Position numbers and translations under genes: made by a program
In this document: positions 1 to 64,000 of the stretch, piece by piece
Position numbering within the stretch: the stretch's first letter is position 1
Layout: every line of letters starts with the position of its first letter
DNA from: Acidimicrobiia bacterium
Lineage (GTDB): Bacteria; Actinomycetota; Acidimicrobiia; Acidimicrobiales; SKKL01
Assembly: GCA_041676705.1 (NCBI GenBank)
Contig: JBAYRL010000002.1
Span: 191,993-255,992 of the forward strand
Direction of reading: 5' to 3'
Length of the DNA: 64,000 nt
The notes under the pieces: model-generated
The model's input: only the letters and a program-made list of their open reading frames with translations
Database searches by the model: none
Told to the model about the DNA's origin: nothing

Positions 1-1408
1 TGAACGCAAAAAACGACAGGTTCGCCTGCCGCCCCCGAGCCGCTACCGCCGCGGCTAACGCGTCCTCAACCGGATCCGCCAACTCACCATCGCCGGGTTC
101 GGGGGCTTTGGTGCCGAGCACCGCTTTCAGCGCGGTAGCAGAATCACCGGTTTGTGACGAGTGGGCTTCATCCACAATCACCGCATACGTGCGCTCCGGT
201 AGCTCGCCGATCTTGTCGGTAACAAACGGGAACTTCTGCAACGTTGTAATAACAATCCGGGCCTGTTCCCCCGCCAACGCGTCCGCCAACTGCTGGGAGT
301 TCTCATCGATGCGCACCACCACCCCGTGCGCATGCTCAAACTGATAAATAGTTTCCTGTAACTGGCGGTCAAGCACCCGCCGGTCGGTGATCACCACCAC
401 CTTGTCAAACACCCTGGCATCCGCCTCGTCATGCAGCGACGACAACCGGTGCGCCAACCACGCAATAGTGTTCGACTTCCCCGAACCCGCCGAATGCTGC
501 ACCAAACAATCCCGCCCCGCCCCCTGCTCGCGGGCCTCCGCGGTCAACGCCAGCACCGCGTCCCACTGGTGAAACCGCGGAAAGATCACCACCGGCTCCG
601 CCACAGTCCCCTTCTTCGCTGGCTTCACGTGCACGAACCGGTTCAATAAATCGAGCCAGGCGTCGCGCTGCCATACCCGCTCCCACAAATACGCCGTGCG
701 ATGCCCTGACGGGTTCGGTGGGTTCCCAGCGCCTAGGTCATGGCCCCGGTTGAACGGCAAAAACCGGGTGGCCTTACCCGCCAGACGGGTCGTCATCGCC
801 ACCCGTTCGGTGTCCACCGCGAAATGCACCACCGCCCGCCGCAACAACGAATTGTTCGGGTCCCGAGCGGTCCGGTACTGCTCAATCGCCTGATCCGCAC
901 CCTGGCCCGTTAACGGATTCTTCAACTCCGCCGTCGCCACCGGGACACCGTTCACAAACAAACACAAATCCAGGGTCTTCGTAGACCCCGCTTCGTACGG
1001 CAACTGCCGGGTCACCGTCAGACGGTTCTTGTGATAACGCTCCACCAACTCCGGAGTCAACCCCGACGCCGGCCGAAAAAACGCCAACCGAATCGTCACC
1101 CCCAAATCCACCACCCCATGCCGCAGCACATCCACCGTGCCCCGACTTTCCAACTCCTTAACTAACCGATCAGCAAACCCCCGCTGCGCCCGATCCGCAT
1201 CCCCATACAACGTCCGGAGCTGATCCCACGCCTCGCCCTGAGTAGCGCCAATGAACGCGAAAAGCTCCGCCGTATCCAAACCCCGCACCACATCAAAATC
1301 CGTCGGTACCCCCTGCGCCGTGCCGACCTTTACCGCGTCATAGCCACCGCGCTCAACAAGCCAGTCGCAAATGAACGCCTCAAACGCCGCCTCGTCCACG
1401 CCAGTCAT
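1..1408 (-). CDS. hsdR: Type I restriction endonuclease subunit R, N-terminal part (runs off the left window edge)
   Basis: Not in the ORF track; translated by hand from ATG at 1408, which overlaps the hsdS stop (ATGA): MTGVDEAAFEAFICDWLVERGGY... Nuclease motif LDLCLFVNGVPVATAELKNP, Walker A QHSAGSGKS, VVITDRRVLDRQL, IVDEAHSSQ. Confidence 0.95.
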   Translation of the reverse strand, partial: MTGVDEAAFEAFICDWLVERGGYDAVKVGTAQGVPTDFDVVRGLDTAELFAFIGATQGEAWDQLRTLYGDADRAQRGFADRLVKELESRGTVDVLRHGVVDLGVTIRLAFFRPASGLTPELVERYHKNRLTVTRQLPYEAGSTKTLDLCLFVNGVPVATAELKNPLTGQGADQAIEQYRTARDPNNSLLRRAVVHFAVDTERVAMTTRLAGKATRFLPFNRGHDLGAGNPPNPSGHRTAYLWERVWQRDAWLDLLNRFVHVKPAKKGTVAEPVVIFPRFHQWDAVLALTAEAREQGAGRDCLVQHSAGSGKSNTIAWLAHRLSSLHDEADARVFDKVVVITDRRVLDRQLQETIYQFEHAHGVVVRIDENSQQLADALAGEQARIVITTLQKFPFVTDKIGELPERTYAVIVDEAHSSQTGDSATALKAVLGTKAPEPGDGELADPVEDALAAAVAARGRQANLSFFAF

Positions 1409-2628
1409 GCTGCGGCCCCGGGGATTTCCAACTTGCCGGTAACCGCAGCCGTAATCAACGCCTGACGGTGCTCTTGTAGCAGTAGGAGTTGACGAGTTAA
1501 GGCATCTACCAGAAACTCGGTCGCTTTCCGCTCCGAGTCTGAATCGGCGACGATCCTTCTCTGAGCGGAAAGGGAAGGAAAGGGAACTACCGCTTCTTTG
1601 GCAATGTCCAAATTGATTCGGCTTCGAGTGGTCCCTCGTGCGGCAATAGCCACGCTGTGCATTCCTATCGGGGAGGAAAGAACGAGCGCCAAGAAGTGGG
1701 GGTCCGCCCGACTCTGATCCACCTCAGCGCAGTAGCAGTCCGCCTTTACGATGGCAGCCCCTAGATCGGGTGCGACGCAAGCTCGCCCTACATGATGTCG
1801 AGAATCACCTAGGCCGGCGATAACTAGGTCGCCAGGTCGGACCCTATGTCGAAGAAGCGTCTCGTAATGGGCAACTGGAATAAATGCCTTGTCCTCGTCC
1901 TTAAACTCGGCAAAACCAACGTTACCGAGCCGAACTACCCTTGCACCTTCCACGGAGTAGTGCCTTGAAGTAAGCGAACTCCCGAAGGGTCCGTCAGTGA
2001 TGCTCTTCAATCCCCGCCTAAGTGGGGCCAATGGGCCTCGCTCAGCGGTAATACGGGCAGCAACAGATTCCCAGAATCGCTCTTCGAGGAGGTCGATGAG
2101 GCGGCGTTTTTTGGTGATTAGGGCGTCGATGCGGGCGGTTTCGGTGTCGAGGTAGTCAGCAATCGCCCGCTGGTCCGCTAGCGATTTAACAGGGAAGGGA
2201 AGGTTTCCAACCTGCTCTGCATTGAGATTGTCTTGGGTGTTGGATCTCACAAGACCAGCCAATTCCGGACGAAGATGTTCGAGCCAGTAGCGCACGAACC
2301 GGTTATCTGAGAGACCTTCTCTGGCTTCTACGCCCAATAAGGCCTGGTTCCATACCGCCGACACACCCAACTCGGCGACGGCACCAACTGATGCATACAT
2401 GGCGAACAACAAAGTCCCAGGCGGAGCTACTACCAGCCGGCGGTCTCGCAATCCGGCGCCCGTCAACTCACGGTCCGTCCGCTCGACAACCGACCCGTCA
2501 GACATGTCGCTGATCGAGACCCACGGGGTCCCCTCACCCGGCTCAGCCCAAAATTCGGCACCGTCAACTGAAGGAGTGCCACCAGAGCGCAACCTAACCA
2601 TGCGCTTGAGACGCGTGGTGGAGATCAC
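1405..2628 (-). CDS. hsdS: Type I restriction-modification specificity subunit S
   Basis: 407 aa with two TRDs (SGGTPS..WVSISDM; ITDGPFGS..VRLGNV) separated by the conserved helix PSLADQRAIADYLDTETARIDALI; ends EHRQALITAAVTGKL. GTG start overlaps the hsdM stop. Confidence 0.95.
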   Translation of the reverse strand: MISTTRLKRMVRLRSGGTPSVDGAEFWAEPGEGTPWVSISDMSDGSVVERTDRELTGAGLRDRRLVVAPPGTLLFAMYASVGAVAELGVSAVWNQALLGVEAREGLSDNRFVRYWLEHLRPELAGLVRSNTQDNLNAEQVGNLPFPVKSLADQRAIADYLDTETARIDALITKKRRLIDLLEERFWESVAARITAERGPLAPLRRGLKSITDGPFGSSLTSRHYSVEGARVVRLGNVGFAEFKDEDKAFIPVAHYETLLRHRVRPGDLVIAGLGDSRHHVGRACVAPDLGAAIVKADCYCAEVDQSRADPHFLALVLSSPIGMHSVAIAARGTTRSRINLDIAKEAVVPFPSLSAQRRIVADSDSERKATEFLVDALTRQLLLLQEHRQALITAAVTGKLEIPGAAA

Positions 2629-4652
2629 TCTGTTACCTCTTTTAGGAGGGCTTGGATTTCGGTTTCGAGTTGTTTGATTTCTGCGTCGATTTCGTGGAGG
2701 GGTCGTGGTGGGGTGTAGGTGTAGAAGTGGCGGGTGAGGGGGATTTCGTAGCCGATTCGGGTTTTGGTGTGGTCGACCCAGGCGTCGGGGACGTAGGGGT
2801 GGACTTCTTCGGCCATGTAGTTGTTGATGGCGGTGCGGTATTCGATAGTGGCGAGTCGTGCGGTGGGGTCAGCCTCGAAAGCCACGGGGTTGGCCGGGAG
2901 GGGTACGTTTTCGTTGTCCCGTAAATCAGGGTCGGGAAGTGGTTGGTCTTTGGTGTCGGTGACGGGTTCGGCGTTGGGGTCCCGGATGGCGAGGGCGTCG
3001 AGGATGGCGGTGCGTAGCGGTTTGCCTTTTAGTCCGAGTTCGGCCATTAGCGCTGTAACGCGTTTTTCGGCGATGGCCGGGTCAGCGATGGGGTCGTTTC
3101 GCCATTGTTCGATTCCGGTGCGTAACGCGGCCTGAGTGGTTTCGTCGAGTTTGGTGATTCTGCGGTCGCTGTTGAGGGTGGTGAGGGTGTCGTCGGTGGC
3201 TTCCCAGCGGACTCGTAGGGGGCGTTCGACGGTGATGCGGAGGAACCCAAATGCTTCGTTTGGGAAGGTTTTGACTCTGACTCCGGAGGGATGGTCGGCG
3301 TCGGTGTTTTGGCCGTAGGCGCGGACGATGTCGGCGATTTGGGGGTCGCTGATCTGGTTGCGTTTCGCGCCGAGGCTTTTACGCATTTTGGTGAACATGT
3401 TGCGGGCATCGATCAGCTGGACGGTGCCGCGACGTTCGGGGCTTTTGCGGTTGGTGACGATCCAGAAGTAAGTGGAGATCCCGGTGTTGTAAAAGAGTTG
3501 GTCGGGGAGGGCGACGACGGATTCGAGCCAGTCGCTCTCGATGATCCACCGGCGAATCTCGGACTCACCCGAACCCGCAGCACCGGTGAATAAGGGGGAT
3601 CCGTTGAACACGATCGCCACCCGCGAACCGCCTTGTTCGGCGGGTTTCATCTTGGCGATCATGTGCTGCAAAAACAGGAAACTACCATCGTTAATCCGGG
3701 GCAGCCCAGCCCCGAACCGGCCGGCGAACCCTTGCGATTCGTGCTCGTCACGGACCGTGTCAGCAACCTTTTTCCACTCAACCCCGAACGGCGGGTTCGC
3801 AATGGCGTAGTCCACCTGCAGTCCGGGGTGGCCATCTTCTGAGAAGCTGTTGCCGTAGGCAATGTTGGTGGCGTCTTGGCCTTTTAGCATCATGTCGGAA
3901 CGGCAGATGGCGTAGGTCTCAGCGTTGAGTTCTTGCCCATACACATGCAGCCGTGCGCTCGGGTTGTGTTCACGGAGATAGTCCTCAGCCACCGACAGCA
4001 TCCCGCCGGTGCCACACGCCGGATCGAGCAGAGTCTTTGAGATGCCGGGTTTGGTGAGCAGGTCTTCGTCTTCGATAAACAACAGGCTCACCATGAGCCG
4101 AATCACTTCACGGGGGGTGAAGTGCTCGCCTGCGGTTTCGTTCGACAGCTCGGAGAACCGGCGGATCAACTCCTCATACAGATAACCCATCTCAAGGTTC
4201 GACACCGCATCTGGGTGCAGGTCAACCTCAGCGAATTTTGAGACCACCAGATACAGCAGGTTGGATCGTTCGAGGCGAGCGATCTGGGTGTCGAACCCGA
4301 ACTTTTCAATCACGTCCCGGGCGCCGGGGGAGAAACTGGCGATGTAGTGGCGGAGGTTGTCAGCCAGATCATCCGGGGCGGCTATCAGCTTGGCGAAATC
4401 GTATCGGGAGGTGTTGTAGAACTGCTGACCCGCCGCCGCCTCCAACAACTCCGGGCGGTCCCCGTATTTAGCGGCTCGTTCAAGCACCTGGTCTTTGGTG
4501 GGCTCCAGCACACAGTCCAAGCGGCGAAGCACCGTGAGCGGCAAAATCACCCGGCCGTACTCAGACTGCTTGTAATCACCCCGCAACAGGTCAGCCACCG
4601 ACCAAATAAACGCGGCGTGGTTATTGATTATCGGACTGCTTGTCTGTGCCAA
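2625..4652 (-). CDS. hsdM: Type I restriction-modification methyltransferase subunit M (m6A)
   Basis: AFIWSVADLLRGDYK N-terminus, GEHFTPRE, motif I LDPACGTGGML, motif IV IANPPFG. TTG start with GGAG about 8 nt upstream. Confidence 0.96.
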   Translation of the reverse strand: MAQTSSPIINNHAAFIWSVADLLRGDYKQSEYGRVILPLTVLRRLDCVLEPTKDQVLERAAKYGDRPELLEAAAGQQFYNTSRYDFAKLIAAPDDLADNLRHYIASFSPGARDVIEKFGFDTQIARLERSNLLYLVVSKFAEVDLHPDAVSNLEMGYLYEELIRRFSELSNETAGEHFTPREVIRLMVSLLFIEDEDLLTKPGISKTLLDPACGTGGMLSVAEDYLREHNPSARLHVYGQELNAETYAICRSDMMLKGQDATNIAYGNSFSEDGHPGLQVDYAIANPPFGVEWKKVADTVRDEHESQGFAGRFGAGLPRINDGSFLFLQHMIAKMKPAEQGGSRVAIVFNGSPLFTGAAGSGESEIRRWIIESDWLESVVALPDQLFYNTGISTYFWIVTNRKSPERRGTVQLIDARNMFTKMRKSLGAKRNQISDPQIADIVRAYGQNTDADHPSGVRVKTFPNEAFGFLRITVERPLRVRWEATDDTLTTLNSDRRITKLDETTQAALRTGIEQWRNDPIADPAIAEKRVTALMAELGLKGKPLRTAILDALAIRDPNAEPVTDTKDQPLPDPDLRDNENVPLPANPVAFEADPTARLATIEYRTAINNYMAEEVHPYVPDAWVDHTKTRIGYEIPLTRHFYTYTPPRPLHEIDAEIKQLETEIQALLKEVTE

Positions 4653-4737
4653 CTCGACCGCTCCGTGATGTTCTCATGAGGATCCCATGTTCGCACTCCA
4701 CCATCAACTTTGCTGGCTCCACTCAACGCATCGGCGG

Positions 4738-6240
4738 TTAGGCGACGGCTCGTAGTCGGCGGCGGCTTATCAGCTTGTGTTCGTGTTGAGCGCAGGCGGT
4801 GTGCTGGGCGACATGGACATCCCAGGCCACCGCGTTGTTCAACAACACCGCCCCGACCAGGTCGAGGAGGAAATGGCTGGGGTTGAGACTTGAGGCCCGT
4901 TCCCGTGGCAGCATGGCTTTCAACCACGAAAACACGGATTCGGAATCGCTTCGGAGCCCTTCGACCCGGTCCGAGTATGGGGTGGACTCGTTAACTGGGC
5001 GGACCCAGTCCGCCAGCGCGAACGGTTCCTTTCTTTGGTTTCGGCCTTTGCGGTCCGCCGCGAAGTCAATCTCAACATCTAAAGCCCCAGCCGAGCAGGG
5101 GACCCTGAGCCGGCCGATCGGATGCCACCCATCGATCCGGTGCTCCCACCGCAGATCCACACACTCAACATAGGTTGCGTTAATCGATGGCTGGTCACCA
5201 GGGATGACCGCGACGACCGCTCCGTCCATGGCCCAAAGCTCATGCACACAAGCCCGGGACCCCACCTGGTGGGTAACCAGTTGGAGCTGGTGGATTTTGA
5301 GTCGGGCTTTGGGGGCAGTTTTGTCTGCTGAACGCCGACGCGCTCCTTTACCTTTCCGTTTTTCTCGTACCCCAGCGCTGCTGTAGCCGGCCCGTTGCAG
5401 CTCCACTGGAAGATTCACATGCGCATGGTTTTTGGCTGCTTCTGGCATAGCCACCACCGGGAGCACTCCGGTTTTCATTAACCGGCGAATGTGGGAACCG
5501 GACATCAGCCGGTCATACACCACATGAGACACCCCTCCGCCAGCCTGGGCGATGATCTGGTCAAACAGCCCAAGGGACGCCCCGATCTCGTTGGCGTCAC
5601 GAAATAGCTGGAGTCCAAGGATTACTCGCTGCCAGCGTTGGCGGCCATGGCAGCCAACCATCGCGATCGGCAAACCGGTTTGCTCCCTCGGCCCGCCCTT
5701 GCCCTCAAAACGATGCGCTAACCGAGGACTACGCACCGCCCGGGACCCCTGCACCTCTCCGTTGTGGTCAACGGAAACATCCGACAGTGCTGTAAATACT
5801 GTGCCATCCCCATAGATCACCCGTCCCGGGGCGGGTCGATGCCACGGCGAGCTAACCGCCGGGTCCAGCAGCCCCATCGACTGGGCCAGTGGCACTGCCA
5901 CCTCAGCCACCGCCTCCGCTAACGCATCAGCAAACCCCTCCCCGGTGGCTTCCCGAAGATGGCGCAGCTTGTCAAAAGTTGGAGGAGCAACCGAAAGCTC
6001 ACGCCCAACACGGGCTGCGGATTCACGCAAATAATCCCAAACCGGGGTAGCCATGAAAGTGGAGCTACACGTATTGGCTGAACCAATCGCCCAGCGACCC
6101 GCCAAAAACACCAGCATCGACACCCACTCCGCCCGAGACCCCCGGCCATCCTGCAGGAAGTCGCTGAATACATCTGCTAGCTCTTCGAGGCCGGGCATGG
6201 CCGCTACTGCTTCCAGATCGGAGAACGGATTCCGGTCCAT
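4738..6240 (-). mobile_element. Divergent DDE transposase-like protein (IS4/IS5/IS1182-like superfamily); element ends not identified
   Basis: 500 aa. Candidate catalytic residues: D1 in VIYGDGTVF, D2 in HVVYDRLM, E in GLRSDSESVFSWLK (R-x3-E-x2-F-x2-LK signature), followed by RERASSL..LDLVGAVLLNNA. No TIRs found by eye. Confidence 0.65.
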
Positions 6241-6249
6241 CAGATCAAC

Positions 6250-6282
6250 CTCCAGACGAGACGCCCCATGCGTCTCCTGGAG
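6250..6282 (-). promoter_or_regulatory. Hairpin sequestering the Shine-Dalgarno of the transposase-like gene
   Basis: CTCCAG (6250-55) pairs with CTGGAG (6277-82); GAGACGC (6258-64) pairs with GCGTCTC (6270-76). The minus-strand GGAGG at 6253-6249 lies mostly in the stem, 8 nt before the ATG at 6240. Confidence 0.6.
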
Positions 6283-6579
6283 AAAGGTCCGAAATCACCC
6301 GCCCGCCGCAATCCCCACCGGGGCGTACCACAATAAGACCCCATCTGTTCCCACAATAAATGTCCGCTGAACCCATCCCGGTGGCGAGTTGTGGCTCGTC
6401 TGGTGCTTGGACGCGGGCTCTCCCAAAGCAGTTTGTGCGGCGAGCGCTAAAGAGGAATTTCGTAATGGTGGTTTCTGTCGGCACTGAATGACGGCCGGTA
6501 AACCAGCAAACCTTGCCGTTTCAGACGGCGTTCCTGTGCAGCGATCTGTACCTCGGTCACTTCGATGTGGATATGTCAG

Positions 6580-6946
6580 TGTTCTCCGAAGAGACCCGAT
6601 CCGTCCGGCGCAGCAACGTGGTGCAGTTCGAGAAGTTCTGCGAAAAGCTCAAGTGGGCCATCCAGGTGTACCGGATCAGAGCCGTCGCCAACCGTGGCCC
6701 TGCCTTGGTAGCCATGGGCGACGGCAAACTCAAAGCCGTCACCGCCGAGCTAATGCTGAAGTTTCGCGAGAACGTAGCCATCGACTGGAACAGCAAGCAA
6801 TCCGCCCAAGCTGGCATCCGGGCCACCGCAAAGACCCTCCTCGCTCGGCACGGCTACCCTCCGGGCTACAGCGACGAAGCCATCGAACCGTCCTCAAACA
6901 GAGCGAAGTATTCGCTGAAACGTGGACACAGGAAACAGCCGCATAG
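6580..6946 (+). pseudogene. Relic of a second type I HsdR C-terminal domain (DUF3387-like)
   Basis: RRSNVVQ..KLKWAIQVYRIRAV / MGDGKLKAVTAEL..RENVAIDW..QSAQAGIR..KTLLARHGYPP resembles the DUF3387 consensus. About 40 aa are missing internally, and a frameshift near 6888 leads into VLKQSEVFAETWTQETAA* (stop 6946). Start of homology is approximate. Confidence 0.75.
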
Positions 6947-7012
6947 CAGGCCGGATGTAGCCGTGAAATAAAGTCCCATGTGGCTGTCAGCGAGGTCGAG
7001 GACAATACAGAC

Positions 7013-7385
7013 ATGACTGACCCCCGCTTCCTCAGACGACGAGCTTTGGGCTCGCCAAGTTGGCCCAGCTCTCAACGAAGCCAACACCGCCGAACTTCTT
7101 GGGCAGACAGTGACCGAGACCGCCACAGACCCGGGCTTGCTCCGTATTCGCAGCAGCGAGGGGCAGCACGTCTACCCAATCTTCCAATTCGATAGTGCTC
7201 ACCCACTCCCCGGACTGGCTAAGACCCTCGAGATCCTGCGACAGGCAACCTCCGACGTCGGGGTGCTCGCGTGGCTCACAGGTATCCATCCGCACCTCGA
7301 GGGCACACCCGTCGATGCCCTCCGCGCCGGCGACATAGACACAGTACTCGCTCTGGCCACCCGTTTCGCCAACCACAACAGATAG
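7013..7385 (+). pseudogene. Antitoxin-like (Xre/MbcA/ParS- or Rv2175c-like) protein, apparently frameshifted near its start
   Basis: ATG at 7013 is out of frame by one C in the CCCCC run (7021-25). Removing one C gives MTDPASSDDELWARQVGPALNEANTAELLG..LLRIR..HVYPIFQFD..PLPGL..VLAWLTG.HPHLEGTPVDALRAGDIDTVLALA. Confidence 0.5.
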
Positions 7386-7571
7386 CGAACACTTCAGGTC
7401 GGGCTACGAGCTAACCGACTCCAACCCGGCTCCACAGGATGTGCAAACTCGGACGAGTTCGTGTGCAAGCCATCTTCGCCTGACATGCCAAGAAGCCGCT
7501 CGACCTACACAGACGCGAATTGAGGGAACACGCCCACCAATATCGTCAACCACGTGATCCAGAGAGCCGAA

Positions 7572-7910
7572 TTACACCACCAAATACCGCCCCCGCTCCG
7601 GACGGGTCACTGCCCCCCGCCCAAGCAAGTAGTTCAATGTGGCAGTAACCAAACGAAGATCCTCAGTCCGCCCCGAAGCTGTTAACCGCCCCAGGATTTC
7701 GGTCGGAGACAACGTCAGACCCGAGTCCCGTAAAACCGCGACAATCGCATCGGACCTAGACATCGCAACAACGTCCTGAACCAGAGGTTCACCGGATCGA
7801 AGGAAAGCCAGCTCCGCCTCGATCCCCCGACATCGCGCCATCACTTCCCGAGCTAAACGCTGCTGCTCAGCAAGATCCCGTTCCAGTTCCCTAATCCGAC
7901 GCTTAGCCAC
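7572..7910 (-). CDS. Small coiled-coil + winged-helix DNA-binding protein
   Basis: GTG start at 7910 preferred: MAKRRIRELERDLAEQQRLAREV.. (coiled coil) then SRSDAIVAVLRDSGLTLSPTEIL..VTATLNYLLGRGAVTRPERGRY (wHTH). An extended -10 lies 6 nt upstream. Confidence 0.7.
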   Translation of the reverse strand: MAKRRIRELERDLAEQQRLAREVMARCRGIEAELAFLRSGEPLVQDVVAMSRSDAIVAVLRDSGLTLSPTEILGRLTASGRTEDLRLVTATLNYLLGRGAVTRPERGRYLVV

Positions 7911-7916
7911 GCCAGC

Positions 7917-7974
7917 AGCATAACAGACATTAAAGACAAAGAGACAAACAAAGGACAAAGGTTGTCTTTGTCTT
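7917..7974 (-). promoter_or_regulatory. Leaderless promoter (extended -10 TGTTATGCT) with GACAA(AG) direct/inverted repeat operator array
   Basis: Minus-strand TG-T-TATGCT at 7925-7917. AAGACAAAG (7933-41) is inverted as CTTTGTCTT (7966-74); also AGACAA (7942-47), GGACAAAG (7953-60) and TTGTCT (7962-67). Confidence 0.6.
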
Positions 7975-8081
7975 CACTCAAGCGAAGCGCGAGTAAACTA
8001 CAACACCAACTCAGATGCCGCCTACGATTACCTGGCGCGACTTCACGCCGAACAATACGCTGAGGTAACCGCGGAAGTCCC

Positions 8082-8154
8082 GCCCTCGTAGCTCAGTGGA
8101 TAGAGCACTTCTCTCCTAAAGAAGGGGCCGTAGGTTCGATTCCTACCGGGGGCA
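8082..8154 (+). tRNA. tRNA-Arg (anticodon CCT), CCA not encoded
   Basis: Acceptor GCCCTCG/CGGGGGC, D-arm GCTC/GAGC, anticodon arm CTTCT-CT CCT AA-AGAAG, T-arm GTAGG-TTCGATT-CCTAC. Confidence 0.97.
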
Positions 8155-8174
8155 CTTTTTCAACTTGTTAGGCT

Positions 8175-9191
8175 TTGGTCATCACTATGAACAGCCCTAG
8201 GCCGCCGGTTCCTTACCGCTTACTAACCGCCACGTTCACTTTTATAGTGCCTATGGTGCTTGCAGTCGCGGCCATCTTGTGGGTTCGGAGCTTCGCACAC
8301 GAACTGCCAAATCCAGTCGCCAACCACTGGGGTGCCAGCGGTAAACCCGACGGTACCGGCACGTGGCAGGGCTCTATCACCGGGATTGTCTTGGTCACGG
8401 CCCTGATGTGTGCCATAGGAACTGTTATAGGTGTTAGTCTTGGTCGATGGGCGGCCACACGACGACTAGCCGTCTTCGTCAGCATGTGGAGCGCGATCGC
8501 GCTGCCTTGGTTCGTAGCTGGTGGACTCTGGCAACAGCGCGGTCTCGCCAACGCTCTTGAAGCACCCGATGTTTACCGTCCCATGTGGATGGCTTTCACC
8601 CTAGCCGCAGTGGTAGCTGGAATTGTGGCCGCCCTAATACCTGCCGATGCCCCCTTGCCAGCCACAGAGCCACTTCCACCCGAGGCATCTCGAGCCAGTC
8701 TGGAACCGCATGAACTGGCCAACGCTAGCTGGACTGAAGTAATTGTGATGCCCGGGTTTCACCCATTAGCGGGCGGCGGCATTGTCGCCACCATACTTCT
8801 TGCGCTGATGGCCACCTGGCGGACACTGGCCATTGCCAGTGTGGCGGCACTAACCCTGGCCGCGCTCACCTTGTTATTAGTAGCTATGGGGCGATGGACC
8901 GTAACAATTAACGCTCACGGCCTAGTGGCCAGTCCATTCTTTGGTAGACCACGAACTCGCATCCCCTTAAACGAAATCATTTCGGCCGAAGTTACGACCG
9001 TGAAACCTTTCCAAGAGTTCGGTGGCTGGGGTTACCGGGTGGGCCGAGGAGGCACGGTAGGCATCGTGATTCGTCGGGGCAAAGCGCTAAAGGTTCATCG
9101 CAGCGGCCAGCGCGATCTCATCATCACAATTGATAACGCTGCAGCTGGTGCCGCTTTGCTAAACACCCTGGTGGAACACTCACGTCAATAG
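8175..9191 (+). CDS. DUF1648-family membrane protein
   Basis: LPNPVANHWGASGKPDG motif, several TM helices, C-terminal FGGWGYR PH-like domain. Confidence 0.75.
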   Translation: MVITMNSPRPPVPYRLLTATFTFIVPMVLAVAAILWVRSFAHELPNPVANHWGASGKPDGTGTWQGSITGIVLVTALMCAIGTVIGVSLGRWAATRRLAVFVSMWSAIALPWFVAGGLWQQRGLANALEAPDVYRPMWMAFTLAAVVAGIVAALIPADAPLPATEPLPPEASRASLEPHELANASWTEVIVMPGFHPLAGGGIVATILLALMATWRTLAIASVAALTLAALTLLLVAMGRWTVTINAHGLVASPFFGRPRTRIPLNEIISAEVTTVKPFQEFGGWGYRVGRGGTVGIVIRRGKALKVHRSGQRDLIITIDNAAAGAALLNTLVEHSRQ

Positions 9192-9250
9192 TGCCCCATC
9201 GGCCCAAACCATTCGCCCAGGCCAAAGGTCCAAACCAATTTGCGGTGGCT

Positions 9251-9580
9251 TTAGCGCTTCAGGCCGTCAAGGGCCAGGGCAATCGCATGGTCATCACGCA
9301 ACATCAGTCCGAAGCTGACTACATCGTCATGGTCGAACAGGGGTGCCTTTGGATCGGCAACCTCCCGAGCTGGCGTCTTCCAAACCGAGTATGAAACACC
9401 CGCTGAAATCAGCAAGTCAATCATGTCGCCCGGAGCCTTCTTCACCACCACGCCAGCACAACTGGGGCAACGAAACGAGTAGGAAGCGCTGAGGTCGTCC
9501 TCGTTGATCATCACTTGAACATCAGCAACAGTCAGCTCCACGTCTCCACAAGTTCCGCATGTTGCCTTAATGGTGGTCAT
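9251..9580 (-). CDS. Small CxxC...CxxC putative zinc-binding hypothetical protein
   Basis: Likely start ATG 9580: MTTIKATCGTCGDVEL..YSFRCPSC..LISAGV..DHDDVVSFGLML. Confidence 0.7.
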   Translation of the reverse strand: MTTIKATCGTCGDVELTVADVQVMINEDDLSASYSFRCPSCAGVVVKKAPGDMIDLLISAGVSYSVWKTPAREVADPKAPLFDHDDVVSFGLMLRDDHAIALALDGLKR

Positions 9581-9646
9581 TAGCTTCGTACCCTTCGCAC
9601 TCTCATCAAATGCTTCGACCACTTTCGGTGAGACCTTGAGTAAAAA

Positions 9647-9667
9647 CATTGCTGGGTGTAAGCAATG
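9647..9667. promoter_or_regulatory. Perfect inverted repeat CATTGCT-N7-AGCAATG in the divergent intergenic region
   Basis: Read directly at 9647-53 and 9661-67. Confidence 0.45.
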
Positions 9668-9705
9668 AGCAGCACGGCCCATTCGGGCCCTCAAAGGATC
9701 GAAGC

Positions 9706-11055
9706 ATGCCTAAACCACCGCGCTCACAAGTGCGCAATTACCATCCTGCACAAATCATTGTATTTGGCTTCGGTTCCGTTATTTTGGCAGGCAGCGCCCT
9801 CTTGATGCTGCCAATTTCTCACACCGGCAGCGCTGACATTCGACCTATCACCGCGCTCTTTACGGCCACTTCAGCCGTTTGCGTGACCGGGCTAGCGACA
9901 GTTGAAACAGCCACCTCCTGGACCACCTTTGGCCATGTCGTGATTTTGGTACTCATCCAGCTCGGCGGACTGGGAATCATGAGCTTGGCCTCCCTCGCCG
10001 GCATTCTAATTAGCCACCGCTTGGGCCTACGTTCCCGACTGCGAGCTCAAGCCGAAACCGGAGCACTCAACCTGGGCGACGTTCGCACCGTGTTGCGAGG
10101 CGTGCTGGCGGTAACTCTCTTCTTTGAAGGCCTCGCCGCCACCACACTCACTTTGTGGTTCATGTTCCACCATCACTACAACCCTTCCAAGGCCATTTGG
10201 AACGGTGTCTTTCACTCCATTTCGGCCTACAACAACGCCGGTTTCGCCCTGTTTGAGGGAAATTTGGTGCGTTTCGCGCACGACCCCTTCGTGCTTATCG
10301 TCATTGCACTGGCCATCATCGCTGGCGGCATCGGCTTTCCCGTCATCCTCGACCTACGCCGTGAGCGCTTTCGTTTCAAAGCCTGGACGCTACACACCAA
10401 ACTCGTGGTCATCATGACGGTGGCGCTCATTCTGATCGGCACCACCTTCTTCACCATTTCTGAATGGGACAACCCGGCGACTCTTGGCCCGCTCAACTCT
10501 GCGGAATCAGTAACCGGCGGCTTCTTCGCCGCAATTACCGACCGCACCGCTGGTTTCAATGCTCTAGATTACGGTTCAGCCAACGAATCAACGGTATTAA
10601 TCACCACCATCTTCATGTTCATCGGCGCTGCGCCCGCTGGAACCGCAGGCGGCGTAAAGGTCACAACCATCGCCGTTCTTACGCTCATGGTTTGGTCGGA
10701 GATGCGAGGCGACCCCGATGTAAGCGCCTTCGGTCGACGCCTGCCCCGATTTTCACAACGCCAGTCACTCGCCATCTTCCTCTTGGGTTTAGGCGCCACC
10801 CTCGTTGGTACCGTGGTCCTAATCACTACCGGTCCATTTGAAATTGGTGCCGCGGCCTTCGAAGCCGCCTCGGCCTTTAGCACCACCGGTCTAACAACAG
10901 GCATAACTCCGCTTCTGAAAATTCCGGCCCAACTTATTCTTATAACTCTTATGTTCTTGGGCCGCGTTGGCCCGGTAACGTTAGGCACGGCCCTAGTTCT
11001 ACGTGAACGCGGCCGTTTGTTCCGCTACCCCGAAGAACGTCCCATGGTCGGCTAA
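9706..11055 (+). CDS. ktrB: Ktr/TrkH-family K+ uptake membrane subunit (copy 1)
   Basis: Four pore loops SAVCVTGL, SAYNNAGF, DRTAGF, SAFSTTGL; MFIGAAPAGTAGGVK; FLGRVGP; C-terminal RYPEERPMVG. Start placed at ATG 9706. Confidence 0.92.
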   Translation: MPKPPRSQVRNYHPAQIIVFGFGSVILAGSALLMLPISHTGSADIRPITALFTATSAVCVTGLATVETATSWTTFGHVVILVLIQLGGLGIMSLASLAGILISHRLGLRSRLRAQAETGALNLGDVRTVLRGVLAVTLFFEGLAATTLTLWFMFHHHYNPSKAIWNGVFHSISAYNNAGFALFEGNLVRFAHDPFVLIVIALAIIAGGIGFPVILDLRRERFRFKAWTLHTKLVVIMTVALILIGTTFFTISEWDNPATLGPLNSAESVTGGFFAAITDRTAGFNALDYGSANESTVLITTIFMFIGAAPAGTAGGVKVTTIAVLTLMVWSEMRGDPDVSAFGRRLPRFSQRQSLAIFLLGLGATLVGTVVLITTGPFEIGAAAFEAASAFSTTGLTTGITPLLKIPAQLILITLMFLGRVGPVTLGTALVLRERGRLFRYPEERPMVG

Positions 11056-11069
11056 ATGGCAACCACCCG

Positions 11070-12377
11070 ATGACACCCGCTCGCCTCTTAGTACTTCTGT
11101 ACTCGCTGGCCCTCGCCTTAGGCACGGTGTTGTTGCTGCTTCCATACGCCACCCGAGGTCCGGCTGCTCCCTTCGACATCGCCTTCTTCACCGCCACGTC
11201 AGCCATTTCGGTAACCGGCTTGGTAGTAGTTGACACCCACAGCTACTGGAGCGGTTTTGGCCATTTAGTCATCTTGGCGCTCATTCAGCTGGGCGGACTT
11301 GGAATTGTGACGCTTGGGTCGATCGCCGGTTTGGTGGTGTCACGACGCCTGGGGCTAAGCGGACGGCGCTTGGCGCAACTCGAAAGCGGGCTCGATCTGG
11401 GCGACGTCCGTCATGTGTTACGAACCGTGCTCAAAATCGCGGCCGTGGTTGAAGCGACCACTTTTGTACTTCTGACCGGCGTGTTCTATTTCCTTCACCA
11501 TGCCGCCTTCCCCGAGGCACTGCGTTTAGGTGGCTTCCACGCCATTTCGGCCTTCAACAACTCGGGCTTTTCGCTCTTTAGCAATAGCTTGGAAGACTAT
11601 GTGACTGACCCCTTTATCTGCGGAATTGTAGCTTGTGCCGTGCTTATCGGGGCCGTTGGTTTTCCGGTGCTGACCGACATTCGACGCAACCATCTCTCAC
11701 CGAGGCGCTGGAGTCTGCACACAAAGTTGACCCTCTCGGCCATGGGTGCCGTGCTGGGGGTCAGTGCCCTTATTTTTTTGTGGTTCGAATGGACCAACCC
11801 AGCCACCCTCGGCGAGCTTCAAACCAGCGGAAAAATATTGGCGTCGTTCTTCAACACCTCCATGCGAACAGCCGGATTTTCGAGCATCGACTTTGGTCAG
11901 CTGAACGAAACAACCCAACTGGCCACCATTGTTTCCATGTTCATCGGCGGAGGTAGCGTTTCGGCCGCCGGAGGAATAAAAGTAACGACTTTGGCCCTAA
12001 TTCTCTTAGCGGTGATAACTGAATATCGAGGCGATCAAGACGTTACGGCCTTTAGACGCCGCATCCCGCCAGAGGCGATTCGCCAAGCTGTCGCCATCAC
12101 ACTGACTGGAGTAGTAGCCGTTTTAACTGTGACGATGCTGATCTTGGCAATTGAAAAATTCCCTCTCACGAACACCCTCTTTGAAGTGACCTCGGCGGCA
12201 AGTATTGTCGGGCTATCAACTGGTCTTTCCGGCGAGCTAAACACCGCTAGCCGCCTTATCATCACCGTACTAATGCTTTTGGGCCGTCTAGGGCCCATGA
12301 CCGTAGGCGCGGCGCTCATGCTAAGAGAGCGTCAACGTCTTTATCGTTTCGCGCAGGAGCGTCCCATCGTTGGCTAA
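11070..12377 (+). CDS. ktrB: Ktr/TrkH-family K+ uptake membrane subunit (copy 2)
   Basis: SAISVTGL, SAFNNSGF, MRTAGF, SAASIVGL; MFIGGGSVSAAGGIK; LLGRLGP; RFAQERPIVG. Confidence 0.92.
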   Translation: MTPARLLVLLYSLALALGTVLLLLPYATRGPAAPFDIAFFTATSAISVTGLVVVDTHSYWSGFGHLVILALIQLGGLGIVTLGSIAGLVVSRRLGLSGRRLAQLESGLDLGDVRHVLRTVLKIAAVVEATTFVLLTGVFYFLHHAAFPEALRLGGFHAISAFNNSGFSLFSNSLEDYVTDPFICGIVACAVLIGAVGFPVLTDIRRNHLSPRRWSLHTKLTLSAMGAVLGVSALIFLWFEWTNPATLGELQTSGKILASFFNTSMRTAGFSSIDFGQLNETTQLATIVSMFIGGGSVSAAGGIKVTTLALILLAVITEYRGDQDVTAFRRRIPPEAIRQAVAITLTGVVAVLTVTMLILAIEKFPLTNTLFEVTSAASIVGLSTGLSGELNTASRLIITVLMLLGRLGPMTVGAALMLRERQRLYRFAQERPIVG

Positions 12378-13098
12378 TCGATCACATTCACATCCCAACT
12401 CGGCAGAATATGTGGAGTGGCGCCCCGAACCATCTGGTTTAATCGGCTCGTGGAACGAAGTCTTGGTAGTTGGTCTGGGACGATTCGGCTCGGCCTTAGG
12501 CGTAACACTTGAACATTTGGGTTACGAAGTCTTAGGGGTCGATGCAGACGCCGAAGTCGTCCAGCAAATGGCAAACAGCCTGACATATGTGGTGGAGGCC
12601 GATGCCACCAACTCGGCAGCCTTGGAACAAATTGGGGCCGCAGATTTCGAATGTGCTGTGGTTTGTATCAGCGACGATATTGAGGCCAGCATCTTGTCGG
12701 TGGCAGCCTTACACGACCTGGGTATTAACAGTATTTGGGCTAAGGCGATCACACGCTCCCACGGTCGTATCCTGCGCCGAGTAGGGGCCGACGCTGTGGT
12801 TTACCCCGAACATGACATGGGAGTTCGCGTGGCCCATATGGTGACCGGGCGAATGATTGACTACATCGAACTTGACCCAGGTTTCGTTTTGGTTGAAACG
12901 CTGGTTCCTAAAGAGGCACAGGGAAAAACACTGCTCGACGCTCAGCTGCGCGCCAAGTACAACGTGACCGTGGTGTGCATAAAACCCCACGGGCAGAATT
13001 TCACCTACGCCACACCTGACACCATGATGAACGAAGGCGACATCCTGCTAATCGCCGGAGAAACCCAAAGCGCCGAACGCTTCGCCAATATCGACTAG
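12370..13098 (+). CDS. ktrA: KtrA/TrkA RCK regulatory subunit
   Basis: VVGLGRFG Rossmann motif, HGRILRRVGADAVVYPEHDMG, RCK_C domain. Confidence 0.92.
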   Translation: MANRSHSHPNSAEYVEWRPEPSGLIGSWNEVLVVGLGRFGSALGVTLEHLGYEVLGVDADAEVVQQMANSLTYVVEADATNSAALEQIGAADFECAVVCISDDIEASILSVAALHDLGINSIWAKAITRSHGRILRRVGADAVVYPEHDMGVRVAHMVTGRMIDYIELDPGFVLVETLVPKEAQGKTLLDAQLRAKYNVTVVCIKPHGQNFTYATPDTMMNEGDILLIAGETQSAERFANID

Positions 13099-13221
13099 GG
13101 CCATGTCACCCCCACCCCATCGATTCAGGACCTTTGGCCCAATGTGCGACGCCTATCAGCCATGGCGCTTGTTTCTGACTAGCTTCGTCCAAACCAGCCG
13201 AAACTATATCGAAAGTTAACT

Positions 13222-13827
13222 ATGCCCGAACCAAGCCAGTGGGTGCAGATCACCCAAGCCAACCCCAACCATTCGGTCGCCTACATCGACCGTTTCCGCC
13301 AAATGGAGGCGCAAGGCCGTGATCTAGGTGGCGAGGCACGCCTCATCGATGCCATGGTCGGCCGCAACGCTCACATCCTTGACGCTGGTTGCGGGCCGGG
13401 CCGAGTTAGTGGCCGCCTGGCTGCCATGGGGCATCGAGTCGTGGGGGTTGACGTTGACCCAATCCTGATCGAAGCTGCCGAAGCCGACCACCCTGGACCT
13501 CGGTACTTCACTGGAGATTTAGCTGAACTCGACTTAGCGGCCAAAGGAATCACAGAAGGTTTCGAGGCCATAGTGAGCGCCGGAAACGTGATGACGTTTT
13601 TGGCACCCAGCACCCGCATCGAGGTGCTGCGCCGTCTAGGCCACCACTTGGCCGACAATGGCCGAGTGGTAATTGGTTTCGGGGTGGGTCGCGGTTACGA
13701 ATACAGCGAGTTTCTCAACGATGTCGCCACGGCAGGCCTCGAACCTGACGTGCTGCTCGGCACCTGGGATTTGCGGGCCTTTACAACGAACTCCGACTTC
13801 TTGGTGGCTATTCTTCGCCGAGCCTAA
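13222..13827 (+). CDS. Class I SAM-dependent methyltransferase
   Basis: ILDAGCGPGR motif I; GVDVD; IVSAGNVM. Confidence 0.85.
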   Translation: MPEPSQWVQITQANPNHSVAYIDRFRQMEAQGRDLGGEARLIDAMVGRNAHILDAGCGPGRVSGRLAAMGHRVVGVDVDPILIEAAEADHPGPRYFTGDLAELDLAAKGITEGFEAIVSAGNVMTFLAPSTRIEVLRRLGHHLADNGRVVIGFGVGRGYEYSEFLNDVATAGLEPDVLLGTWDLRAFTTNSDFLVAILRRA

Positions 13828-13857
13828 CAGCTTTGCCGGCCACGACCGCGGCTTATC

Positions 13858-13892
13858 AGAGCTACTATAAAGGCGGGCTTTATAGTAGCTTT
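13858..13892. terminator. Bidirectional terminator-like hairpin between convergent genes
   Basis: AGCTACTATAAAG (13860-72) / CTTTATAGTAGCT (13878-90), 5-nt loop. Confidence 0.7.
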
Positions 13893-13929
13893 AGGGTGGC
13901 TGACCTGGTGTTTTACACCTACAGAGCCC

Positions 13930-15015
13930 CTAGAGAACGTCTACCGCTTTTTGGCGCAACCATAAGTCGGCCAACACCAACAACGTCATTGCTTCTACCA
14001 GGGGTACGGCCCTAGGCAAAACGCACGGGTCGTGGCGGCCTTTAGCTTCAAGGGTTACCGGATTGTGGTCGCGATCGACCGTTTGTTGGGCCGAAGAAAT
14101 GGTGCTGGTGGGTTTAAAAGCCACCCGAATTATCAAATCTTCGCCGTTCGAAATTCCGCCTTGCACCCCACCGGAATGGTTGGTGGTGGTGTGCACACGA
14201 CCATCTTCACCCGGCACAAACGGGTCGTTGTGACTAAGACCCGTCATGCGGGTGCTGCTAAAGCCGCTACCAACTTCAACGCCTTTGACAGCTGGTAACG
14301 AAAACATGGCGGCTCCCAAGAGGGCATCCAGCTTGTCGAAGACCGGATCACCCAAACCAACTGGCATATTACGAGCCACACAAGTAACTACGCCGCCTAA
14401 TGAATCGCCGTCACGCCGTGCCTGTTCAATAGCGCTTTCCATCTTGGCGGCCGCGTCAGGGTCGGGGCAGCGCGTAGGCCCAGCCTCAACCTCAGCCAAA
14501 GTAACGCTGCGGTGGTCAACCTCGGCATCAATGTTGTATATAGAACTGACCCACGCCAAAACTTCTACGTTGGCGACGGCTTCCAGCATGAGGCGAGCCA
14601 AAGCTCCGCCCGCAACTCGGCCGATGGTCTCTCGAGCTGAAGAACGACCCCCACCCTGCCAATTTCGCACCCCATATTTAGCTTCGTAGGTGTAGTCGGC
14701 GTGACTAGGGCGAAAAACGTCTTTCAGATGGTCATAGGCGTGCGGGCGGGCGTCAGTGTTGCGTACCAGCATGGCAATGGGGCTACCGAGCGCCAAACCT
14801 TCAAAGGTGCCCGAAAGTATTTCCACCTCGTCGGCTTCTTGGCGTTGGGTCACCAGACGGCTTTGACCAGGTCGCCTCCGATCGAGATCGAATTGAACCT
14901 TGGCAACGTCAATCGGCAAGCGCGGCGGTACTCCATCCACCACAACGCCCACGCCACCACCGTGCGATTCCCCGAAGGTAGTGACCCTAAATAATTGTCC
15001 GAAGCTGTTTCCCAC
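13930..15015 (-). CDS. aroC: Chorismate synthase
   Basis: [51 protein letters not shown]. Confidence 0.97.
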
Positions 15016-17127
15016 CTAGTCCATCCTTTGGGGGTAGGCCTCGCCAGCACCGAAAGTGGCGTGGTGTTGTGAGGCGGGATCGTATAGTCGTTCACGGTAA
15101 TCGTTCACCATACGGGCGGCACTCACCCGCGGCCCGAGCGATGCCCAGGTGTGACGAACTCGGCCCAGCCAGCGAGATGAAAGCGCCTGGCCGCCTTCAT
15201 AGAACAGGGGAACAATTTCTCCTCCGAACACGTCATACAAAACCGCCACTTCGGCAGCGTCGCGTTCAGACTGGTCAGCGAATTCCATAAATGACGGAAT
15301 CGCCCAACCGTTCGCACCATCGTGCATTTCGTCCCACCAGCCATCAAGCACTGAAAGGTTGAGTGCGCCGTTAATAGCCGCTTTCTCACCCGAGGTACCG
15401 CAAGCCTCATACGGCCGAATCGGGTTGTTAAGCCAAACGTCCGAACCGTGATACAAAGCTCGGGCCACGCCAATGTCATAGTCGTCTAGAAAAACGAATT
15501 TGCCTTCGAGTTCAGGGTCGGCGCTGGCCTCCAGTGTTTGGCGCAACAGTGCTTTGCCCGGCTCATCGGCCGGGTGAGCCTTACCAGCGAACACAATTTG
15601 CACTGGTCGGTCGGGGTTATTCAACAAGGCCACCAAGCGGTCGCGGTCTGATAGCAACAAAGTGGCACGTTTATAGGTGGCGAAACGGCGCGCAAACCCC
15701 ACGGTAAGAGCGTGCGGGTCAAGGGCCATCTCAGCGTTTGGAACTCCTCGGGCAGCTAAGCGTTCTCTCACAAAATGCACTAAACGGGTACGGGCCGCCA
15801 CACGAACTTCGCGCATCTCCTCATCGGAAATGCTCATCACGTTGGACCATTCCTCCGGCGTGGCGTTGGGCCAGTGCCCACCAATCACCCGCTCAAAGAG
15901 GTGCTGTACTTCCGGGGCGGCCCAGGTAGGTGCATGAACACCGTTGGTTACTGAAGTTATGGGCACTTCAAAATGAGGGGTGTTGGGCCAGATCGGCGCA
16001 AACATTTCTCGGCTTACTTTGCCGTGGAGCCTCGACACCCCATTGGCTCGGCCTGCCACCCGTAAACAAAAAGCTGCCATGTTGAACTCTTGGTCGCCAT
16101 CAGCCGGAAAATAACCAAGCGACATAAGGTCAGACAGCTCGACCCCCACGCTTTGGCACCAATGGCTCAAATAGCGATCAATCAACTCACGCGAGAAACG
16201 GTCGATTCCGGCCGGTACTGGGGTATGGGTGGTGAACACCATCGACTGGCGCAAAGTGTTCACGGTGGTATCTAACGACTCGCCAGTATTAATAATGTGG
16301 GCACGTATTCGTTCAAGCGCTAAGAACCCCGCGTGACCTTCGTTCAGGTGGAACACATGTGGGGTCATGCCCATGGCCGACAGCACCCGCACCCCGCCAA
16401 TTCCAAGCACCAGCTCTTGACGGAGTCGATGCTCTTGATCGCCACCATATAGTCGGTTGGTGATGTGCATGGCGGCTTCTGAGTTGCCTTCAACATGTGT
16501 ATCCAACAAGTAGAGCGAGATACGCCCCACGTTGGCTTTCCACACCTGCACGGCCACCGCTTCGCCGCCAATCTGCACTGTGGTACGCGCCCCAGGGACC
16601 TGTTCTAAACCAATCAGATGAGGATCAAGGTCGTGATAGTGCTCAATTTGGCCGACTTCTTGTTGAATTTCTTGGCGGAAGAAACCTTGCCGATAAAACA
16701 GCCCGATTCCGACTAGGGAAAGATCGTGATCACTAGCTGCTTTAAGGTGATCACCGGCCAAGACACCCAGTCCGCCTGAATACTGAGGCAAGCTTTCAGC
16801 AACGCCAAATTCAGGTGAGAAGTAGGCTACCTGAGGCACCAGACGTGCGCTGGCGGTACCCAGGTATCCCATTAGGTCGTCATAACAGGCCGCCGTGTCC
16901 GCCACGAAGGTCTCGTCGTTAACCAGTTCGTCCCATTCCGGGTTATTGAGGCTGGCTAACATCGCCAATGGGGCACGCTGGCCCACTTCCCAACCATCGG
17001 TCGCAATCCGGGTGAATAGGCGTTGGGTCGGAAGGTCCCACACCCAACGGAAATTACGGGCCAGTGTTTCGAGCTTCGAGCGAAGTTCCGCTCGAGCGTC
17101 GTTTTGAGTATCGCTATCGGGACTCAC
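15016..17127 (-). CDS. glgP: Alpha-glucan (glycogen) phosphorylase
   Basis: YSGGLGVLAGD, HLNEGH, FTTHTPVPAG, ARRFATYKRA, PLP motif EACGTSGEKAAING. Confidence 0.95.
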   Translation of the reverse strand: MSPDSDTQNDARAELRSKLETLARNFRWVWDLPTQRLFTRIATDGWEVGQRAPLAMLASLNNPEWDELVNDETFVADTAACYDDLMGYLGTASARLVPQVAYFSPEFGVAESLPQYSGGLGVLAGDHLKAASDHDLSLVGIGLFYRQGFFRQEIQQEVGQIEHYHDLDPHLIGLEQVPGARTTVQIGGEAVAVQVWKANVGRISLYLLDTHVEGNSEAAMHITNRLYGGDQEHRLRQELVLGIGGVRVLSAMGMTPHVFHLNEGHAGFLALERIRAHIINTGESLDTTVNTLRQSMVFTTHTPVPAGIDRFSRELIDRYLSHWCQSVGVELSDLMSLGYFPADGDQEFNMAAFCLRVAGRANGVSRLHGKVSREMFAPIWPNTPHFEVPITSVTNGVHAPTWAAPEVQHLFERVIGGHWPNATPEEWSNVMSISDEEMREVRVAARTRLVHFVRERLAARGVPNAEMALDPHALTVGFARRFATYKRATLLLSDRDRLVALLNNPDRPVQIVFAGKAHPADEPGKALLRQTLEASADPELEGKFVFLDDYDIGVARALYHGSDVWLNNPIRPYEACGTSGEKAAINGALNLSVLDGWWDEMHDGANGWAIPSFMEFADQSERDAAEVAVLYDVFGGEIVPLFYEGGQALSSRWLGRVRHTWASLGPRVSAARMVNDYRERLYDPASQHHATFGAGEAYPQRMD

Positions 17128-17194
17128 CTATAGAAGGCTAGCGAGCTATAAGCGTCTAGGTTAAATAGGGCAAGACTTCCAGAGGGACAATTTT

Positions 17195-19021
17195 ATGACT
17201 GCAACTGCACATGACTCTTCGACGAGCGACCCTGCTTTGGCTGATTTGGGTGCCCTTGATGTGGCCTGGGACTTGGAACCGCTACTGCAGGTCGATGAGG
17301 GGGGCAGCGTCGAGAGCCTTCTGTCTAAAGCCGACGCCCTAGCCGATCGCTTAGCAGAAAAACGTGGTTTGGTAGCCACCTTTACCGCCACTGATTTGGC
17401 CGAGTTTATGACGTCCTTAGCCGACCTTCATGATGTTTTGGGTCGGGCCGGCTCGTACGCTGGTTTGCGTTTTGCGGTCGACACTGCCGATGCCGAGGTT
17501 GCTGCCACTATGCAGAAGGTGGAAGAACACTCGGTGGCGGTGAGCACAAAATTGCTGTTCTTCGAACTGGAATGGGCACAGTTAGACGATGCGGCGGCGG
17601 AGCAGCTACTGAGCTCCAATGATTTAGCGTGGTGTGCTCATCATCTACGTTCAATTCGCCGTTACCGCGACCACTTGCTCTCTGAGCCCGAAGAAAGAAT
17701 TCTGGCTGAGAAATCAATCTCCGGTGCTTCAGCTTGGGCACGTCTTTTCTCGGAACAAACCTCGGCCATTGTGGTTGAGTTGCCAAGTGGCCCGGCCAAA
17801 CTTGAAATGGCCCTGTCACTGTTGGCCGACCCCAGTCATCAAATGCGTAGAACCGCCGCCGAAGCGATTACCGAGGCCCTGAATCCGGGTTTACGCACCC
17901 GAGCTTTCATTTACAATACGCTCTTGGCCGACAAAGCCACCGACGATCGGTTGCGTTCGTATCCCACCTGGATAACCAGTCGAAACCTAGCTAATGAAGC
18001 CACCGACGAGTCGGTGCAGGCCCTCGTTGATTCGGTTCAAGCCCGCTACGACATTCCCCAGGCCTGGTATCGGTTGAAGGCCAAAATTTTAGGTGTCGAC
18101 CGCCTGGCCGATTATGACCGAATGGCTTCGGTAGCCGAATCTGAAAGCCAAGTTGGTTGGGCCGAAGCACGCGAATTAGTGCTTGATGCCTACCAGTCTT
18201 TCTCACCTGAAATGGCTGAAATCGCCGAACGTTTCTTTGCCGAGAATTGGATTGACGCCCCGGTGCGAGATGCCAAGCGACCCGGCGCGTTTTGTGCCTA
18301 CACGGTGCCATCACACCACCCGTACCTTATGTTGAACTGGACAGGTCGACGCCGTGATGTGCTTACTTTGGCACATGAGATGGGCCACGGTTTGCATGCC
18401 TATTTGTCACGAGAACAGGGTATTTTTCATCAGTCAACACCGCTAACCTTGGCCGAAACAGCCTCGGTCTTTGGCGAGACCGTGACCTTCGGTCGGCTGC
18501 TAGAGGCCACCACCGACCCTCGAGAGCGACTCGCTCTTCTAGCTGAGAGCATAGAAGGTGCGATCGCCACGGTATTTCGCCAAACCGCCATGAACCGATT
18601 CGAAAATGCCGTTCATCTGGCGCGGCGTGAACAGGGTGAGCTGTCGGTAGATACTTTTGGCCAACATTGGCTTGAAACCCAAGGTGAAATGTTGGGCGAC
18701 GCGGTGGAGCTAAGCCCCGGCTATGCCACCTGGTGGTCATACATCCCACATTTCATTGGGACCCCCGGCTACGTGTACGCCTACGCCTACGGCCAGCTCT
18801 TGGCACTCTCGGTGTACGCCCGCTACGAAACCGAAGGCCACGATTTCGTTTCTCGATATATGGATCTGCTTTCCTCAGGCGGTTCGTTACCACCAGAAGA
18901 GTTGGGCTTGATTGTGGGTGTAGATTTGTCGGACCCCGGCTTTTGGGACGGCGGTTTGGCTATCGTGCAATCACAACTTGAGGCGGCTGAAACGGCGGCC
19001 CATGACGCAGGAGTGCTTTGA
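17195..19021 (+). CDS. pepF: M3-family oligoendopeptidase
   Basis: KRPGAFC, LAHEMGHGLH (HExxH), ETAS, YVYAYAYG. Confidence 0.9.
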   Translation: MTATAHDSSTSDPALADLGALDVAWDLEPLLQVDEGGSVESLLSKADALADRLAEKRGLVATFTATDLAEFMTSLADLHDVLGRAGSYAGLRFAVDTADAEVAATMQKVEEHSVAVSTKLLFFELEWAQLDDAAAEQLLSSNDLAWCAHHLRSIRRYRDHLLSEPEERILAEKSISGASAWARLFSEQTSAIVVELPSGPAKLEMALSLLADPSHQMRRTAAEAITEALNPGLRTRAFIYNTLLADKATDDRLRSYPTWITSRNLANEATDESVQALVDSVQARYDIPQAWYRLKAKILGVDRLADYDRMASVAESESQVGWAEARELVLDAYQSFSPEMAEIAERFFAENWIDAPVRDAKRPGAFCAYTVPSHHPYLMLNWTGRRRDVLTLAHEMGHGLHAYLSREQGIFHQSTPLTLAETASVFGETVTFGRLLEATTDPRERLALLAESIEGAIATVFRQTAMNRFENAVHLARREQGELSVDTFGQHWLETQGEMLGDAVELSPGYATWWSYIPHFIGTPGYVYAYAYGQLLALSVYARYETEGHDFVSRYMDLLSSGGSLPPEELGLIVGVDLSDPGFWDGGLAIVQSQLEAAETAAHDAGVL

Positions 19022-19024
19022 ACG

Positions 19025-20410
19025 ATGATCATTAAGCAACCCAGCCAGTTGGTCGACGAGTTACGCCAAACCTTTCGTTCCGGAAAAACTAGAGCCCTTA
19101 GCTGGCGTAGCGAGCAGCTTTTGGCGCTGAAGCGTATGCTGGTTGATAACGAGCCCATGCTGGCAGCGGCACTAGAGGCCGATCTTGGCAAGTCTCCTAT
19201 CGAGGCTTACACCACTGAAATTGGGTTTTGCCTTAACGAAATCGACCATGCCCTAAAGAACCTGGGGGCCTGGGTCGAGCCTCGCAAGGTGAAGGTTCCC
19301 TTGTCACAACGACCAGGCCGGGCCGAGGTAATTCCCGAACCTCGCGGGGTGACCTTCATCATCGCACCGTGGAATTACCCCCTCCACTTGTTGGTGGCAC
19401 CTTTAACAGCTGCCATCGCGGCTGGGAACACGGTGGTGGCGAAACCCTCAGAATTGTCACCGGCCACTTCAAAGGTTTTAGGTGAGTTAATTCCCAAATA
19501 TCTAGACGACGAAGCAATCGCCTTGGTGGAAGGTGATGCCAGCGTTGCCGAAGCGTTGCTTGAGGTTCGTTTCGACCACATCTTCTTTACCGGAGGCGGA
19601 CGTATCGCCACCAAAGTTTTGGCCGCGGCGGCACCTCACCTGACTCCGGTGACACTTGAGTTGGGTGGGAAATCACCAGCTTTGGTTGATGCCAGTGCCA
19701 ATTTGGCGTCAACTGCTCGCCGGATTGCTTTCGGTCGTTTTCTTAACGCCGGTCAAACCTGTGTGGCACCCGATTATGTGTTGGTGCATCGTTCACAAGA
19801 AGAAGAACTGGTGGGCCTGATCGCCGAAACGGTAGGTCAGTTCTTTGGCGAGAACCCACAAGAATCACCCGACTATGGCCGAATTATCAACGAACACCAC
19901 GCCCGGCGTTTAGCCAATCTTATTGACGAAGGCGGCTGGGACCATTTGGTGATTGGCGGTCAGGTTGATATTGATGATCGCTACATTGCCCCCACCGTTA
20001 TGTCTGGAGTCGACCTGGATTCGGCGGTCATGGCCGATGAGATTTTTGGTCCGATTCTTCCGGTGATCGCCGTTGATTCGATGGATGACGCCATCGATAT
20101 TGTTAACGATCGGCCGCAACCGCTTTCGCTTTACATTTTTTCAGAAGACGACAACATGGTGGAACACATAATCGGTAACACCAGCTCGGGTGGTGTTTGT
20201 GTGAACCACACCTTATTGCAGCTTGGAGTGCCCGATTTACCCTTTGGTGGCGTGGGCCCATCAGGTATGGGTGCCTATCACGGCCAGGCCGGATTCGAAG
20301 AGTTCAGCCACCTAAAGTCAGTGTTTCACAAAGCCTCGAAGCCCGACCCATCAATCATGTATCCCCCGTACAGCAAGCTAAAAACCCGAATCATTCGGGC
20401 GGCGCTATAG
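19025..20410 (+). CDS. NAD(P)-dependent aldehyde dehydrogenase (family 3-like)
   Basis: PWNYP, KPSE, LELGGKSP, NAGQTCVAPDY, EIFGPILP, PFGGVGPSGMGAYHG. Confidence 0.93.
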   Translation: MIIKQPSQLVDELRQTFRSGKTRALSWRSEQLLALKRMLVDNEPMLAAALEADLGKSPIEAYTTEIGFCLNEIDHALKNLGAWVEPRKVKVPLSQRPGRAEVIPEPRGVTFIIAPWNYPLHLLVAPLTAAIAAGNTVVAKPSELSPATSKVLGELIPKYLDDEAIALVEGDASVAEALLEVRFDHIFFTGGGRIATKVLAAAAPHLTPVTLELGGKSPALVDASANLASTARRIAFGRFLNAGQTCVAPDYVLVHRSQEEELVGLIAETVGQFFGENPQESPDYGRIINEHHARRLANLIDEGGWDHLVIGGQVDIDDRYIAPTVMSGVDLDSAVMADEIFGPILPVIAVDSMDDAIDIVNDRPQPLSLYIFSEDDNMVEHIIGNTSSGGVCVNHTLLQLGVPDLPFGGVGPSGMGAYHGQAGFEEFSHLKSVFHKASKPDPSIMYPPYSKLKTRIIRAAL

Positions 20411-20463
20411 CAACTCTTCGGCGTTAATAGCACCACGGGGTTCAAAAGCGTAAGAGGCAGCTA

Positions 20464-21318
20464 ATGGCTCTAGTACCGGCATTACAGGTTCGGGTCCCCG
20501 CAACCGAAGCCGAAATCGTAGCCAGCGTCATGTGGGCGCAGGGGGTTAACGCTATTAGTGAAGAAGCTAGCGACGATGGTCGGGTACTTTTACAGTCCGA
20601 CCTACCCGCCCACGGCGGTACCGAGCTGATAACGGCGCTCGCCAAGAATGGCTGGGAAGCTTCGATAGTTGAAGTCGACGACGGCCAAGACGCCTGGCGC
20701 GACTTCGCACAAGTTGTACGTGCAGGCAAAAACATCGTCGTGTGGCCGCCTTGGGTTGAGCTGGGCGAGGTTAGCCCTAACGACATAGTCATCAGCCTCG
20801 ACCCCAAAGATGCTTGGGGCCATGGCGCCCACCCAACCACAGTGGCTTGTTTAGCCGAGCTCGAACGAATTATGGATGAAGGGCGCGATTCCACAACCGA
20901 CAGTGGTTATAGCCCGCAATCATCGGTTTCCACGGTGTTAGATCTGGGCTGCGGTAGCGGTGCCCTCAGCGTGGCAGCCGCCATGCTGGGTGCCATCCAG
21001 GTTTACGCCATCGACATCGACCCCGCAGCTTTGGAAGCAACCGAAGCCAATGCTTTGGCCAATGGCGTGGCCAGCCGAATCATGGTCGGGGCTAGCACTA
21101 CCGAGGTTCCCCAGGTAGATGTGGTAGTAGCCAACATTGGGGTCCAAACACTGATCGAGATGTCCTCGATCATCAAAGAAGTACTGAAGCCAGGCGGAAC
21201 CCTAATAATCAGTGGCATTTTGAACCCGGCCCCCGAGGTTGTAACAACAGCGTTTCAACCCTTAGCGCTACGGCATGAACGTGTAATTGATAAATGGGTA
21301 AGCCTTACGTTGAGCTAG
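20464..21318 (+). CDS. prmA: Ribosomal protein L11 methyltransferase
   Basis: LDPKDAWGHGAHPTT, VLDLGCGSGALS, AIDIDP, VVANI, IISGIL. Confidence 0.8.
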   Translation: MALVPALQVRVPATEAEIVASVMWAQGVNAISEEASDDGRVLLQSDLPAHGGTELITALAKNGWEASIVEVDDGQDAWRDFAQVVRAGKNIVVWPPWVELGEVSPNDIVISLDPKDAWGHGAHPTTVACLAELERIMDEGRDSTTDSGYSPQSSVSTVLDLGCGSGALSVAAAMLGAIQVYAIDIDPAALEATEANALANGVASRIMVGASTTEVPQVDVVVANIGVQTLIEMSSIIKEVLKPGGTLIISGILNPAPEVVTTAFQPLALRHERVIDKWVSLTLS

Positions 21319-21413
21319 CCAAATAATGTGCCAGCCAAAAAACACGGATCGCTCTTCCCAAACCCAATAGCCCAGTCGCCAGCGGTGGCCCTGCATATAC
21401 GACCGCACCGGTA

Positions 21414-22610
21414 TTAGCGTAAGACTGACTGGTAAAGCGCTACTGTCTGGCGGGCTATTTCCTCCCACGAAAAATGCTCGATCGCCCGTTGGCGACCAGC
21501 TTTACCCATCGCTTGGGCCAAGGCGGGATTAGCCAAAAGCTCGTCAATGGCCTGGGCTATATCGCTGCTGAAACGAGCTGGATCTGCTGGTGATCCATAC
21601 AAATCGTGACCAGCTTCGAAAGGCACCAAAGTGCCGGTTTCACCAGGCACCACAATCTCGGGGATACCGCCAACTGCTGAGGCGACTACCGCCGTCTCAG
21701 CAGCCATGGCCTCAACATTAATTAAGCCAAATGGTTCGTAAATCGATGGACACACGAAGACACTGGCATGGGCCATGAATTGCACCACCCCGGCACGGGG
21801 AAGCATCTCTTCAATCCAGAACACCCCGGGCCGCTGCACTGCCAAACCGGCCACTTTCGACTTGATCAGCGCACCGAGCTCCGCCGTGTCAGGCTGTCCG
21901 GCGAGCAGCACTACCTGGGCGTTGTGTTCAAGCTTGGAAAGTGCGTCCAACAGATAGGTAACACCTTTTTGGTGGGTGATTCGCCCCACAAAAAGTATGT
22001 AGGGAACATCGGGGTCAACACCGAAACGAACCAAATGCTCAACGCCAACCTGTGGTTGATATTCATCGGTGTCTATGCCGTTGTGAATAACCTTCACGCG
22101 TTCCGGGTCGATGGCCGGGTAAGCGCGCAGAATGTCGTTTCGCATGCCCCCCGAAACGGCGATAACCGCAGCCGCCGCTTCTTGCGCAGTTTTTTCGCAC
22201 CACGATGAAACCCGGTAACCGCCACCTAATTGTTCTGCCTTCCAAGGGCGCAACGGCTCGAGACTGTGTGCGGTGCAAATATGGGGAATGTCGTAGAGGA
22301 GTGAGGCCAGGTGCCCGCCCATGTTGGCGTACCAGGTGTGAGAGTGAACAACATCAACACCACCTAGCTCACTAGCCATCGCCAAATCTACCGACAAGGT
22401 TTGAAGCACTGCGGCTTCGGGACGCTCGCTCGCCAAGGCCGACCAAGGCTCATAGTTGGCCTTCACCAACGACGAAGGACGCTGACCCCCAAAGGCGTGT
22501 ACCTCAACGTTGACTAACGAGGCGAGATGTTCCGACAAATACTCGATATGAACCCCGGCGCCACCATAAACTTCCGGCGGATATTCCCGGGTCAATAGGC
22601 CAACACGCAC
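21414..22610 (-). CDS. glgM: Alpha-maltose-1-phosphate synthase (actinobacterial GlgA/GlgM, GT4)
   Basis: LLTREYPPEVYGGAGVH, HSHTWYAN, HSLEPLRPWKAEQLGGGY, VGRITHQKG, EPFGLINVEAMA. Confidence 0.9.
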   Translation of the reverse strand: MRVGLLTREYPPEVYGGAGVHIEYLSEHLASLVNVEVHAFGGQRPSSLVKANYEPWSALASERPEAAVLQTLSVDLAMASELGGVDVVHSHTWYANMGGHLASLLYDIPHICTAHSLEPLRPWKAEQLGGGYRVSSWCEKTAQEAAAAVIAVSGGMRNDILRAYPAIDPERVKVIHNGIDTDEYQPQVGVEHLVRFGVDPDVPYILFVGRITHQKGVTYLLDALSKLEHNAQVVLLAGQPDTAELGALIKSKVAGLAVQRPGVFWIEEMLPRAGVVQFMAHASVFVCPSIYEPFGLINVEAMAAETAVVASAVGGIPEIVVPGETGTLVPFEAGHDLYGSPADPARFSSDIAQAIDELLANPALAQAMGKAGRQRAIEHFSWEEIARQTVALYQSVLR

Positions 22611-22625
22611 TAGCTCGGACCGCCC

Positions 22626-23864
22626 CTAAACTGGTGGAATCGGATGGAACTTGCCAATGGCCACGATTCCTTCTTCCGAGATTGTGAAATGTTCGGCATC
22701 AACCTTGGGGTCAACACCAATCTCCATTCCAGGTGGGATGCGGGTGCCCTTATCGATAATAGCTCGACGTACAATGGCCCCGGCCCCGATCTGCACATCA
22801 TGCATAATGACCGCGTCTTCGACCAAGGCCCCTGCTTCAACACGCACGTTTGGGGAAATCACACTGCGGCGTACCGTTCCACCCGAAACAATGGCACCTG
22901 AACAAACAATAGAGTTAATGGCTTGGCCGGTACGCCCTTCACCATCGAGCACGAATTTGGCTGGGGGCAGCGAGCCTGTGGAGGTTAGAATGGGCCATTC
23001 CCAGTTGTAAAGGTTGAACACTGGGTGAACATCGACCAAGTCCATATGGGAAGCGTGGAATGCGTCGAGCGTTCCTACATCACGCCAATAACCGTGGTCG
23101 CGCTCGGTGGTGCCAGGTACCCAGTTATGGGTGAAGTCGTAAGCATGAGCAACGCCCTCATTTACCAGAGCGGGAATAATGTTACCGCCGATGTCGTGGG
23201 TGGAACTGGGGTCTACGGCATCGTTGCTCAACGCTTCAATCAAGGTCTCAGTTGAAAACACGTAGTTACCCATCGAGGCCAACACCTGGGTTGGGTCATC
23301 GGCTAGACCAATGGCGTCGGTGGGCTTTTCACGGAACTCTTGAATTTTTGATCCTTGGCCAACCTCAACAACTCCGAACTGGTCAGCTTCTTCAATCGGT
23401 ACTCGAATTGCAGCCACGGTAACGCCAGCCCCTGAGGCAGTGTGGGCGTCGAGCATTTGTCTAGGGTCCATGCGATAGATGTGGTCGGCACCAAAAACCA
23501 AAATGTGACTGGGTTTCGCGTCGTGGATCAGGTTCATATTCTGGAATATGGCATCGGCTGAACCGGCAAACCAGTACGGGCCTCGCCTCATTTGGGCGGG
23601 CACAGTAGCTACATAGTCATCTAATAATTGAGAAAACCGCCAGGTTCTCGAAATGTGCACGTCTAGGCTGTGGCTCTTGTATTGGGTGAGCACAATAATG
23701 CGTCGATAGCCAGCATTCACCAGATTAGAGAGCGCAAAATCAATCAGTCGATAATGACCTCCGTAAGGAACGGCAGGCTTAGCGCGATCGAGCGTCAAGG
23801 GTGCCAGGCGTTTACCTTCGCCACCAGCCAGAACGATGCACAGGACTCGAGATGGATCATGCAT
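22626..23864 (-). CDS. glgC: Glucose-1-phosphate adenylyltransferase
   Basis: [43 protein letters not shown]-terminal beta-helix. Confidence 0.97.
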
Positions 23865-23901
23865 TGGTACTCATCCTAATACCTTGCCGTACACTCGGGA
23901 T

Positions 23902-26034
23902 GTGAAGACGCTGCCAGGACAGTCGACACCGCTAGGCGCTACCTACGACGGGGCAGGCACAAATTTTGCTCTATTCAGCGAAGGTGCTGAACGTGTGGAG
24001 TTATGCCTATTCGATGAACGCGGGGTAGAAAGCAGAATTGAGCTCACCACGGTGACCGATTTTGTTTATCACGGCTACTTACGGGATGTTCACCCAGGTC
24101 AGCGTTATGGTTTTCGCGTTTACGGACCATGGAATCCGGCCAATGGCCAGCGCTTCAACCCAGCCAAGCTGTTGCTGGACCCATACGCCAAAGCCATTGA
24201 CGGCGAACTACACTGGGTACCAGCCACCTACGATCATCGCCTCGACCAGTCGATCTACAGTCAAGACACCACTGATTCCGCCCCTTTTGTGCCTCGATCG
24301 GTGGTTGTTTCACCCTGGTTTGACTGGAAAAACGATTCCAGACCCAACATCGACCTAGCAGACACCATTATTTATGAGGCCCACCTCAAAGGATTAACGC
24401 AGCTTCATCCCGATATTGAGCCGGAGCTTCGGGGAACTTACCGGGGCATGGCCGAACCGGCCATTCTCGACTATCTAGTAGACCTGGGCGTTAACGCCAT
24501 TGAGTTGTTGCCAGTCCACCACTTTGTGCACGATCATCGCCTAGCCGAACTGGGCTTGCGAAACTATTGGGGCTACAACACCATCGGATTCTTCGCACCT
24601 CACCGCGGCTACGCTTCAAGCAGCACCCGGGGCGCTGCTGTGTATGAGTTCAAAGAAATGGTCCGGGCGTTACACGATGCTGGTATCGAGGTGATCCTAG
24701 ATGTGGTGTACAACCACACCGCCGAAGGCAATCACCTAGGTCCAACGCTTTCTTTTAAAGGCATCGACAACGAAACCTATTACCGGCTGCAGCCCGATGA
24801 CCCTTCTCTCTATTTGGATTTTACCGGTACTGGCAACAGCTTTAATGCCCAGCACCCCCAGACGTTGCGACTGATCATGGATTCACTGCGTTATTGGTAT
24901 TCCGAGATGCGGGTGGATGGTTTCCGCTTTGATCTGGCCCCGGTTTTGGCCCGAGAGGAATACTACGTTGATCGCTTCTCGGGTTTCTTAGACGCTGTTC
25001 ATCAAGACCCGGCCTTAGCGGATGCCAAGATAATCGCTGAACCTTGGGACTTAGGCGAAGGTGGCTATCAACTCGGCAACTTTCCCAATGGCTGGTCAGA
25101 ATGGAACGGTCGCTACCGCGATATCACACGAGACTATTGGCGTGGCCAACCCGGAACCTTGGCTGAGTTCGCCTCGCGTTTCACCGGCAGCGCCGACATT
25201 TATCAGGCCCGGGGCCGTCAACCCCAAGCGTCGGTGAATTTTGTGACCGTGCACGACGGATTCACCCTGGTCGATCTCGTTAGCTACGAACAAAAACACA
25301 ACGATGCTAACGGCGAAGGAAACGAAGACGGCACCAACGACAATCGCTCTTGGAATTGCGGCATTGAAGGCCCAAGCGATGACCCGATCGTCAGCGAACT
25401 CCGCAACCGTCAGCGCCGCAATTTTCTAACCACCTTGCTGCTCTCACAGGGAGTTCCATTACTGCTCGCGGGCGACGAGCTAGGTCGCAGCCAAGGGGGC
25501 AATAACAACGCCTATTGCCAAGATAACCGTACGTCTTGGGTTGATTGGTTGGGCAAAGACCAAGAGACTTTCGAGTTTGTGAAACTATTGATGGCGTTGC
25601 GTAAAGAGCATCCCACTTTCCGTCGCCGTCAACATTTCACCGGTCACGCGGCCAGTCGTGCTCAATCACCAGATATTGCCTGGTTCACCCCTGCGGGCAC
25701 AGTGATGAACGAAGCTGATTGGCATGATGAAGGTGCCCGGTCACTCATGGTTTACATGAACGGACTCGCCATTGTGGATCGCGACCGTCGTGGCGAGCTC
25801 ATCACTGACGACAGTTTTTTTGTGTTGTTTAACGCCAGCGGCGACGAAGTGAGCTTCTCGATACCCAAGATTTCTTGGCCAACAACCTGGGAACTGGTGT
25901 TGGACACCGCCGATCTGGCTTCACCGTTAGTAGCCCTTGAGGGAAATCTCCAATATGAAGCTGGCAGTAATCTCCATTTAGTTGGTCACTCGCTGGTGCT
26001 GCTGCGACAAGCCAACTCGTCGACCAAACCCTAA
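23902..26034 (+). CDS. glgX: Glycogen debranching enzyme
   Basis: PLGATYDG, NYWGYNT, DVVYNHTAEG, DGFRFDL, AEPWD, VHDGF. GTG start at 23902 chosen to avoid overlap with glgC. Confidence 0.96.
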   Translation: MKTLPGQSTPLGATYDGAGTNFALFSEGAERVELCLFDERGVESRIELTTVTDFVYHGYLRDVHPGQRYGFRVYGPWNPANGQRFNPAKLLLDPYAKAIDGELHWVPATYDHRLDQSIYSQDTTDSAPFVPRSVVVSPWFDWKNDSRPNIDLADTIIYEAHLKGLTQLHPDIEPELRGTYRGMAEPAILDYLVDLGVNAIELLPVHHFVHDHRLAELGLRNYWGYNTIGFFAPHRGYASSSTRGAAVYEFKEMVRALHDAGIEVILDVVYNHTAEGNHLGPTLSFKGIDNETYYRLQPDDPSLYLDFTGTGNSFNAQHPQTLRLIMDSLRYWYSEMRVDGFRFDLAPVLAREEYYVDRFSGFLDAVHQDPALADAKIIAEPWDLGEGGYQLGNFPNGWSEWNGRYRDITRDYWRGQPGTLAEFASRFTGSADIYQARGRQPQASVNFVTVHDGFTLVDLVSYEQKHNDANGEGNEDGTNDNRSWNCGIEGPSDDPIVSELRNRQRRNFLTTLLLSQGVPLLLAGDELGRSQGGNNNAYCQDNRTSWVDWLGKDQETFEFVKLLMALRKEHPTFRRRQHFTGHAASRAQSPDIAWFTPAGTVMNEADWHDEGARSLMVYMNGLAIVDRDRRGELITDDSFFVLFNASGDEVSFSIPKISWPTTWELVLDTADLASPLVALEGNLQYEAGSNLHLVGHSLVLLRQANSSTKP

Positions 26035-26123
26035 GTACGCTGGAAGTGTTCAACTCAACTTTGGCACCGCGGAACGTGAAGCGCTGGCATTAATACCGAT
26101 TCTGAACCGGTCGCTCGAAACAG

Positions 26124-28025
26124 TTACACGGCCTTCATCGGAAGCTTCGAACCGGGCGATAGCAACACGGCGGCTAAAGGGGGCAAGGTAAGCACCACCG
26201 ATTGGTAATAATCGTGACTGGGGATAGGAACCGAGTCGACACCACCCATATTGCCCACGCCGCTACCCCCATAAAGCTCGGAGTCGGTGTTGAGCAATTC
26301 AGCCCAATAGCCAGCCTTGGGTACCCCTAAACGGTAGTTCGAGCGAATAACAGGGGTCAGATTAAAGACCGCTAACACTGGCTCTCCGTCACGACCCAAA
26401 CGCAGGAAGGCCAACACATCAAAGTTAGTATCGTTGGCTTCGACCCACCGAAAGCCGTCGCCTACGCAGTCTTTAGAGTGCAAGGCGTCTTGTTCAAAAT
26501 AGGTTTGGTTCAAATCGCTGATAAGCCGGGCTAAACCATCATGTTTGGCATCATCTAACAAGCCCCAATTAACGGTACTTTCGTGGTTCCATTCACTGGT
26601 CTCACCAATCTCTCCGCCCATAAACAGCAGCTTTTTGCCGGGCTGAGACCACTGGTAGGCATACAGCATGCGCAGGTTGGCAAACTTTTGCCATCGATCA
26701 CCCGGCATTTTGTTTAATAGCGAGCCTTTGCCGTGCACCACCTCGTCGTGAGAAAGCGGCAGCGTGTAATTCTCACTATCAAAGTACACACCTCGGAAGG
26801 TGAGCTCGTGGTAGTGGTATTGGCGATGGATTGGTTCCCGTTCAAAATGTTTGAGCGTGTCATGCATCCAGCCCATGTCCCACTTGTAACCAAAACCCAA
26901 CCCGCCGGTATAGGTAGGCCGCGAAACCATGGGCCAAGCCGTAGATTCTTCGGCGAAGGTGGCTACATCGGGAAATTCCCCGTAAATGGCGGTGTTTAAC
27001 TCACGCAAGAACGCAATCGCGTCGAGGTTTTCTCGACCCCCAAACTCGTTCGGAATCCATTCTCCTTCTGAACGCGAGTAATCGAGGTAAAGCATTGACG
27101 CCACAGCGTCAACTCGAATGCCATCGACGTGATAGCGATCTAGCCAACACATGGCACTGGATATCAGAAACGATCGGACTTCATGCCGGCCATAGTTGAA
27201 AATCAGGCTGTCCCAATCGGGGTGATGACCCAAACGGGGATCGGAATGTTCATAAAGATGGCTTCCGTCGAAACGACCTAAACCATGGGCGTCATCAGGA
27301 AAATGTGAAGGCACCCAGTCGATGATCACTCCAAAGCCACGTTGATGCAGATAATCGACCAAGGCCATAAAATCTTGGGGCGTGCCGTAGCGGCTGGTAG
27401 GAGCGAAGTAACCCGTGGTTTGATATCCCCACGAGCCGTAGAACGGATGCTCGGTTACCGGCAACAGTTCTACGTGGGTGAAGCGAAAACGGTCCAGATG
27501 ATCAGCTAACGGTTTAGCCAGCTCACGATAGGTGGGGAAACGTCGATCTTTGGGTTGAAACCGTCCCCAGGAACCCAAATGCATTTCGTAAATCGAAACT
27601 GGAGCTTCAAGCGAAATGGTGTCGGCCCGTTTTGTTAACCAATCGGCATCGTTCCATTGGTAGTCAAGATCCCAAACTATTGAGGCTGTGCGGGGAGCTT
27701 CTTCAGCATAAACGGCCAGAGGATCAGCTTTTTCCAACACCTGGCCGTTCGACGCGACAATTGAAAACTTATAGGCGTCACCGTGTTGAACTGCTGGCAC
27801 AAATCCTTGCCAAATTCCCGAGGAGCCGAGCGGCGAAAGAGCGTTGCGATTGCCATGCCAGCCGTTGAAGTCTCCAATTACAGAAACCGATTGAGCGCTC
27901 GGTGCCCATACCCCGAACCAAGTCCCGGCCACTCCGTTTTGGGTTGCCAGATGTGCGCCCAGGTGGCGGTGCAAAAAGCGCTGCGTACCTTCGTTAAACA
28001 GATAGGTGTCGTCTTCGCTAATCAC
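26124..28025 (-). CDS. glgB: 1,4-alpha-glucan branching enzyme
   Basis: [44 protein letters not shown]. Confidence 0.96.
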
Positions 28026-30180
28026 TGGGTCCCTCCGGGGTCACCTCATTGCGGCTTGCGTCTAGCCTAGCTAGCGCCCTTCTAGTCGATGCCTTCGCCA
28101 GCTCCTTGCCCAGGTCACGGCTGAATTTGCGTCGCCAATTAGGGACTTCACGGTGGGTTCCGGGCACGTTTTGAGGCAGGTCTTCATGCCAAAGGTCTTC
28201 CGCGTTGACCAACACCACCTCAGCCTGACTAGCACCCAGCCATTCCAAACCTGCTTCAAAGGTTTCGACCAGGTTCGTAGAGACGTCTTCAGCAATCACC
28301 CAGTCCGCTTCGCGGTGCTGGGCTTCGCTTGGCTTTGCACCCAAGGCAGCGGAAAGGGCCGCCTTTTCTTTGGCGCGAAGCAAATGCTGCTTCGAAGCCT
28401 CGGCCTCACTGGTGAAACCCAGGTGCACCATCGTTTCAATGTCACGTCCGTGCCACCAGCCAGCAAACGTTGGCATGTCGTGGGTGTTAAAGCTTGCAAC
28501 GGAATCTATGGGGGGCGAGCGTAGGTAACCGTGTTGGTGGGCGAAGGCAGGCTCAAACTGAAGTTCATACATGCCCAGCATTCCCCAGCGGCGCATTAGC
28601 TCGTTGATTTCATCGCTAACGGTCCCCAGGTTTTCGCCTACCACCACGGCTTCGGCACGCCAAGCTTCAATGGCCACGATGGCCATGAGTTCATGCGATG
28701 GGTAACGCACATAAACACCCGTTTTCGCATCGTAACCAGGCGGGATCCACCACAGGCGTTCTAAAGACATCAGATGGTCGATTCTTAATAAACCGGCGTA
28801 GCGGAAATGGTGGCGAAGCGCGCCAATGAAGTCAACATAACGATTTTGTCGTGATCGGATGGGATGTGCCGGAGGGAAGCCCCAGTTTTGGCCACCGCTG
28901 AAAAGGGCGTCCGGTGGAGCCCCGGTGGCAACCTCGGCATAGGCCTGCGGGTTGCTCCAAACGTCATAGCCGTTGGGATTGGCACCCAAAGGCAGGTCTA
29001 ACGCCAGTATTTGACCTCGACCACGCAGCGATGCCGCCAAGTCACGAAGCTGGGTATCAGCTGCTAATTGAAAGTACTCATAACGACGCACCAGGGCTTC
29101 ATCAACCCGAAGGTGCTGAGCGCGGTGCCGTACGGCGTCAATTCCGTGTTGTTCGACGGCCGCTCGAAACCAGGCATAATCCTCAAGCTCAGGATTTTGC
29201 TTCCGAAAAGCTTGTAAACGTTGCTCAATAGCACTGTCACGGCCCAGGGTTTCAGCTATCAACGAATCCACCGTCGCATGCACCAGTGCCGCTGCTTCAC
29301 GGTATTGCACCAAAGGGTTGGCCGCTAGGTTTTCGACTTGGCGACGAACCCGGGCGCTAGCGAGCAAGCGAGCTGTCTGTGGAGCTTCCGCTAAACCTGG
29401 AAGCTGGGCTGGATCTAGATAAAGTTCGCTCCACCAACGGCGACTCAGCGGAGAATATGGGCTGGGCTCGTAAGGTTCTGAAAGATAGGTGGCCAAGAGC
29501 GGCAGAGTCGAAACCACGGTGGCCCCAAAGGTCTGGAACTGTTCGCCCAGCCGGTCGAGATCACTCAGGTTAGCTACTCCCAAGTGTGAAGTACCCGGCG
29601 CACCAGTTGGCGCCAGTGCGTAAAGCGGTGCGAAAACTCCCCATTGCCGAGAAGTCGCGAAACTCGGCAGCCGCGGTGGTGGGGCCAGAACAAGGGGGTT
29701 AAATTGCCTGCCACCAACCTCAATATGCGCTTCATGGTACCCGACCGCAAGGTTGGTGATGTTGGTCACCACAAAACGAGTTGTGGCCGTGTGACCCGCC
29801 AAGTGAATGCCCTCGTACGGTGGCACCTGATCGAGTGAAATCTGGTCACGATGGGTGGTGCCATCTTCGCAATGCACCTCAACGAAAATTTTTGTGCCCA
29901 CCGCTAACTCTCGGTCTAGGCGGAGTACAAAACCCAGCTTCTCGTGGGCGTTTACCACCAGAATTGGCTCAATAACCTGGCTAAATAGAAGTTGATCATG
30001 AGCGTTGATGGCCGTCTCAATTTCTTGTTCGCTCTGCGCTAAGCCCGAGAAGGTGCCAAGCGGAGCGCCTAGTTCAATTAGAACTTTCCATAGAGCCTCG
30101 GGCTGGGCGTGGTGCCACTTGCCAAAAATGTCGTGATAGCCGTTTTGCACACCCCAGCGTTGGGCCAGTTCATTTAGCAT
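28018..30180 (-). CDS. malQ: 4-alpha-glucanotransferase (amylomaltase)
   Basis: [51 protein letters not shown]. Confidence 0.9.
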
Positions 30181-32167
30181 TGACACCAGTTTCAGAACCT
30201 GCACTCAACTGCCTAAAGATCAAAATATGAGCAGGTGAAACATGAGGACGTAGTTCCACATAGTTGTCGGCACCCGACCAGTGGTAGGTCTCGGCACCCA
30301 GCAAATCAACCACCTCAAAAGGTTGGTTGGCATCAACGTTTAGCTGATCGAAATCGAGCGATATTACGCCAGCTTGGGTGTGGAACGAGTCAGTATTGAC
30401 CACCATTAACACCACGTCACCACTGTTGTCATCTCGTTTGGAATACGCCAATAACGCTTCGTTTGAGCTCTGGTGAAAATGCAGGTTCCGTAGCTGTTGT
30501 AGCGCAGGGTGATCACGACGGATCTGGTTGACCCGTTTAATAACCCCTCTTAGGTTGTAGGGGGCGTCGTAATCCCAAACTCGTTGCTGATATTTTTCAG
30601 AATTTAGGTATTCTTCGCTGCCCAGCGCCGCTGCTTGGGTTTCTACCAGTTCAAAAGCTGGTCCATAGATGCCATAGTTGGCGCTGAGTGTGGCTGCCAA
30701 AACTAGCCGTTGAATGAAGGCGGGCCGACCGCCAGTTTGTAGCTGCTCGGTAAGAATGTCAGGTGTGTTGGGCCAAGCATTGGGCCTAAAGAAATCTACG
30801 ACCGGTGAAGAACTCAACTCGGTGAAATAGTCGCGAAGCTCCCAGGCGCTATATCGCCAGGCAAAGTAGGTGTACGACTGGCTAAAACCAAGCTTGGCCA
30901 GGTGATACATAACCTTCGGTCGGGTGAAGGCTTCAGCCAGGAAGATGACCTCTGGTGTTTCAGAGCGAATAGTGGTGATTAGCCATTCCCAGAAACGAAA
31001 AGGTTTGGTGTGGGGGTTATCCACTCGAAAGATGGTGATGCCAGCCGCTACCCAAAACCGAACAACGTCAGCCAATGCGCCCCACAGTTCGGGCCAAGCA
31101 GCGGTTTCAAAATCAAGCGGGTAAATATCCTGATATTTTTTGGGTGGATTCTCGGCGTATTGAATCGTGCCGTCTGGTCGATGTTTAAACCACTCCGGGT
31201 GTTGGCTCACCCAGGGATGATCAGGCGAGCATTGAAACGCCAAATCGAGGGCCACTTCAAGATTCAAACTGGCGGCAGTGCGCACGAAAGCACCGAAGTC
31301 GTCCATGGTGCCCAACTCGGGATGGATTGCGGTGTGACCACCTTGGTCCGAACCAATGCCCCACGGGCTACCAGGATCGTCCGGTTCTGATTTGGTGGTG
31401 TTGTTCGGCCCTTTTCGAAAGGTAGTTCCGATGGGATGGATGGGCGGCAAATAGACCACGTCGAACCCCATATCGGCCACATACTCGAGATGTTTGGTGG
31501 CGTCAGCCAAGGTTCCGGGGCGTTGCAGTGTCGGCGAGGTGGAGCGTGGAAAAAATTCGTACCATGCACCGTGGGCAGCTCGAGCACGCTCAACCTCAAC
31601 GTGGATGACTTCACCAAAACGACCAATCGGTTCCCTGCTGGCCCAGCGACGCATTAACTGCTCGAGCTCGGGTTTCGCAAGCACGCTTAGATCACCCGAT
31701 TTCAGCCTCTTAGCTAGACGGCTCATCGCGGCACGATCATTGGCAAGAGCATGATTGGTGGCCATACCGACCAATTCGGCACCCACGGCGAGATCAGTCT
31801 TGGTAAGTTCACCAACCTCGTGTTTCTTATGGGCACCATCGAGCCACGAGGCAAAGCGATCTACCCAACCAACCACACTTATTGACCACCGTCCCACTTG
31901 GTTGAGTGGCACACGACCCACGAAACGATCATTTACCAAGGCCGACATTGAGATTTCACTGGTGGTGGTGCCACCAGGTGCCCGTACCCAAAGCGCTGCA
32001 CGGACCTCGTCATGACCATCAGCAAAGACGTCAGCTTCAATCTCTAAGGTCTCACCCACAACACGCTTGAGCGCGAACCTTCCACCGTCAACAATTGGTG
32101 ACACGCTTTCGACCACCACCCGAACAGGGTCTTTGGGGGCCATGGTCTGTGCTTGCGAGCTCGGCAT
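30170..32167 (-). CDS. glgE: Alpha-1,4-glucan:maltose-1-phosphate maltosyltransferase
   Basis: WYEFFPRS, YLPPIHPIG, ENPPKKYQDIYP, FRVDNPHTKP, AEAFTRP, NTPDIL. Confidence 0.96.
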   Translation of the reverse strand: MPSSQAQTMAPKDPVRVVVESVSPIVDGGRFALKRVVGETLEIEADVFADGHDEVRAALWVRAPGGTTTSEISMSALVNDRFVGRVPLNQVGRWSISVVGWVDRFASWLDGAHKKHEVGELTKTDLAVGAELVGMATNHALANDRAAMSRLAKRLKSGDLSVLAKPELEQLMRRWASREPIGRFGEVIHVEVERARAAHGAWYEFFPRSTSPTLQRPGTLADATKHLEYVADMGFDVVYLPPIHPIGTTFRKGPNNTTKSEPDDPGSPWGIGSDQGGHTAIHPELGTMDDFGAFVRTAASLNLEVALDLAFQCSPDHPWVSQHPEWFKHRPDGTIQYAENPPKKYQDIYPLDFETAAWPELWGALADVVRFWVAAGITIFRVDNPHTKPFRFWEWLITTIRSETPEVIFLAEAFTRPKVMYHLAKLGFSQSYTYFAWRYSAWELRDYFTELSSSPVVDFFRPNAWPNTPDILTEQLQTGGRPAFIQRLVLAATLSANYGIYGPAFELVETQAAALGSEEYLNSEKYQQRVWDYDAPYNLRGVIKRVNQIRRDHPALQQLRNLHFHQSSNEALLAYSKRDDNSGDVVLMVVNTDSFHTQAGVISLDFDQLNVDANQPFEVVDLLGAETYHWSGADNYVELRPHVSPAHILIFRQLSAGSETGVNAK

Positions 32168-32207
32168 GCCCCAACACTACTTCTCGCGTTGGGGCCAAGA
32201 CCTAGAG

Positions 32208-33092
32208 CTAAGAGTTGTGGGCGACTGGTTTTTCGGCGGCCGCGGCGGCCGCTTTGGCCCGTGCCGCCTTGCGTCTGGCCTGCGATTCCTTGGTTTCGAT
32301 ATGGCCTTCAGATTGACCCCAACGGAACATCAGAACCGCCATCGTGCTCCACACAATCGGCATGCCGCCAAGCTTCATAATCACTCCAGCTAGCTGTTGA
32401 TCATGCCGGGCGGTTAGGGCGAAGGTGCGCGGTGCTAACTCGTAGGTGGAATAAAGCGGAAAGTCGGAGAAGGTGAGGAAACCACCGGGGATCATCGGTA
32501 TCACTTGGCCCGCAAGGAAGATGTACACCATCTTCGGGAAATAGCCCTTGGCCCGCAGTTCCTCTAGCGGCGAAATCATGGGCGTCCATAGGATTAAACC
32601 GCCCACCACCCATGCAGCGTCTAAAGCAAAAGAGCCAAATTGGTTAGATCGAAAAGCGTCCACCGTCATTGGCGCATGGGTTAACAGCAAAATGGTGTTA
32701 AACAACACCCCCGCCACTAGGGGCTTGGCCAACACCTTGGCCACCCGATAAAGGCGCAGTCGTTCCAGCACCCGGCGAGCCATCCATTCCGGGGTACCAA
32801 GCATCATTAGGGGAACGGCGATCATTCCATAAAGCACGAACTGGAACATGTGCACACTGGCGAGATAGCCCGCACCAAGGGTACCGATAGGCCAATCGGT
32901 TGCAAGCCAATACACGGCTACACCAAGGCCATAAAGGGTGGCGTGATGGCGGGCTCGTGGGTTTGGCCCCGATCGGCGCAGCATGGCCACCGCATAGGGG
33001 ATTGCCAGGAGAAGCACTGAAATCCAGATACCGGGGTAGGCCCGCGGGCTCCACGTCCACGGTTCAGTAATGGTGACACACCACCAAGTCAT
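32208..33092 (-). CDS. ctaG: Cytochrome c oxidase assembly protein (caa3-type CtaG family)
   Basis: Multi-TM; YLASVHMFQF, LLLTHAP, YSTYELAPR, DQQLAGVIMKL. Confidence 0.8.
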   Translation of the reverse strand: MTWWCVTITEPWTWSPRAYPGIWISVLLLAIPYAVAMLRRSGPNPRARHHATLYGLGVAVYWLATDWPIGTLGAGYLASVHMFQFVLYGMIAVPLMMLGTPEWMARRVLERLRLYRVAKVLAKPLVAGVLFNTILLLTHAPMTVDAFRSNQFGSFALDAAWVVGGLILWTPMISPLEELRAKGYFPKMVYIFLAGQVIPMIPGGFLTFSDFPLYSTYELAPRTFALTARHDQQLAGVIMKLGGMPIVWSTMAVLMFRWGQSEGHIETKESQARRKAARAKAAAAAAEKPVAHNS

Positions 33093-33478
33093 GGCTTACC
33101 TCCTGTTACATATTGAAGATAGACGCTTATGTCGTCGAGTTCTTCATCCGAGAGCGGGAACAAAGGCATCCGAGGCATGAACCCTTGAACAATTTCAGCC
33201 CCCGGGTCAGCCACTGAACGGCGCAGGTATTCTCGATCTACAAGCACGCTTCGACCATTTTCAAGGGCCCGTTCGGTTCCCCAAATGTTGCCCCAACCTG
33301 GGCCGAGGCCATCAGTTTCATCTTTGGCATGACAGCCTGCGCAGCCAAATTCTCGGACTAGTGCCTCGCCTCGATCGGCGGCTTTGGCCTCGGCTGATTT
33401 TCCTGTGGTGCTGCAAGCACTTACAAGCAGCACGGTACCAGCTACGGCCGTCAAAAACGCAACGCTAATGCGCCACAT
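33089..33478 (-). CDS. Monoheme cytochrome c lipoprotein
   Basis: Lipobox LVSAC; CAGCH heme motif; LGPGWGNIWG..YLRRSVADP..IVQGF.PRMP. Confidence 0.85.
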   Translation of the reverse strand: MWRISVAFLTAVAGTVLLVSACSTTGKSAEAKAADRGEALVREFGCAGCHAKDETDGLGPGWGNIWGTERALENGRSVLVDREYLRRSVADPGAEIVQGFMPRMPLFPLSDEELDDISVYLQYVTGGKP

Positions 33479-33962
33479 CAGCGTAGGTAACCACCGTGGC
33501 TTCGACCGTTAGCGCCGGACTGTTCTTAAAGAGAAGCTCAACCTCAACCGTGTCGCCTTCGGTTAGCTCGTCAGCTTCTAAGAGCATGATGTGGTACCCA
33601 CCAGGTTCGAAATCGACGGTTTCGCCTGGATCAACCTTCACCTCGTCTTGCTCTTGCATCTTCATCATGCCGGAAGAGTCTTGCGAGCTTTGGTGGATTT
33701 CTACTTCTTTCGCAACGTCGGTTCGGGCTTCTATCAAGGAGTCTGTTTTTGACCCGGTGTTGGTCAACTCGAAATACAACGCCGTATTCGCACCGGCCGC
33801 CACTGGCACCACAGCATTGGTCACGCTGAAAGTTGTTTCACCCGACTCGTCGCTACTGCCACAAGCCGAAACCGCGGCCATGAGAAGCACCAACGCTGCT
33901 AGTACGGCCACCGATTTGCCCAGCATTTCCAAGTTGGCGTTGCCGATGTTTAGTTTTTGCAT
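33465..33962 (-). CDS. Copper chaperone PCu(A)C lipoprotein
   Basis: Lipobox AVSAC; NTALYFEL.N; EIHQ..GMMKM; FEPGGYHIML. Confidence 0.88.
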   Translation of the reverse strand: MQKLNIGNANLEMLGKSVAVLAALVLLMAAVSACGSSDESGETTFSVTNAVVPVAAGANTALYFELTNTGSKTDSLIEARTDVAKEVEIHQSSQDSSGMMKMQEQDEVKVDPGETVDFEPGGYHIMLLEADELTEGDTVEVELLFKNSPALTVEATVVTYADVAH

Positions 33963-33963
33963 G

Positions 33964-34695
33964 TTAGGCCTCGGGGGTGTCATCAAGATCGCGGAGCTTC
34001 AGCAGAATTGGCAGGTCGTGGGCGAACTGGCTTTGCCGGGTTCCAAATGGGTATTGGGTGTAGTTCAAACCGTTTGGAGCATAAGCAATGACCTGTGCGG
34101 CGTGGCCTACGGTGTAGTCGTCGGGGTCGTTGGGGTTGGGTTCATCAAGCACCGCGGGCATAACACCAGCCATAATTTGGGCTTGCTCAATTTCCTCGGG
34201 CGTTCCTGTTAAACCAATGAAAGAACGGTCGAACTTGTCGAGGTAGCTACGCAATACTTCCGGCGTATCACGATCTGGATCAACTGTTACGAACACTACC
34301 CGCACGTTTTTGGTTGAATCGGGCTGTGCCAATATCTCAGAAAGCTGGGCCATATGTACCGGGCAGATATCGGGACAGAACGTGTAGCCGAAATAAAGGA
34401 AGGTAACGGTACCTTCAGTTTCCGCCACCAAATCGAAGGGGTCACCGTTGGTATCGGTAAGCACAATTTCTGGTTTAGGTGACGGTTCAGGCATTTCACG
34501 GCCTGCAAATACTGAACCTTCGGTGATGTGAGGTACCGAGTCATCGCCAGCAGCATTGTTGGTGCTCTGGTTGTTCGAGCTGCAAGCTGCGCTAAGCATG
34601 GCCACGCCTAGGAGCAGCGCTGCGATGAGTTTACTTTTACGACCCAAAGCGGGCCTCCCTGCAATGCGGTGCGGACAAGAAGCAGTGACCATCAT
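33964..34695 (-). CDS. SCO1/SenC-family copper protein (lipoprotein)
   Basis: LSAAC lipobox; YFGYTFCPDICP (CxxxC); VTVDPDRDTPE; YTVGH. Confidence 0.9.
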   Translation of the reverse strand: MMVTASCPHRIAGRPALGRKSKLIAALLLGVAMLSAACSSNNQSTNNAAGDDSVPHITEGSVFAGREMPEPSPKPEIVLTDTNGDPFDLVAETEGTVTFLYFGYTFCPDICPVHMAQLSEILAQPDSTKNVRVVFVTVDPDRDTPEVLRSYLDKFDRSFIGLTGTPEEIEQAQIMAGVMPAVLDEPNPNDPDDYTVGHAAQVIAYAPNGLNYTQYPFGTRQSQFAHDLPILLKLRDLDDTPEA

Positions 34696-34720
34696 GCCTC
34701 AGTACACGTGCAATGCCACC

Positions 34721-35227
34721 TCAGGGAGTGGGCACAACCGTTATATCCAGAGGCGGATCCGGCAGTTTTCCTTCCACAATATCTGGTAAAAACTCCCTCA
34801 AGTTTACCGGCAGTGTTGGAACATCACTGGCCAATAACTCATCCAAACTCCACCATCGTGAGCCGGTGAAAGCTAAGGCTTCCAGTGCTTCTAAGTGAGC
34901 TGGCACGATTTTTTCTTCATAGCCGCACCAGGCAACGTGGATCCGTTCTTTTTGGTCGAAGGTATAACCACCGAATTGGAATCGAGCGTGTTGGGTCCAA
35001 ATACAGGGCCCCATCTCAGCTTCGGTGATACCAGTTTCTTCGTATAGCTCTCGCGCTGCCGCAACATCGCTACTTTCACCAGGGTCCTGGCCTCCTCCGG
35101 GGATTTCCCACCATGGCGGCTTGGCCCGGTTGCCGGGGTCAAATGCACTGAGTAGCAAAATCTTGCGGTCGGGATTGAGCACCACAACCCGGGCCGCTCG
35201 CCTGCCACGCCAACCATCGTCTTCCAC
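34721..35227 (-). CDS. NUDIX hydrolase
   Basis: Nudix box GGGQDPGESSDVAAARELYEETG. Confidence 0.9.
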   Translation of the reverse strand: MEDDGWRGRRAARVVVLNPDRKILLLSAFDPGNRAKPPWWEIPGGGQDPGESSDVAAARELYEETGITEAEMGPCIWTQHARFQFGGYTFDQKERIHVAWCGYEEKIVPAHLEALEALAFTGSRWWSLDELLASDVPTLPVNLREFLPDIVEGKLPDPPLDITVVPTP

Positions 35228-35387
35228 TACTGCCTCCTGGGCTTTTTACGCTGCGGACATTCTGGCTAACCGCAGGCCGTCGTCTTCCACCACTATCGTC
35301 CCGCTCGTTGAAGCTCCGGGGGAGTTCCCCTGAATTTCCGAGGCTGAGACAGCCTGTCAGAACGAGCCTTACACACGGTAAAGATGC

Positions 35388-35807
35388 TCAACGATCACGA
35401 CCAGCATGGTCAATCCCATTTATGACCCACGGCGGTGTGACCGCCGCGAAGGGGTCGGGGATCACCAAGGTTTCACCCACGGTGATGGCGTCGGCATTGG
35501 GTAGGTTGTTGGCCTTAACCAGGGCATCCACCGACACCCCGAATTTGGCGCTAATCCCGCTTAGGCTGTCGCCAGATTCAACGGTGTAACGCGCTGGTCG
35601 CAAGGTGGTGGTCGTAGTTTCAACCGTTTCTACCGTGTTTTCACCTGGGTATTCCTCAATCTCATCAGGATCACCGAGGGTGGTTGAAGTTGGAGTGATC
35701 GATACGAGCTCGAATTCGCCGCAAGCACTGGGAACCGCCAACAACATGAACATCAACAAAAAGGTGCTTATGCGTTGCCTCCGTTTTGGTCCCAAGAAAA
35801 CTGTCAT
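35388..35807 (-). CDS. LysM-domain lipoprotein
   Basis: Signal ending in VPSAC, Thr-rich linker, YTVESGDSLSGISAKFGVSVDALVKANNL..ITVGETLVIP. Start uncertain. Confidence 0.85.
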   Translation of the reverse strand: MTVFLGPKRRQRISTFLLMFMLLAVPSACGEFELVSITPTSTTLGDPDEIEEYPGENTVETVETTTTTLRPARYTVESGDSLSGISAKFGVSVDALVKANNLPNADAITVGETLVIPDPFAAVTPPWVINGIDHAGRDR

Positions 35808-35837
35808 CGGTTCTAGGCTAGAGCTCCGAGAATGCAC

Positions 35838-36821
35838 ATGAGCGTCTACCCTGGAGAAATGGGGATTTCGTTTAATCGTGAGCTCGATTTTGAATACGGC
35901 CGAGTTGATCAGGTTTCACCACTGATCCGAAGAGTCATAGCCAATAATCCAGGTGGCTTCACCTTTATGGGAACCGGCACGTACATAGTTGGCCATGGCA
36001 ACGTTGCGGTAATCGATCCGGGACCAAACGATGCCGAACATTTAGCAGCGCTGCGCCAAGCCCTAGAAGGCGAAACGGTTACTCATATTCTGATCACTCA
36101 CACCCATAGTGATCATTCTCCGGCTGCCGCACCCTTAAAGGAAGAAACCGGCGCGCCTACCTATGGTTTCGGACCGCACCCCAGTGGTGATATCCCAATT
36201 TACTCGGCGAGTGAGCGGGCGGCATTAGCCGAGGCGGCTGCCGAAGCTGAAAAAACCGGTAAGACACCGCCACCCAAAGAAGGCTCTGACCGCGATTTTG
36301 TGCCTGATGTTGTGGTTCACGATGGTGACATCATTGTGGGTCAAGGCTGGAGCTTGGAAGCCCTTCACACCCCCGGCCATATATCAAACCATCTGTGTTT
36401 CGCCCTGGAAAAAGAAAAAACGTTGTTCAGTGGCGACCATGTTATGGGCTGGTCAACCTCAGTTATTAGCGCTCCCGACGGCAATCTAACCGACTACATG
36501 GCTAATCTGCGTCGCCTCCTCGAGCGCGATGACGAAGTGTATTGGCCCACCCACGGAGCTGCCATAACCGACCCTCATCCATATGTTCGTTCGCTGATCG
36601 AGCATCGAGAAGAACGTACCCGCCAAATTTTGGCTCGTTTAGAAGCTGGTGACACCACCATCGATCAGATCGTGGCCGTCCTCTATGCCGATGTCGATAA
36701 GAAACTTCATCCTGCCGCTGGCCGATCAGTTTTGGCGCATCTCATTGCTTTGGCCAACCAGGGGCGTGTTAAAGCACCAGTTCAAAACGAATGGCTAGAC
36801 GGCCAGTGGCATTTGCTATGA
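35838..36821 (+). CDS. MBL-fold metallo-hydrolase with C-terminal winged helix
   Basis: NNPGGFTFMGTGTY, THTHSDHS, HTPGH, FSGDHVMGWST, WPTHG. Confidence 0.9.
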   Translation: MSVYPGEMGISFNRELDFEYGRVDQVSPLIRRVIANNPGGFTFMGTGTYIVGHGNVAVIDPGPNDAEHLAALRQALEGETVTHILITHTHSDHSPAAAPLKEETGAPTYGFGPHPSGDIPIYSASERAALAEAAAEAEKTGKTPPPKEGSDRDFVPDVVVHDGDIIVGQGWSLEALHTPGHISNHLCFALEKEKTLFSGDHVMGWSTSVISAPDGNLTDYMANLRRLLERDDEVYWPTHGAAITDPHPYVRSLIEHREERTRQILARLEAGDTTIDQIVAVLYADVDKKLHPAAGRSVLAHLIALANQGRVKAPVQNEWLDGQWHLL

Positions 36822-37625
36822 GTTGTGCGAGCTTCTAACCGCGAGCACAAAACCCGAATGGTTGTGCACCGTTCGTGTGGCAATGCTGCCCATAGCAACC
36901 CTGGCTAAACCCGAACGTCCATGCGTTGCTAAAGCAATAACTCTCATGTTCGCTTCAGTGGCAAAGTCGACCAACGCGGTTGCCGGGTCTTCCCCTCGGA
37001 GCACTTCCCACTGGACATCAACATCTTCGGGTGCCAAATGGCTGGCCAGACGCTCAAGGTAGGCGCCTTCGTCAATATCTTCACCATGTTGCGCCAAAGC
37101 CGTGGCATCACCTCGAGTTACCACCGACACTAGCCACAACGGCGACTGGCTGGTACGTGCCCAGCTTAGAGCAGCGGGCAAGATGGCTTCGGCTCTTTTG
37201 CTGCCATCAAGGCCAACCAAAACCGGCCCGGCAACTCCGCCGAGCAAATAGGTTTTTGGCCCGACTAAAAGAAACGGGGCATCAACTTCACGAAGGGCTT
37301 CTTCGGCCACCGAACCAAATAACACTCGGCCTAATCCGCTACGACCGTGGGTGGTCATACACACCAACGACCGAGGGTTCTGCACTAGCTCCGCCAGCGC
37401 TGCTACCGGCCCTCGCATGGTGTCTACCACCAGTTTCGGGTCCTCGAAACGAGACTGTAGGGCGCGATCGGCTAGTTCTTGTTCCGCGTGCGCCGCCAAG
37501 TCGGGATGTGCGGCTTGCATTAAGACCAACCTGGCCTGGTGTAATCGAGCCACCTGCACGGCGGGCAGTAAAGAACGATCGGCCCAGTCAGAGCCGTCAA
37601 TTGGAACGATTACCTCGTCAAACAT
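36816..37625 (-). CDS. Universal stress protein (tandem USP domains)
   Basis: IVPIDGS and VGLDGS; MTTHGRSGLGRVLFGSVAE; ATHGRSGLARVAMGSIA. Confidence 0.9.
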   Translation of the reverse strand: MFDEVIVPIDGSDWADRSLLPAVQVARLHQARLVLMQAAHPDLAAHAEQELADRALQSRFEDPKLVVDTMRGPVAALAELVQNPRSLVCMTTHGRSGLGRVLFGSVAEEALREVDAPFLLVGPKTYLLGGVAGPVLVGLDGSKRAEAILPAALSWARTSQSPLWLVSVVTRGDATALAQHGEDIDEGAYLERLASHLAPEDVDVQWEVLRGEDPATALVDFATEANMRVIALATHGRSGLARVAMGSIATRTVHNHSGFVLAVRSSHNS

Positions 37626-37659
37626 GGTGCCACCTCACACTCGCAGACGTGCTCGAAGC

Positions 37660-39114
37660 CTAGCGCGAGCGTTCCGACCGCAACGATGAGCGCCTAACTT
37701 TGCCAGCGTCATCTCGCACTGGTTCATGTACCCATTCGAAAGATCGGGGAATCTTGTAGGACACCAAACGTTCACCGAGGAAGTTTCTTAGCTCAGCCTC
37801 ATCAATCGCTTCAATGGCCGGGTCAATTTGCACCACGGCATGCACCAAATGGCCCAAATCATCATCGGGTAAACCGATCACCGCACAAGAACGCACCTCG
37901 GGGTGTTCATCAAGAGCCGCTTCAACCTCAGCCGGATAGATGTTGGAACCGCCTGAGATAATCATGTCAGCCATACGATCAGCCAGATACAGGTATCCAT
38001 CAGCATCGATCGAACCCATGTCGCCTAAGGATTCCCAATCACCACTTGTACGAGGCTCAGCCCCGATGTAACGGTAGGTACGGGGAACATCAGGTGGAGT
38101 GTGCATCCACAGCTCGCCCACTTCGCCAGCGGGGAGTTCGTTTCCTTCAGCATCGCAAATCTTCATGGAGCCGTCTTTAACCTGCCCCACCGAACCGGGG
38201 TGCGCCAACCATTCTTCCCCGCTGATTATGGTTACGCCCTGGGCTTCAGTACCGGCGTATAGCTCCCAAACTCGTTCCGGTCCCAGCCAGTTGATCCATT
38301 CGTGTTTCAACCACATGGGACAAGGAGCACCGAGGTGCAAAATACCTTTTAAAGTTGAAAGGTCTCGGCCAAATTTTTCTTCCTCGTCGAGTCGCCAAAT
38401 ACGGTGCATCATGGTTGGCACTAACAGCATCCAAGTTACGCCGTGCTGCTCAACCAGCTCTAAGGTTTTACTGGCGTCGAATCGGGTCATCACCACCAAA
38501 TGGTTTCCAGTGAAAAGCCCACCCATCGAAAAAATAAACGGCGCGTTGTGATATAGCGGCCCTGGTACTAGTTGCACGCCATTGAGTTCTTGGCCAAAAC
38601 CGCGGGGCGCTTCGGGGTCTACCAAACCGGGCTGTCCGGCCACAATGATTTTGGGTCGGCCAGTACTGCCACCCGAAGTTGGTGCCTTCAAGGCCGAAGC
38701 TACTTTGGAAGGCAACGGCGAATCATCGAGGCCAGGGTCGGCTTCATAACCCGGCGGAATACATAAGCGCGTGCCATGAGTTTCGGGTTCCACTCCCACC
38801 ACTATTGGCGGGTCGACCAGCTCAACTATCGCTTCGCGTTCTCTAAAAGGAAGCCGAGCCGACACTGGTTGCGGGGTCGCTCCAAGCTTCCAAATCGCGA
38901 TACATGCCTCATAAAATTCAATCCCATTCGGCAATCCCACCGTCACCAAGTCGTCGTGTTCGACCCCCATCGCCTGATAAGCGCGAGCCAACCGATTGGT
39001 GCGTTGGTCGAGTTCCGCTCGGCTGACAGTGCGTTCCTCGTGGGTGATCGAAGCACGGTCGGGGTCTTGTTCGGCCCAAAAACGGAATACGTCGCCGATT
39101 GGCATTTGCGCCAT
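37660..39114 (-). CDS. AMP-binding acyl-CoA synthetase (BaiB-like)
   Basis: TSGGSTGRPK P-loop, GPLYHNAP, ELYAGTEA, LGDMG, IISGGSNIYPAEVE, GKVRR. Confidence 0.9.
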   Translation of the reverse strand: MAQMPIGDVFRFWAEQDPDRASITHEERTVSRAELDQRTNRLARAYQAMGVEHDDLVTVGLPNGIEFYEACIAIWKLGATPQPVSARLPFREREAIVELVDPPIVVGVEPETHGTRLCIPPGYEADPGLDDSPLPSKVASALKAPTSGGSTGRPKIIVAGQPGLVDPEAPRGFGQELNGVQLVPGPLYHNAPFIFSMGGLFTGNHLVVMTRFDASKTLELVEQHGVTWMLLVPTMMHRIWRLDEEEKFGRDLSTLKGILHLGAPCPMWLKHEWINWLGPERVWELYAGTEAQGVTIISGEEWLAHPGSVGQVKDGSMKICDAEGNELPAGEVGELWMHTPPDVPRTYRYIGAEPRTSGDWESLGDMGSIDADGYLYLADRMADMIISGGSNIYPAEVEAALDEHPEVRSCAVIGLPDDDLGHLVHAVVQIDPAIEAIDEAELRNFLGERLVSYKIPRSFEWVHEPVRDDAGKVRRSSLRSERSR

Positions 39115-39182
39115 TTGATTGGATCCCCCTGCCTAAAAAGTCCAGATGTGGCATTCACAAATTTATCTGACACTATTGAAAC

Positions 39183-39635
39183 ATGTCGGATGACATGGTC
39201 TGGGACCACGATATACCTAAGCGACCTGCGCTTACGCTAGCTACCACCTTTAAGCGCGCTGCGGTTCTTCGGTGTCCACTATGTGGCGGGCGAAAGATTT
39301 TCCGCCGGTGGACAGTCATGGCCGAGAACTGTCCGACTTGCGGACTACGTTTTGAGCGAATCGAAGGACATTGGATCGGGTCTCTTGGGGTCAATACCGT
39401 GCTCAGCTGTTTCAGCATCATCGCGGTCTTGGTGGTGGCCTTCATAGTGACCTTCGACAACCCGTCAATCCCGCTGCTGCTCGCTCTAACGGTAGTCACG
39501 GCCATCGTGGCGCCATACCTATATTTTCCCTATGCCAAGACATTTTGGTTGGCTTTCGACCTGTTAATGCGGCCTTTAACACCAGATGACGAAGTCGACG
39601 TTCGATACCTACCGGAACCCCGCAAACCCTGGTAG
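39183..39635 (+). CDS. DUF983-like membrane protein
   Basis: CPLCG..F......CPTCGLRFER.EG, two TM helices. Confidence 0.75.
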   Translation: MSDDMVWDHDIPKRPALTLATTFKRAAVLRCPLCGGRKIFRRWTVMAENCPTCGLRFERIEGHWIGSLGVNTVLSCFSIIAVLVVAFIVTFDNPSIPLLLALTVVTAIVAPYLYFPYAKTFWLAFDLLMRPLTPDDEVDVRYLPEPRKPW

Positions 39636-39700
39636 CCGAGGTTTCTCAAGCTAAACAACCCATATAGCCAACTGGCTCGCTTCGGCCGGGCCCATGTTTC

Positions 39701-39730
39701 AGCCGTGCTTTTGGCGAAGCACCACCGGCT
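39701..39730. terminator. Hairpin between convergent genes
   Basis: AGCCG-TGCTT..AAGCAC..CGGCT bulged stem. Confidence 0.45.
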
Positions 39731-40294
39731 TTATTCCACAAATGTTACCGTTGGCTCGGGTCGCTGCGGTGCCAAGACGCCATCGGTAGGCCAACCCAAA
39801 TAAATCAGCGCAATCATGTGGTCGGTGGGCTCAAAACCGCAGAGCTCACGCACAGCATCACTTCGCAGTGGTGCACCCGAGGCCCAAAACGAAGCCAACC
39901 CGGCCGCGGTAGCACCCAACAAAAAGTTTTGAATACCAGCCGCCACCGCCAGGTGATCTTCATACAGAACCTCGGGTTCGTCTTGATGAGCGGCTGCGAC
40001 CATCACAATGGTGGATGCTCGGCAGTACTTGGTTAAGGCCTTAGCAAGCTTGCCTTCACGTTTTTCGCCTTCGCTAAGCAGCTGTTCACGAGTTAAAGCT
40101 CCAAGCTTTACGCGCGCATCACCGGTCAAAACAGAAAAGCGCCACGGCCAAGTACGTTTGTGGTTGGGTGCCCACGTTGCTAGCTCGCAAAGCTGCATAA
40201 TCAGCTCGGGTGGCACAGGCTTATCAACATCAATTAGCAAGCTGGTACGTCGACGCCGCGCCAGCTCATCAAAATCAGACAAAGCGGTGTTCAT
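39731..40294 (-). CDS. Nitroreductase-family protein
   Basis: ARRRRT, ATWAPNHKRTWPWRF, AVAAGIQNFLLGATAAGLASFWASG. Start ATG 40294. Confidence 0.88.
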   Translation of the reverse strand: MNTALSDFDELARRRRTSLLIDVDKPVPPELIMQLCELATWAPNHKRTWPWRFSVLTGDARVKLGALTREQLLSEGEKREGKLAKALTKYCRASTIVMVAAAHQDEPEVLYEDHLAVAAGIQNFLLGATAAGLASFWASGAPLRSDAVRELCGFEPTDHMIALIYLGWPTDGVLAPQRPEPTVTFVE

Positions 40295-40307
40295 GGTTGG
40301 CTTCAAC

Positions 40308-43300
40308 CTATCGGGCGGCCACCACAATCGTGCGATACACCAAACGCCAACCATCGCCGTCAATACCCAGATCGGCCAGGCGTCGAGCGGCGTCAGCAGC
40401 GCTTAACGGGTCGGAAGTGCCGGCTGCCAAATGCGCTTCAGAGCGGGCCAAAGACACCAGGGCGCTGGCTACTTGATCATCGGTGGCGGCGGCCAGCGAG
40501 GCCGCCGAATCGAAGTGAGCGACGCCTTCTTCTGTGGTCCCGATTCCAAGCCACATGCTGGCTAAGGCCAAATGCGCCCAAATTCGATCGAGATAGGTGC
40601 TTTGCTCAGCGGCGAAAACCCGGTCGGCCGATTCAATTGCTTGGGCGTGGTCACCCACCATGGCATAAAGCAGCGCTAAGGCACTGAGCGCGTAACCGCT
40701 GGGGAATTCTTCGAGCCCCGAACTCACCGACTCGCGCAACCGTGCAAGTGCTACACCGGTGTCGCCCAATTGGGCTTTGGCCAGGCTAAAAGCCACCAAA
40801 CGGTCACCTTCGCCCACCACGGAAGGGTCGAGGCCATCCATGGTAATTAGGGCCAAATTTTGTAGGGCGCGTTTCGGATCACCGATGTATACCGCCGCGG
40901 CCGCGGCCGCCGTTGGGACCGATTCCACCGCACCGCCATGACAAAAGCGACGTTGTTCAATCGCTAGATCAATGGTTTTGAAACCTTCGCTGATGCGTCC
41001 CGCTGCGATTAGAGCCCGACCCAGCACACTGGCCGCTTGTAATTCACGCTCCAGGTCGCCAATACGCTTAAAGGTTTCAACAGCGTCATTAGCACGATCG
41101 ATCGAAGCCACGGAACGCCCGGTCCATAAACGCAATGAAGCCGTTAGCAATAGCATCATGGCTTCGGCCCAACGATCGCCACGTCCTCGGGCCTCAACCA
41201 GCATGCCTTCGCCTAAAGCTTCGGCTTCTTCCCATCGACCTTGGTGGAAGCGGACCCAGCCCTGTAACCCAGTGGCCCAACCGTAACCACCGCTGTCACC
41301 AATTTCAGCGAACTTTTCTAGTGACTCTTGGAGCTGGCGATCAGCTTCGCTGGGGCGTCCACTTTGAAAGGCGACCCAGGCCAGGTTCTGTAACGCCCAG
41401 GCTTCACCACGTTTATCGGCGATAGCACCAAAAACGTCGAGGGCAGCCGACATTGAGCTTCGGGCATCTTCCAGATTTCCGCTTAACAGTTCCACCATGC
41501 CACGCAGCCGGAGCGCTTCGGCCATGCCCGTCTTGTCATCTAAACGGCGGAATTCGTTTTCTGCCTCCACGAACGAGGCCAGTGCTTCTTCAACTCGACC
41601 TTCACGATCTTCGATCGAGCCGCGAACTAGCAAAGCTTTGGCCACCCCTGAGTCATCATCAAGGACGGTGCTAATGCTCATCGCCTCATCGACATCAGCA
41701 CGGGCTTCTTCCAACCAGCGCAGATCGGATCGGGCCCGACCCCGGCCCAGCAACAAGGTGGCACGCTGAGCGGTTGGCAGCGGCGGTGCTAACGCCACTG
41801 CCCGGTCATATAAACGTTCGGCCACTACTGGCACGGCGTTAGCTTCGGCGCGCCGAGCAGCTTCTATCAACCATTCCAGTGCTTCGCCCACGATGCTGGC
41901 CGGAATTCCAGCCACCCCGCCAAGCTCTTTGGCTAGCTGGGCCGCGGCTGCGAAGTGGTGAGCTAAAGCGTCAACAATGGCGTCGGAAACCCCGGTACCC
42001 CAGGTGTAATTGCGTTTGAGGAACTCACCGATGCCCCAATGCCGCAGTGCACGAGCGGCCTTGGTCATCATGGTGTAGGTAACGTCGCGCACCAGCTCAG
42101 TACGAAATGTGTACTCGGTACCTTCTTCGTTTAACACCAAAATGTCTTTTTCGGCCAAACCGCTCACGGCGGTTTCGACCTCGGTGCGTCCACGTCGGCC
42201 ATGACCAGCCCGGTCGGCTGCTGCCATAAGCACCAACGCTTCCACCGTGCCTTGACGGCCGTAGACCGCGGCGTCTTCCAGGGCACGGCGCTCAGGTTGG
42301 GTCAAACCGTCGAGGCGGGCCGCTACCAAACCCCGCAACGAATCAGGGAGCCGGTCGCCGTCGATTAACGAAGCCGGGTTCACGTGGCCAGGGCTATCGG
42401 AGACCAGGCCCATCAGCTCTTCTAAGAACAACGGGTTTCCAGCGCTACGTTCTAGCAGCACATCTTGAACTTCGGGGGCCATCCGATCGTCGGATAAGGC
42501 CTCGAGCAGTGTCCGGCTGGCACCACGGCCTAGGGGGTCGACGTTTACTACTAGTGAGTTATGTCGCCCATCGGCCGGTGCCCAGGATTCCCGGAAATGT
42601 GGTCTTTGTGTCGTTAGAAGGATGAAAGGCTTATCAACCAGACGTTCTAGCAACACGGCCAGCAGTTCTAAGACCGAACTTCCCGCCCAGTGGAGGTCGG
42701 CAATCACCATCATCACCGGTTTGAGTTCGAGGTAGGCCTCAAGAAAACGAACCAGTGAGCGAGCCACTTCTTCTCGGGCTCGACGCGGATCAATGCCCCG
42801 CAACGGACCGTCGAAGCCCATAAGGTGAACGATGCCGTTGGTGAGCCGCTCGACCTCACTTTCGGGCTTGGAATCGGGAGGAAACCCAAGGGTATCGACC
42901 AGAGTCTCTCGCAACCGTTGGCGCACCGTCGTTGGAGCGTCATTCATGGTGGCACCCACCGCGGTGCGAATAGCTTCGGCAATAGGCCACCACACATTGG
43001 CTTCGCCGTATGCCACCGCCCGACCTCGCCACACCAACGCTTCATGTCGCTGATGAGCAAAATCGCCAACCTCAAGCGCCAAGCGAGATTTGCCCACACC
43101 AGCATCACCGATAAGGGTCACCAGCAGGGCCTTGCGTCTCTCTACGACGGCATCAATGGCCTGTCCGATGAGGTCCATTTCACGGGCACGGCCAATGAGT
43201 GGGGTGCGGAATGCTTGTCGTCGATATCCAGGAGGAACTTCGGGGGCCAAAGCTCGCCACGCCGCCACCAAGTCGTCGCGGCCTTTAACCGTCAACGCCC

Positions 43301-43871
43301 CGACAGAATCGTATTTTATGGAATCCGCGGTGGCGCTATAGGTGGAGTTACCAACCCAAACTTCGCCTGGTACGGCGGCGTTTTGCAGCCGTGAAGCCGT
43401 GTTTACCACGTCGCCCATGGCGGTATAGTCGCCGCCAGCACGCAACGCCCCTGTCAACACTTCCCCGGTGTTGATTCCAATGCGCATTTGCACTGTCATC
43501 CCCAGGCGTTCCGACATTTTGGCGATCGTTTCTTGCATTCGTAGGGCCGCCCGAACAGCGCGTTCGGCATCATCTTCATGAGCCACCGGCGCTCCGAACA
43601 ATGCCAAAATCGCGTCACCCAAAATCTTGTCGACCCGGCCACCAAACGAACGAATGTCGTCTACCAAAGCCTCAAAGAGACGATCAATTAGGGCTTTGAC
43701 CTGCTCGGGGTCGCGGTTTTCGGCCATGCCCGTGTAGCCAACCAAGTCGGCAAATAAAACAGTGACCACGCGCCGTTCATCAATTTGAGCCACCAACTGA
43801 TGCCCACACGAAGGACAAAATCTGGCACCTTCGGGTGTTACGGCACCACATACTGGACAAGTCACCCTCAC
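40308..43871 (-). CDS. Zinc-ribbon + class III adenylate cyclase + STAND/AAA ATPase + TPR protein
   Basis: CPVC..CPSC; VLFADLVGYT, DKILGDA, RIGINTG, GDVVNTASRL; GDAGVGKS; TPR-like helical repeats. Start approximate. Confidence 0.9.
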   Translation of the reverse strand: MRVTCPVCGAVTPEGARFCPSCGHQLVAQIDERRVVTVLFADLVGYTGMAENRDPEQVKALIDRLFEALVDDIRSFGGRVDKILGDAILALFGAPVAHEDDAERAVRAALRMQETIAKMSERLGMTVQMRIGINTGEVLTGALRAGGDYTAMGDVVNTASRLQNAAVPGEVWVGNSTYSATADSIKYDSVGALTVKGRDDLVAAWRALAPEVPPGYRRQAFRTPLIGRAREMDLIGQAIDAVVERRKALLVTLIGDAGVGKSRLALEVGDFAHQRHEALVWRGRAVAYGEANVWWPIAEAIRTAVGATMNDAPTTVRQRLRETLVDTLGFPPDSKPESEVERLTNGIVHLMGFDGPLRGIDPRRAREEVARSLVRFLEAYLELKPVMMVIADLHWAGSSVLELLAVLLERLVDKPFILLTTQRPHFRESWAPADGRHNSLVVNVDPLGRGASRTLLEALSDDRMAPEVQDVLLERSAGNPLFLEELMGLVSDSPGHVNPASLIDGDRLPDSLRGLVAARLDGLTQPERRALEDAAVYGRQGTVEALVLMAAADRAGHGRRGRTEVETAVSGLAEKDILVLNEEGTEYTFRTELVRDVTYTMMTKAARALRHWGIGEFLKRNYTWGTGVSDAIVDALAHHFAAAAQLAKELGGVAGIPASIVGEALEWLIEAARRAEANAVPVVAERLYDRAVALAPPLPTAQRATLLLGRGRARSDLRWLEEARADVDEAMSISTVLDDDSGVAKALLVRGSIEDREGRVEEALASFVEAENEFRRLDDKTGMAEALRLRGMVELLSGNLEDARSSMSAALDVFGAIADKRGEAWALQNLAWVAFQSGRPSEADRQLQESLEKFAEIGDSGGYGWATGLQGWVRFHQGRWEEAEALGEGMLVEARGRGDRWAEAMMLLLTASLRLWTGRSVASIDRANDAVETFKRIGDLERELQAASVLGRALIAAGRISEGFKTIDLAIEQRRFCHGGAVESVPTAAAAAAVYIGDPKRALQNLALITMDGLDPSVVGEGDRLVAFSLAKAQLGDTGVALARLRESVSSGLEEFPSGYALSALALLYAMVGDHAQAIESADRVFAAEQSTYLDRIWAHLALASMWLGIGTTEEGVAHFDSAASLAAATDDQVASALVSLARSEAHLAAGTSDPLSAADAARRLADLGIDGDGWRLVYRTIVVAAR

Positions 43872-44011
43872 AGCATAGATGCCAAGCCCCAAGGTGACTC
43901 TGGTCACCTAGGCCTTTAATTCACCGTTACCAGGTCAGGCGCGCCTATCGTTAACCCCTTGGCATTATTAAACTCGCTCAAAGTCATGGTCCATAAGTTC
44001 GGAGTTGCCAG

Positions 44012-44764
44012 GTGACAAGTACAGATGTGTCGACAAAATTTGCTGCTAAAGCAGTAAACGCAACCAAGATCTACGGTTCTGGGGAAACCAAGGTTGTGGC
44101 GCTAGACCACATTGATGCCGACTTCGAGCGGGAGCGCTTTACCGCCATCATGGGACCTTCCGGTTCAGGAAAGTCAACCCTAATGCACTGCTTGGCGGGT
44201 CTTGACACGCTAACTGAAGGCCAGGTTTTTATTGGCGATATCGATCTTTCATCGCTAAAGGAAAAGCAGCTAACCACCTTGCGTCGTGACAAAGTGGGTT
44301 TCATCTTCCAAGCTTTCAACCTGATTCCAACGCTGAGCGCACTAGAGAACATTGTGCTGCCCATGTCTCTAGCCGGGCGCAAGGCAGACCCTGACTGGCT
44401 CGACCGGGTAGTGGCGACGGTGGGCTTAGGTGACCGTTTGGGCCATCGTCCGGCAGAACTTTCTGGTGGTCAACAACAGCGGGTGGCAGTCTCTAGGGCC
44501 CTAGCAAGTCGGCCCGAAATTATCTTTGCCGACGAACCAACTGGGAACCTCGACTCGAACAGCGGCGGTGAGATTCTTAATTTCATGCGTCAAGCGGTGG
44601 ACGAATTTAGACAAACCATTGTCATGGTGACCCACGACCCGTTAGCTGCCAGCATCGCCGATCGGGTGGTCTTTTTGGTAGATGGAAAAATTGTCTCGGA
44701 GATCCGTCAGCCCACACGTGACCTGATCATCGACCAAATGAAAGATCTTGAGGTACCTAAATAA
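44012..44764 (+). CDS. ABC transporter ATP-binding protein (LolD/MacB-like)
   Basis: GPSGSGKS, LSGGQQQ, IFADEPTGNLD, VTHD. Confidence 0.93.
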   Translation: MTSTDVSTKFAAKAVNATKIYGSGETKVVALDHIDADFERERFTAIMGPSGSGKSTLMHCLAGLDTLTEGQVFIGDIDLSSLKEKQLTTLRRDKVGFIFQAFNLIPTLSALENIVLPMSLAGRKADPDWLDRVVATVGLGDRLGHRPAELSGGQQQRVAVSRALASRPEIIFADEPTGNLDSNSGGEILNFMRQAVDEFRQTIVMVTHDPLAASIADRVVFLVDGKIVSEIRQPTRDLIIDQMKDLEVPK

Positions 44765-47328
44765 TGCTTCGCACCACACTGAGGTCTTTGTGGTTCTACA
44801 AGCGACGCCTTTTATCAACCGCACTAGCGGTGCTCTTAGGGGTTGCTTTTATGAGCGGCACCCTGATTCTAGGTGACACTCTTGACCACTCCATCAAGGC
44901 GGTTCTGGGTGAAGCCGACCCCGGCGTCCACGCCCAAATTCGGGGTCCGGTGCTCTTTGACTCTGGTTTTGGTGCCATGCGCGCCAACGTGCCCGCCGAC
45001 CTGGTTGAAACGGTACGTGACGTACCCGAAGTGGCTTCTGCTTACGGTTACATCCAAACCCAGTCTGGGCGCGTCTTGGGCGCCGACGGCGAAACCTTAG
45101 GGGCCGATCAGGGACCGCCAACCATACTCGAGGCGGTTATTCCAGATGCCTCCTTAACAAGCTATGAGTTTGTGACAGGGCGCACCGTTGAAGCCAACGA
45201 CGAAATGATTCTGAATCGTGGAGCTGCTAAGAACGGCGACCTCCACGTGGGCGACAAAGTCACGGTTATTACCGCTCTCGGCTCGCAAGAGTTCACTTTG
45301 GTTGGGACTTATGACATTCGCGGTAAAGCCAGCATCTTGGGTGCCGTAGTCGCCGGTTTCACCACCGAAACGGCCCAACAATTTGCCGGTGTCACCGACG
45401 AGTTCGAAACCATTTTGGTTCACGGCCAAGCTGGCACCACCCCAGATGAGCTGGTGTCGATCCTGCAGCACGATCTTGCTTCCGCAGGCGATTTCAATAT
45501 TCTTACCGGCGAGGCCGCTGCCAAAGAGCGAGCCGATGACCTGAGCCAAGGTTTGTCGTTCTTCACGACCTTCCTCATGATTTTCGCGGTTATTGCGCTT
45601 ACGGTCGGTGCCTTCATTATTTACAACACCTTCTCAATTTTGGTGGCCCAACGAAGCAAAGAGCTGGCACTGATGCGCGCCATTGGAGCGTCACGACGCC
45701 AGGTACTGATGTCGGTACTTCTAGAGGCTTCTTTCATTGGGCTGATTTCGGCATTGGTCGGGTTGCTAGGCGGTATGGGCCTGGCCATGTTGGTGCGACA
45801 AGCACTTGATGCTTTCGGAATGGAACTAGCCACCGGTGGAATTACGGTTACCACCTCTACCATCATCACGGCACTTGTCGCCGGGCTAGTGGTGACCTTC
45901 TTTTCGGCTTTGGTACCAGCACGCCGTGCTACGCGAGTGGCACCCATCGAAGCGATCCGCGAAATCGAAACCGACTCTTCGACGACTTCAAAACTTCGGG
46001 GCGCTCTTGGATTGATTGCTCTGGTGCTGGGTCTACTCTCGATCATCCCGGCCTTCGGTGATGAGCCCGACAACAATGCCTTAATTGGCGTTGGAATTGG
46101 TGCGTTACTTTTGCTCTTGAGCCTGATCGTCCTGGGTCCGGCCATCGCCAAACCTATTGCTCAGCTAGCTGGGATACCTTTGGGTGCTACCCGTGGAATT
46201 AGTGGTCAGTTAGCCAGCCAAAACGCTGTACGTTCGCCTAAACGTACCTCGTCCACCGCCGCAGCCTTAATGATCGGCGTGGCCTTGGTGGGTTTCATCA
46301 CCATCTTTGCGCATTCGGCCAAATTCTCGATCGACAAAGAAATCAATCGAGGTCTGAAAGCTGATCTGATTCTTAGCTCGGACGTGTTCGACTTAGGCAT
46401 CCCGTTGTCGCTCACCGACGAGGTCGCCAGTCTCCCCGAGGTCGCCGAGTTAGCGTCAATTCGCCAAACTTTCGCGCAAGTTCGCACCTCTTCGGGCAAA
46501 GAGATCGTCACCTTTGCTTCGGCGATCAACCCCGACAACTTCACTCAGCTCATCAGCACAAAGATGGCTCAGGGGACATTGTCCGATCTGTCGCGCGGCA
46601 AGATCGTGGTTGACCGTAGCGTCGCCCGTGACAACGACATTGCCGTTGGCGACACAATTCAGCTCACCTTCCGCTCAGGTTCAACTTCTAAGTACACGGT
46701 GAGTGCACTGGGCGACGATCCGTTCCTGCTTGGCATGTTCGTCATCTCGCACGAAGATTGGAACAAGGCGGTACCCGACGCCACCGACAGCATCGTGTTT
46801 GTTAAGGCGTCCACCAACAGCTCGGTCTCGGCTTTACAAGACGAAATCGAGGACCTGTTAGAGCCGTATCCGATGGTTGAAGTCGCCAATCGTGATCAGT
46901 TCATGGGCAGCATCGTGGCACAGCTTGATTCGGCCTTAAACATTTTGTATGGGCTACTGGCCTTGTCGGTGTTCATTGCTTTGATAGGAATTGCCAACAC
47001 CTTGGCGCTCTCCATTCATGAACGAACCCGCGAACTAGGCTTGTTGCGTGCCGTGGGCATGAACCGTAGTCAGCTGCGATCGTCAATCCGTTGGGAAGCT
47101 GCCATCATCTCAATCATCGGCACACTAGAAGGACTTGTTTACGCTCTGGGCGTAAGTTACGTACTGATCAAGACGCTGAGCACCCAAGGTTTTTCGGTTT
47201 ATGCGGTGCCCTATATGCGTCTTAGCGTGATCGTGGTGATCTTCGCATTATTAGGGGTGGCAGCTGCAATTCGCCCGGCACGACGAGCTTCAAAGCTGAA
47301 CGTGTTGGACGCTATCGCCACAGAATAA
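44764..47328 (+). CDS. ABC transporter permease (duplicated FtsX/MacB-type)
   Basis: Two FtsX-like TM blocks (IYNTFSILVAQRSKELALMRAIGAS; IANTLALSIHERTRELGLLRAVGM) and two extracytoplasmic domains. Confidence 0.9.
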   Translation: MLRTTLRSLWFYKRRLLSTALAVLLGVAFMSGTLILGDTLDHSIKAVLGEADPGVHAQIRGPVLFDSGFGAMRANVPADLVETVRDVPEVASAYGYIQTQSGRVLGADGETLGADQGPPTILEAVIPDASLTSYEFVTGRTVEANDEMILNRGAAKNGDLHVGDKVTVITALGSQEFTLVGTYDIRGKASILGAVVAGFTTETAQQFAGVTDEFETILVHGQAGTTPDELVSILQHDLASAGDFNILTGEAAAKERADDLSQGLSFFTTFLMIFAVIALTVGAFIIYNTFSILVAQRSKELALMRAIGASRRQVLMSVLLEASFIGLISALVGLLGGMGLAMLVRQALDAFGMELATGGITVTTSTIITALVAGLVVTFFSALVPARRATRVAPIEAIREIETDSSTTSKLRGALGLIALVLGLLSIIPAFGDEPDNNALIGVGIGALLLLLSLIVLGPAIAKPIAQLAGIPLGATRGISGQLASQNAVRSPKRTSSTAAALMIGVALVGFITIFAHSAKFSIDKEINRGLKADLILSSDVFDLGIPLSLTDEVASLPEVAELASIRQTFAQVRTSSGKEIVTFASAINPDNFTQLISTKMAQGTLSDLSRGKIVVDRSVARDNDIAVGDTIQLTFRSGSTSKYTVSALGDDPFLLGMFVISHEDWNKAVPDATDSIVFVKASTNSSVSALQDEIEDLLEPYPMVEVANRDQFMGSIVAQLDSALNILYGLLALSVFIALIGIANTLALSIHERTRELGLLRAVGMNRSQLRSSIRWEAAIISIIGTLEGLVYALGVSYVLIKTLSTQGFSVYAVPYMRLSVIVVIFALLGVAAAIRPARRASKLNVLDAIATE

Positions 47329-47356
47329 TAGGACCAGATAATAAGACCGCCTAGTC

Positions 47357-47438
47357 CGACCAGCCGTGGCTAAGTTGCTCGCAACTTGATGATATAGCCA
47401 TGGCTGGTCGTGGCCTGCTAGCGACCACTAATGGCCAC
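47357..47438. repeat. Long inverted-repeat structure between convergent genes (terminator or REP-like)
   Basis: CGACCAGCCGTGGCTA (47357-72) / TAGCCATGGCTGGTCG (47395-410), 1 mismatch; inner AGTTGC/GCAACT; GTGGCC/GGCCAC (47410-15 / 47433-38). Confidence 0.65.
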
Positions 47439-47457
47439 ATAGCCGACGTAATCGGAT

Positions 47458-48276
47458 CTAGGCGAAGGTGACTTCATCGCCCACGTTTATGACACCAGCA
47501 CCGTTGACCGATGCATACGAACCAAGCGACGCAAACGTGCCCAACATAGAGGTCACCCGATTGTTACTAGCCAAAGTACGTAAAACCTCAGGCAGCGAAG
47601 CCAAGTCGCCTTGGGCCAAAGTCGGCATCACACAGCGTGGGGTAGGAACTCCAACTTCAATTTGAACCTCACCCAACTTCAGGGTGCGGCCTTCCCATTC
47701 ATTTTCGATAAACCCAGGGTCAGTGTTGGTATCAATTACCAAACTAGGGCGGAAACGTCGCAGATCGGTACCGGTTTCTGGTACCAGTTCGGCGAGCGCC
47801 GCCAGGCTAGCGGTAGTGATGAAGTGTAGTGCTGCCACATCAACAAAAGATGTGCCTTGGCCAGCCAGATTTACCGGAATGTCTACCGAACCTGCCAGCG
47901 ATAGGCCTTCAATTTCGGGCCAGTCAGAAGCGTAAACACCTTGTTGGGTCTGGGTCGCCAACTCAACCTTTACAGGACGGCCAAACAGTTCGCTTAAGGC
48001 CGTTTCTAACTTGGGGTCAACGACTGACCATTCAGACTTATCAGGCAAGGTTACCGTTACTTCACGGCCCACTCCCCGAGCCTGGCAGTTCAGTAGTTCA
48101 CGCCACAAACTTGGTCGCTTAGCACTGACGATTTTGTCGGTTTCTAGATCGCGCAATGCCCACGTGCGGTCACCGTCAATACCGCCTTCGTCTACCGGTA
48201 CCGATTGAAGAGCTTCACCTTGCATTGATTTGAAAGGGAATCGGTACAGGTGAGTGATGCGTCCAAGTGAGCTCAT
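47458..48276 (-). CDS. MOSC-domain protein
   Basis: LYRFPFKSMQGE, GIDGDRTWAL, RRFRPSLVI, TPRCVMPT. Confidence 0.88.
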   Translation of the reverse strand: MSSLGRITHLYRFPFKSMQGEALQSVPVDEGGIDGDRTWALRDLETDKIVSAKRPSLWRELLNCQARGVGREVTVTLPDKSEWSVVDPKLETALSELFGRPVKVELATQTQQGVYASDWPEIEGLSLAGSVDIPVNLAGQGTSFVDVAALHFITTASLAALAELVPETGTDLRRFRPSLVIDTNTDPGFIENEWEGRTLKLGEVQIEVGVPTPRCVMPTLAQGDLASLPEVLRTLASNNRVTSMLGTFASLGSYASVNGAGVINVGDEVTFA

Positions 48277-48278
48277 GG

Positions 48279-51200
48279 CTACATTCTGTGCGTTACGGCC
48301 AGCGCTCTGCGAACCAAACCGCGATATCCCTCCACAAAACCGGCTTCTAAGAAGCTGTCTCTCAGTGGATGTTCCCCCGCTGGCACACCATCGATTTTGG
48401 CGATTTCCAGTTTTCTGAAACGCCCCTTGTCGACTAGTTCACCTAGGGCTTCGATCCACTGCCCATCAGCTTCATCATCAAAAACCAAAATGGAGCGGCC
48501 ACCTCGTTCTAAGTAGGCCACTGGCCGACCATCTGTGAGAACAACGAACGCGCCCGCACTGCGCGAAGGTCGACCGGCGGAGCCAGGCCAGCTGAGTGAA
48601 GCACCATAAGGCGAAGCCGGGTCGGTGGCGGCCAGTACCAGCACCCCCGTGGCAGCATCACGCATGTCACGCAACCGCTCGACCGCGCCGGGCAGCGCAA
48701 ACTGTGCCGCGCCCAATCCGGCGACGAAGTAGCCACGTCGAATACGTCCACGCTCTTCGAGTTCTTTCAACACCGGATACAAACCAGCAAAACCGCCACT
48801 TTGGCCTTCCCCCAACGCAGCTTCTCGCGACAGAACCCCATAACGTTCTAGCAATGCCGAGGCCCGCGCCAAGCCCGCTTCGGCGGCTGAAGTAGGTTCC
48901 ATTAACAGTGGCGCCACAAGCGACCAGCGCCCAGACGCTCCGGGGGGCCCTAGCCGAGCTAAATGGCCAGCACGTAGTCCACGCCGGCGGGTGCTGGCGG
49001 AGGCTGGCTTGGCGGGACGAGTTCCCAACGCTCGAAGCGGAGCGAACGAGTCGTTGGTAATAGAACCATTCCAGACCAAATCCCACAGGGCACTAAGCAC
49101 AACCTGGTCATCGTAGGGCAACCCGGCCGCAGCCACCGCGGCCACCAGTTCAGGCCAAAATGAGGCACCGGAGCGTTCGAGACACTCGACAATGGCCTGG
49201 TGGGTCGCACCAAAATCGTGTGAGCCGGACTGATCTAACAACCAAGCGGTGGCGACACGAGATTCCAATCGGTTCCCCGTGTCATCGTGGTGAGCCTTAC
49301 CGGCACCGTCGCTGTCTGGATCAGCGATTGTTGGCCAGTCGAAGAGAAGGCGGGCTTGATCACGAAACGCTACGCGGATTCGCCCGTCAGTTGCGCCTAA
49401 AGCACCAGCACCAACCCAGAGCAACTCGCCGCTCATAAACAGAAAATCGAGGTCGCTTGGTTGATAGTTGTCGAGTCGACTCGCCAAGACATCGTTTTCA
49501 AAGCTTGACACCGGGATTGAGGCGCCTTGCAGCATTGAGAGCACCTCAACCAGGCCATCCATTCCGCTAAAGCCACGGCCTACGCCCTGCCAATCCGGCA
49601 AAAAGCGTCCTAGTGCCCGAGCATCGACGGGCTCTACTTCGTTGCGGAGCCGAGCTAGGGAACGACGACGAATTTGGCGTAGAGCATTCGGATCGCACCA
49701 TTCACGTTCGAAACCTTGGGGTCGAAATTCGCCTCTAAGCAGCGTGCCATTAGCTTCCATTCTTTCCAAAAACGGCTGCACCACCCCCGGTGCCAACCCG
49801 AAACGTGAAGCTACCTCGGTGGTGAGAAAAGGTCCGTGAGTTTGCGCATAGCGACCAAGTAATCCACTAAGTGGGTCGGGTACCGACTCGGTGAAAACGC
49901 TGGGTAACCCGATGGGCACACTCACCCCGAAGCTGTCGCGTAAACGGCCAGCATCTTGGGTTGAAGCCCACTCGGCAACACCACCGATATTCACCGGGTA
50001 GGCCCTTTTCTCACCCTCCAGTATCTGCAGCCATTTATCAACCATCGACTCGTCGGCTTCACAACGCTGACGAATCTCGACTGCGCTCAGAGGACCGAGT
50101 GCCACCAACACATCATGAAGCTCGTCAGCATCGCGAGCGACACGGCTAGCACTCCGGCGTTGCAGTAGGTCTTCGACCTCTAGGATCGCTTGTGGATCAA
50201 GAAGATCACGTAATTCCTCGGCCCCCAAGAGCTCACGCAACAAATCTTTATCGAGCGATAGGGCGGCTGCTCGGCGCTCTGCCAAAGGAGCGTCGAGCTC
50301 GTACATGAACTGGCCTATCCACCCGAACAAGAGTGACTGGGCAAAGGGCGAGGCCGTCGGCGTGTTAACGGCTACCACCCGAACCGAACGGTTCTGTAGA
50401 CCCCGCAGCACCTCGCGCAATGCTGGTAGGTCAAAGACATCGTTCAAGCATTCCCGGGTAGTTTCGAGAAGAATCGGGAATGTTGGATAAGCCGATGCCA
50501 CGTTCATTAGATCACTGGCACGCTGGCGTTGTTGCCACAGCGGTGTTCGGCGGTCGGGGCGGCGCTTGGGCAACAACAACGAACGTCCAGCACACTCACG
50601 AAATCGTGAGGCGAACAAAGCAGTTTTTGGCAGTTCGGCGGTGACTAGACGATCAATTTCGTCGGGGTCGATGAGCAATTCATCAAGCGGTAAGTCGTCG
50701 ATAGCTTCAGGTAGCCGAATTGCAATACCGTCATCGCTCCACATGAGGTCGATATTTACGCTCCAGCGTTCTTCCAATCTCGAACGCAACGCGATCGCCC
50801 AGGGAGCGTGAACTTGCGCCCCGAAAGGACTGAGCACGCAAACCCGCCAATCGCCGATCTCATCGCGGAAACGTTCGACCACGATGGTTTTGTCGTCGGG
50901 CACGGTACCCGTAGCTTCCGCCTGGTCTTTAAAATAGGCCAGCAGATTTGTGGCAGCCCGGTCGTCAAGCCCGTGGGTATCGCGTAGCTCTTCATGAGCC
51001 AGGGCCGGTGTCATTGCACGAAGCCGTCTGGTGGTCGCGCCTACGGCCATACCCAGTTCTAAGGGACGCCCTGGCGAATCGCCATGCCAAAACGGCATCC
51101 TGCCCACACGGCCAGGCGCTGGCGTCACCACAACTCGTTCGTGGGTGATCTCTTCGATGCGCCAGGTGGTAGCCCCTAACAAGAAAGTTTCCCCAACCCG

Positions 51201-52826
51201 TGTTTCGTACACCATTTCTTCATCGAGTTCCCCCACCCGGGTGCCATCGGGCAGAAACACTCCGAAGAGCCCCCGGTCGGGGATGGTGCCGGGGTTAGTA
51301 ACCGCCAGTCGCTGCGCCCCTTTGCGACCTCTGATGGTGCCCTCAACACGGTCCCAAACAATTCGTGGCGAAAGATCAGAGAACTCGTCGGAGGGATAAC
51401 GACCCGATAGAAGATCGAGCGTGGCATCGAGAATATCGTCACTCAAATCGGCATAAGGTGCGGCACGTCGAATTACCCGGGCCAAATCGGCCGTGGTCCA
51501 ATCGTCGAGGGCCGCCATGGCAACAATCTGCTGCGCCAAGACGTCGAGAGGATTACGAGGGTAGGTAGTCGCTTCTACCAATCCTTCTTTCATCCTGGCT
51601 ACCACCACCGCAGCTTCTAAGAGGTCGCCGCGGTGTTTCGGGAAAATACGCCCCCGACTCGCTTCCCCGACCTGGTGCCCGGCTCGACCAACGCGCTGTA
51701 AACCTCGCGCTACCGAACCGGGCGACTCAACCTGGATCACAAGATCAACCGCACCCATATCGATGCCCAGCTCGAGAGAGCTGGTAGCGACCAAAGCCTT
51801 CAGCTCGCCGCGCTTTAGTTCATCTTCAATGATTAGCCGGCGTTCTTTCGATAAAGACCCATGATGAGCTTTGGCTATTTCATGGCCCGGCATGGGCGCA
51901 CTGCCATCAGTTTCGCCACCACGGTTCAAACCTTGGGTGGATAGTTCGTTCAAACGCGTCGCCAGTCGCTCGGCAGCACGACGCGCATTCACAAAGATGA
52001 GGGTTGAGTGGTGCTCGTTCACCAAGTCGAGCACCGGAGGATGGATGGCGGGCCAAATAGATCGACCGTCGGTATCGGGTTCGGCCATGTCGTCCACTGG
52101 TACTACTACCGAAACATCAAGCGTTTTGGTCGATCCCGCGTCAACAACGGTCACGGGTCGCCACTGTCCATCGTTGTTCTTTCCACCTAAGAAACGAGCG
52201 ATCTCGTCGAGCGGTCGTTGGGTGGCTGAAAGCCCGATTCGCTGTGGTGGTTGGGCGGCAACTTCTTCCAGCCGCTCTAAGGTGAGCGCCAAGTGGGTGC
52301 CGCGTTTGGTGGGTGCCATGGCGTGGATCTCATCGATAATCACGGTTTCAACCCCGGCCAAGGTTTCACGGGCGGCCGAGGTCAACATGAGGTACAGCGA
52401 TTCGGGGGTAGTGATCAAAATGTCGGGCGGGACTCGTACCAGTTGACGACGGATGTTGGCTGGCGTGTCGCCGGTACGTACCCCCACCGTTGGTACATAG
52501 CCCGAAATGCCAAGACGCTCGGCCGCAAGGTTGATACCCACCAGTGGTGACGCCAGATTTCGCTCGATATCAACTGCTAAGGCCCGAAGCGGCGAGATGT
52601 AAACGATTCGGGTTTGTTTAGCCGAAGTCGCTGGAGGGTTGACGACCATCTGGTTGATACCCCATAGGAAAGCCGCCAAGGTTTTCCCGGAACCGGTAGG
52701 TGCCAAGATCAGGGTATGTTCACCGCGCGAGATTGAAGCCCAACCCTGGCTTTGGGCCTGGGTCGGCTGACTAAAGCTAGTTTCAAACCAGCTTGATACC
52801 GCTGGTGCGAATGAAGGTAATGGCAC
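48279..52826 (-). CDS. lhr: Lhr-family DEAD/DEAH ATP-dependent helicase, long form with C-terminal winged-helix/glycosylase-like region
   Basis: APTGSGKT, TTPESL, IDEIH, GLSATQ, LELGIDMG, QRVGRAGH; C-terminal RYGVLSRE, GRIRRGYFV.GLGAAQFA. Confidence 0.93.
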   Translation of the reverse strand: MPLPSFAPAVSSWFETSFSQPTQAQSQGWASISRGEHTLILAPTGSGKTLAAFLWGINQMVVNPPATSAKQTRIVYISPLRALAVDIERNLASPLVGINLAAERLGISGYVPTVGVRTGDTPANIRRQLVRVPPDILITTPESLYLMLTSAARETLAGVETVIIDEIHAMAPTKRGTHLALTLERLEEVAAQPPQRIGLSATQRPLDEIARFLGGKNNDGQWRPVTVVDAGSTKTLDVSVVVPVDDMAEPDTDGRSIWPAIHPPVLDLVNEHHSTLIFVNARRAAERLATRLNELSTQGLNRGGETDGSAPMPGHEIAKAHHGSLSKERRLIIEDELKRGELKALVATSSLELGIDMGAVDLVIQVESPGSVARGLQRVGRAGHQVGEASRGRIFPKHRGDLLEAAVVVARMKEGLVEATTYPRNPLDVLAQQIVAMAALDDWTTADLARVIRRAAPYADLSDDILDATLDLLSGRYPSDEFSDLSPRIVWDRVEGTIRGRKGAQRLAVTNPGTIPDRGLFGVFLPDGTRVGELDEEMVYETRVGETFLLGATTWRIEEITHERVVVTPAPGRVGRMPFWHGDSPGRPLELGMAVGATTRRLRAMTPALAHEELRDTHGLDDRAATNLLAYFKDQAEATGTVPDDKTIVVERFRDEIGDWRVCVLSPFGAQVHAPWAIALRSRLEERWSVNIDLMWSDDGIAIRLPEAIDDLPLDELLIDPDEIDRLVTAELPKTALFASRFRECAGRSLLLPKRRPDRRTPLWQQRQRASDLMNVASAYPTFPILLETTRECLNDVFDLPALREVLRGLQNRSVRVVAVNTPTASPFAQSLLFGWIGQFMYELDAPLAERRAAALSLDKDLLRELLGAEELRDLLDPQAILEVEDLLQRRSASRVARDADELHDVLVALGPLSAVEIRQRCEADESMVDKWLQILEGEKRAYPVNIGGVAEWASTQDAGRLRDSFGVSVPIGLPSVFTESVPDPLSGLLGRYAQTHGPFLTTEVASRFGLAPGVVQPFLERMEANGTLLRGEFRPQGFEREWCDPNALRQIRRRSLARLRNEVEPVDARALGRFLPDWQGVGRGFSGMDGLVEVLSMLQGASIPVSSFENDVLASRLDNYQPSDLDFLFMSGELLWVGAGALGATDGRIRVAFRDQARLLFDWPTIADPDSDGAGKAHHDDTGNRLESRVATAWLLDQSGSHDFGATHQAIVECLERSGASFWPELVAAVAAAGLPYDDQVVLSALWDLVWNGSITNDSFAPLRALGTRPAKPASASTRRRGLRAGHLARLGPPGASGRWSLVAPLLMEPTSAAEAGLARASALLERYGVLSREAALGEGQSGGFAGLYPVLKELEERGRIRRGYFVAGLGAAQFALPGAVERLRDMRDAATGVLVLAATDPASPYGASLSWPGSAGRPSRSAGAFVVLTDGRPVAYLERGGRSILVFDDEADGQWIEALGELVDKGRFRKLEIAKIDGVPAGEHPLRDSFLEAGFVEGYRGLVRRALAVTHRM

Positions 52827-52848
52827 GCTTATACGCTAGCTAGACACT

Positions 52849-53682
52849 GTGACATCTATGGTCGTACCTATGGGTCAAGTGGAATTGTTGGTAACCGACC
52901 TCGACGGCACCTTGTGGGAGCTAGCGCACCAGATACACCCGCAAGTGTTGTCAGCCTGGGCAGAAATTGAGCGCCGTGGGTACCCCATTCTAGTAGCCAC
53001 AGGCAGGCGTCTTGCTTCTGCGCGAACACCCCTCGTAGCCCATGGCCTTACCCCACCAGCAGTGTTGTTAAACGGGGCATTAGCGGTTGATTTAGCCACA
53101 AATCGTCATGTTTACCAACGGGGCTTCAGCAACGAAGAAGCAGCTTTAGTGCTCAAAGTTTTCTTGAACGTTGGCATCGAGCCAATCGTTTACGTAGCCG
53201 ACACAAAATACGATGTCTTCGCGGGCCAAAACCCTTCTACACATCCCGAACATTTGGAACAGTTTGGTTCGGGGTTGGCCCGTGCCCCACTTGACCAAGT
53301 GGTCAAAGAATACCCGGTGTTGCATTTCGCGGTGGTCAGTTTGCCTACACCGATAGCACAAAAGGTGGTCGCGGCTCTGAACGATTTTGGTGCAGCTCAT
53401 CTGATGGCCGAACGTGGCTATAGCGGCGGTTCAACCATCACTGTGGCACCTAGGAACCATTCGAAATGGGATGGCGTATTGGCCATATGTGAAGAACTCG
53501 GGGTTGACCCGAATCGGGTAATGGCCATTGGCGATGGCCCGAACGACCTGGAACTGCTCGAAGCGGCCGCCGTAGCTGTTACGCCAGCCGATGCCGACCC
53601 ATTGGCCCTAGCTATGGCTCATCATGTGGTCCCAACCGCCGCTCGGGGCGGCTGGGCGCAGCTACTCGACCTCTTGCCTTAA
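52849..53682 (+). CDS. Cof-type HAD hydrolase
   Basis: VTDLDGTL, ATGR, SKWDG, AIGDGPND. Confidence 0.9.
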   Translation: MTSMVVPMGQVELLVTDLDGTLWELAHQIHPQVLSAWAEIERRGYPILVATGRRLASARTPLVAHGLTPPAVLLNGALAVDLATNRHVYQRGFSNEEAALVLKVFLNVGIEPIVYVADTKYDVFAGQNPSTHPEHLEQFGSGLARAPLDQVVKEYPVLHFAVVSLPTPIAQKVVAALNDFGAAHLMAERGYSGGSTITVAPRNHSKWDGVLAICEELGVDPNRVMAIGDGPNDLELLEAAAVAVTPADADPLALAMAHHVVPTAARGGWAQLLDLLP

Positions 53683-53712
53683 TACGCTTCCGGCACCAGC
53701 CGCCTTGGTGGA

Positions 53713-55857
53713 TTAGCCCGGCTGCAAGAAGTTGGGCAGTTGACCCGAGTGCACAATCGCTAGGCGTTTAGTGGCGCGAGTTAAAGCCACATACAGGGCC
53801 CGCAAACCCTGGGCTTCATCTTGTATCACCATGGTTGGTTCCACCACTACAGTGGCGTCAAGCTCCAAACCCTTCACAATTCCAATTGGCACAATGGTTA
53901 TTTGAGATTCAAGGCCATGTTTACCAGCTCGGCCGTGTTCCACCCCCGCCTCACTAAAGACGCCGGAAATTTCGTCTTGCAGTTGGGCAGGCACAATTAC
54001 CGCCACGTTGCCTTGGCCTACTTCGGTTACTTCTTCAAGCGTGATTTTTAACACCGTATCGGCCAAGGCTGACCGTTCTTCGGCGTTGATAATTCGTGGT
54101 GGGTCACCCTCGGTTCGTATGGAAATTGGCGGTGTGATGACTGGTGCCGCCACCTGCAAAACTTTGGCCGCGAGTTGCATGTTGGGCGCTGGAATTCGGT
54201 AACCGACGGTCAATTCTTTGCGCCGGGGCGTGCGCTTGAGTGGCAGCTGTTCAATTATTTCTTCCCAATCGTCGTGAGCCCACGCCCCAGTGGATTGTGC
54301 GATGTCGCCCACGATGGTCATGGAACCATTCAAGGAACGGCGTCCAATCATACGCAGCGCCATGGGAGAGAGGTCTTGAGCCTCATCCACAATGATGTGC
54401 CCGTAGGTGCGAACCTCGATCGGTTCTTGGCGATTTCGGGGTCCGAGCAATTCGGAAGCCTCGTCCAAGAGCGGCACATCATCGGTGGTCCAAACCACGT
54501 CGTTAACCGAAGCGCTCCAAGGACGGTAGAAAGCTTGCCATTCATAGTCGGCAAAGCTTTCCGGTAGCCGTTTACCGAGTCTTGAAACCGCACGTTTACG
54601 GACGTCTTTTGGTAAACGACTCTGCGATGCGTTTTTTAGCAAAGCCATAGAGCCAAAAAGATCATGCAAAAGCTGCGCTGGGGAAAGTTTGGGCCACATC
54701 CATTCCAGGGCCTCGCGAACTGCCGGATGTCGGCGCAGCCGATCGCGCACAACCGTTGCTTCAGCGGGGGTACGCGAACTTGCTGCTAAAGCCTCGAAAA
54801 AGGCTGTCTCGACATAGCGTCGAGCGGGGTTATGAAGCCGGTACCGACGTCGAGCTTCGCGCACAATTCTTTGTGATTCATCGACGCTTAGGCTTAATTT
54901 GGTCACCCCATAGCCAACGCTTAGTGGCTCGCGTAGTGGCCGTTGGCGGTCGCGTATGGCCCGCGCGATCAAGCCAGTGGCACGCAAATCTCCCTTAACT
55001 CGGGCGACCATGCCCCAATCTGAACCTTGGACCCGCACGTTTTGCACCAGGTCGGCCAAGACCGAAAGCTCAACTCCGGCCTCACCGAGGGAAGGTAAAA
55101 CCTGTTCGATATAGCCCAAGAAAAGCCGGTTAGGACCAATTACCAACACACCTTGGCCTTCCAACGGAAAGCGATGTTCATACAACAAATAGGCCGCGCG
55201 GTGCAGTGCCACCACTGTCTTACCGGTACCTGGGCCGCCTTGCACCACCAGAATTCCGGGCAATTCAGATCGAATAATTTCGTCTTGCTCGCCTTGAATG
55301 GTGCCCACAATGTCGCCCAGGTGCCCTGAACGCGACGATTCAAGAGCAGTAATTAGGGCGCCATAGCCAGTGATACCCAGGCTTTCGCCACGACCAGCCA
55401 ACACAGCTTCGGTGTTACCGAATAGCTCGTCTTCGATTCCCAGCAGCACCCGCCCTCGCGTGGCAAAATGGCGTCGACGCGACAACCCCAGGGGCGCTTT
55501 CGGGGTGGCACGATAAAACGCTTCAGCAATTGGGGCTCGCCAGTCAACTACCAAAGCTTCCCGATGAGGACCAGAAACAGCTACCCGTCCGATATAGAAT
55601 GAGTCGTCGCCCGAGTTCTGGTCGTGGTCGATTCGACCAAAAACCAGTGCCGCATCACCTACATCAAGCTGAGCTAGCCGGGTGGCGATGTTGCCGTGGA
55701 TTACTTCTCGTTCCCAGCGCGCTTGTTCGGTGCCACCTTTTCCCACCTCAACCATGTTTTTTAGCCGAATAGCCGAGGCTCGTGCCGCTTCGAGTGCATC
55801 ATAAGCTTTGTTTATATAGGCTTGTTCAGCTTGCAGTTCTGGGTGAGAAGGGGCCAT
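53713..55857 (-). CDS. helD: HelD-family RNA polymerase-associated helicase-like ATPase
   Basis: LVFGRID, YIGR, VDWRAPIA.AFY, IQGEQDEIIR, QGGPGTGKT, VDEAQD, VGDIAQ, KGLELD, LYVALTRAT. Confidence 0.85.
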   Translation of the reverse strand: MAPSHPELQAEQAYINKAYDALEAARASAIRLKNMVEVGKGGTEQARWEREVIHGNIATRLAQLDVGDAALVFGRIDHDQNSGDDSFYIGRVAVSGPHREALVVDWRAPIAEAFYRATPKAPLGLSRRRHFATRGRVLLGIEDELFGNTEAVLAGRGESLGITGYGALITALESSRSGHLGDIVGTIQGEQDEIIRSELPGILVVQGGPGTGKTVVALHRAAYLLYEHRFPLEGQGVLVIGPNRLFLGYIEQVLPSLGEAGVELSVLADLVQNVRVQGSDWGMVARVKGDLRATGLIARAIRDRQRPLREPLSVGYGVTKLSLSVDESQRIVREARRRYRLHNPARRYVETAFFEALAASSRTPAEATVVRDRLRRHPAVREALEWMWPKLSPAQLLHDLFGSMALLKNASQSRLPKDVRKRAVSRLGKRLPESFADYEWQAFYRPWSASVNDVVWTTDDVPLLDEASELLGPRNRQEPIEVRTYGHIIVDEAQDLSPMALRMIGRRSLNGSMTIVGDIAQSTGAWAHDDWEEIIEQLPLKRTPRRKELTVGYRIPAPNMQLAAKVLQVAAPVITPPISIRTEGDPPRIINAEERSALADTVLKITLEEVTEVGQGNVAVIVPAQLQDEISGVFSEAGVEHGRAGKHGLESQITIVPIGIVKGLELDATVVVEPTMVIQDEAQGLRALYVALTRATKRLAIVHSGQLPNFLQPG

Positions 55858-55995
55858 CGCGCTCTTTCACGAAATGCCGAAATGAGAGGGTTAACCATTC
55901 TACGTTCATTGCCGCACAAATCCCCCTAAGAACACTCACTTCCGCACCGATGTATCCTGTTAGACCTGATATCAAGTGCAGCCCCGTAGTGGGTC

Positions 55996-56709
55996 GTGAG
56001 CGATAGAGATGATCGCATGCCCCCAACACTCCTCAATCGCATCCATCTAAAGCAACACTCCCGTCGGGTTGTGATTGCGCTGGTTACCGCTGTTTTAACC
56101 GTGGCTTTGACGGCTTCTTGTAGCTCGGAACCCACCGCTCAAGCCGAGCCGCCAGAAGCGAACCCGATTCTGTTGGCAGAGCCCGCTCCACCCACCACTA
56201 CCACTACCGTTGCCGAGCCTGCGCTCCCACCTCTACCGGTACCGGAATTATTACCGCTTGAGCCCTACACCACGGATGAAATTCCAACGGTGGGACGCTT
56301 GTCGATTCCCGCGATTGGGCTCGACCAGCCTCTACAAGTAGGTATGACGTTGTCGGCGATCAACTTGGGGCCTAGCGTTTGGCCCGGTACCGCAGCACCA
56401 GGCCAGCTAGGAAACCTGGTAATCGCTGGTCATCGCACCACCTATTCCCGCCCATTCTTCGATCTTGATCTGGTTGAAGAAGGCACCGAAATGAACATTG
56501 AGACTGCTAACGGGGAAACTTTCACTTATGTAGCCACTGGCACCCAAATCGTCAATGAAGACGAGGTCTGGATAGCCGACCAAACCTATGGTTACACGGC
56601 GACTACCTTTGCTTGTCATCCAAAAGGTTCGTCTCGTCAACGTATCGTGGTGTTTTGGCAACTCCTAGACCAAGAAGGAAACCCGGTTCCGGCGCTGGAT
56701 GCTTCATAA
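55996..56709 (+). CDS. Class E-like sortase with lipoprotein-type signal
   Basis: GRLSIPAIGL, GNLVIAGHRTT (His), TTFACHP (Cys), RQRIVV (Arg); N-terminal SRRVVI..LTASC. Confidence 0.82.
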   Translation: MSDRDDRMPPTLLNRIHLKQHSRRVVIALVTAVLTVALTASCSSEPTAQAEPPEANPILLAEPAPPTTTTTVAEPALPPLPVPELLPLEPYTTDEIPTVGRLSIPAIGLDQPLQVGMTLSAINLGPSVWPGTAAPGQLGNLVIAGHRTTYSRPFFDLDLVEEGTEMNIETANGETFTYVATGTQIVNEDEVWIADQTYGYTATTFACHPKGSSRQRIVVFWQLLDQEGNPVPALDAS

Positions 56710-58192
56710 GTCAAAAACTCGACAACCCTTTAGCGTGGCCTTGGTTTGTATCTTGGCCGGGGCGGCCATTCTCAGTTCGCTACCGCCGTTTGGCTGGTGG
56801 CCGCTAGGCATTTTGGGTTTCGCTCTATTAGACGATCTGATTGCGAACACTCGGGCCCGGCAACGCTTCTTCCGCACCTGGCTGGTGGCCTTAACTTGGC
56901 TGAGCATGGGCATGATCTGGATGTGGGACATGACCGCACCGGGATACATGATCGCTGCTGTGCTCTATTCGGCCTATTTCGGAGTAGCCGCCATTTTCGT
57001 GCCCGGTGGCGCGGTGCGGCGCGTGGCTTTGCCAGGCGCTGTGGTCTTAGCCGAAGCGTTGCGGTGGTCGTGGCCCTTTGGGGGTGTGCCCTTGGCAACG
57101 GTGGCCCATGGCCAGGTGGGCGGACCGCTGGCTTCGGTGGTACGTCTAGGTGGCCCATTGGTGCTGGTGGCGATCACAGTAATTTGTGGTCAGGCGGTGG
57201 CATCGCTTGCACGTCGAGAACGTTTGGCGGCCTTCATCGGTTTCAGCATCGTTCTATTTACCCTCGGAATAGCCCAGTTGGTGCCAGGTACCAAAACCAT
57301 TGGGGCGTTGGAAGTGGCCATTGTGCAAGGCGGTGGACCCCAGCGCACCCGGGCTCAGGCCTCCGATGCTGAGGTGGTTTTCAACCGCCATCTGGAAGCT
57401 GCCGCCGCTATTGTCGACCCAGTCGATCTAATTGTGCTTCCCGAAAACGTTGTGCACGTGGACGACAATTTCCCTGAAACCCATGAAGCCGCCGCCTTGG
57501 GAGAACTAGCCCGTAAACACAACGCTCCGGTAATCGTGGGGGTCGTCGAGTCAACCTCTGGCCCAACTTGGAAGAACGCTGTTTTTGTTATTGATACTGC
57601 CGGTGAGGTGACCGACCGGTACGACAAAGTGCGGCGGGTACCATTCGGCGAGTTTGTGCCTCTGCGCACCATCATCGAAATGTTTTCGGGCGCGGTACCC
57701 GCTAAAGACGCTGCCATTGGGCAAACGCCAGCGTTAGTCACCGCAGCCGGGGTGCCTTTGGCTTCGCCTATTTCGTGGGAAGTGTTCTTTGCAGGACGAG
57801 CGCGTGAGGGGGTTCAGTTGGGGGCCGAAGCCATTGTGAATCCCACCAACGGGTCCTCCTACTGGTTGAGTTTCGTACAAAGCCAACAGATCGCTTCGTC
57901 TCGTTTGCGTGCTCTAGAAAATGACCGTTGGGTCATCCAGGCTGCTCCTACTGGGTTCTCAGCGTTGATCGCGCCGAATGGCCATGTGGTTGAGCGAAGC
58001 GCCATAAGTGAGCAAAAGGTGATTCAGGGATCGATCGAGCGGCGCGTGGGGCAAACCTGGGCCTCTCGGATGGGCGACCTGCCAGCAATTGCTGTGGCCA
58101 TGGCAGCAATATTGGTAGCCAACTTATTAAAAAACATGGATCAAAGCGGAGTTCGCAACTTGCTCATGGCCCGGCCGAAAACAGCGGCCTAG
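56699..58192 (+). CDS. lnt: Apolipoprotein N-acyltransferase
   Basis: Multi-TM; WPFGGVP; VQGG; VLPEN (Glu), YDKVRRVPFGE (Lys), PISWEVFF, TNGSSY. Confidence 0.9.
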   Translation: MLHKSKTRQPFSVALVCILAGAAILSSLPPFGWWPLGILGFALLDDLIANTRARQRFFRTWLVALTWLSMGMIWMWDMTAPGYMIAAVLYSAYFGVAAIFVPGGAVRRVALPGAVVLAEALRWSWPFGGVPLATVAHGQVGGPLASVVRLGGPLVLVAITVICGQAVASLARRERLAAFIGFSIVLFTLGIAQLVPGTKTIGALEVAIVQGGGPQRTRAQASDAEVVFNRHLEAAAAIVDPVDLIVLPENVVHVDDNFPETHEAAALGELARKHNAPVIVGVVESTSGPTWKNAVFVIDTAGEVTDRYDKVRRVPFGEFVPLRTIIEMFSGAVPAKDAAIGQTPALVTAAGVPLASPISWEVFFAGRAREGVQLGAEAIVNPTNGSSYWLSFVQSQQIASSRLRALENDRWVIQAAPTGFSALIAPNGHVVERSAISEQKVIQGSIERRVGQTWASRMGDLPAIAVAMAAILVANLLKNMDQSGVRNLLMARPKTAA

Positions 58193-58197
58193 CCGAA

Positions 58198-58454
58198 AGG
58201 CCACTATCGTAAAGGCCACAATCAGGCCACCAAAACTAGAATTGCTGGTGGTCACAGATATTGAGACCACCAGCAATTGTTAGGAACGGGAGTCCAATCC
58301 TTTCCTAAGACCTGGGGCCAACGCTTAATATCTTCCAACTAATAGCTTCCAACGCACTGGAATTTCGTTGCTTTGGCCCAGTGCCTATACAACGCTCCAA
58401 CTTCCCAGAAAGTCGCGTTTAAAGTCAGGAAATTTTGAAATGAGGCTTTCTGAC
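58198..58454. repeat. Structured intergenic region: three AGGCCAC direct repeats plus several hairpins
   Basis: AGGCCAC at 58198, 58213, 58224; perfect 14-bp IR AATTGCTGGTGGTC/GACCACCAGCAATT (58240-78); TAGGAA/TTCCTA; GCACTGG/CCAGTGC; GTCAG/CTGAC. Confidence 0.6.
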
Positions 58455-58529
58455 AAGTTCTCCACCGAGTGCCGGAGGCTTAGAACACTGACCAGACTCT
58501 CAGGCCGCACCGTAGTTTTAAACTGGCCG

Positions 58530-59267
58530 CTAGCCCTTCAACACCCGAGGAGCACTGTTCATGGCTTGGGTATTTGGTAGGTGACGGACCACGCCTTCGC
58601 GCTCCAAAACCTCAACACTTCCCGGGTGCATTGCCAACACTGTTCCTACCAGTGAACGGTCAGGACCCAATTCAAACTCGACCCGGTCACCGGGGCGCAA
58701 AATACGCGCCAGATATCGGCCCGCCGCCAGCTCTTGGGCCACATGCTGTCCGCCTAAACCCACCAGCAAAGCAGCTGCGGTTACAACCCCAAAAACCAAT
58801 GCCGATACGGCTAACACCAGTAACAAGGTGTCCACACCAACCTGAGCCAAAGCCACAATCACTGCGGCCGCAGTAATAGCGGTTCTAACCAACAATCCAG
58901 CCTGTGACCGCAAGCGAGAGTATCCGCCAACCAGTCCCTGGCTAAGGGCGGCACCAGCGGCCAACGCCAAGGCCCTACCACCAACTAAAATTAGGGCCGC
59001 TGCAATATAGGCGGGTAGTTGGTCGGCAAACCACCGCGGCAAGTCTTCAAATGACTCTTCGTCCAGCACCGAACTGGCTAGCACCAAGCCCAAGACGGTG
59101 AGCACAACGAAAAATGATATGGCCATCGCTCTTGCTGAATCGTGGTACAGCCGATCGACATCACGGTCCTTGGTCAAGATGCGATAAATCAAACTGGCAC
59201 CCACCAGGCCAGCCACAACCCCCACCGCCACCAAGGCAATAGCTGCCGCCCACAGATCATCCATCAT
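58530..59267 (-). CDS. CmpX/MscS-like membrane protein (TM helices + MscS beta domain, no C-terminal alpha/beta domain)
   Basis: ALAQVGVDT, LLVGLGG..VAQELAAGRYL...LRPGDRV..GTVLAM...VEV..GVVRHLPN. Confidence 0.75.
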   Translation of the reverse strand: MMDDLWAAAIALVAVGVVAGLVGASLIYRILTKDRDVDRLYHDSARAMAISFFVVLTVLGLVLASSVLDEESFEDLPRWFADQLPAYIAAALILVGGRALALAAGAALSQGLVGGYSRLRSQAGLLVRTAITAAAVIVALAQVGVDTLLLVLAVSALVFGVVTAAALLVGLGGQHVAQELAAGRYLARILRPGDRVEFELGPDRSLVGTVLAMHPGSVEVLEREGVVRHLPNTQAMNSAPRVLKG

Positions 59268-59614
59268 TGTTCCCCTTCAATATTTCCGTCATTCGAGGTG
59301 TTCAAAATCACATCCAACATGCTCCACGGCAAGGCAAAGAGTTCGAGAAATCCCGAAAGGGCTTCTTGGTTTGCAATTCGATTTCGTAGTTGCCCTTGGT
59401 CTGCGATTATCGCTGTTTCTGGCTGGCTACGCGCCTGCGACAAGGCATTCGTCGCCGCCACATCTAGTTTGGAAAGATGGTCTAAGCGGTCTAAGCACAC
59501 TTCGCAGCGCAACAAATGTTGCCCAACCCGGCCTGGTCGCTCAGTTTCAAGCCAAAGGCTCAACGCCTCATCGTTCGGATGGCTTGATTGTGGGGATGGA
59601 TCTGGACCGCTCAT
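59264..59614 (-). CDS. Zinc-binding (ZAS-type) anti-sigma factor-like protein
   Basis: HPNDEAL...HLLRCEVC (H-x3-C-x2-C). ATG at 59614 overlaps the sigma stop. Confidence 0.7.
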   Translation of the reverse strand: MSGPDPSPQSSHPNDEALSLWLETERPGRVGQHLLRCEVCLDRLDHLSKLDVAATNALSQARSQPETAIIADQGQLRNRIANQEALSGFLELFALPWSMLDVILNTSNDGNIEGEQ

Positions 59615-60126
59615 TTCCACTCTTCCAGAATCGTTTGCAATTTACGGCGAGCTCGGAACAGTCGGGTTTTAACCGTTGGTAGTGGCAGGTTTAGCACTTC
59701 TGAAATCTCCTCGTAGCTCAAATCTGATATCTCACGCATCACTACAATCGAACGTGTTTGCGGATCAAGGCTCTCTAGCGCTGCCCAGAACCGCTCTACC
59801 GCCACTCGGTCATTCACCACGTCAGCCGTCGACCTATCAGAAGTGGCCACATTGGTGAGCGATTCTGGTGCCATTGGTTCGTCACGACGCTTGCGCAACA
59901 TGGAGATAGCTTGGTTTCGGGCGACTTTTAGCAACCAGGCCCGAGGTACGTCACCCTCTGGCCAACGGTCCATTGAACCCCAAGCCCGAAGCAACGTTTC
60001 TTGAACAACATCGTTCGCTAGGGCTTCATCACTCACAATCGAACGTGCCAGACGGTAAATATCAGTGCCGAACTGCTCAATTAGGCGCGCAAGTATCACA
60101 TTGGCGTCACTAAATGGCAGCGCCAC
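59611..60126 (-). CDS. ECF RNA polymerase sigma factor
   Basis: ANDVVQETLLRAW, RAWLLKVARN (region 2); LSYEEISEVLNLPLPTVKTRLFRAR (region 4). Confidence 0.93.
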   Translation of the reverse strand: MALPFSDANVILARLIEQFGTDIYRLARSIVSDEALANDVVQETLLRAWGSMDRWPEGDVPRAWLLKVARNQAISMLRKRRDEPMAPESLTNVATSDRSTADVVNDRVAVERFWAALESLDPQTRSIVVMREISDLSYEEISEVLNLPLPTVKTRLFRARRKLQTILEEWK

Positions 60127-60268
60127 AGGTGATTCATGATCGGTTCGATTAACAGGGTCTTTGGTGATCGGTTTTCTTATCGGTCGCTCGTGGTAACAAC
60201 TTAGGCCCTATACCGATGTACAGGTGCTACTTGACCACAGCGTTCTTGGACATAAGTCTTATTACCTC

Positions 60269-61528
60269 ATGTCTGATGCCCAGTCTCCGTTACGTATAGC
60301 CCTACTCGCCTATCGGGGTAAGCCCCACGTCGGTGGCCAGGGCGTATATATCCGCCATCTTTCCAAAGCCTTGGTTGACCTTGGGCACCACGTAGAAGTG
60401 TTGGGAGGCCAGCCCTACCCCGAGCTCGATCCACGAGTTCCTCTGGTGGAGCTCCCAAGCCTCGACATTTACAACGACCATTTTCCGATGCGTTTGCCAG
60501 GGCCGTGGGAGATTAAGGGTTTGGGTGACCTAGTTGAAGTCACCAATTTCATGTCAGGCAGTTTTCCCGAACCTCTAGCTTTTAGTGTGCGCGCCGCTCA
60601 ACATCTACGTCGCCGTACTGGTGAGTTCGATCTGGTACACGACAACCAATCTCTGGGTTATGGGCTATTGGCCATTGAAAAAATGGGGCTGCCGGTGCTC
60701 GGAACAATTCACCACCCCATCACAGTTGACCGGCGTTTAGAGATGGAACATGCTCGCAACGTTTGGACCCGTTTCTCCAAGTCGCGTTGGTACGCCTTCA
60801 CCAAGATGCAAACTCGGGTGGCTTCTAAGCTCACCCGCATCATCACTGTTTCTGAGTCTTCCTTTGGCGACATCACCAAAGACCACGACGTCGACCCCGC
60901 ACGGCTTCATGTAGTACCAGTTGGCGTTGACCCCGAATTGTTTAGGCCACTGCCGCACGTGCAACGAGTGCCGGGTCGACTTATCACCACTGCTTCGGCC
61001 GATGTGACCATGAAGGGTTTACGTTATTTGCTGGAAGCTTTGGCCGAATTACGAAAAACCCGAGATGTATCGCTTGTGGTTATTGGCAAGCCTAAACCGG
61101 GCGGACCTTCTGCTCACACCATCGATGAACTCGGCTTAACCGAGCACGTCACCTTTATTAGCGGGGTGCCCGATCAGCGAATTGTTGAACTTTACGCCGA
61201 AGCCGAGCTAGCCGTGGTGCCATCTTTATATGAAGGTTTCTCACTACCGGCCATTGAGGCTATGGCCAGTGGCGTGCCACTGGTAGCGACTACCGGCGGC
61301 GCGCTGCCCGAAGTTACCGGCGCGGCTGGCGAAACGTGTTTCCAAGTGGAACCCGGCAATTCAGTGGCTTTGGCGGCAGAGATAGCTCGGGCTTTAGATT
61401 CACCCGAAGCACGTGACCGTATTGGTGCTGCCGGACGTGATCGAGTTATAGAACGTTGGAGTTGGCGACACACAGCGGAAGCAACTGTGGAACAATACAG
61501 GGCGCTTCTAGAGGAATGGCCACGGTAG
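60269..61528 (+). CDS. manT: GT4 glycosyltransferase, MMP alpha-1,4-mannosyltransferase-like
   Basis: RIALLAYRGKPHVGGQGVY, GQPYP, FPEP..FS.RA, VHDNQ, HHPIT.DR, ASAD..KG, PSLYEGFSLPAIEAMASG; matches mycobacterial ManT as recalled from memory. Start ATG 60269. Confidence 0.82.
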   Translation: MSDAQSPLRIALLAYRGKPHVGGQGVYIRHLSKALVDLGHHVEVLGGQPYPELDPRVPLVELPSLDIYNDHFPMRLPGPWEIKGLGDLVEVTNFMSGSFPEPLAFSVRAAQHLRRRTGEFDLVHDNQSLGYGLLAIEKMGLPVLGTIHHPITVDRRLEMEHARNVWTRFSKSRWYAFTKMQTRVASKLTRIITVSESSFGDITKDHDVDPARLHVVPVGVDPELFRPLPHVQRVPGRLITTASADVTMKGLRYLLEALAELRKTRDVSLVVIGKPKPGGPSAHTIDELGLTEHVTFISGVPDQRIVELYAEAELAVVPSLYEGFSLPAIEAMASGVPLVATTGGALPEVTGAAGETCFQVEPGNSVALAAEIARALDSPEARDRIGAAGRDRVIERWSWRHTAEATVEQYRALLEEWPR

Positions 61529-62266
61529 ATGTTAACGGTTAGATATGAAGAACTGGGTTTGAACCCAGGTGAACGTTTGTTGGACTTGGGTTGCGGTTTC
61601 GGGCGGCACGCTTTTGAAGGCTTGCGGCAAGGGGCGACGGTGGTGGCATTCGACTACGCCTTGGAAGAGCTGAAACAGGTTCGAGCTACTTACGGTGCCA
61701 TGTATGAGGCAGGCGAGGTCCCAACTGGCGCAACCGCCGGGGCGGTGCGAGGTGATGCCCACCGACTACCGTTCCCCGATGCTTGTTTCGACCGGGTGAT
61801 CGCTTCGGAAGTAATTGAACATCTGCCCGACGATTCTTTGGCGGTTCGCGAACTGGCCCGGGTGCTACGACCCGGTGGCACCATTGCCATTACGGTGCCC
61901 GCCCGGTTCCCCGAAACTGTGTGTTGGAAACTTTCTGAGGAATACCACGCCCCAATTGCGGTTGGCGGACACCTTCGTATTTACCCCAAAAAGCAAATTA
62001 CCAACATGATGGAAAACGCTGGGCTAGCTCCGTATCGATCACATAAAGCCCACGCTTTGCACAGTCCGTATTGGTGGTTGAAATGTGCCGTGGGGCCCAC
62101 GAACGACGAGAATCAGGCTGTTAAGGCCTACCACAAGCTCTTAACCTGGGACATTATGAAGGCCCCTGCGATCACACGTCGCAGTGAACAGATCCTGAAC
62201 CCGCTCTTGGGTAAAAGCATTGCAGTTTATGCACGCAAACCAGTGAAGGAGAACGCGGGTGGGTAA
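61529..62266 (+). CDS. mtfA: Class I SAM methyltransferase, putative MMP 3-O-methyltransferase
   Basis: MLTV....LG..PG..LLDLGCG.GRH, ASEVIEH, VPARFPE.VCW.LS.EYH, GGHLRIY, HALHSPYWWLKCAVG; position in the cluster. Confidence 0.7.
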   Translation: MLTVRYEELGLNPGERLLDLGCGFGRHAFEGLRQGATVVAFDYALEELKQVRATYGAMYEAGEVPTGATAGAVRGDAHRLPFPDACFDRVIASEVIEHLPDDSLAVRELARVLRPGGTIAITVPARFPETVCWKLSEEYHAPIAVGGHLRIYPKKQITNMMENAGLAPYRSHKAHALHSPYWWLKCAVGPTNDENQAVKAYHKLLTWDIMKAPAITRRSEQILNPLLGKSIAVYARKPVKENAGG

Positions 62267-63389
62267 CGCTTCAATAACGGCCCCTGAGGTGGCGGGTCTC
62301 ATTACCTCTGCCGAGGTAAAAGCTACAGCCGAAGCCATCGCGGAATGGCAACTACCCAGTGGCATGATCCCCTGGACGCCGAACGGCCAGGCCGACGCTT
62401 GGAACCACACTGAAGCCGCGATGGCACTGTCGCGGGTAGGGCTAATATCCGAAGCCGAAGCCGCCTACAGCTGGCTGGAAGCCATGCAACGGCCCGACGG
62501 TTCTTGGCATCAGTATTATCTGCCTGACCGGGTGAAGCATCACAAGCTTGATGCCAACGTGTGTGCCTATGTGGCGGCCGGGGTTTGGTACCACTACGCC
62601 CTAACCAATGACCGTGGTTTCTTAGAAACTATGTGGCGTGTGGTCGAGCCCGCCATCGACTTCGTACTCGATTTGCAAACCCAACGGGGCGAAATTCTCT
62701 GGGCCCGTCACACCGATGGCACCCCCTGGCCTTTCGCCTTGCTCACCGGATCATCGAGCATTGCTCACAGTATTCGCTGTGCCATTTCTATTGCCCATGA
62801 ACTAGGCCATGAACGACCGGATTGGGAACTTTCCGCGGCACGATTGGCCCATGTTATCCGCAGCATTCCCGAAGCTTTTGAACCTAAAGAACGCTGGGCC
62901 ATGGACTGGTATTACCCGGTGTTAGCAGGCGTAGTTACTGGTGAAGCAGCCCGGCAACATTTGGCGCAACGCTACGACCAGTTTGTGATGGAGGGTAAGG
63001 GCATCCGTTGTGTGCACGACCGTCCGTGGATCACGGTGGCTGAAACCTGTGAAGGCACCATGGCACACCTCGCGGCTGGTGAGTTTGAAAAAGCTCGCGA
63101 GCTTTTCAGCTGGATTGCTTCCCAACGTACCGCCGATGGCCGCTACTGGACCGGTACCGTGTACCCCGACGAGGAGCGTTTCCCCGCCGCCGAACAAAGC
63201 ACCTATACCGCAGCCGCCGTGGTGCTAGCAGCAGACGCTTTAGACGGCACGAGCGCCGCTTCAACCATGTTCACTACCAATGAGGTCATTGCTTCTTTGG
63301 TGGAGTTCGAATCGGTGGAATCTATCGAATCGGGCGACACTTCGGGGCCGACTAAGACCGTGGAGTCGATCGCTGAAGCTACTGATTAG
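62259..63389 (+). CDS. mmpH: (alpha/alpha)-barrel protein, putative MMP hydrolase
   Basis: Q.PSGMIPW, D.WNHTEAAMAL, Q.PDGSW, DANVCAYVAAGVW, RWAMDWYYPVL, WITVAETCE; position in the cluster. Confidence 0.7.
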   Translation: MGNASITAPEVAGLITSAEVKATAEAIAEWQLPSGMIPWTPNGQADAWNHTEAAMALSRVGLISEAEAAYSWLEAMQRPDGSWHQYYLPDRVKHHKLDANVCAYVAAGVWYHYALTNDRGFLETMWRVVEPAIDFVLDLQTQRGEILWARHTDGTPWPFALLTGSSSIAHSIRCAISIAHELGHERPDWELSAARLAHVIRSIPEAFEPKERWAMDWYYPVLAGVVTGEAARQHLAQRYDQFVMEGKGIRCVHDRPWITVAETCEGTMAHLAAGEFEKARELFSWIASQRTADGRYWTGTVYPDEERFPAAEQSTYTAAAVVLAADALDGTSAASTMFTTNEVIASLVEFESVESIESGDTSGPTKTVESIAEATD

Positions 63390-64000
63390 GCTTAATACGT
63401 TTTAACACCCGCAACGAGCCCGTAACTGAAATTTCGTGAAAAGCACCCGAGTTGATGGCTCGTAAGTAAATCTCATAGGGCGGACGGCCACCGTCCTTGG
63501 GGTTCGGGAAGACGTCGTGGATGGCAAGTGTTCCGCCTATGGCCACATGGGGTACCCAGGTTTCATAATCGCGATGAGCCGGTTCGGTGCCGTGGCCGCC
63601 ATCGATAAACAGGAACCCTAACTGGGTCGTCCAGTATCGGCCCACGGTGGGAGAATCACCCACTATCGCCACCACAAAGGGCTCTAGTTCGGCCTGGTAA
63701 AGGGTGCGGCGGAACGTGGGTAAGGTGTCGAGCTTGTTAATAGTGTCGTCGACCAAGTCGGGTTCGTGCCATTCCCAGCCCACCTGGTTTTCTTCGGATC
63801 CCCGGTGATGATCGAGAGCAAAAAGCACGGTTTGGCGTTCTTTGGCGGCTGTGCCCAGATAAATGGCCGATTTTCCGCAGTAACTGCCAATTTCTAAGAA
63901 TGGACCGGCCTCGGCTTCAACCGCAGCTTGATAAAGCGCCAAACCTTCGTCGGTGGGCATAAAACCACGGGCCGCTTCGGCAGCTTGGCGTGCGGCTTCG
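63379..64000 (-). CDS. meT1: MMP 1-O-methyltransferase-like (start lies beyond the right window edge)
   Basis: Frame stays open to the edge (..EAARQAAEAARGFMPTDEG); EIGSYCGKS, DHHRGSEE, DTLP, FIDGGH, HDVFP.PKDGG.PP. Confidence 0.8.
   Translation of the reverse strand, partial: EAARQAAEAARGFMPTDEGLALYQAAVEAEAGPFLEIGSYCGKSAIYLGTAAKERQTVLFALDHHRGSEENQVGWEWHEPDLVDDTINKLDTLPTFRRTLYQAELEPFVVAIVGDSPTVGRYWTTQLGFLFIDGGHGTEPAHRDYETWVPHVAIGGTLAIHDVFPNPKDGGRPPYEIYLRAINSGAFHEISVTGSLRVLKRIKPNQ

Follow-up and report, generated by a model that had tools for sequence, protein, structure and literature searches.

A predicted methylmannose polysaccharide gene cluster in an Acidimicrobiales bacterium

Introduction

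Do bacteria outside the mycobacteria carry the genes needed to make methylmannose polysaccharide (MMP)? The question is raised by four tightly packed genes at positions 60269-64000 of the window, the whole 64,000-nucleotide stretch of DNA analysed here. They encode a GT4 glycosyltransferase, a class I methyltransferase, an (alpha/alpha)6-barrel protein and a convergently transcribed protein of the Methyltransf_24 family. To our knowledge, mycobacteria are the only source from which MMP has been isolated, apart from an acetylated form obtained from Streptomyces griseus. What it does has been discussed almost entirely with reference to fatty-acid synthesis and adaptation to cold in mycobacteria. 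Members of the Acidimicrobiia abound in the environment, in samples from soil, sludge, marine sponge, freshwater and landfill, and we know of no mycolic-acid biology in them.

An earlier note on this DNA had proposed a complete MMP-type locus in a probable member of this class. It had also listed Nocardia among the organisms reported to make MMP, for which no support was found: Nocardia otitidiscaviarum is described as "not known to synthesize MMP" (PMC9883506).

Organization of the locus

The first gene, manT (60269..61528, + strand), encodes a GT4 (GT-B) orthologue of the alpha-(1->4)-mannosyltransferase ManT, assigned by its PDB match and conserved residues. Although the frame extends upstream as far as a GTG at 60224, the ATG at 60269, which gives 419 aa, was taken as the start, in agreement with the 419-aa gene predicted in L083, the locus of the closest relative. 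On the base directly following the manT stop codon begins meT3 (61529..62266, + strand), for a 245-aa class I SAM methyltransferase orthologous to the putative 3-O-methyltransferase pMeT3, as judged from Pfam Methyltransf_11 and a match to Mycolicibacterium agri. It overlaps by 8 nt with mmpH (62259..63389, + strand), whose 376-aa (alpha/alpha)6-barrel product is assigned by PDB match and residues as an orthologue of the MMP endo-alpha-(1->4)-mannosidase MmpH. The start/stop overlaps suggest that manT, meT3 and mmpH form a single operon. Facing them on the - strand is meT1 (63379..64000, running past the window end), assigned by PDB match as an orthologue of the MMP 1-O-methyltransferase. The 11-nt convergent overlap of mmpH and meT1 that the earlier note had described is indeed found, at 63379-63389. 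Its word "complete" holds for the presence of all four genes and fails at one edge: the meT1 frame is still open at base 63999, and alignment with the 208-aa homologue in L083 places about 2 N-terminal codons beyond the window. The locus contains no acyltransferase gene.

The G+C content of the cluster, 0.559, equals that of the window. The cluster is under purifying selection; in comparison with L083, to which it is 84-90% identical, dN is 0.07-0.12 and dS is saturated. A promoter and terminator scan of 59500-64000 gave nothing above shuffle expectation. The transcription signal consists of a single 271-nt contig from one sludge RNA-seq run, a kind of library that can contain DNA, and expression of the cluster was dropped as a claim on such thin material.

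Identity of the four proteins

Pfam and NCBIfam recognize only generic domains in the GT4 protein and both methyltransferases and nothing above cut-off in MmpH; no NCBIfam model reaches its cut-off on any of the cluster proteins, and the relatives of MmpH are mostly named "prenyltransferase" in the databases, much as the earlier note had remarked of automated annotation. The assignment of identity was for this reason based on PDB and locus comparisons. Both point the same way. Three of the four have ManT, MmpH and MeT1 of M. hassiacum as their top PDB matches, at 50-54% identity, well ahead of any other structure and with E-values that exclude a chance resemblance; the four proteins align over their full length with mycobacterial counterparts at 47-54%, in the same order and orientation; and when the mycobacterial proteins were searched back against the whole window, these four genes were the best matches. 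The proposal of an MMP-type locus is thereby upheld.

The closest structure to ManT is 7qsg, M. hassiacum ManT (E 6e-126, 52% identity), the runner-up reaching only 1e-20; identity to M. agri ManT is 50%. A second GT4 gene in the window is only 27% identical to mycobacterial ManT. Residues G15, H142, K240, D293, E313, G314, F315, L317 and E321 are all kept. Among them K240, E313 and E321, which mutagenesis has shown to be required, together with G15 and H142, are conserved in 68-69 of 69 ManT relatives, and the guanine-contacting D293 is replaced by E in 21 of the 69. PimA and MshA are GT4 enzymes related to ManT at the level of fold (PMC9883506), a kinship that explains the weak match to the NCBIfam MshA model (102 bits, cut-off 462).

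Over 244 aa, MeT3 shares 53% identity with the pMeT3 encoded at the same position of the M. agri cluster (E 5e-90), and that protein, searched against the whole window, finds MeT3 as its sole match. In the PDB, MeT3 has no close solved structure; the nearest are sugar and natural-product O-methyltransferases. Even in mycobacteria the activity of pMeT3 is putative.

MeT1 has M. hassiacum MeT1 (6g7d/6g80/6h40; E 1e-67, 54% identity) as its only PDB match and is also 54% identical to its M. agri counterpart. The motifs GFMPTDEG, YCGKS, DHHRGSEE and HDVFPNPKDGG, given in the earlier note as marks of the mycobacterial MMP enzymes in general, all lie in this one protein. Their counterparts in M. hassiacum MeT1 (6g7d) are GFMPADEG, YCGKS, DHHHGSEE and HDVFPDPKDGG, so that the blocks common to the two are GFMPxDEG, YCGKS, DHHxGSEE, FIDGGH and HDVFPxPKDGG. 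One name in the earlier note requires correction: for the second methyltransferase, which it called MtfA, the literature uses pMeT3.

MmpH and its subsite residues

The only PDB match of MmpH is 7qsj, M. hassiacum MmpH (E 5e-104, 50% identity); it is 47% identical to the product of the M. agri cluster gene. The base E262 and the putative acid D47 are invariant in all 240 MmpH sequences compared, and the window protein also retains W49, N101, T163, M215, Y219 and E265. Of the subsite set W49, D50, N101, F102, T163, M215, Y219 and W315, five of eight are identical, the substitutions being D50N, F102V and W315Y. These belong to a clade: N50, V/T/C102 and Y315 are present in 120 of 120 of the nearest relatives, and all 120 mycobacterial sequences carry D, F and W instead. 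With these substrate-site residues changed, the product may be a variant of MMP; the substrate or the product of the Acidimicrobiia enzyme may, on this sequence evidence, differ from the mycobacterial one.

Replacement of D50 by alanine strongly reduced the activity of M. hassiacum MmpH (PMC9883506). Loss of a catalytic residue, D50 being the alternative candidate for the acid, was considered as a reading of D50N and rejected: representatives chosen at 50% identity display several residue combinations, N50 is the commoner state among them, and D47, E262 and E265 hardly vary. In other MmpH lineages N50 is combined with F102 and W315. The weak match to TIGR01577, "oligosaccharide amylase" (51 bits, cut-off 821), is attributable to the fold-level kinship of MmpH with the (alpha/alpha)6-barrel glycoside hydrolases of GH15 and GH125 in clan GH-L (PMC9883506).

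Host and genomic neighbourhood

The host was recovered from landfill and leachate metagenomes and is uncultured. No rRNA gene lies within the 64-kb window. The best named match of AroC is Actinomarinicola tropica (Iamiaceae, 81%), and nearly every other named match likewise belongs to Acidimicrobiia or Acidimicrobiales. Synteny with Acidimicrobiales genomes extends over the four genes and at least 8 more that flank them; the shared flank, encoding Lhr, HAD, UvrD-like, sortase, Lnt, membrane, anti-sigma and sigma proteins, is found in full in L083 and in part in three other loci (L002, L005 and L089). AroC and flank synteny place the host in Acidimicrobiales, close to Iamiaceae, as anticipated at the level of class in the earlier note.

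Divergent from manT is a gene for an ECF sigma factor (59611..60126, - strand; Pfam Sigma70_r2/r4_2), which from its position as neighbour may regulate the cluster. On the same strand follow a putative anti-sigma gene (118 aa, 59264-59620) and a membrane protein gene (245 aa, 58530-59267), both with roles suggested by position and neither with a Pfam match; they are apparently co-transcribed with the sigma factor gene. The trio is found at the corresponding position in L083, L002, L005 and A. tropica and is absent from the other loci, and the anti-sigma-like and membrane genes are kept with the sigma gene in L083, L002, L005 and L089. Further upstream lies the gene for Lnt, apolipoprotein N-acyltransferase (56699..58192, + strand; Pfam LNT_N and CN_hydrolase), a homologue of which precedes manT in 49 of 80 Acidimicrobiia loci. 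Lnt was treated as a synteny marker outside the pathway. Beyond meT1, GtrA is present in 56 and TesB in 57 of the 80 loci.

Distribution

Of the 80 species genomes that match best, almost all labelled Acidimicrobiia, 68 have the four genes in the same arrangement, and the cluster is thus widely conserved in the class. The bearers are labelled Iamiaceae, Microthrixaceae, Acidimicrobiaceae and others, and include the cultured A. tropica. The arrangement persists in the divergent loci L087 and L088. In L018 a gene is inserted between mmpH and meT1; it is Ser/Thr-kinase-like and was rejected as an additional pathway gene. The frequency of the cluster in Acidimicrobiia suggests that the polymer is probably far less specific to mycobacteria than the literature implies.

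Outside Actinomycetota, MmpH was found in one Thermodesulfobacteriota MAG, where a hexapeptide acyltransferase gene lies directly 3' of mmpH, and in two oddly labelled MAGs; the organism labels of a published tree also place homologues outside the phylum (Fig. S7 of PMC9883506). With the module present in many divergent lineages and MmpH reaching beyond Actinomycetota, horizontal spread may have contributed to its history, and the ancient origin proposed in the earlier note would be a conjecture.

Proposed function

The four genes are, with good probability, an Acidimicrobiia MMP cluster, whose products would both synthesize and recycle a cytoplasmic 3-O-methylmannose oligo- or polysaccharide with alpha-(1->4) linkages, or a closely similar compound. 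For the mechanism we follow M. hassiacum (PMC9883506). ManT would extend methylated oligomannoside primers with mannose taken from GDP-mannose, MeT3 would methylate the 3-OH of the newly added units, and MeT1 would cap the 1-OH of the reducing end. MmpH would cleave mature chains internally, and the defined oligomannosides released would prime daughter chains, a cycle that has been named "partially conservative replication" (PMC9883506). Orthology, gene arrangement, purifying selection, the spread of the cluster through the class and, for ManT and MmpH, conservation of catalytic residues are established; from them, and by analogy with M. hassiacum, we infer the specificities of the enzymes and the nature of the product. 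That the polymer takes part in handling acyl-CoA or fatty acids, the lipid role put forward in the earlier note, or in adapting the cell to cold would be a further step of the same analogy.

A rival reading holds that the same enzymes make a chemically distinct polymer, a mannan that departs from MMP proper in its methylation pattern, in chain length or in acylation, for which the acetylated MMP of S. griseus offers a comparison. The clade-wide N50, V/T102 and Y315, the multiple subsite combinations among MmpH representatives and the acyltransferase gene next to mmpH in the Thermodesulfobacteriota MAG speak for it. However, ManT retains its donor-site residues, including D293, and H142 on the acceptor side; MeT1 and MeT3 (53-54%) are as close to the mycobacterial enzymes as is ManT; N50 is a common family state and no special mark, since it occurs with F102 and W315 elsewhere; and the window locus lacks an acyltransferase gene. 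We regard a distinct polymer as unlikely, though worth bearing in mind.

Recent horizontal acquisition from Mycobacteriales or Streptomyces, which would make the cluster uninformative on the biology of Acidimicrobiia, is highly improbable. The family is patchy across mycobacteria, and homologues in unrelated phyla imply transfer somewhere in its history, but each of the four proteins has its closest relatives in Acidimicrobiia (65-85%, against 47-54% for mycobacteria), and the matching G+C content, the neighbourhood kept across the class and the occurrence in several families all argue against it. It is scarcely credible that the genes form an unrelated set with the generic functions of automated annotation (glycosyltransferase, methyltransferase, "prenyltransferase") or serve to break down mannans of foreign origin. 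Generic domain matches and database names are what such a group would display; the high-scoring, specific matches to characterised MMP enzymes with catalytic residues kept are not, and two methyltransferases with a GDP-sugar transferase indicate biosynthesis. Read directly, the N-terminus of MmpH does not resemble a signal peptide, and the unit has no transporter gene.

Starting from an MMP cluster in Acidimicrobiia, a much broader proposal can be offered only tentatively. Polymethylated mannose polysaccharides might be a widespread bacterial cytoplasmic polymer and not a mycobacterial speciality, and the four genes behind them a module, either mobile or ancient, shared by Acidimicrobiia, other Actinomycetota and some other phyla. 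N50/Y315 MmpH might then mark a chemically distinct variant, and in Acidimicrobiia the polymer might buffer acyl-CoA together with the neighbouring TesB-type acyl-CoA thioesterase, without FAS-I or mycolate biology.

An intact cluster in dozens of Acidimicrobiia species would shift the question of MMP function to hosts with a different lipid biology. Since one cluster-bearing species is cultured and has a complete genome, the function is directly testable. The practical gain is modest: better annotation, "prenyltransferase" being a misleading common name for MmpH homologues, and natural active-site variants of MmpH for enzymology.

Comparison with known systems

On the sequence comparisons, the four-gene set is of a kind already known from mycobacteria, here in an Acidimicrobiia host. 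The mycobacterial clusters, such as MHAS_04402-04405 of M. hassiacum and MSMEG_6481-6484 of M. smegmatis (Ripoll-Rozada 2019; Maranha 2023, PMC9883506), consist of the same four genes, with 47-54% identity for every protein. In M. agri (L081) and M. hassiacum the order manT-meT3-mmpH with convergent meT1 is the same. The host differs, being of another class, and so do the neighbours: the ECF sigma factor, Lnt and, in relatives, GtrA and TesB here, as against TetR and P450 in M. agri. ManT of the window has V291 where the mycobacterial enzyme has L.

S. griseus is likewise a non-mycobacterial actinobacterium. Its ManT is 53% identical to that of M. hassiacum (PMC9883506), so that the window enzyme (52%) is about as distant; the MMP-type polymer of S. 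griseus is acetylated, whereas the present locus is without an acyltransferase. MmpH, endo-acting on methylated alpha-(1->4)-mannan, resembles GH15 and GH125 far below the family cut-offs. MGLP, the other cytoplasmic polymethylated polysaccharide, has been proposed to bind acyl-CoA and modulate fatty-acid synthesis (PMC9883506). This mycobacterial polymer is a functional analogue, but its sugar is 6-O-methylglucose and its genes are unrelated.

Gene organization and identity of the cluster

Four open reading frames occupy window positions 60269-64000. The first, manT, encodes a GT4 glycosyltransferase on the plus strand (60269-61528), and the ATG at 60269 is its likely start because the gene call in the closest relative, locus L083, opens at the equivalent Met. 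The first base of meT3, which encodes a Methyltransf_11 methyltransferase according to Pfam (61529-62266, plus strand), comes directly after the manT stop codon. This gene overlaps by 8 nt with mmpH (62259-63389, plus strand), whose 376-aa barrel product has no significant Pfam domain. The fourth gene, meT1 (Methyltransf_24 by Pfam), lies on the minus strand from 63379 to the window end; the 11-nt overlap of a convergent methyltransferase with the barrel gene, described in an earlier note on this DNA, was found at 63379-63389. The meT1 frame remains open at base 63999, and since residue 7 of the 208-aa homologue in L083 aligns to window residue 5, the gene appears to lack only about 2 codons at the window edge. 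A tentative trace of transcription lies on meT3 at 61748-62018, where a single 271-nt contig from sludge RNA-seq data aligns (2 mismatches); no other such trace was found.

The window proteins were compared with all PDB sequences, and identities to PDB chains were taken from BLASTP. For the GT4 protein the top match was 7qsg, the ManT of Mycobacterium hassiacum (E 6e-126, 52% identity), and the next match was at 1e-20. The barrel protein had a sole match, 7qsj, entitled 'Methylmannose polysaccharide hydrolase (MmpH)' (5e-104, 50% identity), and the minus-strand methyltransferase matched only the M. hassiacum MeT1 entries 6g7d, 6g80 and 6h40 (1e-67, 54% identity). No close solved relative of MeT3 was present among PDB sequences. 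The mycobacterial reference for this gene was the Mycolicibacterium agri cluster (L081), reached from an M. hassiacum MmpH homologue, in which the order ManT, pMeT3, MmpH and then MeT1 on the opposite strand is that of the window. The locus-tag order MHAS_04402 to 04405 of M. hassiacum agrees with both arrangements (Maranha, 2023; PMC9883506). Over essentially their full length, the four proteins of the window share 50%, 53%, 47% and 54% identity with those of M. agri. The reverse search, with the mycobacterial proteins against the whole 64-kb window, returned the four cluster genes; its sole extra match was a glycogen-synthase-like GT4 gene at 21414-22610 (27%). A comparable degree of relationship is known from Streptomyces griseus, a producer of acetylated MMP, whose ManT is 53% identical to that of M. 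hassiacum (PMC9883506). The PDB matches to 7qsg, 7qsj and 6g7d, the M. agri identities of 47-54% and the shared gene order all support the MMP-type locus proposed in the earlier note. Judged from sequence, the window cluster is an orthologous MMP-type cluster, and the core interpretation of that note was correct.

In the mechanism described for M. hassiacum, and transferred here, MmpH would cleave mature MMP internally to give 1-O-methylated tetra- and pentamannosides together with hepta- and octamannosides with a free reducing end. To those oligomannosides ManT would add mannose from GDP-mannose in alpha-(1->4) linkage, the newly added units would be 3-O-methylated by pMeT3, as has been proposed, and MeT1 would cap the free 1-OH. 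In M. smegmatis, slow growth at 15 degrees C is the phenotype of an mmpH mutant. All four predicted catalysts are present and intact in the window; by analogy with the M. hassiacum enzymes we infer their specificities and the product.

Functional residues of ManT and MmpH

Residue roles were taken from PMC9883506 and the matching alignment columns were read. In the window ManT, G15, H142, K240, D293, E313, G314, F315, L317 and E321 are all identical, and L291, a main-chain contact, is V. Of 69 Acidimicrobiia homologues, 68-69 share each of the nine identical residues; the exception is D293, in place of which 21 of the 69 have E.

All of the 120 Acidimicrobiia-type and 120 mycobacterial MmpH sequences compared share D47, W49, N101, T163, M215, Y219, E262 and E265. 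Three other positions distinguish the two groups: all 120 Acidimicrobiia-type proteins have N50, V/T/C102 and Y315 (N50, V102 and Y315 in the window protein, 62259-63389), and all 120 mycobacterial proteins have D50, F102 and W315. The activity of M. hassiacum MmpH was strongly reduced by the D50A substitution, and its catalytic acid was left as either D47 or D50 (PMC9883506). Loss of function through D50N was considered and rejected: among the 50%-identity cluster representatives that cover all key positions, N50 is the more frequent form and D47, E262 and E265 are nearly invariant. For these reasons D50N is read as a natural subsite variant. In this wider family N50 pairs with either F/W or V/Y at positions 102 and 315. 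The pattern favours D47 rather than D50 as the catalytic acid, and leaves room for a different fine structure of the substrate.

Distribution and host

A tblastn search of the 80 best-matching related loci with the four window proteins found all four in 68, with order and orientation conserved; most of the remaining loci are cut by contig ends. A genome scan gave at least 600 stretches, with 593 confirmed relatives as a lower bound. After clustering at 90%, the proteins that match at E<=1e-10 number more than 6,900; at 50% identity, 346 clusters reach E<=1e-30. The cultured Actinomarinicola tropica has the full cluster, 72-85% identical to that of the window, at about 3.169-3.174 Mb of CP045851.1. 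On sequence grounds, the MMP-type cluster is common in Acidimicrobiia. Five divergent representatives were examined, and four of these (33-48% MmpH identity) have the GT4, Methyltransf_11, MmpH and Methyltransf_24 genes together; in one of the four, L086, meT1 is co-directional and upstream of manT. In the fifth, a Thermodesulfobacteriota MAG (JBHPCL010000023.1; L084 1-2703), a gene for a hexapeptide-repeat acyltransferase comes after a meT3-like and an mmpH-like gene (43% identity); the contig ends upstream of the meT3-like gene, so that the manT position is not covered. The acyltransferase neighbour may point to an acylated polymer variant outside Actinomycetota.

The 64-kb window contains no rRNA gene. 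Chorismate synthase (13930-15015) has its best named match in A. tropica (81%; Iamiaceae, Acidimicrobiales, Acidimicrobiia), and almost all its remaining named matches are Acidimicrobiia or Acidimicrobiales MAGs. An MmpH relative was found in at least 593 species genomes, and nearly all of the best 80 are labelled Acidimicrobiia, Acidimicrobiales or member families. Gene order in the window flanks follows that of L083 (Lhr, Cof-type HAD, UvrD-like helicase, sortase, Lnt, membrane protein, small protein and ECF sigma) and, in part, that of two further related loci, L002 and L005, and of the A. tropica chromosome. The probable Acidimicrobiia host named in the earlier note agrees with three lines of evidence, chorismate synthase, carrier labels and collinear flanks, which together indicate an uncultured Acidimicrobiales bacterium. 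To our knowledge, Acidimicrobiales is not an order known for making MMP. Two landfill metagenomes contain the exact sequence, on contigs of about 99.7 kb, and near-identical sequence is present in runs from leachate, digester, biofilm, sludge and soil. Cluster and window have the same G+C content, 0.559. Between the window and L083 proteins (84-90% identity) dN is 0.07-0.12, and synonymous sites are saturated.

Gene neighbourhood

MMP binds acyl-CoAs, and a TesB-type acyl-CoA thioesterase gene (PF02551/4HBT_3) near meT1 is therefore suggestive for lipid handling, the role put forward in the earlier note. This gene was seen in relatives only, at a position beyond the window end: 57 of 80 Acidimicrobiia loci have it 0.5-3.9 kb past meT1, as does A. 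tropica (L089 9292-10152), usually with only a GtrA-like gene between. It is the sole hint of such a role that was found, and the arrangement could equally be plain inherited synteny. The small GtrA-family membrane protein gene adjoins meT1 in 56 of the 80 (L083 11750-12226; L089 8738-9235), and also in the divergent lineage L086 (1188-1844).

On the other side, genes for an ECF sigma factor, a 118-aa putative anti-sigma factor and a 245-aa membrane protein (58530-60126, minus strand) are divergent from manT. Among the loci compared, no others than the closest relatives (L083, L002, L005 and A. tropica) have the trio in this position, and it may represent lineage-specific stress control of the cluster. 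The gene for Lnt, apolipoprotein N-acyltransferase (56699-58192, plus strand), precedes manT in 49 of the 80 Acidimicrobiia loci; as a synteny anchor it speaks for vertical inheritance of this region. Class-wide presence and a conserved neighbourhood are compatible with an ancient origin of the cluster; homologues also occur outside Actinomycetota. In 12 related loci (e.g., L021 5144-5890), the gene immediately upstream of manT encodes a homologue, at 31-39% identity, of the MOSC-domain protein encoded at 47458-48276 (minus strand) of the window.

Other loci in the window

An alpha-glucan block at 15016-32167 comprises phosphorylase-like, GT4 glycogen-synthase-like (21414-22610), GlgC, GlgX, GlgB, MalQ and GlgE genes, and amounts to a GlgE-pathway locus; such loci are typical of Actinomycetota. 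Type I restriction-modification genes are present at 1405-4652 (minus strand), for the HsdS specificity subunit (1405-2628) and the HsdM methylase (2625-4652), adjoined by a 500-aa open reading frame without a Pfam match (4738-6240). A 1199-aa protein (40308-43907, minus strand), with a zinc ribbon, an adenylate/guanylate cyclase domain, an AAA_16 ATPase and TPR repeats, looks like a large LuxR/MalT-like STAND-type signalling protein without the DNA-binding end.

Comparison with known MMP systems

As far as the literature was searched, no source was found to state that a conserved complete MMP cluster is present in Acidimicrobiia. The search in the study of the M. hassiacum enzymes covered mycobacteria and eight related actinobacteria, and the homologues named in its main text come from Actinomycetes genera only (PMC9883506). 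Its ConSurf Figs S7 and S10 list, without comment, Acidimicrobiia-like, Iamia and Ilumatobacter entries, as well as Deltaproteobacteria, Desulfobacteraceae and Gammaproteobacteria entries (PMC9883506). The same paper calls Nocardia otitidiscaviarum 'not known to synthesize MMP', contrary to the report of MMP in Nocardia cited in the earlier note. At JGI, a relative 67% identical to the window protein bears the name 'MMP endo-(1,4)-3-O-methyl-alpha-D-mannosidase'. From these supplementary entries and this name it follows that the sequences and the enzyme label were already public; what appears to be new is the recognition of Acidimicrobiia as a class with a conserved complete MMP cluster. The clade-specific subsite signature, by which its MmpH differs from the mycobacterial enzyme, should be of interest to enzymologists.
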